DNA of 32,000 bases from Geobacter metallireducens GS-15. Its GTDB lineage: Bacteria > Desulfobacterota > Desulfuromonadia > Geobacterales > Geobacteraceae. Location of the stretch: contig NC_007517.1 of assembly GCF_000012925.1 (NCBI RefSeq), positions 2,820,001 through 2,852,000 of the forward strand. Direction: 5' to 3'. The position numbers were made by a program, and so were the translations under genes. Of this stretch, positions 1-32,000 are shown one piece after another (the first letter of the stretch is position 1; the number at the start of each line of letters is the position of its first letter). The notes under the pieces were generated by a model. That model did no database searches and was not told the origin of the DNA. It was given only the letters and a program-made list of their open reading frames with translations.

Positions 1-795
1 ATCGCCGAGTCGGCCGAGTTCATCTCCCGACGTGATGGGCACCCGGGAGGAGAGATCCCCCTCCGCGCCGCCCTTCACGGCCTTGACCATCTGATCGACG
101 CGGCGAATAATGTTGCGGGTAGCAACAATGCCGAACGAAAAGGCGAGGGCCGCGGCACCGATAATCACGAAAATGAAGGTTATGGTTACGGAGGTTTTGA
201 CCCGCGACGTCTCCTTCCCCGCATCCTTCATCATCCCCTTGACCGTTTCGATGAGATCGTCGATATCACGGGCAACGAACTCGCTGGCACCGGAAAGCTC
301 CGAGATGAGGCGGGACTCGGACAGCGTGGACGGAGTCTGTTGGCCGGCAATAACAGCGGTTTTGTAAGCGATGATCTTCTCGGCAACCTTTTCGTATTCG
401 CCCCATGTTTCCGTGAGGGTCTCGGCGTGGGATTCCATGACGCTGTCCTTGGGCGCCGGGTGAATCCCCAGCGCCTCGTCCCCCTTGAGAAGTCCCGTTG
501 AGTAACGGCGGATGAGATCGCGGTTCTTGGTATATGAGTCGAGGTGCTCCTTCATTCCCTTTTCGTCAAGGTGCCCCATCAGTCCCTCAAGGAGGTCCGC
601 CCGGACGGTCCGCTCGGCCGACTGGAGCTGGAGCGCCACCTTCTGCTGATCGTACTGTTCCTGCAGGACGGTCCCGACACGGCTTGAAACCATGTTGATG
701 CTCCGGATGCCGATCAATCCGGTCACCGCCACGATGACGGCCATAATGATGAAGGATCCGATAAGCCGTACGCCGAGTTTCATATCCTTGAGCAT
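1..795 (-). CDS. methyl-accepting chemotaxis protein, N-terminal part (3' end lies beyond the window start)
   Basis: Absent from the ORF track because it runs off the window. My reverse-strand translation from the ATG at 795-793 gives MLKDMKLGVRLIGSFIIMAVIVAVTGLIGIRSINMVSSRV... This shows a TM helix, a helical periplasmic region of about 180 aa, a second TM helix (VTITFIFVIIGAAALAFSFGIVATRNI) and the start of a HAMP-like linker (VDQMVKAVKGGAEGDLSSRVPITSGDELGRLGD). Confidence 0.7.
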   Translation of the reverse strand, partial: MLKDMKLGVRLIGSFIIMAVIVAVTGLIGIRSINMVSSRVGTVLQEQYDQQKVALQLQSAERTVRADLLEGLMGHLDEKGMKEHLDSYTKNRDLIRRYSTGLLKGDEALGIHPAPKDSVMESHAETLTETWGEYEKVAEKIIAYKTAVIAGQQTPSTLSESRLISELSGASEFVARDIDDLIETVKGMMKDAGKETSRVKTSVTITFIFVIIGAAALAFSFGIVATRNIIRRVDQMVKAVKGGAEGDLSSRVPITSGDELGRLGD

Positions 796-908
796 AAAGT
801 GCCCCTGCGCATGAAAAATTTAATAATCAACTGGTCTTGATATAACAGCCAAGGTCTGATTTTTCAAGCGAAAAGAGGCTACCGACGCGGTTTCCCGAGC
901 TGCCGGGC

Positions 909-2813
909 CTACGCCTCCGACCGCTTGGTTTCGAGCTCTTCCCAGCGAAGGAGAAGTTCCTCCAGTTTCTCTCCCATATGGGCGAATTCCGTGGAAAGGG
1001 CCGCTATCCCCCCCGGCGCCCCAGCATAGGCGGCAGGATCCGCCAGGGCGGCTTCCACCTCCGCCGTCCGGAGCTCCAGGTGGGCGATCTCCGCCTCGAC
1101 CCGCTCGAGCTCCTGCCTTTCGGCAAAGGTGAGCCCCTTCTTGCGGGGCCGTTCGCGTACCGCAGGAGGTGCCGCAACGGGCCTGCCACTCCCGCCCTTA
1201 TTCTCTTCTTTCAGATTTTGCGCTCTCAGCTCCCGGTAGAGGGTGTAGTTCCCTTCGTAGAAGACGGTCCTCCCCTCTCCCTCGAAGGAGAGGATGCCCG
1301 TTGCCACCTTATCGAGGAAAAAGCGATCGTGGGTCACCATGAGGATACAGCCGGGAAAGCGGGTCAGGGCATCGTCCAGAAGCTGCAGCGTCGGGATGTC
1401 GAGGTCGTTGGTGGGCTCGTCCAGGACGAGGAGGTTGGCGTCCGCCAGCATGAGGCGCGCCAGGATGAGGCGGCTCTTCTCGCCGCCGGAGAGGGTGGCG
1501 ATCCGCCGCATCCGGTCGGACGGCGGAAAGAGGAACTCCTCCAGGTAGCCAATCTTGTGGCGCCGCTCCCCCCCCACCGTCACGTAATCCCCCTCGCCGA
1601 GGAAATCATAGAGGGTCAGTGACGGATCGAGGATTTCCCGGTTCTGGTCAAAGTAGGCGATGCGGGTCTTGGCACCGATTACCACCGTCCCGCCATCGGG
1701 CGGCTCTTCCCCCATGATCATCCGCATGAGGGTGGTCTTGCCGCAGCCGTTGGGGCCAATGATCCCGACCCGGTCGCCGCGCTTCATGAGGAAGGTGAGG
1801 TCGTCCACCAGGAGCTGTCCCCCCAGGGACTTCCGCACCCCCTGGAGCTCCATGATGGTGCCACCCAGACCATCACCGGGGGTGAAGGCGATGGTGGTCT
1901 CCCGGGTCGTCTCCACCTGTGCACGGGCCTCAAGGTCGTGGAACCGGTCGATGCGGGCCTTCTGCTTGGTGGTGCGGGCCTTGGGGCCCCGCCGCATCCA
2001 GGCGGTCTCGTTCCGGAGGAGATTCAGGAGCCGGTCGTGCCCCCGGGCCTCCCGGGCCAGCCGCTCCTCCCGCTGGATGAGGTAGCTGGAGTAACCGCCG
2101 CTGTATGCAGTAATCAGGCCCCGCTCCAGGTCCAGCATCCTCCCCACCACCTGGTCGAGGAAGTAGCGGTCGTGGGTTATGAGGAGCACCGCGCCGGAAT
2201 AGGCCATAAGGTGCTCCTGAAGCCACTGGACCGTGTCGGCGTCCAGGTGGTTGGTGGGCTCGTCCAGAAGGAGGAGGTCCGGGGCCTGGAGGAGGAGGCG
2301 CCCCAGGGCCACCCGCCGCTTCGTCCCGCCGGAGAGCTCGCCGAGACGCCGGTTCCGGTCGGGGATTCCCAGGTGGGTCATGATCTCCGCCACCCGGTGG
2401 TCGGTGTTCCAGCCGCCATGGTGTTCTATCCAGGAGGTCAGCTCTCCCTGGCGCTCCAGGAGCCGGTCGTGGTCCGGCGACGGCTCGGCAAGCTGTGCCG
2501 TCACCCCCTCGTACTCGGTCATGACCCGCCGGATCTCCACGAGACCTTGCTCAATCTCCTCGCCGATGGTGAGCCCGTCGTCAAGGAGCGGCTCCTGGGA
2601 GAGGTAGCCGATGGACGCGCCGCGACGGGTCATGATGGTGCCGCCGTCCCGCTCCTCAAGCCCCGCAAGGATCTGCATGAGGGTCGACTTGCCGCAGCCG
2701 TTGACGCCGATGAGGCCGACCTTCTCCTCCTCGCCCACGGCAAAGGTGACACCGTCGAGAACCGTGCGGGAGCCGAAACTCTTGGCGAGCCCGACAACAT
2801 CGATGACATTCAT
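909..2813 (-). CDS. ABC-F family ATPase (Uup/YheS-like; two ABC cassettes plus C-terminal coiled coil)
   Basis: 634-aa ORF. Two Walker A motifs (GVNGCGKST, GPNGCGKTT), two LSGG signatures (LSGGTKRR, LSGGEKSR), two Walker B motifs (LLLLDEPTNHLD, LLVLDEPTNDLD) and no TM segments. The Glu/Arg-rich helical tail is typical of ABC-F. Confidence 0.9.
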   Translation of the reverse strand: MNVIDVVGLAKSFGSRTVLDGVTFAVGEEEKVGLIGVNGCGKSTLMQILAGLEERDGGTIMTRRGASIGYLSQEPLLDDGLTIGEEIEQGLVEIRRVMTEYEGVTAQLAEPSPDHDRLLERQGELTSWIEHHGGWNTDHRVAEIMTHLGIPDRNRRLGELSGGTKRRVALGRLLLQAPDLLLLDEPTNHLDADTVQWLQEHLMAYSGAVLLITHDRYFLDQVVGRMLDLERGLITAYSGGYSSYLIQREERLAREARGHDRLLNLLRNETAWMRRGPKARTTKQKARIDRFHDLEARAQVETTRETTIAFTPGDGLGGTIMELQGVRKSLGGQLLVDDLTFLMKRGDRVGIIGPNGCGKTTLMRMIMGEEPPDGGTVVIGAKTRIAYFDQNREILDPSLTLYDFLGEGDYVTVGGERRHKIGYLEEFLFPPSDRMRRIATLSGGEKSRLILARLMLADANLLVLDEPTNDLDIPTLQLLDDALTRFPGCILMVTHDRFFLDKVATGILSFEGEGRTVFYEGNYTLYRELRAQNLKEENKGGSGRPVAAPPAVRERPRKKGLTFAERQELERVEAEIAHLELRTAEVEAALADPAAYAGAPGGIAALSTEFAHMGEKLEELLLRWEELETKRSEA

Positions 2814-3313
2814 TGCCGGAAACCTTTCAGCAAGTCGGTGACACCCTTGAGAATACCGGAAGTACGGTAGCGCTCCGGCACGGCAAACACACTCTCCTTG
2901 CTCACCGGCACCGTGGTGGTACCGAAGGGGGTTTCCACCTCGAGCCCGGCGTTCAGCCGATAGGGAATCTTATTCTGGTCTGGCTGGCGCTTGAGGATTT
3001 CCCACAGATCCCCATAAGCGACCTTGAAGGGAAGCCGCACATCAGTGGCCTTATCGGCGGGGAACTCGATCCGCTCGCGCTTTCCCCCCTTGGTGAGCGG
3101 GAGCGCCATGACGTTCAGATCATAGGTGTAGCCGTTCAGGACCAGGGGAAACGAATTGGGGTTGGTGACCGTCAGGAGGAACTCGAGATCCACCCCCTCG
3201 ACGCCGATCCCGACAACATTCAAATCCCTGACTTTCACTTCCGGCTTATCCAGGAACAGCGAACAGCCGGCGCAGAAAATCATGCACACAACCAGAATCA
3301 ACAGCTTTTTCAT
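2810..3313 (-). CDS. LEA type 2 / WHy-domain lipoprotein
   Basis: I start the ORF 2810..3388 at the internal Met (cat at 3311-3313), giving MKKLLILVVCMIFCAGCSLF, a lipobox. The body (KVRDLNVVGIGVEGVDLEFLLTVTNPNSFPLVLNGYTYDLNV) matches the LEA_2 pattern. Its stop TGA (2812-2810) overlaps the ABC-F ATG (2813-2811) as ATGA, suggesting translational coupling. Confidence 0.7.
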   Translation of the reverse strand: MKKLLILVVCMIFCAGCSLFLDKPEVKVRDLNVVGIGVEGVDLEFLLTVTNPNSFPLVLNGYTYDLNVMALPLTKGGKRERIEFPADKATDVRLPFKVAYGDLWEILKRQPDQNKIPYRLNAGLEVETPFGTTTVPVSKESVFAVPERYRTSGILKGVTDLLKGFRQ

Positions 3314-3455
3314 GCAACCCTCCTGACATCTCCGCGATTTGCAGCCCCACCTTACCACATCCGTCCCCTGCCGCGCGAGAAGTACCACGAAAAAGGGCAG
3401 ACTCCTTGCGAAGTCCGCCCTTCGTGCTGGGTTGTCCTGCTCGCCTGCGGCAGAG

Positions 3456-4103
3456 CTATGAGACCTTGGCGAACGAGAAGCGCAAATCCACGGCCCGGAC
3501 GTGGAGGGGAGTGCCGAGTTCCCTCAGGATCTCTCGCTGGTAGCGGCGGCGCTTGATTTCGTAGGCATCGGCTTCGGGACCGACGCCGCAGTAGAGTTTC
3601 TTTGCCCTCACCAGATTGCCGCGGGCCATGTCGAGCTTGGTGGCCAACTCCCGAACAGCGGCCTCCGCGCATTTTTCGTCATTGGCCATCTCGTGGGGGT
3701 TGAATCCGTGGCTCTCTGCCCGATAGGGCATGAGCTGCCAGACACCAAGGGCACCCTTCGACGAAACCGCCTTCGGGTCGAAGCCGATGGAACCGGTTTC
3801 GGCCAAGGCCAGTTCGGCAAGGTCGAGGGGCATGAAATCGGTACCGAGGGTTTTCAGGTAGCAGAGGGATGCGAGCCGGTAGGCCCGGTCGGGGGTGGTG
3901 CGTCGCGCAAACACCGTGGCAATGGCCCGTGCCTGTCGTTGACGTTCATCCAACTCGATACCCTGATCCATGAGCCGACGGACTTCCAGGTCAACACCGG
4001 ATTCGCTGAGGACCACCGTGACGGGGTCCCGGCGCAGAGCGGTCTGGTTGCAGGAAACACCAGTGAGCATCATGACTGCCGATAGAAGGATCATTTTTTT
4101 CAT
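3456..4103 (-). CDS. lytic transglycosylase (SLT domain) lipoprotein/secreted protein
   Basis: I start the ORF 3456..4265 at the internal Met (cat 4101-4103), giving MKKMILLSAVMMLTGVSCNQ. SLT-type motifs are present: LAETGS (catalytic Glu context) and GALGVWQLMPYRAESHG. Confidence 0.75.
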   Translation of the reverse strand: MKKMILLSAVMMLTGVSCNQTALRRDPVTVVLSESGVDLEVRRLMDQGIELDERQRQARAIATVFARRTTPDRAYRLASLCYLKTLGTDFMPLDLAELALAETGSIGFDPKAVSSKGALGVWQLMPYRAESHGFNPHEMANDEKCAEAAVRELATKLDMARGNLVRAKKLYCGVGPEADAYEIKRRRYQREILRELGTPLHVRAVDLRFSFAKVS

Positions 4104-4320
4104 AGTTATTTTTTGGGTCGGTTTTTGAGGCTTTGCCGGACGGTCAACGAAACGGAACGGGACAGCGCGACGAACGCGCAGGACCGGCACCGGCCAATAA
4201 CTCCTTTCCTTGATGTAGAGACGACTGGATTTCCAGGTCTCCCGGCTATGCGACAGAGTCGCCATGGTCCACGAAAATAGCTAACAAACATCCTTAATGA
4301 AGCAATCTCAACTCAGAAAC

Positions 4321-4350
4321 AGCAAAAGGACCCAAAGCGGGTCCTTTCCC
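4321..4350 (-). terminator. putative rho-independent terminator downstream of trpB
   Basis: Perfect 9-bp stem AAAGGACCC (4325-4333) / GGGTCCTTT (4339-4347) with loop AAAGC. On the minus strand it runs into TTTTGCTGTTTC. It lies about 140 nt after the trpB stop. Confidence 0.5.
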
Positions 4351-4487
4351 TGTGTCCGTTCTATTTTACGGACGAGTCGTGTTATACGGTAAAACAGCGT
4401 GCAATGTCAAGCTATTTTTTTATATTAGCCTGTATTTTCAACAAGTTACAAAGGCATTTTTCGGCATAGTGTTCATTTTTACAAATA

Positions 4488-5678
4488 CTAAAACTGTACC
4501 CCCATGGCGTCGGCCACCGTGTGAATATCCTTGTCCCCCCGGCCGGAGAGGCAGGCGACGATGGTCTGCTCCCTCGGCAGTGTCGGCGCCAGCTTCACCA
4601 CGTGGGCGATGGCGTGGGACGACTCCAGGGCCGGCATGATCCCCTCCTCCCGGGTCAGGAGCGTGAAGGCCTCCAGGGCCTCATCGTCGGTGACCGACAC
4701 ATACTCGGCCCGCCTGGAATCCTTGAGCCAGGCGTGCTCGGGGCCAACGCCGGGGTAATCAAGGCCGGCGGAAACGGAGTGGGCATTGGCTATCTGGCCG
4801 AACTCATCCTGGAGGAGGTAGGTCTTGTTGCCGTGGAGAACGCCGACCGTCCCGGCGCAGAGCGGCGCCGCGTGGGCTCCGGAGGCGATGCCGTGGCCCG
4901 CGGCCTCCACCCCCACCATCCGGACCTCCCGGTCATTGAGGAACGGGTAGAAGAGCCCCAGGGCATTGCTGCCGCCGCCGACGCAGGCAACGAGAACATC
5001 CGGCAACCTTCCCTCGATCTTCTTGTGCTGGGCCTTGGCCTCCCGGCCGATGACCGACTGGAAGTCGCGGACCATCACCGGATAGGGGTGGGGTCCCGCC
5101 ACGGTGCCGATCACGTAGAAGGTGTTGTGGATGTAGGTCACCCAGTTCCGCATGGCCTCGTTCATGGCGTCCTTGAGGGTGGCGGTGCCGGCGGTCACCG
5201 GCGTAACCTTCGCCCCCAGGAGCTTCATCCGGAAGACGTTCAGGGCCTGGCGCCGGATATCCTCCTCCCCCATGAAGACCTCGCACTCCATGCCGAAGAG
5301 GGCCGCAATGGTGGCCGTGGCCACCCCGTGCTGGCCGGCACCGGTCTCGGCAATGACCCGTTTCTTCCCCATCCGCTTGGCCAGAAGCCCCTGGCCGATG
5401 GTATTGTTCACCTTGTGGGCACCGGTGTGGTTCAGGTCCTCGCGCTTGAGGTAGATCTTCGCGCCCCCCAGCTTTTGCGTGAGCTTCTCGGCAAAGTAGA
5501 GGGGATTGGGGCGCCCCACGTACTGGCGGAGGTAGTAGTCGAACTCCTCCTTGAACTCGCGGTCGTTCTTGTAGTGGTTGTAGGCCTTCTCCAGCTCCAG
5601 GAGCGCCGGCATGAGGGTTTCCGGCACGTAACGGCCGCCGAACTGGCCGAAGTGGCCCTGTTTGTCGGGTAATTTCAT
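4488..5678 (-). CDS. trpB: tryptophan synthase beta chain (TrpB1 type)
   Basis: 396 aa. N-terminus [19 protein letters not shown], the PLP-lysine context [11 protein letters not shown], and GGGSNALG are all canonical TrpB1 motifs. Confidence 0.95.
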
Positions 5679-5810
5679 GGATATCCTCCATCGGTAGTAT
5701 TAGAAATCAGTCGCACCGGCTGATATCGGGAAACTGCGGGCCATATATTGTCACACATCAGGAGGAGCCACATCAAGAGGCATTAACGGTCACCACGCAT
5801 TCGCAGGCTC

Positions 5811-6296
5811 TCAACCGCGGCGCGCCGCCTCAATTGCGGCGATGTCGATCTTTTTCATCTGCATCATCGCATCGAACGCGCGTTTGGCGGTGGCGGTATC
5901 GGGATCAGTGACCGCCTTCGTCAGGGCGATCGGCGTAATCTGCCAGGACACTCCCCATTTGTCCTTGCACCAGCCGCACACGCTCTCCTGGCCGCCGTTG
6001 CCGACGATCGCGTTCCAGTAGCGATCCGTTTCGGCCTGGTCAACGGTTGCGACCTGAAACGAGAACGCTTCGTTGTGCTTGACCTCAGGTCCGCCGTTGA
6101 GCCCGAGGCACGGGATGCCCATCACCGTAAACTCGACGGTCAGCACGTCCCCTTTCTTCCCCGACGGAAAGTCTCCCGGTGCGCGGTACACCGCGCCGAC
6201 AGACGAATCAGGAAAGGTCTGGGCGTAAAACCACGCCGCGTCCTCGGCGTCGCCATCGTACCAAAGACAAATCGTGTTCTTTGCTGGCTTGTCCAT
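5811..6296 (-). CDS. VOC-superfamily protein (PhnB-like / 3-demethylubiquinone-9 3-methyltransferase-domain family)
   Basis: 161 aa. ICLWYDGDAEDAAWFYAQTFPDS ... FTVMGIPCLGLNGGP ... CGWCKDKWGVSWQITP is the characteristic pattern of this family. GC content looks host-like. Confidence 0.75.
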   Translation of the reverse strand: MDKPAKNTICLWYDGDAEDAAWFYAQTFPDSSVGAVYRAPGDFPSGKKGDVLTVEFTVMGIPCLGLNGGPEVKHNEAFSFQVATVDQAETDRYWNAIVGNGGQESVCGWCKDKWGVSWQITPIALTKAVTDPDTATAKRAFDAMMQMKKIDIAAIEAARRG

Positions 6297-6469
6297 GTCA
6301 CGCCTCCATCGAGATGAGCCACCCTAGGCCGAAGGCAACGAATGTGTCGCAGCCAGAGGGGCATTGGCTGGCCAACATTTCCGCGTCAACGTACGACAGA
6401 ATTGTACCATTCCGGCGCGGGTTCGCTGTGCTTCTCATAGGCTGAGAGTACACAATTTACGACGATCCT

Positions 6470-6736
6470 CTATGGCTTAGTAAGCTCTTCGATAAAAGCA
6501 GCCATATTGGTAGCTTCGCTTAAGTCCTTGGTGAGGCTCAGCGCCTCAGCCGATATTTCCTCGCGTAGACTCAGAAACGTGTCGAAGCCCGTAAGGGGGC
6601 TAACATCGAAGTCGAAGTGCGCCATGTCCCCAGCTAGCGACCAGAGTTCGTGTACAAATCGGTCGGCTGAAAGATTATCCAGGTTGGTAAGCAAATCACG
6701 TCTGTGATCTTCGACCACCGCTTGTGCGTGCAGCAT
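6470..6736 (-). CDS. hypothetical protein (88 aa), originally the second gene of the methyltransferase operon
   Basis: The track ORF 6470..6811 begins at a TTG inside the reconstructed methyltransferase tail. The first ATG (6736) gives MLHAQAVVEDHRRDLL... and lies 25 nt after the reconstructed methyltransferase stop (6762). I recognise no family. Confidence 0.4.
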   Translation of the reverse strand: MLHAQAVVEDHRRDLLTNLDNLSADRFVHELWSLAGDMAHFDFDVSPLTGFDTFLSLREEISAEALSLTKDLSEATNMAAFIEELTKP

Positions 6737-6822
6737 TTGGTTGACCCTTTTTATACGGCTCTTATTGCTTTGAGGCGATAATTGTAACGAGCCCCTTGTC
6801 AAGGGTGGCAAGAGTTAAATTG

Positions 6823-8194
6823 GCCTCGTCCGCAGAATCTGTGGGTAGTTGGCTGAAAAAATAAGGGCATTGCCCCTCCGTGAAGGATAAGATTGTTTTT
6901 GCGAGAAACGATCAAGTCCGACACGGGAGAAGCAATGCTTATCAAGACTGTACTGAACAAGTTCGAGCGTTTCAAGTCCTTCATTTACGGAGATTGCCGA
7001 CTGGCGAAAGTCGGCGGCTCAGAAGCACTGGTCATTGACATCAAGGCTCGTCGCAACAGCAAGCCCGAATGCCCGGAATGTGGCAAGCGAGGCAAGACAT
7101 ACGACACGCAACCGGCCCGACTGTTCGAGTATGTGCCGATCTGGGCGTTCAAGGTCTTCTTTCGCTACGCTCCCCGTCGGGTTCTGTGCCCAATCCATGG
7201 GGTAAAGGTTGAATCCCTCCCCTGGGGGTATGGCAAAGAGCAAATGACGATCTCGTACCAGGTCTATCTTGCCCGGTGGGCTCGGCGACTCTCCTGGAAG
7301 GAAGTTGCCGAAATCTTTAAGACCAGTTGGGACAGCATCTTTCGGGCGGTGCAGTATGCTGTCGATTACGGCCTGGCAAACAGAAACCTTGATGGCGTTA
7401 CGGAAATCGGTGTTGATGAAATTGCCGTCTTCAAGGGCCATCAGTATCTTACGATGGTCTATCAGCTCAATGCCGGCGTCAGGCGTCTTCTCTGGTGTGG
7501 TCCGCAACGTCGGATAAGAACGCTACTGCGCTTCTTTCGGGAATTCGGCAAAGAACGCAGCGCCAAGCTCAAGTATGTCTGCAGCGACATGTGGGCACCG
7601 TATCTCAAGGTTATCGCCAAGCGGGCACCCAATGCCGTGAACATCCTCGACCGCTTCCACATCATGCGGAAGTTTAACGAAGCGATTGACGAGGTTCGGC
7701 GCACCGAAGCCAAGGAGTTCAAGGCCGCCAAGCAGGAGAACGTCCTGGAAAAGGGCCGTTGGTTGCTGCTGAAACGGCCGGAAAATCTGTCCGAGAAGCA
7801 GACGTCACGATTGGGAGATTTGCTCAAGCTCAACCTCTCATCAATCAAGGCATATCTGCTGCGCGAGGACTTTCAGCAGTTCTGGGACTACCAGCGGTCT
7901 GACTTTGCTGGCAAGTTCCTCGACGACTGGGTCATCAGGACAATGCAAACTGACCTGGAACCGATGAAGAAGGTTGCCAGGATGTTACGCAACCACAAAC
8001 CGATGATTCTCAACTGGTTCAAGGCAAAAGGCCGACTTTCCAGCGGCGCGGTAGAGGGTCTGAACCTCAAAGCAAAACTGACTATCAGAAAAGCGTACGG
8101 TTTCCGAACCATCAAGTGCCTGCAAGTGGCGCTATATCACACACTTGGCGACTTGCCAGAACCCCTGTGTCACCACAGATTCTGCTAAAGAGCC
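6823..8194 (+). mobile_element. ISL3-family insertion sequence (1372 bp) with 8-bp target duplication TTAAATTG
   Basis: Terminal inverted repeats are GCCTCGTCCGCAGAATCTGTGG (6823-6844) and the reverse complement of 8173-8194, GGCTCTTTAGCAGAATCTGTGG; the inner 13 nt are identical. Direct repeats TTAAATTG occur at 6815-6822 and 8195-8202. An 8-bp duplication is the ISL3 hallmark. Confidence 0.85.
6935..8188 (+). CDS. ISL3-family transposase
   Basis: The ORF 6893..8188 is probably started at ATG 6935 (MLIKTVLNKFERFK). It has an N-terminal zinc-ribbon CPECGKRG...CP and a DDE_Tnp_ISL3-like body (GVDEIAVFKGHQYLTMVYQL ... DMWAPY ... NAVNILDRFHIMRKFNEAIDEVRR ... SGAVEGLNLKAK). Confidence 0.9.
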   Translation: MLIKTVLNKFERFKSFIYGDCRLAKVGGSEALVIDIKARRNSKPECPECGKRGKTYDTQPARLFEYVPIWAFKVFFRYAPRRVLCPIHGVKVESLPWGYGKEQMTISYQVYLARWARRLSWKEVAEIFKTSWDSIFRAVQYAVDYGLANRNLDGVTEIGVDEIAVFKGHQYLTMVYQLNAGVRRLLWCGPQRRIRTLLRFFREFGKERSAKLKYVCSDMWAPYLKVIAKRAPNAVNILDRFHIMRKFNEAIDEVRRTEAKEFKAAKQENVLEKGRWLLLKRPENLSEKQTSRLGDLLKLNLSSIKAYLLREDFQQFWDYQRSDFAGKFLDDWVIRTMQTDLEPMKKVARMLRNHKPMILNWFKAKGRLSSGAVEGLNLKAKLTIRKAYGFRTIKCLQVALYHTLGDLPEPLCHHRFC

Positions 8195-8870
8195 TTAAAT
8201 TGAAACCGACAGCAGCTAGGATTTCCTTAGTCCATGTGAACGGAACCCGGCATTTGCGGTAGAAACTCTTCCTGAGATTCCAGCCACTGTCAATCTTTTC
8301 GTAGATTAGGTCATGCACCTTGACGTGCTCTAGCTCGTACTCAAGAAAGCAGGTAAAGATTTTGTCTGCATCGTTTCGGACTGGAATAAACCGATCCAGC
8401 CCCTCTAGAGCGGTCGTGAGATCACGGAAGGTCAGGACCAATCGGCCTTTCTCCTCCAAGGCTACAAAGGCTAATCGGCAGAGCTTCTCAACCGCTTCCC
8501 GGTTATCAAGGTGGGTTAAAGTGTCTCCCATACAGACGCACAACTCAGCCTTTCCCTGTAGATGTCTTGGAAAGTTCAGCAGATCGTCCTCTACGGTCAT
8601 TATAGATAGCTCGTCCCGCCGCATGTTCAACTCGACCAACAGCTTAGGGGAAAGGTCGATGGCTGTAACCTGAAAGCCCGCACGGGCCAGCGGTATTGAT
8701 TGAAAACCTGAGCCGGCGCCGAGGTCTATCGCCCGGCGGTTGCCTTGCGGGGTGATCCCGTGGGCCGCGAAGAATCTTTCGTTTTCCGTTGCCCTCGCCT
8801 CAAAGCTGCCAAAGAGCCAGGAGTAATGATCAGCCAAGAGATTTTCGTAATGATCGCGGATGTAAGACAT
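8112..8870 (-). CDS. class I SAM-dependent methyltransferase; the native C-terminus is replaced by an ISL3-encoded tail
   Basis: SAM-binding motif AIDLGAGSGFQSIPLARAGFQVTAIDLS. Codons 1-225 (8870-8196) are native and the last 27 residues (RLFSRICGDTGVLASRQVCDIAPLAGT) are read from the IS end. Removing 6823-8202 restores ...GFNLTLATLDKGLVTIIASKQ* (242 aa, stop at 6764-6762). Confidence 0.8.
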   Translation of the reverse strand: MSYIRDHYENLLADHYSWLFGSFEARATENERFFAAHGITPQGNRRAIDLGAGSGFQSIPLARAGFQVTAIDLSPKLLVELNMRRDELSIMTVEDDLLNFPRHLQGKAELCVCMGDTLTHLDNREAVEKLCRLAFVALEEKGRLVLTFRDLTTALEGLDRFIPVRNDADKIFTCFLEYELEHVKVHDLIYEKIDSGWNLRKSFYRKCRVPFTWTKEILAAVGFNLRLFSRICGDTGVLASRQVCDIAPLAGT

Positions 8871-8909
8871 TTGTCCTCTTTCTACATAAAGGTTTTGTGC
8901 GGCTGGGAC

Positions 8910-9034
8910 GGGGGCTGGGAAGGGGACGGGGGCTGAGTACCGGGAAGGGGACGTAGTTGATTTGTTGATTTAAGCGTTGAGTTAGTCAACTAATCAACTA
9001 CGTCCCCCGATAGACCCCGTCCCCCGATAGACCC
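8910..9034. repeat. copy 1 of the ~85-bp imperfect palindrome family (composite/nested copy)
   Basis: The core GGGAAGGGGACGTAGTTGATTTGTTGATTTAAGCGTTGAGTTAGTCAACTAATCAACTACGTCCCCCGATAGACCCC (8942-9018) is identical to copy 2. It is nested inside a second partial pair of arms: GGGGGCTGGGAAGGGGACG at 8910-8928 and GTCCCCCGATAGACCC at 9019-9034. Confidence 0.9.
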
Positions 9035-9239
9035 TCAATCAAATAGCTTTAGTCTTTTGTACCATGATTTCTGGTTTTCAAAATTGCGGCTTCTCATTTA
9101 ATCCCATTTCAATAAGCTATTTTAAGCTCGGAACACCATGATCTTAGTGTTTGGTTCTTCTATTCTTGCTCAACGGGGCTGCGCTTGATCTGCCGGACGT
9201 ATTCATGCCCGGTCAAGGTCTGAGCGCGGGTTGGACATT

Positions 9240-10160
9240 TTATAGCATTGCTGCTACAGCACACAATCGGTGTTTGAAATACTCGATCCAAGGGTCGTTA
9301 AAATTTATCGTGGCAGCAACAGTTGAAGGGAGTCGCCCAGCCAATCCGTTGCAATCGTGTGGTTGACCCGTCATGATACGCTCAACTTCATCTGCAAGAA
9401 TCAATGAAAACCATTTCCCCTTAAAAATTCTATGATGTTGACCTGTTTTGAAATATCTATCAATCTTCTTATTCGACAATTCCACTTTCCTCATCATTTC
9501 ATCGAAAGATATGTTTGTACGTTGCGCAAGTGTGCGGACAAGGGATTCAAGTGCAATCGTGTCTGTCATACCACAATTACGTGTCTGAATTCGTGAAGGT
9601 GCTCCATAGTTTGCTTCACCACGGATTCCATCTTCAATGAGACGGAAACACAATGCAATCCAGTCACGCCATAAGTGAGAAACCCTTCTGCACCATTCAG
9701 ATGAATTTCCAAGCACACCATGAAGCTTACGAGGATCAATCGAGGCAGCTGCCGCAACTCCAGTAACAAGATCGCCATGCTCAAATATGTAATTTTGAAC
9801 ATCATAATACTGTGTATATATGACGTGTGTTGATCGTAGTTGCTTGCGCTTTATATCGTCAATATCCTTGTCTAAAATGAAAATACAAGCCGTTCTTTTG
9901 CCTTCGAAAAAAGATATGAGCGCACTTTTTCGACGGAGGCACCTAAAATAAGAAATCAACGCTTCTTTGCCACCGGCTCCTCCAGAAATTTGTTGGGCTG
10001 TCGAAATCTCAAATTCAATACTATCGGGTAGTGAAGCTTTACAGACTTTAGCAAAAAAATACGGATCACTCTGCTTCCCTTCGACAAAAATGAAAAGTTG
10101 AGTATTGGAAATCTGCATTGAACGAATATGCCCTGAGTTTGAATGTATTAGACGACTCAT
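9240..10160 (-). CDS. DUF4435 / TOPRIM (OLD-family-like) nuclease-domain protein, AriB-like
   Basis: I start the ORF 9240..10196 at ATG 10160 (MSRLIHSN...), which has GAGGTGG 8 nt upstream; that Shine-Dalgarno sequence overlaps the ATPase stop. TOPRIM-type acidic motifs are LFIFVEGKQSDPYFF (Glu) and IFILDKDIDD (DxD). It directly follows an ABC-type ATPase gene, as in ATPase+DUF4435 pairs. Confidence 0.7.
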   Translation of the reverse strand: MSRLIHSNSGHIRSMQISNTQLFIFVEGKQSDPYFFAKVCKASLPDSIEFEISTAQQISGGAGGKEALISYFRCLRRKSALISFFEGKRTACIFILDKDIDDIKRKQLRSTHVIYTQYYDVQNYIFEHGDLVTGVAAAASIDPRKLHGVLGNSSEWCRRVSHLWRDWIALCFRLIEDGIRGEANYGAPSRIQTRNCGMTDTIALESLVRTLAQRTNISFDEMMRKVELSNKKIDRYFKTGQHHRIFKGKWFSLILADEVERIMTGQPHDCNGLAGRLPSTVAATINFNDPWIEYFKHRLCAVAAML

Positions 10161-10173
10161 ATATATGGCCACC

Positions 10174-10626
10174 TCATATCCTGAATATTTTATCATCAGA
10201 AATATCAGCCATTATTTCAGGCGAATGTGTAGCAAATATTAACTGTGCATCAGCATTAAGTGCTCGTATTGAACTAACCAAGTCTTTTTGCCAATCTATA
10301 TGCATTGAAATTTCAGGTTCATCTATTATAAGTGAACTATCACCAATAAGTAGAGATTCTACCAATATTTTAAGTAGGTGCTTTTCGCCAGATGACAGAG
10401 TTGCTAACCCTATATCTTCGCCTGACATGCTCTTAACCTGTATTGATTTGTCTCCAAAATGAATTGATTTATTAGCAGTAAACATTTTTGAGATAAGCTT
10501 TTGCAGCATGTCTCTTGAACTCACTGCTGACTTAATTTTTTCCTCTACTGAATCAATGTCTTGAACTACATCTTGTAATGTTTGATCAGTTACATATCGT
10601 TTTTCAAAATCACTTCTCTTTCCTAG
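10174..10626 (-). pseudogene. 3' fragment of an ABC/SMC-type ATPase (AriA-like) interrupted by IS5
   Basis: Contains the ABC signature LSSGEKHLL, Walker B SLIIDEPEISMH and H-loop FATHSPE. It is in frame with the 5' fragment once 10627-11971 is removed (see the finding on this gene pair). Confidence 0.85.
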
Positions 10627-11967
10627 CAGGTTGTTGAAAAACTAAACCTTTTTGATTCAATAAGTTAGCGAACTGTGCTATATTTTTACGCGTAACAATC
10701 TGAATTTACAGGAGAAAAGTTATGCGCGGCGCCGAGACAAAAACCGAAGCTCTGTTCTGTTATCTCTCCCCTGAGTCGTACGTCCCGAAGGACCACCCCT
10801 TGCGGTCGATCAGGGCGATGGTGGATAAGGCCCTTGCAGAGCTCAGCCCGCAATTCGAGGCCATGTACTCCCACACCGGCCGGCCCTCGATTCCTCCTGA
10901 GCAGTTGCTTAAAGCACTTCTGCTTCAGGCGCTGTACACCATCAGGAGTAACCGTCTGCTGGTGGAGCAGATCAGCTACAGCATCCTGTTCCGCTGGTTT
11001 GTGGGATTGGCCCTGGACGAGAAGGTCTGGGACCACTCCTCGTTTTCCACCAACCTGGAGCGGTTGATCGATACCGACGTGGCACGGCTGCTCTTGGCAA
11101 AAGTAGTTGAGCAGGCCCGAAGGGCAAAGCTGTTGTCCGACGAGCACTTCAGCGTTGACGGCACCCTCATCGAGGCGTGGGCTTCTATCAAGAGCTTTCG
11201 GCCCAAGGATGGACCAAAGCCTCCAGTGGGTCGTAACACGGAGCGTGATTTCCACGGCGAAAAGCTCAAAAACGACACCCATGCCTCCACCACCGATCCG
11301 GATGCGCGGATTGCCAGGAGAAGCTCGGGCAAAGAGGCGAAGCTCAGTTACCACGGGCACGCTCTCATGGAGAACCGCAACGGGATCATCGTCGATGCCA
11401 GAATCACCCACGCAACCGGTACCGCTGAGCGGGATACCGCAGTCGAGATGATCGCAGACGTCGCCGGTAACAAGCGGATCACCATGGGCGGCGACAAGGG
11501 CTACGACACCAAAGAGTGCGTCAAAGATCTGCGAGCACTCAAGGTAACCCCTCACATTGCTCAGAACACCGCTAACCGCCGCTCAGCCATCGATGGCAGG
11601 ACTACCCGCCACGAAGGCTACAAAACCAGCCTGAGGATTCGCAAGCGGATCGAAGAGGCCTTCGGCTGGCTCAAGACTGTCGGCAATCTCCGCAAGACCC
11701 GGCATCGGGGAATAGCGAAAGTCGACTGGTACTTCACCATGGCCATTGCGGCATACAATCTGGTCCGGCTGCGCAATCTCGGGACGAAAACGGCATAATC
11801 AGGGGAATAATGCGACTCTTGGTGGCAAAGCCCGCCCGAAAAGGCCAAATCAAGGTAAAAAGCAAAGTTTCAAAGAACGAATAGGGCGAGATCAATGCAA
11901 CTATCGGCCTAAAATGATCTCCTTGAAGGGGATTGCCCTGGAAATGAAGGAGTTTTTCAACGGCCTG
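10627..11967 (+). mobile_element. IS5-family insertion sequence (1341 bp) with 4-bp target duplication CTAG
   Basis: Terminal inverted repeats are CAGGTTGTTGAAAAACT (10627-10643) and the reverse complement of 11951-11967, CAGGCCGTTGAAAAACT (15/17). CTAG occurs at 10623-10626 and 11968-11971. A 4-bp CTAG-type duplication is typical of the IS5 group. Confidence 0.85.
10722..11798 (+). CDS. IS5-family DDE transposase
   Basis: 358 aa. The N-terminal domain (YVPKDHPLRSIRAMVD ... GRPSIPPEQLLKALLLQALYTIRSNRLLVEQISYSILFRWFVGL) is InsH-N-terminal-like. The DDE body includes SVDGTLIEAWAS, GDKGYD and RKRIEEAFGWLK. Confidence 0.9.
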   Translation: MRGAETKTEALFCYLSPESYVPKDHPLRSIRAMVDKALAELSPQFEAMYSHTGRPSIPPEQLLKALLLQALYTIRSNRLLVEQISYSILFRWFVGLALDEKVWDHSSFSTNLERLIDTDVARLLLAKVVEQARRAKLLSDEHFSVDGTLIEAWASIKSFRPKDGPKPPVGRNTERDFHGEKLKNDTHASTTDPDARIARRSSGKEAKLSYHGHALMENRNGIIVDARITHATGTAERDTAVEMIADVAGNKRITMGGDKGYDTKECVKDLRALKVTPHIAQNTANRRSAIDGRTTRHEGYKTSLRIRKRIEEAFGWLKTVGNLRKTRHRGIAKVDWYFTMAIAAYNLVRLRNLGTKTA

Positions 11968-12709
11968 CTAGAATTGAAGCGGTTGACTGCCTATCAAGAA
12001 ATGACTTAACCAAATCATACGCGGCGTTAGCAGTGAGTATGTTCTTTCCACAGCTATTTCTTACACTCTGAGGTGAAAGAACTGCTCGAAGTATGCTGGC
12101 TAATCCTTGCTCTTGTGCAGCGCGAACTACACCCAACATCTCAGCAGAATATTTACTCCATAGGATTTCAACTGATTTTGCAAATAATGAATCAAGGTTT
12201 TCTTCCGTTAGCCAAGGCCGACTACCACGGGGATTGTCTTGGGACAGAAAACTCATTTCGTCGCTTACATGGATACGCGAAGTAGGCAGGAACTGGTGCG
12301 CCCAGCGTGTATCTGCACCTTCTTTATCAGAACAAGACCATGACATGTTTTTTTGTAACAGCTGCTCGCGAATAATAACCATTTCATTTTCAATAAATGA
12401 AGGTTGCTTCTTTGATTTGCTAATTCTGGATGAACTATTCTTGCGTATAGCCTTTTTCTCAATTGATCGAGTAAATACCTTGTTGTAATTTAAAGAAAAT
12501 ATGCTTACTTCCGCAGACTTAAATGGAACACCGCTTAGGATCTCTGTCTCGTTAGCCATTGCAGAATGCAGAATTTTTAATAGGGAAGTCTTACCGCTCC
12601 CATTCTGGCCAAAGAATATATTGGTGTCACGATTAAGGTCCATTTCGAGAGGCTTGTCGCGACCAGCGAGCCCTTCAATTCTAAAAGACACGATATGAGA
12701 CATTGCCAT
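11968..12709 (-). pseudogene. 5' fragment of an ABC/SMC-type ATPase (AriA-like) interrupted by IS5
   Basis: MAMSHIVSFRIEGLAGRDKPLEMDLNRDTNIFFGQNGSGKTSLLK (Walker A GQNGSGKTS). The native reading frame ends at the CTAG target site; the track ORF continues 3 codons into the IS (AGR*). The second ATG (12703) has better Shine-Dalgarno spacing. Confidence 0.85.
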
Positions 12710-12830
12710 TTCCTTCCATATAATGATTTTTAAAAAATTCGAATATTACGTCGATTGTTCAACAGCTCAAGGCGCCAGCGGCGGAGCGTCAGCGGAGACC
12801 GCTGTCGCCGCTGGATACTATGTAAGGCCC

Positions 12831-12924
12831 CCCTTGGGGGCTGGGAAGGGGACGTAGTTGATTTGTTGATTTAAGCGTTGAGTTAGTCAACTAATCAACT
12901 ACGTCCCCCGATAGACCCCGAGGG
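12831..12924. repeat. copy 2 of the ~85-bp imperfect palindrome family
   Basis: Arms CCCTTGGGGGCT-GGGAA-GGGGACGTAGTTGATT and AATCAACTACGTCCCC-CGAT-AGACCCCGAGGG. The inner stem is 16 bp and perfect; the outer stem is about 12 bp with 2 mismatches; they are separated by an unpaired 5/4-nt internal loop. It begins directly at the stop codon of the Mrr-type gene. Confidence 0.9.
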
Positions 12925-13722
12925 TTATCTGTTTACTGCTTCAATACTTCCGTCTTCTCTAAGATAAAGAGAGTTGTTTTCAAATACATCTTCCATTATT
13001 GCTCGTGCGACATCATCAACTGTAATAATGTCTTCGGTTTGATGTTCATGCACTGCAACTGTGTATTCTGCCGATTTTATTTTCAGGTTACCTATTTCAG
13101 TGGGGAAATAGGCATCTTCTGGCTCAATTTCTTGAGATGAACCAGTAGGCAATAGTGTAAAGAGATCTCTGAACTTGCATTTCGGAGTACCTTGAGAGTC
13201 AAATATCAGCTCTCGGCCTGAAATGTCATGTGTTTGTAAGGAATAGACTTGAAGTCCTCTTTCGCGAAGCAGCTGTTTTGCATGATCAGTGTCGAACGTC
13301 AGATTGGTAACAGATATTTGCGGTATTTTGAAGTGACCGGTCAGGTGGATGGTCTTTAGGATGTAGTTCACTAGTATCAATCTGATGCCTTTCTCTTTGG
13401 CTAACAGTTTGGCTCCATTCTGAAAACCTTCGGTGGTGGCAAAAATCCCTGTTGCATTACCTATGTCCTCCAGAATTGAAGCGAAGGCAGCCACATGAGA
13501 TTTCTTAACAGATTCCTTGAATTGCTTGCATTCAATACAGGTTTTATACGTCACGCCAGCAAGACGAAATTCCCAGTAAACGTCGATTTGATGGGACGCA
13601 CCACTCTTACCTCTGAGCTTCACATTCTGCAATACTGTTATGTTCTCTACGCCATCGTTCTTAAGGAGCGCATCATGCACATCCTTAACAAGGCGTTCGT
13701 ATCCTTCAGACTCTTTTGTCAT
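12925..13722 (-). CDS. restriction endonuclease (Mrr_cat, PD-(D/E)xK) domain protein with an unassigned C-terminal half
   Basis: 265 aa. GASHQIDVYWEF ... YKTCIECKQFKESVKKSHVAAFASILEDIGNATGIFATTEGFQNGAKLLAKEKGIRLILVN fits the Mrr catalytic-domain pattern (D ... E-x-K, then the GIF-TT-GF segment). I cannot assign the last ~140 aa. Confidence 0.7.
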   Translation of the reverse strand: MTKESEGYERLVKDVHDALLKNDGVENITVLQNVKLRGKSGASHQIDVYWEFRLAGVTYKTCIECKQFKESVKKSHVAAFASILEDIGNATGIFATTEGFQNGAKLLAKEKGIRLILVNYILKTIHLTGHFKIPQISVTNLTFDTDHAKQLLRERGLQVYSLQTHDISGRELIFDSQGTPKCKFRDLFTLLPTGSSQEIEPEDAYFPTEIGNLKIKSAEYTVAVHEHQTEDIITVDDVARAIMEDVFENNSLYLREDGSIEAVNR

Positions 13723-13763
13723 TCGATTTTATGCTCCAGATAACGGGGCTGAGGGTGTGCGGT

Positions 13764-13855
13764 CTTGGGGGCTGGGAAGGGGACGTAGTTGATTTGTTGA
13801 TTTAAGCGTTGAGTTAGTCAACTAATCAACTACATCCCCCGATAGACCCCCATGG
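13764..13855. repeat. copy 3 of the ~85-bp imperfect palindrome family
   Basis: Same core as copies 1 and 2 with one substitution (CTACATCCCC versus CTACGTCCCC). It lies between the higA-like stop and the Mrr-type gene start. Confidence 0.9.
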
Positions 13856-13942
13856 CAGTTAGGAGGAAACTTAGAGTGTCAGGTCTACACCTTGACACTT
13901 TCTGGTAGAACGAAAGCTATCCCTCGCCGCTCTCCAGTCTGA

Positions 13943-14319
13943 TCAAGCCGCGTTTTTGTAAGTATTGTAAGGCTGAATCAGAACGTCTGCCGGTATGCCG
14001 AGACCTTTATGAAGATTCCGGATCATCTCCATGGTCAGCGAACGTTTGCGGTTAAGCACTTCTGATACACGGGCGCGGCTCCCGATATAAGGCTCGAGGT
14101 CGCGACGTGTCAGCCCGCGGCTTTCCATGTAATACAAATTGCCTCAATCGGATCAGGCATAGGGATGCTATAGCGCCTTTCCTCATAGGCTTCCACAAGG
14201 ATTGCCAGCACATCCAGCCGATCTCCTTCAGGTGTATCGGGAGCGGCGTCGAACAGAAGCTCAATCTCTTTGAGCGCGGCCTGATAATCGACCTCGGTTT
14301 TTATAGGTCTGATTTCCAT
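13943..14319 (-). pseudogene. higA: HigA-family (COG5499-type, XRE HTH) antitoxin with a frameshift
   Basis: Track ORFs 14110..14379 (from Met 14319: MEIRPIKTEVDYQAALKEIELLFDAAPDTPEGDRLDVLAILVEAYEERRYSIPMPDPIEAI) and 13943..14137 (YYMESRGLTRRDLEPYIGSRARVSEVLNRKRSLTMEMIRNLHKGLGIPADVLIQPY) are the two halves of one protein family. They are offset by one nucleotide near 14128-14135 (GCAATTTGTATTACATGG). GGAG lies 7 nt before ATG 14319. Confidence 0.7.
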
Positions 14320-14332
14320 ATAATTTCTCCGT

Positions 14333-14416
14333 TCAGATTGTTGCCGCATCAATTTTGTCGTACTCACGATGAGTACCAACGGAATATAGAGTGTCTACAC
14401 CTCGTCTCTCTATGAC
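14333..14416 (-). pseudogene. higB: 3' remnant of a HigB-family (COG4680-type) toxin gene
   Basis: The last 27 codons of track ORF 14333..14872 read VIERRGVDTLYSVGTHREYDKIDAATI*. This matches the conserved C-terminus of this toxin family (..F/YIGTHxEYDKIDAxTI). The stop lies 13 nt before the higA-like ATG. Everything upstream is trpF terminator or trpF, so about 70 codons are missing. Confidence 0.6.
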
Positions 14417-14419
14417 CAT

Positions 14420-14456
14420 GCAAGAAAAGGGGTTGGAATTCCTTCCGTCCCCTTTC
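14420..14456 (-). terminator. putative terminator of trpF at the island junction
   Basis: Stem AAAGGGG (14426-14432) / CCCCTTT (14449-14455) encloses the GGAATTCC palindrome. The minus strand continues with TTTTCTTG. It starts about 30 nt after the trpF stop (14485-14487). Confidence 0.45.
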
Positions 14457-14484
14457 CGATACATTGTCCCGCCCCTCCAGGCCT

Positions 14485-15093
14485 CTATGCTTTCGCCCGT
14501 CGAATAAACTCCCGCACCTTGGCCGCATCCTTTCGGCCCGGGGCGCTCTCCACACCGCCCGAAACGTCCACGGCGTAAGGGTTCACTGCCTCCACCGCCT
14601 CGCGAATGTTGTCGGGGGTGAGCCCGCCGGCAAGGATGACCGGGCCGAACTCCTTGGCCGCCGCTGCGATGTCCCAGTTGAAGGTGAGGCCGGTGCCGCC
14701 GTAGGCCTTGGGGGAATAGGCATCGAGGAGATGGGCCGCGACGCGGTAGTGCTTGATCGGGTCGAGACTCGTGATGTCCTGTACCCGGAAGGCCTTGATC
14801 ACCCGGCGCTCCACGGCTGCGCAGAACTCGGGAGGCTCGTCGCCGTGGAGCTGGACCAGGTCGATGCGGCACCGGGCCGCTGTTTCGTTGACGTATGCGA
14901 TGGGGCGGTTTACGAAGAGGCCCACGGTCTGCACGAAGGGGGGAAGCCCGGCGATGATGCCGGTGGCCTGCTCGGGGGGCACGTGACGGGGAGAGTCTTC
15001 ATGGAAGACGAAGCCGAGGGCATCGGCTCCGGCCTCCACCGCCATGAGGGCGTCCTCCAGGGAGGTTATGCCGCAGATCTTGACGCGAACCAT
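14485..15093 (-). CDS. trpF: phosphoribosylanthranilate isomerase
   Basis: 202 aa. MVRVKICGITSLEDALMAVEAGADALGFVF ... VQLHGDE ... ILAGGLTPDNI, typical TrpF. Start lies 4 nt after the trpB2 stop. Confidence 0.9.
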   Translation of the reverse strand: MVRVKICGITSLEDALMAVEAGADALGFVFHEDSPRHVPPEQATGIIAGLPPFVQTVGLFVNRPIAYVNETAARCRIDLVQLHGDEPPEFCAAVERRVIKAFRVQDITSLDPIKHYRVAAHLLDAYSPKAYGGTGLTFNWDIAAAAKEFGPVILAGGLTPDNIREAVEAVNPYAVDVSGGVESAPGRKDAAKVREFIRRAKA

Positions 15094-15097
15094 GCGC

Positions 15098-16453
15098 TTA
15101 CAGATCCACCTTCGGCAGCCGCGCCAGGGACTCCCGAATCATCTCCTCGGGATACTCGAAATCCTCCAGCCCGCCGGAGAGGTAGGCGTCGTAGGCCCCC
15201 ATGTCCAGCTGGCCGTGGCCCGAGAGGCAGAAAAGGATAGTCTTTTCCTTTCCCTCTTCCTTGGCGAGGACCGCTTCGTCAATGGCAGCCCGCACCGCGT
15301 GGGACGATTCGGGGGCCGGGACGATCCCCTCGCTGCGGGCAAAGAGGTGGGCCGCCTCAAAACAGGCGTTCTGACGGTACGACTTCGCCTCGATGAGCCC
15401 CGCGTGATGGAGCTGCGACACCAGGGCGGACTCGCCATGGTAGCGCAAGCCCCCAGCGTGGATCCCCGGCGGCATGAAGTCGTGGCCCAGGGTGTACATC
15501 ATGGCGATGGGGGCCATCTTGGCGGTGTCGCCGTAGTCGAAGGCATAGACCCCCTTGGTGAGGGTCGGGCAGGAGGCGGGCTCCACGGCCAGGCAGCGGA
15601 CGTTCTTGCCGGCGGCTCGGTCGGCCAGGAACGGGAACGCCGTGCCGGCGAAGTTGGAGCCGCCGCCGCAGCAGGCGATGACCACGTCTGGGTAGTCGCC
15701 GGCCAGGGCCAGCTGCTCCTTGGCCTCCTGGCCGATGACGGTCTGGTGGAGGCAGACGTGGTTCAGGACGCTCCCCAGGGCGTAGTTGGTGTCGGGGCGG
15801 GAGACAGCGTCCTCCACAGCCTCGGAGATGGCGATGCCGAGGCTCCCGTTGCTGTCCGGGTCGTGGGCCAGGATGGCACGGCCGGCGTTGGTGAACTCAG
15901 AGGGCGACGGGATCACATTGGCCCCCCAGAGCTGCATCATGCTCTTGCGGTAGGGCTTCTGGGTGCACGACACTTTCACCATGTAGACCGTGCACTCAAG
16001 GCCGAACATGGAGCAGGCCAGGGCCAGGGAACTCCCCCACTGGCCGGCGCCGGTCTCGGTGGCGAGGCGACGGATGCCGGCCTGCTTGTTGTAGAAGGCC
16101 TGGGGGATGGCCGAATTGGGCTTGTGGGAGCCGGCCGGGGACACCCCTTCGTACTTGTAGTAGATCTTCGCCGGGGTGCCGAGGGCCTGCTCCAGCCGCC
16201 GCGCCCGGTAGAGGGGTGACGGCCGCCAGAGCCGGTAGATCTCCCGCACCTCCTCGGGAATCGGGATCCACCGCTCGCCCGAGACCTCCTGCTCGATAAT
16301 GGCCATGGGGAAGATGGGGAGGAGGTCGTCGGGTGTCACCGGCTGGAGGGTCCGGGGATTGATGACTGGCGCCAGGGGGCCGGGCATGTCGGGGATGATG
16401 TTATACCAGTGGGTGGGGATGCGGCTTTCGTCGAGCAGGATTTTTGTCTGCAT
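15098..16453 (-). CDS. TrpB2-type tryptophan synthase beta-like PLP enzyme
   Basis: 451 aa with the long TrpB2 N-terminus ([22 protein letters not shown]...), the PLP-lysine context [15 protein letters not shown], and [12 protein letters not shown] and [10 protein letters not shown] motifs. Confidence 0.9.
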
Positions 16454-16473
16454 GGAAACCTCGGCTTGTTAAG

Positions 16474-16605
16474 GAATAACACAGAGCAACTGAGCAACAG
16501 AGAAAAACAATGAATTTATAACGCCTGATCCTATCAATAGAAGCAGAAGCATCCTCGTTTATTTGTTTTCTCAGGTTTTACTCAGTTGCTCAGTTGCTTG
16601 TATGT
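16474..16605. repeat. intra-operon inverted-repeat element A (between trpC and trpB2)
   Basis: AGCAACTGAGCAAC (16485-16498) and GTTGCTCAGTTGCT (16585-16598) are perfect 14-bp inverted repeats. GAGAAAAACAA (16500-16510) pairs with TTGTTTTCTC (16563-16572). The centre is AT-rich. The left terminus GGAATAACACAGAG resembles that of element B. Confidence 0.75.
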
Positions 16606-16617
16606 TTCAGTTGTTTT

Positions 16618-17418
16618 TCACCCCAACAACTCCCGGAGCTTGGCCCCGATGTCCTCCTCCCGCATGAGGGACTCGCCAATGAGGAAGCCGCGGGCACCGG
16701 CGGTCTGGAGACGGAGGATGTCGGCGCGGGTGTTCACGCCGCTCTCGGCCACCACGAACCGGTCGGCGGGGACCATGGGGAGGAGCTGCTCGGTGGTGGC
16801 CAGGTCCACAACAAAGGTGCGGAGGTTGCGGTTATTGATGCCGATAAGGGCGCAATTGGTGGCAAGGGCCGTCTCCATCTCCGGCTCGTCGTGGACCTCC
16901 AGGAGCACGTCGAGGGAAAGCTCCCGGGCGATTCCGGCCAGCTCCTCGATCTGCTCCCGCTCCAGCATGGCGGCGATGAGGAGGATGGCGTCGGCCCCGG
17001 CAGCCCGGGCTTCGAAGACCTGGTAGGGATCGAAGAGGAAATCCTTGCGCAGCAGCGGCAGCCGCACCTGCTCGCGGATCAGGGCCAGGTAGCGGAGGTT
17101 CCCCAGAAAGAAATGTTCGTCGGTCAGGACCGAGAGGCAGGCGGCGCCGTTCTGCTCGTAGGTTTCGGCGATCTCCAGGGGATCGAAGTCGGGGCGGATG
17201 AGCCCCTTGGAGGGGGACCCCTTCTTCACCTCGGCGATGACGGCGGTCCAGCCGGAGGCGTGGCAGTCCCGCAGAGCCCGCTCGAAGCCCCGGGGCTGGT
17301 CCTCCAGGTCGGCGATGCGGGCCTTCAGCTCGGCAAGGGGGGTGGCGGAACGGGCCGCTGTCACCTCACGGCGCTTGTGTTCGACTATCTTTTTCAGGAT
17401 GTCAGGGGTTGTGGGCAT
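16618..17418 (-). CDS. trpC: indole-3-glycerol phosphate synthase
   Basis: 266 aa. VIAEVKKGSPSKG, LSVLTDEHFFLG, LLRKDF and IGINNRNLRTF are canonical TrpC motifs. Confidence 0.92.
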   Translation of the reverse strand: MPTTPDILKKIVEHKRREVTAARSATPLAELKARIADLEDQPRGFERALRDCHASGWTAVIAEVKKGSPSKGLIRPDFDPLEIAETYEQNGAACLSVLTDEHFFLGNLRYLALIREQVRLPLLRKDFLFDPYQVFEARAAGADAILLIAAMLEREQIEELAGIARELSLDVLLEVHDEPEMETALATNCALIGINNRNLRTFVVDLATTEQLLPMVPADRFVVAESGVNTRADILRLQTAGARGFLIGESLMREEDIGAKLRELLG

Positions 17419-17442
17419 AGTGGGTTTCCAAATTTCAGAATC

Positions 17443-17461
17443 GGGCGGACACAGTCCGCCC
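17443..17461 (-). other. intercistronic stem-loop between trpD and trpC
   Basis: Perfect 8-bp stem GGGCGGAC / GTCCGCCC with a 3-nt loop, in the 51-nt trpD-trpC spacer. Function unknown; it could be an mRNA stabiliser or processing site. Confidence 0.3.
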
Positions 17462-17469
17462 CTACAACA

Positions 17470-18522
17470 TTATTCATTTGTCAATGCAATCAGCTCTTCC
17501 AGCTTTGCCAGGGCGCGGCCCGAATCGATGGCCTCGGCGGCGAGACGGATCCCCTCGGCCGGGTCCGTGGCCTTGCCGGCGGCCACGAGGGCATAGGCGG
17601 CGTTCAGGAGCACCACGTCCCGCCTGGGCCCCGTGGCCCCGTCCAGGATGCTGCGAACGATGCGAGCGTTGCCGGCGGCGTCGCCCCCCCGGAGATCACC
17701 GGGAGGACAGGAGGCAAAGCCGAACTCCTCCGGCGTGATGGTCCGCACCGTCACCCCCTCCCGGGTCACCTCGGCAACGCGGGTCTCACGGGTAAGGGTA
17801 ATCTCGTCCATGCCGTCCATGCCGAAGACCACAAAGCCGCGCTTGCAGCCAAGCTTGTGAAGGACATGGGCCAGGGGCTCCACGAGATCCTCCCGGTAAA
17901 CGCCGAGGACCTGGCAGTCGGCGCCGGCCGGGTTCGTGAGGGGCCCGAGGATATTGAAGATGGTCCGGATGCCGATCTCCTTCCGGGGGCCGATGGCGTG
18001 TTTCATGGCGCCGTGGAGGGCCGGGGCGAAGAGGAAGCCGATGCCGATCCTCGCGATGGCGTTCTCCACCGTCTCCGGGGTCACGTCCAGGCTGACCCCC
18101 AGGGACTCCAGGACGTCGGCACTCCCGCAGGCGGACGAAACCGCCCGGTTGCCGTGCTTGGCCACCTTCACCCCGCAGGATGCCACCACGAAGGAGACGG
18201 TGGTGGAGATATTGAAGGTGTTGGTGCCGTCCCCCCCGGTGCCGACCACGTCCAGGATCGTCTCCTGATCGATGTTGATGTCATCCCGGTCGATATCGAG
18301 GACCCCCTTGCCGACCCGGATGGGGGTGGCCCGATCCCGCATGACTCGGGCTGCGCCGGTGATCTCCTCCACCGTCTCCCCCTTCATTCGGAGGGCGGTG
18401 ATGAAGGAAGCGATCTGGGCCGGGGTGGCCTCGCCGGACATGATCTGGTCCATGACCTCGATCATCTCCGCTTCCGTGAGGTCGATGCGCTCAACTACCT
18501 TTGCAATTGCTTTTTTGATCAT
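17470..18522 (-). CDS. trpD: anthranilate phosphoribosyltransferase
   Basis: 350 aa. [36 protein letters not shown] and [10 protein letters not shown] motifs. The ATG overlaps the trpG stop (18519-18522). Confidence 0.92.
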
Positions 18523-19088
18523 TGTGTCATCTCCAGGAAATTCTTGAGGATGTCCATCCCCCCCTCGGTGAGGATCGACTCGGGATGGAACTGGACCCCC
18601 CAGATCGGCAGCTCCCTGTGGGCGAGCCCCATGACCTCCCCCTCCTCCACCCAGGCGGTGATCTCAAGGCAGTCGGGGAACGTGGCCCGCTCCACCACCA
18701 GCGAGTGGTATCGGGTGGCATTGAAGGGATTGGGGAGCCCCCGGAAGAGCCCCTGGCCGTTGTGGTGGATCGGGGAAGTCTTGCCGTGCATGAGGGTGGA
18801 GCTGCGGACCACCTTCCCGCCGAAGGCGGCGCCGATTGACTGATGGCCGAGGCAGACCCCGAGGATCGGGATCTTGCCGGCAAAGTGGCGGATGGCGGCG
18901 ACGGAAATCCCCGCCTCCTCGGGGGAGCAAGGGCCGGGGGAAATGACGAGGCGCTCGGGCGCCAGCCGTTCGATCTCCTCCAGGGTAATGCCGTCGTTGC
19001 GGAAGACCCGCACATCCTCCCCCAGTTCGCCAAAGTACTGGACGATGTTGTAGGTGAAGGAGTCGTAATTGTCGATCATGAGCAACAT
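18519..19088 (-). CDS. trpG: anthranilate synthase component II (glutamine amidotransferase)
   Basis: 189 aa. [19 protein letters not shown], the catalytic GVCLGHQ, and FHPES. Confidence 0.92.
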
Positions 19089-19089
19089 G

Positions 19090-20565
19090 TCAGTCCAATC
19101 CCTTTTCCGCGGTCTCGATGGCCTTAACCGCAGCCATGGCCTTGTTGACGGTCTCCTGGTATTCCGCGGCCGGGTCCGAGTCGGCCACGATGCCGGCGCC
19201 TGCCTGGAGGTGCACCATGCCGTCGCGGATGACGAGGGTGCGGATGGCGATGGCCAGGTCCATGTTGCCGGAGAAGGAGAAGTACCCCACGGCGCCGCCG
19301 TAGACCTCGCGGCGGACCGGCTCCAGCTCGTCGATGATCTCCATGGCCCGCACCTTGGGGGCGCCGGAGAGGGTACCCGCCGGGAAGGTAGCCCGCACCA
19401 CGTCGAAGGCGTCCTTCCCCTCGACCAGTTCCCCCTCCACGTTGGAGACGATGTGCATCACGTGGGAATAGCGCTCGATGACCATGAGCTCCGACACCTT
19501 CACGGTGCCGGTCCGGCAGACCCGCCCCAGGTCGTTGCGCCCCAGGTCCACGAGCATCACGTGCTCGGCCCGCTCCTTGGGATCGGCCAGGAGTTCTTCC
19601 GCCAGTTGTTGGTCCTCCTCCGGGGTCGCGCCCCGGGGGCGGGTGCCGGCGATGGGGCGCAGCTCCACCCGGTCTCCCTCCTTGCGGACCATGACCTCGG
19701 GGGAGGCCCCCACCACCAGGGTGTCGTCCATGCGGAGGAAGAACATGTAGGGGGAAGGGTTCAGGGTCCGCAGCACGCGGTAGATGGCGAGGGGCTCCAC
19801 GGTGAGCGCGCCGGAGAAGCGCTGGGAGAGGACCACCTGGATGATGTCCCCGGCCCGGACGTACTCCTTGCATTTCTCCACCGCCGCCTCGAAGTTTTCG
19901 CGGGGAACGTTGGACGAGAAGGAGACCGTGCGCACAGCAGGCGTCGCCGGCATTGCCGGCAGGGGGGCTCGGAGCTTGGCGATGAGGGCGTCCACCCGGG
20001 CAATGGCCTCGGCATAGGCGGCCTCAGGAGCCTGTCCATCCTCCAGATGGGCGTTGGAGACCACGGTGATTTTCTGCCGCATGGTGTCGAAGATCAGGAT
20101 CGTGTCGGTGATGACGAAGCAGGAATCCCAGGCCCCGATGACGGCCGGCTTCTCCGTGGGAAGCCGCTCGAAGTGGCGCACCATGTCGTACCCCAGGTAT
20201 CCCACGGCGCCGCCGAAGAAGCGAGGGAGCCCGGGGATCTCCACGGGGTGGAACCGGCTCAGATACTCCCGCACAAAGCCCAGGGGGTCGTCGCTGGTAA
20301 CGGCGCGGGTCTCGCCGTTGGTGACGATCTCCACGGTGGTGCCGCGGGTCCGGATGACGGTGGCAGGGTTGGAGCCGAGAAAGGAATAGCGGCCCCACTT
20401 CTCACCCCCCTCGATACTTTCCAGGAGGAAGGAGTAGGAACCGTCGTCGATCTTGCGGAAGGCGCTGACCGGCGTGTCCATATCGGCCATGATCTCGCGG
20501 CAGACGGGAATCAGGTTGCCTTGGGAGGCCAGGGACCGGAAGGTCTCGAAATCGGGAAAATACAC
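19090..20565 (-). CDS. trpE: anthranilate synthase component I
   Basis: 491 aa. [16 protein letters not shown], the chorismate-binding C-terminal domain ([33 protein letters not shown]). GTG start at 20565 with GGAG 7 nt upstream. Confidence 0.92.
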
Positions 20566-20811
20566 GGGATGCTCCGATCAACGGGAAACAGAGGGGAGAA
20601 AATGCCCGGAAAGGCTCTTTTTTAAAGGAGTTTAAACTAGCACACGGGGACGGAGAGTGTCAAGAAACCCGGACGGTTACGGCAGGCAAAGAAAGCGAAG
20701 GCCGAGGGGAGGACAAAAAGTGTCGGCGCTCCCCTTGAAAAATCCCGGAGTGATAGTTAGGTTAGGGGAGTTCTGTCATCACCACACCGACACAAAGGAG
20801 AAGACACCCCC

Positions 20812-22764
20812 ATGACGAAGACCACCAAGAAATTCGAAACCGAGGTCCAGCAGCTCCTCGATCTCGTAATTCACTCCCTTTACTCCAACAAGGACATCTT
20901 CCTCCGGGAACTCATCTCCAACTCTTCCGACGCCATCGACAAGGTCCTCTTCGAGGCTCACCAGAATGCGGCGGTCATTGAGGGAGAGCCGGAAGGGAAA
21001 ATCAAGCTGATCCCCGACAAAGAGGCCGGCACCATCACCATCCGCGACAACGGGGTCGGCATGACCATGGAGGAGGTGGAGAAGAACATCGGCACCATCG
21101 CCCATTCGGGGACCAAGGCGTTCCTGGCGAACCTGAAGGAGCAGAACGTGTCCGAGCACCCGGAGCTGATCGGCCAGTTCGGGGTCGGCTTCTACGCTTC
21201 GTTCATGGTGGCCGACCGGGTCACCCTCGTCACCCGCCGTGCCGGCCAGGACAAGGCCGCCGGGGTCCGCTGGGAGTCCACCGGCGACGGCACCTACACC
21301 GTTGAAGAAGCAGTCAAGGAGACCCGCGGCACCGAAATCACCCTCCACCTGAAAGAAGAGATGAAGGAATATCTCGACGAGTGGAAGATCCGCTCCATCG
21401 TACGTAAATACTCCGACTACGTCCAGTACCCCGTCGTCATGGATGTGACCCGGACCGAAGTCCCGAAAGGGGTGAACGGCGAGGAAATCGAAGGGGCCGG
21501 CACCATCGAGAAAACTGTGGAAGAGACTCTCAACTCCATGAAGGCCATCTGGGCCCGCGCCAAGAGCGAAGTGACCGAGGAGGAGTACGAGGAGTTCTAC
21601 AAGCACGTCTCCCACGATTTCGAGAAACCCCTCAAGACCATCCACTATTCGGCCGAAGGGGTGAGCGAGTTCAAGGCACTCCTCTACCTGCCGGCCCACA
21701 AACCCTTCGACCTCTTCATGCCCGAGCGCAAGAAAGGGGTCCAGCTCTACGTGCGCCGGGTCTTCATCACCGACTCCTGCGAGCAGCTCATCCCCGACTA
21801 CCTCCGCTTCGTGAAGGGGGTGGTGGACTCCAGCGACCTGCCACTCAACGTGTCGCGGGAAATCCTCCAGGAAGATGTCCAGATCAAGCGGATCCAGAAA
21901 AGCCTCGTTTCCAAGATCATCTCCACCCTCTCAGAAATGCGGGAGAAGGAGGCCGACGACTACCTCGCCTTCTACAAGGAGTTCGGCCAGGTCCTCAAGG
22001 AAGGGGTCCACTTCGATTACGCCAACCGGGAGAAGCTCCAGGACCTCCTCCTCTTCGAAAGCACCAGGACCGAGGCGGGGAAATTCACCTCCCTCAAGGA
22101 GTACGTGGAGCGGATGCCCGCGGGGCAGGAAGAGATCTACTTCATCACTGGCACGAGCCGCACGGCCCTGGAGCAGTCCCCCCACCTGGAGATCTTCCGG
22201 AAGAAGGAATACGAGGTCCTCTTCCTGACCGATCCCGTGGACGAGTGGGTGGTGCAGGGGGTCACGGAGTACGACGGCAAGAAGCTCAAGGCCGTGGACC
22301 GGGGCGATGTCATCCCCGCCACCGAAGAGGAGAAGAAGGAGCAGGAGGCCAAGCGGGAAGAGGCGTTCAAGCAGTACGGCGACCTCCTCTCCTTCGTGAA
22401 GGAGAAGCTCGACGCGCGGGTGAAGGAAGTGCGCCTTTCCAGCCGCCTCACCGACAGCGCCTGCTGCCTCGTGGCCGACGAGCACGGTCTCAACGCCAAC
22501 ATGGAGCGGATTCTCCGGGCCATGAACCAGGATGTCCCCGAGTCGAAGCGGATTCTGGAGCTGAACCCGGATCACCCCCTCATGCAGGTGATGGCAAACC
22601 TCTTTGCCCGGGACAAGGCCAACCCGCGCCTGGGCGACTACTGCGACCTCCTCTACGACCAGGCTCTGCTCACCGAAGGCTCGCCCATCAGCGACCCGCT
22701 CCGGTTCACGCGGCTCGTGGCGGAGCTGATGGTGGCGGACGGGAAAGCGGCTGCGGGGGAGTAA
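20812..22764 (+). CDS. htpG: molecular chaperone HtpG (Hsp90)
   Basis: 650 aa. [37 protein letters not shown] and [16 protein letters not shown] are canonical Hsp90 N-domain motifs. Confidence 0.95.
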
Positions 22765-22785
22765 TCGCAAGAACATAGACGGAAC

Positions 22786-22814
22786 AAAGGGGAGTCGGTG
22801 ACGGCTCCCCTTTG
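22786..22814 (+). terminator. htpG terminator hairpin (copy 1 of a thrice-repeated hairpin)
   Basis: AAAGGGGAGTCG-GTGA-CGGCTCCCCTTT: a 12-bp stem with one G-U pair, followed by GTCGTTTG. Confidence 0.6.
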
Positions 22815-22843
22815 TCGTTTGCGCGGTGTTGGCAATGAGATGC

Positions 22844-22872
22844 TTGCATAATGCATCATAGTAAAAGATAAT
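22844..22872 (+). promoter_or_regulatory. sigma70-like promoter of the DUF4160/DUF2442 pair
   Basis: TTGCAT (22844-22849), 17-nt spacer, GATAAT (22867-22872). A partial palindrome GATGCTTGCATAATGCATC overlaps the -35 and may be an operator. Confidence 0.45.
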
Positions 22873-22902
22873 TTTAGAGGATATCACCATCAGGGAGCTT
22901 CT

Positions 22903-23172
22903 ATGCCAGCCATCTCGATGTTTTATGGGATTGTGATTTACCTGTACTTTTACGATGATGAACGACATAAGATTCCGCATATTCACGCAAAATATCAGGG
23001 AGAAGACGCTTCTGTCTCGATTGCTAACGGCGAAATTCTAGCGGGCGACATCCCATTGTCCAAGCTTCGATTGGTTCAGGCATGGATAGAGATTCACAGG
23101 GATGCGCTGATGGCTGATTGGGCGCTTGCGGTGAACGGTCAACCACCTTTTGCCATTGAGCCGCTCAGATAG
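22903..23172 (+). CDS. DUF4160 domain protein
   Basis: 89 aa. MPAISMFYGIVIYLYFYDDERHKIPHIHAKYQGEDASVSI is the characteristic DUF4160 N-terminus. GGGAG lies 7 nt upstream. Confidence 0.8.
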   Translation: MPAISMFYGIVIYLYFYDDERHKIPHIHAKYQGEDASVSIANGEILAGDIPLSKLRLVQAWIEIHRDALMADWALAVNGQPPFAIEPLR

Positions 23173-23183
23173 GAGATATTGCC

Positions 23184-23441
23184 ATGGAATCCGTAATCAA
23201 AGTAGTTCCACAGGACGATTTTCATCTACTCATAACCTTCAATACCGGAGAAACCAGGCTGTTCGATGCTCGGCCCTATTTGGAAAAAGGGGTATTTAAC
23301 CGACTGAAAAATCTCGAACTATTCAAACAGGCGTTTGTTGCTTTTGATACTGTCTGCTGGCCCGACAATCTCGATATAGCCCCGGAAACATTGTATGACC
23401 GTTCACAATCGCTTCCCTGCTCTGAAGTGTCAAATGGCTGA
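23184..23441 (+). CDS. DUF2442 domain protein
   Basis: 85 aa. ...FDARPYLEKGVFNRLKNLELFKQAFVAFDTVCWPDNLDIAPETLY fits the DUF2442 pattern. It starts 11 nt after the DUF4160 gene, which is the usual pairing. Confidence 0.8.
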   Translation: MESVIKVVPQDDFHLLITFNTGETRLFDARPYLEKGVFNRLKNLELFKQAFVAFDTVCWPDNLDIAPETLYDRSQSLPCSEVSNG

Positions 23442-23468
23442 ACAAGAAAGGGCAATGCGGGGCATAAA

Positions 23469-23594
23469 TTGAAAGTCATCGTGAAAAGGACGCTGCGTCA
23501 ATACGGCTACCCGCCAGACATGCAGATGTTGGCGACCGAGACGGTCCTGAAGCAGGCGGAGATGCTGGCGAATGAGCTTGCGAGCAGGCAGTAA
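23469..23594 (+). pseudogene. 3' remnant of a type I restriction enzyme R subunit (hsdR) gene
   Basis: My translation gives LKVIVKRTLRQYGYPPDMQMLATETVLKQAEMLANELASRQ*. The K(R/K)xLRxYGYPPD...TVLxQAE pattern is the conserved extreme C-terminus of HsdR proteins. There is no upstream coding sequence. Confidence 0.55.
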
Positions 23595-23663
23595 ATGACA
23601 TACAGAGGCACCTAAAGAAAGAGGGGACCTCGGGGGACGTTCTTTTTTATTCGGAATTTATGA

Positions 23664-23690
23664 GGGGAGGCGGTGACGACTCCCTTTTTT
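23664..23690 (+). terminator. terminator-like hairpin, copy 2
   Basis: GGGGAGGCG-GTGA-CGACTCCC followed by TTTTTT. It has the same loop and arm sequence family as 22786-22814. Confidence 0.55.
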
Positions 23691-23714
23691 CGTTGGGGCG
23701 TTGCAAAGAACACC

Positions 23715-23743
23715 TTGACGCTCCCCACCTCAGTAATTACAAT
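23715..23743 (+). promoter_or_regulatory. sigma70-like promoter of mazEF
   Basis: TTGACG (23715-23720), 17-nt spacer, TACAAT (23738-23743). Confidence 0.55.
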
Positions 23744-23787
23744 GTAACCACCCAACCTACCAATTGCTTATCAAGAGGACATCACCG

Positions 23788-24042
23788 ATGAGGACCAACA
23801 TTATTCGCATAGGCAATTCCCAAGGCATCCGAATCCCTAAGGTTCTCCTGGAACAGAGCCATCTCGGAGCAGAGGTGGAGTTGGAGGTGGAGGATGAGAA
23901 AATCATCATCCGCTCCGCTTCCCGCCCTCGCCAGGGGTGGGGGGAGAAATTCCAGCTCATGGCTGAGAGCGGCGATGACAGAATGCTTAACGGGGATGCG
24001 GGCGAGCAGACCGAATGGGACAAGGATGAATGGGAATGGTAG
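23788..24042 (+). CDS. mazE: AbrB/MazE/SpoVT-family antitoxin
   Basis: I start the ORF 23764..24042 at ATG 23788 (AGAGGA 8 nt upstream). MRTNIIRIGNSQGIRIPKVLLEQSHLG is the swapped-hairpin AbrB-type motif. It has an acidic, Trp-rich tail and overlaps the toxin gene. Confidence 0.8.
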   Translation: MRTNIIRIGNSQGIRIPKVLLEQSHLGAEVELEVEDEKIIIRSASRPRQGWGEKFQLMAESGDDRMLNGDAGEQTEWDKDEWEW

Positions 24043-24359
24043 TCAAACGCTTCGACGTCTATCTGGTCAACCTGGACCCCACCGTCGGCAGGGAGATTCG
24101 CAAGGCAAGGCCATGTCTCATTATCTCACCCGATGAAATGAACCGGTACATCGGCACCGTTATCGTTGCCCCCATGACCACCAAAGGGAGGGATTATCCC
24201 ACGCGGGTGCAGTGCTCCTTCAAGGGCAAGGAGGGACAGGTTGTCCTTGACCAGATCAGAACCGTGGACAAGTCCCGTCTTTTCCAGAAGCTCGGAAGAA
24301 TCGACAAAGAAACGCAGGAAGAGGTGTTGTCCATTCTTGCGGAGATGTTTGCGCCGTAA
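24030..24359 (+). CDS. mazF: MazF/PemK-family endoribonuclease toxin
   Basis: 109 aa. VKRFDVYLVNLDPTVGREIRKARPCLIISPDEMN ... VIVAPMTT ... VVLDQIRTVDKSRL is canonical PemK/MazF. The start may be Met 24036. Confidence 0.88.
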   Translation: MGMVVKRFDVYLVNLDPTVGREIRKARPCLIISPDEMNRYIGTVIVAPMTTKGRDYPTRVQCSFKGKEGQVVLDQIRTVDKSRLFQKLGRIDKETQEEVLSILAEMFAP

Positions 24360-24393
24360 GTAGGAGAGCCGGTGCGTCGAAAATGAACCACAT

Positions 24394-24419
24394 GGGGAGT
24401 CGGCAACGGCTCCCCTTTT
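24394..24419 (+). terminator. terminator-like hairpin, copy 3
   Basis: GGGGAGTCG-GCAA-CGGCTCCCC followed by TTTT. The arms are identical to copy 1. Confidence 0.55.
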
Positions 24420-24440
24420 CCGTTGCTTGGATTGGACGCC

Positions 24441-24468
24441 TTGACAGCGCGTCGCACCGCGCTAGACT
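24441..24468 (+). promoter_or_regulatory. sigma70-like promoter of the 55-aa ORF
   Basis: TTGACA (24441-24446), 16-nt GC-rich palindromic spacer, TAGACT (24463-24468). Confidence 0.5.
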
Positions 24469-24506
24469 TGCTTCGTCGAAATCACTAACGAAGGAGGTAC
24501 CCGCAA

Positions 24507-24674
24507 ATGGCATGCGACATCACGTCCCACAAAATGCACATGTGTGCCCTCAAGGCCGAGGGATGCAGCGACGAAATTGCGAGCCTTTCCGCATCGCCCA
24601 CCGTCAAGTGCGGCAACTGCGGCGCCCTGGCCAACTCCCCCGACAACGTCTGCAACCCTGTCCCCCTCAAGTGA
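24507..24674 (+). CDS. small Cys-rich protein (55 aa), absent from the ORF track
   Basis: My translation gives MACDITSHKMHMCALKAEGCSDEIASLSASPTVKCGNCGALANSPDNVCNPVPLK*. AGGAGG lies 9 nt upstream of the ATG. The gene has its own promoter (24441-24468) and its own terminator (24705-24738). Confidence 0.6.
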   Translation: MACDITSHKMHMCALKAEGCSDEIASLSASPTVKCGNCGALANSPDNVCNPVPLK

Positions 24675-24704
24675 TCAACCGGCATCACTATGGATGCCCT
24701 GCAT

Positions 24705-24738
24705 GCGGCCCGTGACCTTATGTGCGGGCCGCTTTTTT
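24705..24738 (+). terminator. rho-independent terminator after the 55-aa ORF
   Basis: GCGGCCCG (24705-24712) / CGGGCCGC (24725-24732), a perfect 8-bp stem, followed by TTTTTT (24733-24738). Confidence 0.7.
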
Positions 24739-24931
24739 GTGTGCCCACCGACCATCCCCCCCTCTTCCGCCTACGGACAAAAAGTTCCGGTACGAGCGGT
24801 AACCTCCCGCAATTCCCGTCACACAGTCCCACGATGATGAACTGAGTCACCCCTCCATTCAATCTTGTACGGTTGTACGGCCATATCAGGCTGAAAGGTG
24901 AGGCACGGAACTTGCTGAGTCATCTCCTGAT

Positions 24932-25459
24932 ATGCGAATCAGATTGCTCAGACTCTGCGCGGCTGCCCTGCTCGGCATCCTGGCAGCCGCTCCGGACGGC
25001 CGGTGTCGACAAGACCCGGACCTGGCTTCGCCTCCCACCGTTGACAGGGTGGTAGTCTACAAATCGAAGCGGCTGCTGGAGCTGCGCAGCGGCCAGAACC
25101 TGATCCGATCCTACCGGGTGGCACTGGGAAGAAACCCCGTCGGCCCCAAGGTAAGAGCCGGTGACTTCCGGACTCCCGAAGGAATCTACCGGCTCGACCG
25201 CCGTTCCCTCCAGAGCCGGTTCTTCCGATCGATCCACATCTCCTACCCCAATACCGAAGACATCGCCACGGCCCGGAAACAGGGAGTTTCTGCCGGAGGG
25301 GACATCATGATCCATGGTCTCCCGACCGGATTCGAGGACCTGGGCCCGTCTCACGCCTCCTTTGATTGGACCAAGGGGTGCATCGCCGTCACCAACGCCG
25401 AGATGACGGAAATTTGGCACCTGGTGCGAAACGGCACCCCGATCGAAATACTGCCTTGA
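24932..25459 (+). CDS. L,D-transpeptidase-fold (YkuD/YafK-like) protein
   Basis: 175 aa with a signal peptide. RLLELRSGQNLIRSYRVALGRNPVGPK ... IMIHG ... TKGCIAVTN shows the His/Cys catalytic motif of the YkuD fold. Confidence 0.8.
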   Translation: MRIRLLRLCAAALLGILAAAPDGRCRQDPDLASPPTVDRVVVYKSKRLLELRSGQNLIRSYRVALGRNPVGPKVRAGDFRTPEGIYRLDRRSLQSRFFRSIHISYPNTEDIATARKQGVSAGGDIMIHGLPTGFEDLGPSHASFDWTKGCIAVTNAEMTEIWHLVRNGTPIEILP

Positions 25460-25489
25460 CCGCGAAAAAGAAGGATTGACCGGCGTCCC

Positions 25490-26440
25490 CTACGGGGCAA
25501 CAGCAAGCGCCACCCACCAGGAGAACACCACCCCCACGGCACTGGCAATTGCCAGCACCGCATTGAGGACCGGACCGGGCTGCCCGAACCTGCCGATCAG
25601 ATATTCCGCCACGGCGCCAAGCGCTATCCCCCACAAAAATCCAAACAGGTGCGCGCCAAGGTCGGTGTGTTCGCCTTCCGTTCCAAGGACCGCCAGGAGG
25701 GCCAGGCCGGCGGCAACCGGGAGCGGCCACCGTCTCTGCAGGTGATGGCGATGGCGCACCACGCTGCTTGAGGCGAGGATGCCGACCGCACCGAATACCG
25801 CGGTGGAAGCACCGACCGAAATGTGGCCGGAGGAGTGAAGTAACGCGTTGACGAGGTTCCCGAGGATTCCCGAACCAAGGATGAGGCTCCAGGCGAGGCC
25901 CGAACCGATTTCGCGACAGAGGAGGATGACCAGCACCCCGCCGATCGCAAGGTTGCTCACAAGGTGCGGCAGATTCGCATGGAGGGTGAGGGCGGTTACT
26001 GCGCGCCACCACTGGCCATCCATGATCTTTGCGGCATCGGCGCTGCCGAGGGCAAGCCAGTCGAGCGGGGGATGACCGGGGAGGGTGACATCAAGCCGGG
26101 TGATGTTGTGAAAGGTGGCCAGGAGAAAGAGGACTGACAGAGTCGCCAGGACATTCCCGTTCATGGTCCTGACCGGTGGTGCCGGCGGAGGCCAGTTGCG
26201 GTTTTCCTCTTCGAAGAGGCGCACCTCCTCCACGGCCCGGTCGTAGAATGACGCCGGCACCACCACGTGCCATCCGTTATCGCTCCGAACACTACGGCAC
26301 GGGACAGCCCGGGACTCAAGGACCAGCCCCCAGAGTTGGGCCTTCCCCTCTTCCAATGCTCCCGGCGCCACGGGGAGCCATAGCTCCTGGCGAAGTGCGG
26401 TATGTACGGTCTCCAACTCCATGAACGATAGTCTAATCAT
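25490..26440 (-). CDS. rhomboid-family intramembrane serine protease
   Basis: 316 aa. Cytoplasmic N-domain followed by a multi-TM core with WRAVTALTLHAN, GASTAVFGAVG (catalytic Ser) and HLFGFLWG (catalytic His). Confidence 0.8.
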   Translation of the reverse strand: MIRLSFMELETVHTALRQELWLPVAPGALEEGKAQLWGLVLESRAVPCRSVRSDNGWHVVVPASFYDRAVEEVRLFEEENRNWPPPAPPVRTMNGNVLATLSVLFLLATFHNITRLDVTLPGHPPLDWLALGSADAAKIMDGQWWRAVTALTLHANLPHLVSNLAIGGVLVILLCREIGSGLAWSLILGSGILGNLVNALLHSSGHISVGASTAVFGAVGILASSSVVRHRHHLQRRWPLPVAAGLALLAVLGTEGEHTDLGAHLFGFLWGIALGAVAEYLIGRFGQPGPVLNAVLAIASAVGVVFSWWVALAVAP

Positions 26441-26486
26441 TGCGAAGCCTGATTGCGACCCATGGGCGAGAAAAAAACGGGCGACT

Positions 26487-27799
26487 CACTACTGTCCGGT
26501 TAATAGTTGAATAAGTTCAGTTGGTTGCGCTCAGGATAATCAGCATTTCGCTTGAGAGCCTCCGCAACCAGCGATGAAATGGGCTTTTTCTCGAACAAGT
26601 TGACCTCCAGAATCTGTAGAAAAGTGTAGAGCGAACACGGAACCCCCAACTTCTTTTTCGTGATCGCCACCAGCAGATAGATGCACAAGGCAACCCATAT
26701 CTGGCTCTTCACGGCATTGACTGACGTTCCGATGAACGACTTGATCCGCAGGTGCTGTTTGATCCATTTGAAAAACAGCTCCACCTGCCAGCGCTGCTTG
26801 TAAATCGCAGCCACCGTCGCTGCCGGAATCTCGAAGTTGTTCGTGAGAAATACGAGTCGCTTGTTCCGTTCTTTGTCAACATAGCTGACCCGGCGCAGTT
26901 TCTCCGGATACCCCTTTTTCGACTTCTGCGTCACCAGGGTGATAATCTGGTCTGCCCGTACACCTGATTCCTTGTCCTTCGGATGGGAATATAACCGCTG
27001 GCATTTCAGGTTGTCCTTTGCCCGAACTACGAAGAATGCTCCCTGCTTGTGGATGGAGTGGAGCCGGGCAAAATCGACATACCCTCTGTCCATCGTGTAA
27101 ATGGCATCCTTTGCAACCGGCAGATGGTCCAGCATCCTGACATCGTGGACCTTGCCAGTGGTAATAGTGACCCAGGTTGGAATGGGACCACGCAGATCAA
27201 TGAGCGTATGCATCTTGACCGCCGCCTTGGTTTTGCGGAACTCGGCCCATGGGAACAGCGTAAGGCACAGGTCGATAGTGGTCGAGTCAAAGGCGTAGAG
27301 CGGTTGCGTAAGCTCAACGGCGATGGCATCAGCCTGGTACAGCTGCTGAGCTATGCCGATCAGTACATGACCGAAGTCTTGGAAGATACGCCAGTCCCTG
27401 CGCTCGTTCGCGTCGGCAAGGGTCGTGCGGGAGACATCACCACGAAAGCCGATGTGGTACAGCTTCTCCTGGTGGGAGTTCAGGCAGGTCTCGATATCCC
27501 GCAAGCTCTCACGGCCAGCCATCTGGGCATAAGCCAGGCAGAGGAACTGGTCATAGGTCGAGAACTTCTTCTCCCGATACTCGCCACGGTGTCGGCGAAC
27601 GCAGAGATTGAATTCGTACCGGGGCAGAAACTGCAGAAGTTGTTTGAAAACGGTCGGACCGGTGTGCATTGCTCCCCTCCTGTAAAGGGAGGAAGGCTAC
27701 ACCCAGAACGAATTCATGTCGAAAAAAGAACAATTGTGCCAAAGAGCAATAAAGTTCAACAAGTTACAGCTGTACAATCAAAGTTTACCGGACAGTAGT
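26487..27799 (-). mobile_element. IS4-family insertion sequence (~1.31 kb) with 10-bp target duplication ACGGGCGACT
   Basis: Inverted repeats ACTACTGTCCGGT (26488-26500) and ACCGGACAGTAGT (27787-27799). Direct repeats ACGGGCGACT at 26477-26486 and 27800-27809. Confidence 0.8.
26500..27669 (-). CDS. IS4-family DDE transposase
   Basis: 389 aa. The N-terminus FKQLLQFLPRYEFNLCVRRHRGE...FSTYDQFLCLAYAQMAGRESLRDIE is DUF4372-like. The DDE body includes FDSTTIDLC, MDRGYVDFARL and YKQRWQVELFFKWIKQHLRIKSF. Confidence 0.9.
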   Translation of the reverse strand: MHTGPTVFKQLLQFLPRYEFNLCVRRHRGEYREKKFSTYDQFLCLAYAQMAGRESLRDIETCLNSHQEKLYHIGFRGDVSRTTLADANERRDWRIFQDFGHVLIGIAQQLYQADAIAVELTQPLYAFDSTTIDLCLTLFPWAEFRKTKAAVKMHTLIDLRGPIPTWVTITTGKVHDVRMLDHLPVAKDAIYTMDRGYVDFARLHSIHKQGAFFVVRAKDNLKCQRLYSHPKDKESGVRADQIITLVTQKSKKGYPEKLRRVSYVDKERNKRLVFLTNNFEIPAATVAAIYKQRWQVELFFKWIKQHLRIKSFIGTSVNAVKSQIWVALCIYLLVAITKKKLGVPCSLYTFLQILEVNLFEKKPISSLVAEALKRNADYPERNQLNLFNY

Positions 27800-27871
27800 A
27801 CGGGCGACTAATAAATAACCAGCACCGGCTTTGAACGCACAGAGGTGCAATTGAATGCTACTATTGCATCC

Positions 27872-29263
27872 ATGACCTCTCCCGACCTCATCAACGACCC
27901 CATCCCGAAGCTCCTCACCCGACTCGCCGTGCCGGTGGGGACCGGCTTTTTCTTCAACACCATGTTCAATGTGGTGGATACCTTCTACGGAGGGCTCATC
28001 TCCACCAGGGCGCTGGCGGCACTCTCCCTCTCCTTTCCCCTCTTTTTCATCGTCCTGGCTATCGGTGCCGGCACCTCCATGGGAGCCACGGCCCTCATCG
28101 GCCACGCATTGGGGAGCGACCAACGGGAGGAGGCGGAGCTCTTTGCGGCCCAGGCCATCTCCTTCGGCGTCATTCATGCCCTCTTCATGACCGTGGGAGG
28201 AGTCGCGGCGGCGCCGGCCCTCTTCAGGCTCATGGGGGCATCGGGCGATTACCTGGACCTGGCCCTGGCCTACATGGATGTCATCATCGCCGGTACCGTT
28301 TTCTTCGTCGGCAACTATGTCCTCAACGCCATGCTCAACGCCTCGGGGGATACGAAGAGTTTCCGCAACTTCCTGGTGGCGGGATGCTTCCTGAACATGG
28401 CTCTGGACCCCTGGTTCATGTACGGAGGGGTGGGCGTGCCGGCCCTGGGGATACGGGGCATTGCCCTGGCCACGGTGGTGGTCCAGGCCGCGGGGAACGT
28501 CTACCTCCTGGGTCGGGTGCGGCGGACGGGTCTTTTGTCGGGGCGCTCGTGGCAACTCCTCATGCCGCGGCGGGAGCCGTTTCGCCGCCTCTTCGGCCAG
28601 GGGATTCCGGCAAGCATGAACATGCTGACGGTGTCGCTGGGCATGTTCGTCATCACCTGGTTCGCGGGGCGGTTCGGCAAGGAGGTGGTGGCTGCCTACG
28701 GCATCGGCACCCGCATCGAACAGATCGTGCTCCTGCCGGCCTTTGGGCTGAATGTGGCGGTCCTCTCCCTCGTGGCCCAGAACTTCGGCGCAGGAAAGCT
28801 TCGCCGGATACGGGAGACCCTGACGAGGGCGCTGCGGGCGGGGCTCCTCATGATGGCAGGGGGGACGACGCTGGTCTTTGCGGCGGCCGAGCCCCTGATG
28901 AAGCTTTTCACCGCCGATCCGCTGGTGGTTGCCCACGGGGTCACTTTTCTCCGGGTGGAGTCGTTGCTGCTGGGGGCCTATGTGATTCTCTACATGAACA
29001 ATTCGGCACTCCAGGGGCTGCAGCGGCCGGCCTTCGCCCTCTGGATCGGGCTCTTCCGCCAGATCATTGTGCCGGTGCCAATCTTCTGGCTCCTGGCCTT
29101 GGTGCTCGGCTGGGGCCCCCCCGGCATCTGGTGGGGATTCTTTCTCGTCACCTGGAGCGCGGCGATGGTGTCGGTCCTCTACACCCGCCGGGTGCTGCGG
29201 CTGGCAACCGAAGAGGCCGATGCGGCGCTCATGCGGAACGGCAACAACGGCCCGCCCCCTTGA
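27872..29263 (+). CDS. MATE-family efflux transporter
   Basis: I prefer ATG 27872 (MTSPDLINDPIPKLLTRLAVPVGTGFFFNTMFNVVDTFYGG) over the track ORF start, GTG 27845. It has 12-TM-like hydrophobic periodicity and typical MATE N-terminal motifs. Confidence 0.85.
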   Translation: MTSPDLINDPIPKLLTRLAVPVGTGFFFNTMFNVVDTFYGGLISTRALAALSLSFPLFFIVLAIGAGTSMGATALIGHALGSDQREEAELFAAQAISFGVIHALFMTVGGVAAAPALFRLMGASGDYLDLALAYMDVIIAGTVFFVGNYVLNAMLNASGDTKSFRNFLVAGCFLNMALDPWFMYGGVGVPALGIRGIALATVVVQAAGNVYLLGRVRRTGLLSGRSWQLLMPRREPFRRLFGQGIPASMNMLTVSLGMFVITWFAGRFGKEVVAAYGIGTRIEQIVLLPAFGLNVAVLSLVAQNFGAGKLRRIRETLTRALRAGLLMMAGGTTLVFAAAEPLMKLFTADPLVVAHGVTFLRVESLLLGAYVILYMNNSALQGLQRPAFALWIGLFRQIIVPVPIFWLLALVLGWGPPGIWWGFFLVTWSAAMVSVLYTRRVLRLATEEADAALMRNGNNGPPP

Positions 29264-29293
29264 CTCCGGGCCGCTTCCCGCTACCCTTTACCC

Positions 29294-30352
29294 ATGCCCG
29301 AATCGATCCTCGCCACTTTCACTGTCAAGCGCCTGGAGATCATCGCCCCGGACGGGACCGCCGACGAGGACCTCGTCCCGGGCCTCTCGGGGGACGAACT
29401 GCGGCGCATCTACTACCTGCTCCTCCTCACCCGCGCCTACGACGGCCGCGCCCTGGCCCTCCAGCGGGAGGGGCGGCTCGGCACCTACCCGTCGGTCCTG
29501 GGGCAGGAGGCGGCCCAGGTGGGGAGCGCCTTCGCCATCCACGAGCGGGACTGGGTCTTCCCCTCCTTCCGGGAGATGGGGGTCCACCTCACCCTCGGCT
29601 ATCCGGCCCACCAGCTCTTTCAGTACTGGGGAGGTGACGAGCGGGGGATGCGAACTCCTGACGGCATGAACATCTTCCCCATCTCCGTCTCCGTGGGAAC
29701 CCACATCCCCCACGCCGCCGGCGCGGCCCTGGCCGCGAAACTCCGGGGTGACCCGATCGCTGTGATCGCCTATTTTGGCGACGGCGGCACCTCAAAGGGT
29801 GATTTCCATGAGGGGTTCAACCTGGCAGGAGTCATGGGGCTCCCGACGGTTTTTATCTGCCAGAACAACCAATGGGCCATCTCGGTGCCCCTGTCGGCCC
29901 AGACTGCCTCCCGATCCCTTGCCCAGAAGGCCCTTGCCTACGGTTTCGACGGCATCCAGGTGGACGGCAACGACGTCCTGGCCGTCTACCGGGCCACCCG
30001 CGAGGCCCTGGAGAAGGCCCGAAGCGGCGGCGGACCCACCTTCATCGAATGCCTCACCTACCGGATGTCCGACCACACCACGTCCGACGACGCGAGCCGG
30101 TACCGTTCCCCCGAAGAAATGGAACAATGGCGGGAGCGGGACCCGATCCTGCGCTACGAGCGGTTCCTGGCGAAGCGGGGACTCTGGAACGAGGACTATG
30201 CCGCCGAGATGAAGGGAAAGGCGGGAGGAGAGATCGACGAGGCGGTGCGGCGCTACGAATCGGTGCCGCCGCCAGCGCCGGGGGAGATGTTCAATTTCGT
30301 GAGTGGGGAGTTGTCGGCGAGGCTGCGGCGACAGCGGGAAACATCTACTTGA
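29294..30352 (+). CDS. 2-oxoacid (pyruvate/branched-chain) dehydrogenase E1 component, alpha subunit
   Basis: 352 aa. TPP-binding motif YFGDGGTSKGDFHEGFNLAGVMGLPTVFICQNNQWAIS, and YRMSDHTTSDD. Confidence 0.9.
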   Translation: MPESILATFTVKRLEIIAPDGTADEDLVPGLSGDELRRIYYLLLLTRAYDGRALALQREGRLGTYPSVLGQEAAQVGSAFAIHERDWVFPSFREMGVHLTLGYPAHQLFQYWGGDERGMRTPDGMNIFPISVSVGTHIPHAAGAALAAKLRGDPIAVIAYFGDGGTSKGDFHEGFNLAGVMGLPTVFICQNNQWAISVPLSAQTASRSLAQKALAYGFDGIQVDGNDVLAVYRATREALEKARSGGGPTFIECLTYRMSDHTTSDDASRYRSPEEMEQWRERDPILRYERFLAKRGLWNEDYAAEMKGKAGGEIDEAVRRYESVPPPAPGEMFNFVSGELSARLRRQRETST

Positions 30353-30496
30353 ATAACACGGAGAGACGGAGAACACGGAGTAAAATCAAGCTGTTATTCT
30401 TCAGCAACAATTTGATTCAGTACTCCTTCTTGGCTCAAAATAAATAAATGGTTCAAGGGGTTGCCTTCTCCGTGCCCTCCGTCTCTCCGTGTTATT
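30352..30496. repeat. intra-operon inverted-repeat element B (between E1alpha and E1beta)
   Basis: AATAACACGGAGAGACGGAGAACACGGAG (30352-30380) versus the reverse complement of 30468-30496, AATAACACGGAGAGACGGAGGGCACGGAG (27/29). The centre is AT-rich. It starts at the last base of the E1alpha stop codon and ends 25 nt before the E1beta ATG. Confidence 0.8.
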
Positions 30497-30521
30497 ACAA
30501 ATTGAAAGGTTTCTATTCACA

Positions 30522-31484
30522 ATGCCTCAACTGAACATGGTTCAAGCCATAAACCTCGCCCTCCGGGAGGAGATGGCCCGGGACGACCGGGTGGTGCTCC
30601 TCGGAGAGGACGTGGGGAGGGACGGCGGGGTCTTCCGGATTACGGAGGGGCTCTTCGAAGAGTTCGGCCCGAAGCGGGTCATCGACACCCCCCTGTCGGA
30701 ATCGGCCATTGTGGGCGCGGCGGTGGGTATGGCGGCCTACGGCCTTCGCCCCGTGGCGGAGATCCAGTTCATGGGGTTCATCTACGCCGCCTTCGACCAG
30801 CTCTTCGCCCATGCCGTCCGCATCCGCACGCGGTCCCGGGGACGCTTCACGGCACCGCTGGTGGTCCGAACCCCCTACGGGGCCGGCATCAAGGCGCCGG
30901 AACTCCACGAGGAGAGCACCGAGGCCTTTTTCTGCCACATGCCGGGGGTGAAGGTGGTGGTCCCCTCGGGACCGTACAACGCCAAGGGGCTCCTCATGGC
31001 CGCCATCCGCGACCCCGACCCGGTCCTCTTCCTGGAGCCGACCCGCCTCTACCGGATGGTGAAGGAGGAGGTCCCCGAGGGTGAGTACACCATTCCCCTG
31101 GGAAAGGCCCGCATCGCCCGTCCGGGAAACGCCGTCACCGTCGTCGCCTGGGGGAGCATGCTCCAGCGGGTCATGAAGGCCGTCGAGGGGTACGACGCCG
31201 AGGTGATCGACCCCATGACCCTCTCTCCTTTCGACTGGGAGGCGCTCCTGGCTTCGGTGGAAAAGACGGGGCGACTGGTGGTGGCCCACGAGGCCCCCCT
31301 CACCTGCGGCCTCGGCGCCGAGATCGCCGCCACGGTGGCCCAGGAGGCGATTCTCCACCTCCGGGGGCCGGTCATCCGGGTGGCCGGACCCGACACGCCG
31401 GTGCCCCTGGCGAAGCTGATCGACCACTACCTTCCGTCGCCGGAGCGGATTCGGGCGGCGCTCGATGACGTGCTGCAGTACTGA
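30522..31484 (+). CDS. 2-oxoacid dehydrogenase E1 component, beta subunit
   Basis: I start the ORF 30489..31484 at ATG 30522 (MPQLNMVQAINLALREEMARDDRVVLLGEDVG...). This is the typical transketolase-like pyrimidine-binding and C-terminal domain. Confidence 0.9.
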   Translation: MPQLNMVQAINLALREEMARDDRVVLLGEDVGRDGGVFRITEGLFEEFGPKRVIDTPLSESAIVGAAVGMAAYGLRPVAEIQFMGFIYAAFDQLFAHAVRIRTRSRGRFTAPLVVRTPYGAGIKAPELHEESTEAFFCHMPGVKVVVPSGPYNAKGLLMAAIRDPDPVLFLEPTRLYRMVKEEVPEGEYTIPLGKARIARPGNAVTVVAWGSMLQRVMKAVEGYDAEVIDPMTLSPFDWEALLASVEKTGRLVVAHEAPLTCGLGAEIAATVAQEAILHLRGPVIRVAGPDTPVPLAKLIDHYLPSPERIRAALDDVLQY

Positions 31485-31494
31485 GGAGCGACCC

Positions 31495-32000
31495 ATGCCC
31501 TTTGACTTCAAACTCCCCGATCTCGGTGAAGGGATCACCGAAGCCGAGCTGAGAAAGTGGCTCGTGAAGGAAGGCGACACCGTTCGCGAGCACCAGCCCG
31601 TGGCCGAGGTGGAAACCGACAAGGCGGTGGTGGAGGTTCCCTCTCCCCGGGGCGGGCGGGTCGGCCGGCTGGCACGGCGCGAGGGGGAGACGGTGGCGGT
31701 GGGCGCGACGCTCTTCACCATCGAGGAGGAGGGTGAAGCCCCGCCGGAGCGACCCAAATCAGTAGGAATCGTGGGGGAGCTCCCCGAGGCGGAGGAGGCG
31801 CGCGAGGTCATCGCCACCCCCCTGGTAAGGAAACTGGCCCGGGAGCGGGGTATCGACCTGGCCACGGTCAGGGGAAGCGGCCCCCGGGGAAGCATCACCC
31901 CCGATGACCTGGAGAAAGTCTCAGCTCCGGTTGCCCAGCCCGCGGAGAGTTTCGGCCCCGTGGAACTGGTCCCCCTGCGGGGGGTGCGCCGCGCCGTGGC
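31495..32000 (+). CDS. dihydrolipoamide acyltransferase (E2), N-terminal part; continues beyond the window end
   Basis: My translation gives MPFDFKLPDLGEGITEAELRKWLVKEGDTVREHQPVAEVETDKAVVEVPSP (lipoyl domain with the ETDKA lipoyl-lysine). This is followed by the peripheral subunit-binding domain ATPLVRKLARERGIDLATVRGSGPRGSIT. Confidence 0.85.
   Translation, partial: MPFDFKLPDLGEGITEAELRKWLVKEGDTVREHQPVAEVETDKAVVEVPSPRGGRVGRLARREGETVAVGATLFTIEEEGEAPPERPKSVGIVGELPEAEEAREVIATPLVRKLARERGIDLATVRGSGPRGSITPDDLEKVSAPVAQPAESFGPVELVPLRGVRRAV

Follow-up and report, generated by a model that had tools for sequence, protein, structure and literature searches.

Genes and palindromes between trpF and trpB1

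Between trpF and trpB1 of Geobacter metallireducens GS-15 sits a low-GC block of genes, flanked directly by the trp genes, that falls within the 32-kb stretch of DNA analysed here (the window). The block holds the following genes and repeats.

13943–14379, minus strand: frameshifted HTH_3 (HigA-like) antitoxin gene, which opens the low-GC block after trpF
12925–13743, minus strand: Mrr-type restriction endonuclease cassette (Gmet_2490; Pfam Mrr_cat)
9240–12709, minus strand: two-gene AriA/AriB cassette (Pfam AAA_23/AAA_21/AAA_15; PADLOC AriA and AriB)
10627–11967, plus strand: IS5-family insertion sequence interrupting AriA (DUF772 and DDE_Tnp_1)
8112–8870, minus strand: SAM methyltransferase gene, downstream of palindrome copy 1
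13767–13850, no strand: copy 3 of the palindromic unit (Gmet_R9003), with CTACAT in place of CTACGT as its one substitution
12836–12919, no strand: palindromic unit copy 2 (Gmet_R9002), exact match to the core
8928–9018, no strand: inner element of copy 1 (Gmet_R9001), 84 nt lengthened by a 7-nt insertion
8910–9034, no strand: outer shell of copy 1, a second flank set with the core absent

The gene next to trpF is annotated as Gmet_2491, “transcriptional regulator, frameshifted”; the initial annotation had read a higBA remnant here, of which this antitoxin-like gene is all that stands. In the Mrr-type cassette, TTATCT and then 16 nt precede the ORF (13722–12925). The PARIS-like AriA ATPase is present in two pieces (12709–11957 and 10524–10174), and the IS5-family element that interrupts it carries 17-bp inverted repeats and a CTAG target duplication; the AriB/DUF4435-like gene lies at 10196–9240 on the minus strand. 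Of the pair earlier labelled ATPase and DUF4435, the split ATPase matches AriA, and the partner has no Pfam match and is matched by PADLOC as AriB. The 3′ end of the methyltransferase gene overlaps an ISL3 transposase ORF (6893–8188), apparently because an ISL3 element inserted there.

The three near-identical palindromes described initially are real: a repeat finder returns three copies in the same register, at 12833–12924 (reference), 13764–13855 (97%) and 8932–9023 (89%). The 84-nt core proposed for them is exact in copy 2 and departs by one base in copy 3, but its description needs correcting for copy 1, where a 7-nt insertion (AGTACCG) lies in the left flank of the unit. Copy 1 is enclosed by the flank halves of a second, core-less unit, GGGGGCTGGGAAGGGGAC at 8910–8927 and GTCCCCCGATAGACCC at 9019–9034. 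Since this outer shell supplies a second flank set without a core, the flanks have been duplicated or nested; comparable flank duplication occurs in many members of the palindrome family and in full Y1 units (see below). The shell lies in the leader of the methyltransferase gene, ~130 nt downstream of a candidate attC (9168–9236).

As single-stranded DNA, every copy folds on both strands, at −24.7 to −37.5 kcal/mol and with z-scores of −3.6 to −8.0 against shuffled sequences (copy 2: −31.5 kcal/mol, z about −8); the 22-bp inner stem contains a single T.T mismatch. As had been noted, each of the three copies is found on the 3′ side of minus-strand genes, and copy 2 does sit at the end of the Mrr gene, whose ORF ends 1 base short of the repeat register and 5 nt short of the 84-nt unit. 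GS-15 carries four copies in total (Gmet_R9001–R9004), all of them 3′ of low-GC foreign genes. The 2009 G. metallireducens genome paper lists Gmet_R9001–R9003 as “predicted short RNAs” of group 9, function not known.

A cassette array with its own attC sites

The trpF–trpB1 block is an integron-type cassette array, CALIN-like and with no integrase in the window: when full-length IntI was compared by tblastn with the 32 kb, nothing matched, in keeping with what had been stated at the outset. The attC sites were called manually; a crude attC scan was not specific, and a MAFFT alignment of 10 real attCs was poorly structured.

12757–12930, minus strand: Mrr-cassette attC, interrupted by copy 2, with R″ at the stop codon as in three homologues
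13738–13766, minus strand: remaining attC 3′ half upstream of the Mrr cassette, consisting of AAGA, CCGCACACCCTCAGCCCC and R′ GTTATCT (13744–13738)
9168–9236, minus strand: candidate attC of the AriA/AriB cassette, 69 nt, with R″ GTCCAAC and R′ GTTGAGC

The boundaries of the Mrr cassette can be read in the sequence. GTTATCT occurs on the plus strand at 12924–12930 and AGATAAC at 13738–13744, where the initial annotation had placed them, and its argument that these 7-mers mark a cassette boundary is upheld by three homologues of the Mrr gene in canonical arrays, in loci L074 (which adjoins a decayed intI), L072/L073 (Microbulbifer) and L071 (Desulfobacterales). In these cassettes GTTATGT lies 12–17 nt before the ATG, the stop codon falls inside an ACATAAC R″ box, and a canonical attC of 56–73 nt comes after it. 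The layout common to the GS-15 cassette and its homologues (GTTATNT, 12–17 nt, ATG, and a stop in an ANATAAC R″ box) bears out the view of the region as an integrase-less cassette array.

The attCs on either side of the Mrr gene have been disrupted by palindromes. In the one that belongs to the Mrr cassette, the R″ box AGATAAC (12930–12924), which holds the stop, is followed by C and by CTC^AAGG, with copy 2 inserted at the caret; a GC-rich terminal hairpin comes next, then CCTTGAG, CT and the R′ box GTTGAAC (12763–12757). Deleting copy 2 in silico rejoins CTC and AAGG into a stretch that pairs with CCTTGAG beside R′, and the reconstructed 90-nt attC folds as a single hairpin (−23 kcal/mol, z −3.75). 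Upstream of the cassette, 21 nt beginning 4 nt past copy 3 on the minus strand, CCGCACACCCTCAGCCCCGTT, are identical to an attC 3′ half in locus L076, and a possible R″ box (TCCTAAC) lies at 13868–13862; copy 3 stands where the 5′ stem and loop of this attC belong. Copy 1 is not within an attC. In the candidate attC of the AriA/AriB cassette, R″ lies 5 nt past the stop, both boxes conform to RYYYAAC/GTTRRRY, R″ is complementary at 6/7 positions to the first bases of its own cassette, (G)TTGAAC, and the stem layout resembles that of a canonical attC in locus L032; the fold is not better than those of shuffled sequences (z −0.23). By hand, the interval at ~5.7–14.5 kb is found to hold what defines a CALIN: at least two nearby attCs, co-oriented ORFs and G|TT boundaries. 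Non-conserved genes inside the Geobacter trp cluster are thereby identified as integron cassettes, with an Mrr-type nuclease, a PARIS-like AriA/AriB pair and an antitoxin remnant as cargo.

The palindromes themselves had been proposed as the recombination sites of the array, that is, as non-canonical attC-type sites at which an integron integrase from another part of the genome would act. They do lie between co-oriented cassettes, at least two intI genes are reported elsewhere in G. metallireducens, and their stem/internal loop/stem geometry is loosely attC-like; chromosomal arrays may also have homogeneous attCs, as in the VCRs of Vibrio. However, in the window they interrupt or replace parts of the ordinary attCs that adjoin them, and the Mrr homologues (L071, L072 and L074) have the usual attCs with no palindrome, an outcome that the initial annotation had itself named as refuting its proposal. 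Their outer ends, GGGGGCT and AGACCCC, lack AAC/GTT and are not RYYYAAC and GTTRRRY; the 5′ arm carries the GTTGAT boxes and the 3′ arm ATCAAC, a polarity opposite to that of an attC; and the 84 nt are identical or one base apart, an invariance that also speaks against an attC. Across the palindrome family described below, most members lie beside ordinary genes, and R″/R′ brackets are not enriched at the family loci (3/58, against 4.5% in controls). The arms are also found ~1 kb apart in other genomes, flanking a Y1 transposase gene, which is beyond an attC. We regard the attC reading as already largely refuted and its truth as extremely improbable. For integron annotation this counsels caution, since near-identical hairpins between cassettes are not necessarily attCs, and miniature transposon ends can mask or split the real ones.

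The palindrome arms match the ends of a Y1 transposase unit

The conserved core of the palindrome, ACGTAGTTGAT...ATCAACTACGT, was located at 14 loci in genomes and at 44 in metagenomes. Where the genome has a named host, it nearly always belongs to Geobacteraceae or Desulfuromusa; the loops are variable, and the flanks are genome-specific. Each arm consists of GGGGAC-GTAG followed by two TWGTTGAY octamers, ~30 nt in all, and the two arms are inverted. Arms of this kind bracket a Y1 gene in all six independent Desulfuromonadales loci examined from one protein clade (L062, the same as L053 and L054; L067; L068; L075; L076/L077; L078): the left arm lies 40–90 nt before the ATG, and the right arm overlaps the final codons (...INKSTTSP*). 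In L025 a Y1 fragment still abuts a palindrome. The Y1 protein (P0001) matches Pfam Y1_Tnp (E 1.7e-11) and, weakly, Bac_DnaA_C (E 6e-4), which is precomputed for many of its homologues, and NHVHML and RYIHLNP motifs are visible in its sequence. JGI names it “REP element-mobilizing transposase RayT”; it does not reach the NCBIfam REP_Tyr_transpos equivalog cut-off (66 bits against 80). At four family loci IS110-family elements are inserted exactly after CTACGT, and IS110 elements insert in REPs likewise.

Judged by its sequence, the parent unit is of the RAYT-like TIRYT/TIRtron type, TnpA_REP subclass 2.1, with a predicted DnaA-like C-terminal HTH. With arms identical to the ends of Y1 units, the palindromes are very probably gene-less miniatures of such a TIRYT/RAYT-like element, MITE-like TIR dimers lying within a CALIN-type array. 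The fallback offered by the initial annotation, a REP/MITE-like family, was essentially right, although at four copies per genome this is a low-copy family, and one linked to a TIRYT/RAYT-like transposase. Gmet_R9001–R9004, carried as “predicted short RNAs” since 2009, would be explained as paired ends of a Y1 transposase unit.

In the full unit, two ~30-nt inverted arms surround the transposase gene; in the miniature the arms abut across a short variable loop, so that a single strand folds into a long hairpin. On the most likely mechanism, a cognate Y1 enzyme, acting in trans, would cut single-stranded DNA at the hairpin base and rejoin it, and would in this way have copied the palindromic unit into three nearby sites: within the stem of the Mrr cassette’s attC (copy 2), where the preceding attC would have its 5′ half (copy 3), and within another unit copy in the leader of the next cassette (copy 1). 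We infer Y1 catalysis and mobilisation in trans here, and any effect on cassette recombination or read-through transcripts, by analogy with the established behaviour of IS200/IS605 and of E. coli TnpA_REP. Since there is no Y1 gene within the 32-kb window, and none of the best 120 Y1 homologues was recognisable as a GS-15 protein, GS-15 is not proven to have a cognate enzyme, and its copies may be relics. Neither a target-site duplication nor a single consistent target sequence was found.

Alternative roles for the palindromes

The palindromes could instead be mainly RNA or transcript elements, either short RNAs or 3′ hairpins with a stabilising or terminating effect on cassette transcripts, with their spread being secondary. 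Their hairpins are very stable, family members are nearly always 3′ of at least one gene, and REPs elsewhere stabilise upstream mRNA. The 2009 listing among short RNAs favours this role too, but no Rfam family matches the palindrome, no U-tract follows the hairpin, and the stem is conserved as sequence and not just as pairing. Its mismatches, by eye, are T.T in the window copies and T.C in L014, not of the G.U type, which counts against selection on one RNA strand. Moreover, this sequence doubles as the ends of a transposase unit and as coding sequence for the transposase C-terminus. A mainly RNA-level role is unlikely; it would fit the transposon-end explanation as a side effect and does not supply a different origin.

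The octamers invite a further reading, namely that the palindromes are operator-like double-stranded sites for a host DNA-binding protein and not related to transposition. Each palindrome has four TWGTTGAY octamers, two per arm; the genome has other paired octamer “global regulator” sites (GTTGCTYN, e.g. 16485–16598); and the inner octamer is readable as a −35 box (TTGACT) before the Y1 gene. The flanking genes are, however, unrelated over the 58 loci, and copies within one genome have identical loops and flanks, which therefore indicates copying and not convergent operators. The Y1 protein has an HTH, and the octamers are most simply predicted to be the transposase’s own binding sites. We consider host operators very unlikely and retain the miniature-transposon explanation.

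A possible preference for integron arrays

The only novel lead here is a possible preference of the element for integron arrays. The Y1 (TIRYT-type) clade and its miniatures might be array residents that prefer folded attCs or single-stranded hairpins and travel with cassettes, a proposal that we put forward tentatively and hold to be somewhat doubtful. In its favour, copies 2 and 3 lie in attCs, the four GS-15 copies all follow low-GC foreign genes, and of the six Y1 loci examined two have a decayed intI within 5 kb. The distance from the right arm to the following attC R′ box is 28 nt in L076, and in L078 an attC R′ box precedes the left arm by 24 nt; another TIRtron is present in the L074 integron, a locus found via its Mrr gene alone; the L032 palindrome ends a three-cassette array; and TAAC is ~3-fold enriched 16–45 nt outside the core. 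Against it, most of the 58 palindrome loci have ordinary neighbours with no R″/R′ brackets, and arrays may simply be permissive landing zones. If the link between TIRYTs and arrays is true, it would offer a test case for whether HUH transposases exploit the single-stranded hairpins on which integron integrases act, and whether they reshape arrays.

Comparison with known systems

The palindrome and the array are both of known kinds and therefore do not constitute a new recombination site. As in attC/CALIN arrays, the neighbouring genes are true cassettes, co-oriented and with G|TT boundaries and R″ at the stop; there is little or no room for promoters, the cargo is defence and toxin–antitoxin genes, and no intI is nearby. 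Unlike attCs, the palindromes are insertions, with the wrong AAC/GTT polarity and an invariant sequence, and they are missing from homologous cassettes.

With REP/REPIN and RAYT systems (Nunvar 2010; Bertels & Rainey 2011; Messing 2012) the palindromes share GTAG/CTAC at the hairpin foot, an inverted, hairpin-forming doublet, repeats on either side of a single-copy Y1 gene, use as a target by IS110-family insertions and a location mostly 3′ of genes. A classic REP/REPIN was nonetheless rejected: each arm is two direct octamers and not itself a hairpin or palindrome, there are four copies per genome against hundreds for REPs, and the Y1 protein falls under the NCBIfam RAYT cut-off and has an extra HTH domain. 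PATEs, the miniatures of IS200/IS605, are similarly non-coding, made of two hairpin-forming Y1 transposon ends and moved in trans. In IS200/IS605, however, each end forms a separate subterminal hairpin of its own and the target is a fixed tetra- or pentanucleotide, whereas the two ends in the present palindromes pair together and no fixed target was found.

Among the TIRtron/TIRYT elements (Di Nocera et al. 2013, PMC3733652; TnpA_REP subclass 2.1, Quentin et al. 2018, PMC6006769), the literature describes RAYT homologues with a C-terminal DnaA-like HTH and long TIRs bearing a GGGG motif, repeats that also occur as dimers and clusters. Our elements agree in having a Y1/HUH RAYT homologue of ~330 aa with such an HTH, a gene bracketed by long inverted repeats that start with GGGG, one of which overlaps the gene’s 3′ end, and low- to moderate-copy TIR dimers and clusters that lack the gene. 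They differ in that the arm start GGGGACGT fits 6/8 positions of the published motif GGGGWSAS, which holds for “the majority” of TIRs and not all (PMC3733652; PMC6006769), and in having two direct octamers per arm. The cognate gene was not found here (in the 32-kb window or among the best 120 Y1 homologues). The palindrome family is, in addition, spread over Geobacteraceae/Desulfuromonadales and recurs in integron arrays, an association not described in the TIRtron/TnpA_REP papers (PMC3733652; PMC6006769).

IS1111-attC elements and group IIC-attC introns (PMC3001079) are the precedents for occupation of attCs. The enzyme here is a Y1 HUH transposase, in contrast to their DEDD transposase or retro-element, and most members of the palindrome family, unlike these elements, lie outside recognisable attCs. 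What they have in common is a mobile element inside the attC hairpins of arrays and an enzyme that acts on or recognises folded single strands; should the preference for arrays be true, TIRYT-type elements would form a third class of attC-colonising element after these two.

Palindromes in a low-GC block between trp genes

A repeat finder applied to the window returned three long quasi-palindrome copies in register:

8932-9023, palindrome copy 1
12833-12924, palindrome copy 2
13764-13855, palindrome copy 3

An 84-nt core is matched exactly at 12836-12919 and with one substitution at 13767-13850, and single-stranded DNA folds of all copies, on both strands, reach -24.7 to -37.5 kcal/mol (z -3.6 to -8 versus shuffles). 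Repeat finding, core matching and folding thus confirm the three palindromes described in the initial annotation. The repeat described there as copy 1 is present, with a structure more complex than first stated: a unit carrying a 7-nt insertion (8928-9018) is nested between a second, core-less flank pair (8910-8927 and 9019-9034). No direct repeats were found flanking the 84-nt unit, and a MITE with target-site duplication was rejected on that ground. An apparent 4-bp ACGT duplication was dropped because the unit boundaries, judged from the three copies and the nested copy, extend further out. A Tn3-type terminal inverted repeat (GGGG start, 38 bp) was set aside, with no 5-bp duplication and no matching transposase, as was an oriT/nic-like reading of the flank GTCTATC, which is unconserved in other genomes.

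The copies lie in a block at ~5.7-14.5 kb of 35-50% G+C, against ~62-68% for the genome, bounded by trpB1 (4488-5678) and trpF (14485-15093). The Mrr-type protein encoded there is Gmet_2490 of Geobacter metallireducens GS-15, and strain RCH3 carries the same gene with the same two adjacent palindromes. The GS-15 genome paper noted that trp genes in Geobacter are separated by non-conserved genes, and had already listed the repeats as Gmet_R9001 to R9004, proposing no function; three are in the window, and the other is located 3' to both Gmet_2534 and the low-GC gene Gmet_2535. No integron integrase was found in the window; a report on G. metallireducens places at least two intI genes elsewhere in the species.

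Two high-GC insertion sequences have entered the low-GC block. An IS5-family element at 10627-11967 (DUF772 + DDE_Tnp_1, 17-bp inverted repeats, CTAG duplication) splits the AriA-like ATPase, and the PARIS-like AriA/AriB cassette is therefore inactivated. The ORF of an ISL3-family transposase (6893-8188) shares 8112-8188 with the 3' end of the methyltransferase ORF (8112-8870), apparently because the ISL3 element inserted there.

Several other structured repeats were seen. A terminator-like hairpin, GAAAGGGGACGGAAGGAATTCCAACCCCTTTTCTT, whose 5' arm, AAAGGGGAC, is similar to the palindrome family's outer flank motif, directly follows the trpF stop (~14400-14440, minus strand). Beside trpB2, at 16485-16598, stands an inverted pair of tandem GTTGCTYN octamers, which the GS-15 genome paper knows as "class 1 global regulator binding sites"; that paper notes ISGme8/9 beside some of them. 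By analogy with the palindrome arms, whose design is akin, such sites might also be transposon ends. Inverted 29-nt arms of TCTCCGTS-type repeats at 30352-30496 (93% complementary, 87 nt apart) match the "class 2" paired sites of the same paper. A 31-nt terminator-like hairpin, GGGGAGTCGGTGACGGCTCCCCTTT..., occurs at 22789-22819, 23664-23694 and 24394-24424 (spacing 875 and 730 nt), and the three may follow three paralogous short genes.

The Mrr-type gene is an integron-type cassette

The initial annotation read the genes between the palindromes as integron cassettes and the palindromes themselves as attC-like sites; the first half of this reading stands and the second does not. The cassette idea was tested through homologues of the Mrr-type gene in three independent contexts:

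L074, array adjoining an internally deleted integron integrase gene (intI, 2720-3268)
L072/L073, array in Microbulbifer taiwanensis
L071, array in a Desulfobacterales MAG

All are textbook cassette arrays: short ORFs in one orientation are set apart by 56-144-nt sites, each opening with an AAC box and closing with a GTT box. In each of the three, GTTATGT plus 12-17 nt precedes the Mrr ORF, whose end, ...ACATAAC, places the stop codon within the R'' box (RYYYAAC). The Mrr-type gene of the window has GTTATCT plus 16 nt before its ATG and ...AGATAAC at its stop. Because these boundaries match the layout of the three homologue arrays, we regard the gene as an integron-type cassette. The 7-mers lie where they had been reported (GTTATCT 12924-12930, AGATAAC 13738-13744) and, given the homologue boundaries, their match is no coincidence.

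Two palindrome copies interrupt or partly replace attC sites

The palindromes are not canonical attC sites or other recombination sites of the array: their box polarity is wrong, their sequence is invariant, homologous cassettes have different sites, and copies 2 and 3 interrupt or replace attC sequence. On the minus strand, the end of the Mrr cassette, with copy 2 in place, reads AGATAAC-C-CTC^[84-nt unit]^AAGGGGGGCC...CCAGCGGCG...CGCCGCTGG-CG-CCTTGAG-CT-GTTGAAC. Deleting the unit in silico rejoins CTCAAGG, which pairs with CCTTGAG, symmetrically beside the R' box (GTTRRRY), and the reconstructed 90-nt Mrr attC folds as a single hairpin (-23 kcal/mol, z -3.75). Since removal of the unit restores both the pairing and the single-hairpin fold, copy 2 is an insertion into an attC stem. 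Upstream of the Mrr cassette, copy 3 is followed by AAGA-CCGCACACCCTCAGCCCC-GTTATCT; a stretch of 21 nt there, CCGCACACCCTCAGCCCCGTT, recurs unchanged as the 3' half of an attC in the L076 integron array. That attC retains its partner arm, GGGTGGTGCGG, and in the window copy 3 fills the place of this 5' arm and loop. Two palindrome copies thus lie inside attC sequences.

Copy 1 lies ~130 nt beyond a candidate attC, in the leader of the methyltransferase gene:

9168-9236, candidate attC, GTCCAAC...GTTGAGC, 69 nt, 5 nt after the stop of the AriB-like gene

Its R'' box is complementary at 6/7 positions to the first bases of its own cassette, and its stem layout parallels that of a canonical attC in locus L032; it is kept as a candidate because its folding energy is no better than that of shuffles. 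Our home-made attC scan finds some true attCs and also coding sequence, and served as a pointer only; a MAFFT alignment of 10 real attCs was not structurally coherent.

A palindrome family centred on Geobacteraceae

Scanning one genome per species, then metagenomes, with the pattern ACGTAGTTGAT-N(10-40)-ATCAACTACGT gave 14 genome loci, whose named hosts are nearly all Geobacteraceae, Desulfuromusa or relatives, and 44 metagenome loci. The consensus is (GGCTAA)GGGG-ACGTAGTTGAT-TWGTTGAYTA, followed by a loop and the complement. Both the length and the sequence of the loop are variable, flanks are shared by the copies of one genome and are distinct from genome to genome, tandem flank duplication ("xxxGGGGAC" twice) is common, and three loci (L012, L013, L025) hold copy pairs 1.3-1.9 kb apart. 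Neighbouring genes are diverse, with many toxin-antitoxin and RHS toxin genes and also ordinary metabolic genes. Rfam gave nothing above threshold, only sub-threshold miRNA-hairpin noise, and no copy was found in viral contigs. The "GTAG-11" REP family of G. uraniireducens was rejected as the identical element; it is a different family, because its intragenic copies encode GC-rich peptides.

IS110-family elements (DEDD_Tnp_IS110 + Transposase_20, common end sequence TATATAAGAGAGGAG) have inserted exactly after CTACGT at four family loci (L027 1807-1868, on both sides; L031 119-170; L038 89-147; L061 103-162), a REP-like trait resembling the site-specific targeting of REPs by IS110/IS1111 elements. 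In locus L013, two copies (1803-1860 and 3095-3150) have identical flanks, and their central loops are reverse complements of each other, a "flip/flop" that implies inversion or hairpin-templated copying across the arms.

The arms are the ends of a Y1 transposase unit

Clustering of neighbouring ORFs yielded a Y1 protein (IS200-like, PF01797) with a weak DnaA-C-type HTH. In locus L062, whose sequence is also that of L053 and L054, palindrome arms bracket its gene: on the left, two arms in tandem reach to ~40 nt from the start codon, and the inverted right arm encodes the C-terminal residues ...INKSTTSP*. The same layout recurs in 5/5 further loci reached through homologues of 66-84% identity (L067, L068, L075, L076/L077 and L078), and in L025 a Y1 gene fragment abuts a complete palindrome. 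The palindrome arms are identical to the ends of this Y1 unit. Because the same arms bracket the gene in L062 and the five further loci, the short palindromes are, as judged from sequence, both ends of the unit minus its gene. In JGI the protein bears the name "REP element-mobilizing transposase RayT"; against the NCBIfam RAYT model it scores 66 bits, below the cut-off of 80, and a PDB sequence search with it returned no match. No cognate Y1 gene was found in the window, and no GS-15 protein was recognised among the best 120 Y1 homologues.

In L067 (2085-4960) the left end of the unit is duplicated and a hipBA toxin-antitoxin pair lies between both left ends; the unit is therefore able to carry cargo. 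Other Y1 subfamilies with their own flanking repeats, AGAGAAAAGGGGTCAGCCC in L048 (2000-3620) and GGGGTCGGACCAAGC in L064 (2050-3360), lie <400 nt from a palindrome of the present family, so several Y1-plus-repeat systems co-occur and cluster.

A possible link to integron arrays

Y1 units or family palindromes adjoin integrons at several loci. At L067 a 5'-truncated integron integrase (358 bits on TIGR02249, first ~72 codons gone) directly adjoins the Y1 unit, which either disrupted intI or occupies the site of a deletion in it. The L076/L077 array, beside a frameshifted integron integrase, has the Y1 unit in fourth place, with 28 nt between its right arm and the attC R' box that follows; in L078 the left arm lies 24 nt after an R' box. 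The L074 integron, reached through the Mrr gene only, contains a related TIRtron (TIR-associated tyrosine transposase element) at 7841-8588, two cassettes past the Mrr homologue; its frameshifted Y1 gene is enclosed by perfect 19-nt TIRs, AAAGGGGACGCTACCCTTT. L032 (1-4435, metagenome contig Ga0208789_1000076, Geobacter-type) has three cassettes directly downstream of trpB1 and a family palindrome at 4228-4278, after the third cassette at the array end. Its canonical attCs are:

~1960-2013, first attC
2987-3052, second attC
3663-3725, third attC

Cassette arrays seem to settle repeatedly in the trp cluster. TAAC is ~three-fold enriched 16-45 nt outside the palindrome core, and complementary R''/R' (AAC/GTT) brackets surround 3/58 family palindromes, no excess over 4.5% in controls. 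Most family loci have ordinary neighbours, which counts against strict attC specificity; that the Y1 clade targets, or is specialised on, integron arrays is a tentative and rather doubtful proposition.

Proposed mechanism and relation to known elements

In the IS200/IS605 superfamily, Y1/HUH transposases, E. coli TnpA_REP among them, bind to hairpins of single-stranded DNA, cutting and rejoining the strand at the hairpin foot. The palindromes arose by copying, because within one genome the copies, loops and flanks included, are almost identical. A cognate Y1 enzyme would have mobilised the 84-nt unit in trans, with the octamer pair of each arm as its probable binding sites; in L062 and L068 the inner octamer may double as the -35 box of the transposase gene (TTGACT, 16 nt, TATATT). 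Ends are duplicated in tandem in window copy 1, L062 (left end twice), L067 (left end twice), L076 (flank twice) and L078 (right end twice), which hints at re-use of one end in a replicative step. The GS-15 copies may be relics; alternatively, cassettes already containing them may have brought them in.

Gmet_R9001-R9004, an old annotation without function, are now explained, and the possible integron link is the one lead that merits systematic study. TIRYT proteins belong with the RAYT homologues and have long flanking terminal inverted repeats mostly sharing a GGGG motif; they fall mostly in TnpA_REP subclass 2.1, with members carrying C-terminal HTH domains such as Bac_DnaA_C, and their TIRs form moderately abundant repeat families arranged as dimers and clusters (PMC3733652, PMC6006769). 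Taken together, the observation is real and is largely explained by two known kinds of element, a CALIN-type cassette array (an attC cluster without integrase) and TIR dimers of a TIRYT/RAYT-like transposon.

Follow-up and report, generated by a model that had tools for sequence, protein, structure and literature searches.

A pair of co-oriented genes on the chromosome of Geobacter metallireducens GS-15, Gmet_2486 and an adjacent split gene, lies downstream of trpF in a small low-GC cluster, and both members are annotated as hypothetical. The locus raises two questions, namely: what system does the pair encode, and what has become of that system now that an insertion sequence divides one of the genes? 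The original prediction read the pair as a PARIS-like ATPase plus TOPRIM module whose ATPase gene had been cleanly inactivated by an IS5 element. In the analysis below, "the window" refers to the whole 32-kb stretch of DNA that was analysed. We conclude that the locus very probably encodes a compact and divergent PARIS-family (AriA/AriB) system, carried as a promoterless integron-type cassette and inactivated by the IS. The features on which this reading is based are as follows:

9168–9236, minus strand: attC-like site of the cassette; R'' GTCCAAC at 9236–9230, R' GTTGAGC at 9174–9168, with imperfectly palindromic arms
9174–12762, minus strand: whole predicted gene cassette, starting with TTGAACAA at 12762 and ending ...CCCCG at 9174
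9240–10160, minus strand: ariB-like gene for a 306-aa DUF4435-type TOPRIM protein, intact
10174–10626, minus strand: 3' part of the ariA-like ATPase gene, containing the LSSGEK signature, Walker B (IIDEPE) and the H-loop (ATHSP), with the stop codon TGA at 10176–10174
10623–10626, with a second copy at 11968–11971: CTAG target-site duplication, present as a single CTAG in the empty site of the L001 allele
10627–11967, plus strand: IS5-family insertion sequence of 1341 bp with inverted repeats CAGGNNGTTGAAAAACT; transposase ORF at 10722–11798 (358 aa)
11957–12709, minus strand: 250-aa ORF with Walker A GQNGSGKT, the last 4 residues of which are IS-encoded
11968–12703, minus strand: 5' part of the ariA-like ATPase gene, containing Walker A and one half of the helical insert; a CTAG copy makes up its last 4 bases
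12763–12832, minus strand: hairpin-forming sequence ending in the G of the G/TTGAAC junction (the slash marks the boundary); Gmet_R0119

An IS5-family element splits the ATPase gene

Removal of positions 10627–11971 (1345 bp) joins both ATPase fragments in frame into a single 396-aa ORF (...DRQSTASILGKRSDFEKRYV...), as had been predicted. The same junction is found intact in nature: L001, an allele from another sample with 92.9% DNA identity over 2258 bp, has one CTAG at the site, encodes an uninterrupted 394-aa ATPase and reads exactly across the junction. It therefore provides the expected IS-free allele with the same reading frame in a relative; none was found in G. metallireducens itself. 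The native ATPase probably has 394 and not 396 residues, starting two codons later, because relatives begin at MSHIV, which corresponds to the second ATG (12703), and this ATG has better Shine-Dalgarno spacing than the ATG at 12709.

The inserted element has the hallmarks of the IS5 family, namely: a DDE transposase, terminal inverted repeats and a short target duplication. The repeats agree at 15 of 17 positions, and the transposase, which comprises DUF772 and DDE_Tnp_1 domains, scores 293.4 bits against the IS5-family model NF033581 of NCBIfam (cut-off 140). The IS is oriented opposite to the operon and its CTAG target lies where the ATPase gene encodes the helical insert, so that the Walker A half is parted from the signature/Walker B half and the nuclease gene is left untouched. 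No decay is visible in either ATPase fragment. Between the window and L001, dN/dS is 0.044 for ariA (0.050 and 0.036 for its fragments taken singly) and 0.12 for ariB. Measured against the divergence of the cassette from its closest known allele, the insertion is recent.

Transposase, inverted repeats, CTAG duplication and the L001 empty site thus bear out the clean IS5 insertion. The further description of the locus as a natural knock-out of a potentially toxic system goes too far. The split of the ATPase gene by the IS stands, and loss of function is something we infer. As a separate observation, in another allele, L004, the 3' ATPase fragment runs at CTAG into unrelated DNA without an IS.

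The repaired ATPase and its partner resemble AriA and AriB

PARIS loci can be detected by the rule of Rousset 2022 (AAA_15 at ≥32 bits or AAA_21 at ≥27 bits, with a partner matching DUF4435, PF14491, at ≥27 bits). The repaired ATPase clears both ATPase thresholds, scoring 70.2 bits for AAA_21 and 66.8 bits for AAA_15 in Pfam; in the genome as it stands, the gene is split. These matches place the protein in the ABC/SMC-type clade, as proposed, and AriA is its best match by defence model, by PDB sequence and by PDB fold alike. The PADLOC AriA model PDLC04164 tops the 126 matches (E=3.6e-36), AriA 8ux9_B is the top PDB sequence match (E=3.2e-15), and the 15 best Foldseek matches of the predicted structure are all AriA chains, with E-values as low as 3.5e-17 and TM reaching 0.58. 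Among 51 relatives, Walker A K40, signature S324-G326-E327-K328, Walker B E349 and H380 are invariant, and D348 is nearly so. It had also been suspected that the protein is shorter than AriA, which is the case (394–396 aa vs. 464 aa for E. coli AriA); lengths of about 390–400 aa prevail across the whole family. A disordered basic loop occupies approximately residues 85–118.

For the partner, the assignment to DUF4435/TOPRIM is supported by several lines of evidence other than its own Pfam matches. The 306-aa protein itself has no match in current Pfam-A, DUF4435 included, even at E≤10, and an NCBIfam search returned nothing useful. These are the PADLOC AriB model PDLC02983 (30.6 bits, E=8.4e-8), Pfam DUF4435 (PF14491) matches in 28 of 51 relatives (best E=3.2e-9), conserved residues that are putatively catalytic, among them the TOPRIM Glu and DxD, and the fold. 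E27, D32, D97 and K98 are invariant in the 51 relatives, D99, D101 and D102 nearly so, and all of the acidic ones are present in the window protein; judged by their order and spacing, they may be equivalent to the catalytic residues E26, D30, D88 and E90 of E. coli AriB (PMC11464382). The AF2 model of the partner (pLDDT 92.9) has AriB 8ux9_A (E=5.5e-6, prob 1.0, TM 0.54, over 306 aa) and 8v46_D as its only significant PDB fold matches. In PDB sequence searches, with either the partner alone or a 51-sequence profile, AriB was not found, so that in the PDB the link is made by the fold search only. The family profile recovers 679 clusters among 1.84 billion representatives and, with HMMER, does not reach the bulk of AriB/DUF4435. 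A tblastn search with the partner found no counterpart in 72,556 plasmids. With AriA and AriB ranking best by both models and fold, the PARIS-like reading of the pair is supported, and neither of the outcomes that had been named as refuting it was observed; it should be noted that the fold similarity is moderate (TM 0.5–0.58, with 12–17% identity).

The two genes are adjacent and on the same strand in the window, and their association is widespread: of 43 genomic loci, drawn from many phyla, 42 have a full-length ATPase homologue whose end lies 0–58 nt upstream of the partner gene. As had been claimed, the ATPase stop codon TGA (10176–10174) overlaps a Shine-Dalgarno sequence, GAGGTGG (10175–10169), which is followed by 8 nt and the partner ATG at 10160; this is read directly from the sequence.

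The module is probably an integron-type gene cassette

The original prediction did not recognize the cassette nature of the module. After the partner stop codon, the stretch 9168–9236 reads GTCCAAC...GTTGAGC with paired arms and bulges, which corresponds to the attC pattern that we used as a criterion (an imperfect palindrome at the 3' end with RYYYAAC and GTTRRRY boxes). The same type of site is seen again in L003 and, twice, in L001. Furthermore, the cassette unit is 2244 bp in the window without the IS (3589 bp with it), 2246 bp in L001 and 2250 bp in L003, and all three start G/TTGAACAA and end CCCG/TT, with slashes at the boundaries. The unit thus recurs in different arrays with its boundaries at the G/TT crossover point, and the flanks of the three alleles are unrelated, with 36–58% identity outside the unit vs. 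76–93% inside. In L056, an integron integrase (TIGR02249, 441.7 bits, cut-off 265) is followed by cassettes of which the second is a homologous pair. A long array of small ORFs on the same strand is seen in L054.

A motif-plus-folding (regex) scan for attC sites yielded no excess of sites over shuffled sequence and is not discriminating. For this reason, the cassette claim rests on the conserved boundaries and the IntI-linked relative, and 9168–9236 is considered an attC candidate. No integron integrase or tyrosine recombinase was found in the 32-kb window, and the array is thus an integrase-less, CALIN-like cluster; at least two intI genes have been reported elsewhere in G. metallireducens (PMC2426708). 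The hairpin at 12763–12832, labelled ‘conserved nucleotide sequence’ in the published annotation, probably represents the 3' portion of the attC site that belongs to the preceding (Mrr) cassette. Rfam and tRNA scans of the 32-kb window found nothing, and promoter- and terminator-like sites in 8800–14600 are no more frequent than expected by chance. We consider a promoterless two-gene integron-type cassette to be very likely, as part of the overall reading given above.

Other readings of the pair and of its present state

The pair could belong to another defence family that combines an ATPase with TOPRIM, whether one resembling AbiL (AbiLi/AbiLii) or a distinct OLD-like lineage, and share only its fold with PARIS, in which case trigger, target or activation could differ, with DNA rather than tRNA being cut, for example. 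The PADLOC models for AbiLi (E=7.2e-17) and AbiLii (E=0.0096) do match, as do many PtuA, OLD-like and retron ATPase models in the case of the ATPase, and the partner belongs to a sharply bounded family with just 12% identity to AriB and no HMMER link to the E. coli protein. The AbiL matches are, however, much weaker than those to AriA (3.6e-36 vs. 7.2e-17) and AriB (8.4e-8 vs. 0.0096). AriB is the sole significant fold match of the partner, with an alignment spanning all 306 aa, AriA chains take the top 15 places for the ATPase fold, and more than half of the relatives match DUF4435. In addition, ATPase and TOPRIM are unfused, unlike in OLD/Gabija, and an HNH partner is absent, unlike in Septu/retron systems. 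We therefore regard an AbiL- or OLD-like identity as improbable. A Septu/retron-type PtuA-PtuB pair was considered separately and rejected, since the partner lacks an HNH match and has an AriB-like fold, and PtuA models match the ATPase weakly.

With the PARIS assignment preferred, the remaining issue is whether the interrupted system still works. Function might be kept if the ATPase halves were made separately and reassembled, in the manner of split SMC/Rad50-type heads, or if the IS acted as a reversible on/off switch. The split does fall in the helical insert, outside the nucleotide-binding lobes, a 116-aa ORF with a GTG start spans the C-terminal lobe, and the disrupted allele is found in several assemblies. 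Both fragments are also undecayed; a recent insertion explains this equally well. On the other hand, the 3' fragment has no recognisable promoter or Shine-Dalgarno sequence, promoter-like sites being at chance level, and the opposite orientation of the IS would be polar on read-through transcription. In E. coli, PARIS function is abolished when ariA is interrupted (PMC11464382, Extended Data Fig. 4 legend), and AriB alone provides no defence (PMC11464382). Retained function is thus highly improbable in our view, and the PARIS system at this locus has presumably ceased to defend its host, leaving an orphan nuclease that is likely to be largely inert.

Proposed mechanism and comparison with known systems

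In E. coli, PARIS forms an AriA6:AriB3 complex from which AriB is released upon triggering and cleaves tRNA (PMC11464382). By analogy, the intact ATPase of approximately 394 aa would oligomerise and keep the 306-aa TOPRIM nuclease inactive, and it would detect a trigger encoded by the phage, for which its disordered basic loop is a possible sensor. The released nuclease would then cut host RNA (tRNA in E. coli), such that translation stops. In this scheme, trigger, target RNA and complex stoichiometry are all extrapolated from a single E. coli system.

Our reference was the PARIS system of E. coli B185 (Rousset 2022, PMC9122126; Burman 2024, PMC11464382; PDB 8UX9, 8V46). Both systems consist of a co-oriented AAA_15/AAA_21 ABC ATPase gene followed by a DUF4435-type TOPRIM gene; the partner, at 306 aa, equals the AriB chain length in the PDB; the catalytic Glu, the acidic cluster and the ATPase motifs are conserved; and the predicted folds are best matched in the PDB by AriA and AriB. 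They differ in that the window ATPase is about 70 aa shorter, mostly in the helical insert and C-terminal tail, identity is 12–17%, and the partner falls below the current Pfam DUF4435 threshold. Moreover, the window module occupies an integron-type cassette and is IS-inactivated, whereas the E. coli system resides in a P4 satellite hotspot.

A PARIS-type defence packed as an integron cassette has a precedent in Brc59 (Gcu59), the AriAB homologue that a mobile integron carries as a cassette (Kieffer et al., bioRxiv 10.1101/2024.07.02.601719). Going by its description, the window module differs from it in being a two-gene version from a different clade, and it is chromosomal, in Desulfobacterota-type arrays, with no integrase gene within the 32-kb window. 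AbiL, the OLD family and Gabija likewise combine an ABC ATPase with a TOPRIM nuclease, which serve in abortive infection or defence. Matches to the AbiL models are far weaker than those to AriA/AriB, and OLD/GajA fuse both domains and use Toprim_Old, which was not detected in the window module.

The analysis gives a functional assignment to genes of a model metal-reducing bacterium that so far carried the label hypothetical, and it provides a clean natural case of an IS-silenced defence system together with an exact repair recipe. The compact two-gene PARIS clade adds to the increasing number of defence systems known from integron cassettes, and its 2.2-kb size and clear empty-site allele make it experimentally tractable. 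PARIS, IS-inactivated defence genes and integron defence cassettes have all been described before, so the finding leaves concepts unchanged and is correct yet fairly ordinary. A bolder view, which we hold to be rather unlikely, is that the clade of approximately 680 clusters is a distinct miniaturised PARIS lineage, spreading as a 2.2-kb integron cassette; its short ATPase with the basic disordered loop might respond to another class of phage trigger, and its TOPRIM partner might cleave an RNA other than the tRNAs that are targeted by E. coli AriB. Integron cassette arrays in environmental Desulfobacterota would then serve as a source of small PARIS variants that are easily moved.

Neighbouring elements

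Two further features of the surroundings were considered. A neighbouring methyltransferase matches mad2 and the ATPase matches mad3, and the MADS link that these matches bring to mind was rejected, since the methyltransferase is part of a separate unit on the far side of the attC-like site, and the match to mad3 is generic. Three 92-nt direct repeats were considered as attC sites and rejected as well. GTAG stands at the start of their arms, and a transposase gene of the Y1_Tnp type (IS200-like HUH) is flanked by these arms in contigs from metagenomes; the repeats are therefore REPIN-like.

An IS5-family element splits the ATPase gene of a PARIS-like pair

The module and its closest surroundings consist of the following features:

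11957-12709, minus strand: 5' ORF of the ATPase gene, 250 aa, with Walker A GQNGSGKT
10627-11967: IS5-family element, 1341 bp, flanked by CTAG at both ends
10722-11798, plus strand: transposase ORF between the ATPase pieces, 358 aa, with DUF772 and DDE_Tnp_1 domains
10174-10626, minus strand: C-terminal part of the ATPase gene, with LSSGEK, IIDEPE and ATHSP
9240-10160, minus strand: partner ORF, 306 aa
9236-9168, minus strand: attC-like site, a 69-nt imperfect palindrome (GTCCAAC-...-GTTGAGC) right after the partner stop codon

The transposase scores 293 bits against NCBIfam NF033581 'IS5 family transposase' (cut-off 140), and the terminal inverted repeats of the element (CAGGNNGTTGAAAAACT) match at 15/17 positions. 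Deletion of the element with one CTAG copy (10627-11971) yields a single in-frame ORF of 396 aa, reading ...DRQSTASILGKRSDFEKRYV..., exactly as in the original prediction. The proposed overlap of the ATPase stop with the Shine-Dalgarno sequence of the partner gene is also found, the TGA at 10176-10174 overlapping GAGGTGG, 8 nt before the partner ATG at 10160. The predicted ORF length is correct, but the start probably lies slightly further in: all close relatives begin at the second ATG (12703; MSHIV), where the Shine-Dalgarno spacing is also better, so that the native ATPase is probably 394 aa long.

An IS-free allele is found on L001, the contig (Logan SRR3098967) that encodes P0001, the closest partner homologue (94% identical), with an uninterrupted 394-aa ATPase gene directly 5'. 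L001 and the repaired window DNA are 92.9% identical across 2258 bp; L001 has a single CTAG at the site, and its protein reads through the junction as ...STASILGKRSEFEK..., which independently confirms the repair. More than 100 additional homologues of the repaired protein, 390-400 aa in length, align over 99% of its length. Between the window and L001, dN/dS is 0.044 for the ATPase (0.050 and 0.036 for each fragment alone) and 0.12 for the partner. These low values, in both ATPase fragments as well, argue that the insertion is young relative to the divergence of the two alleles (dS ~0.3) and that nothing else is broken.

The draft genome GCA_000243475.2 also has the disrupted allele, on a contig that ends at the IS boundary, as do several sequencing runs; six contigs on record encode the IS-truncated 250-aa product. 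No IS-free allele at near-100% identity was found among the homologous contigs recovered. On one contig (L004 4363-4545; Logan SRR29924337), the partner gene and 3' ATPase fragment are 100% identical to the window, and the sequence continues from the CTAG of the IS junction into unrelated DNA without IS sequence, beside a CDP-alcohol phosphatidyltransferase gene. The IS junction is normal on a contig from the sister run (L005); an IS-associated rearrangement, or a deletion, in the culture behind L004 may explain the difference.

The repaired ATPase and its partner resemble AriA and AriB

The HMM searches suggested for the repaired protein match Pfam AAA_21 (E=4e-19) and AAA_15 (E=3.6e-18), and the top one of 126 PADLOC matches is the AriA model PDLC04164 (E=3.6e-36). 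The top PDB match by sequence is likewise AriA (8ux9_B, 464 aa; E=3.2e-15). In Foldseek searches with the AF2 model (mean pLDDT 81.7; disordered segments 89-118 and 146-161), AriA chains occupy ranks 1-15 (E down to 3.5e-17, TM up to 0.58), with retron/Septu PtuA ranking next and SMC/Rad50 heads after that. None of the catalytic motifs varies among 51 relatives.

The partner protein itself has zero matches in current Pfam, even at E<=10, and nothing relevant is found in the PDB by sequence with either the single protein or a 51-member profile. The PADLOC AriB model matches residues 21-131 (E=8.4e-8), Pfam DUF4435 is matched by 28 of the 51 relatives, and one relative carries the NCBI name DUF4435. 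The partner has a confident AF2 model (pLDDT 92.9, pTM 0.90), which significantly matches the fold of only two PDB chains, both of them AriB: 8ux9_A (E=5.5e-6) and 8v46_D (E=1.3e-5), with probability 1.0 and TM 0.50-0.54; these chains have 305-306 residues, a length similar to that of the partner. In the alignment of relatives, E27, G28, D32 and the D97-K98 pair never vary, and D99, D101 and D102 are almost as strictly conserved; judged from this alignment, the conserved acidic residues are the TOPRIM Glu + DxD pattern. In E. coli, the residues used by AriB are E26, D30, D88, E90 and E122 (PMC11464382).

In 42 of 43 genomic loci the partner gene is preceded, at a distance of 0-58 nt, by the end of a full-length ATPase homologue; the remaining locus has no upstream sequence present. 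These loci are from Desulfobacterota, Planctomycetota, Chloroflexota, Acidobacteriota, Streptomyces, Burkholderiales and others. An exhaustive profile search with the partner family returned 679 clusters among 1.84 billion representatives, 621 of them below 1e-10; HMMER thus delimits the family sharply, as a clade unconnected to the bulk of AriB proteins. One 512-aa relative (P0083) matches DUF4435 and AAA_15/AAA_21 in one protein, and a fused form may thus exist in the clade, like the merged AriAB forms already reported.

By architecture, motifs and fold, the module is a compact and divergent member of the PARIS family. Compared to E. coli PARIS, its ATPase is ~70 aa shorter than AriA, the identity is only 12-17%, and the partner falls below the current Pfam threshold. 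PARIS systems, defence genes inactivated by an IS and integron-borne defence cassettes are all known kinds already. We consider it unlikely that the clade is a distinct miniaturised PARIS lineage, spread by integrons, with its own trigger and target.

E. coli PARIS provides a model for the mechanism: ATPase scaffold, nuclease sequestration, phage trigger and tRNA cleavage (PMC11464382). By analogy, the ATPase scaffold would sequester the nuclease, a phage protein would trigger its ATP-dependent release, and the nuclease, once free, would form dimers that cut tRNA, resulting in translation arrest. The domain content, catalytic residues, folds and strict gene pairing are seen in the module and its relatives; the complex, trigger and target are inferred from the E. 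coli model. The disordered ATPase segment KKAIRKNSSSRISKSKKQ (about residues 85-102) is basic, as are the pore loops with which AriA contacts the acidic Ocr trigger, a resemblance that is only a hint. Since the ATPase gene is split, the system in the window should not defend. It can thus fairly be called a natural knock-out, as originally proposed, although the case for a potentially toxic system is weaker than was implied.

The module is probably carried as an integron-type cassette

The site at 9236-9168 shows the RYYYAAC and GTTRRRY boxes typical of integron attC. Similar sites flank the module on both sides in L001 and lie 3' of it in L003, a contig with a third allele. In all three alleles (window, L001 and L003) the cassette unit starts at G/TTGAACAA and ends at ...CCCG/TT, with lengths of 2244, 2246 and 2250 bp, respectively. 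Divergence begins at the end junction (TTGAGC, TTGTGC and TTATAC), and identity is 76-93% within the unit and 36-58% outside. As far as sequence comparison can tell, this pattern is the signature of a cassette recombined at the G/TT crossover into different arrays.

In L056, from a Desulfobacteraceae genome, a divergent integron integrase (441.7 bits against TIGR02249, cut-off 265) is followed by cassettes, of which the homologous pair is the second, bounded by GCCCAAC...GTTAGGC-type sites. On another contig (L054), the pair lies within a long array of small ORFs that share one strand and lack annotation; the array also includes a ParE toxin and a fragment of a group II intron maturase. A motif-plus-folding attC scan performed no better than on shuffled sequence, and support for the cassette interpretation comes from the comparison of boundaries and from the relative linked to IntI. 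There is no integrase gene within the 32-kb window, so that 'integrase-less' (CALIN-like) is the best description of the local cluster; G. metallireducens is reported to have at least two intI genes elsewhere (PMC2426708). A precedent is Brc59, a PARIS homologue in a mobile-integron cassette (bioRxiv 10.1101/2024.07.02.601719).

Surrounding low-GC cluster and 92-nt repeats

A stretch of low GC (41-45% vs. about 60-67%) lies between trpF (14485-15093) and trpB1 (4488-5678), and all its genes are co-stranded with the trp operon, so that promoterless cassettes might be read through from trp. Other features of the region are:

14375-14441, minus strand: hairpin with TTCCAAC ... GTTGGTA ends, just 3' of trpF at the trp-proximal edge of the cluster
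13943-14379, minus strand: HigA-like HTH antitoxin gene
12925-13722: Mrr_cat endonuclease gene
8112-8870 / 6776-6822: SAM-dependent methyltransferase gene, the next unit
6823-8194: ISL3-family IS, 1372 bp, 431-aa transposase, 8-bp duplication TTAAATTG
26500-27669: transposase gene, 389 aa, DDE_Tnp_1 + DUF4372
8932-9023, 12833-12924 and 13764-13855: 92-nt direct repeat, three copies

The hairpin is a candidate for the first attC-like site, or entry site, of the array. The ISL3-family element, the second IS insertion in this small cluster, cuts off the last ~17 codons of the methyltransferase gene, and its removal restores a 242-aa ORF. A frameshift divides the antitoxin gene, annotated as 'transcriptional regulator, frameshifted' (Gmet_2491), into 89-aa and 64-aa ORFs, with no toxin partner evident at the locus. 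Counting the two IS hits and the frameshift, 3 of 4 units are damaged, and only the endonuclease gene looks intact. The transposase gene at 26500-27669 adds to the high IS load of the region.

Each 92-nt repeat folds into a near-perfect hairpin with a 22-bp stem (GGGGAC-GTAG-TTGATTWGTTGA ...; z = -8.3). The 2009 genome paper lists these repeats as 'group 9 predicted short RNAs' (Gmet_R9001-9003; 4 copies genome-wide). In a metagenome scan, repeat arms were found in 25 contigs, and in three of these (L081, L076 and L077) arms ~1 kb apart flank the gene of a 337-aa Y1_Tnp (IS200-like HUH) transposase. From this arrangement the repeats look less like attC sites or small RNAs, both of which we reject, than like REPIN-type elements that a RAYT-like transposase mobilises.
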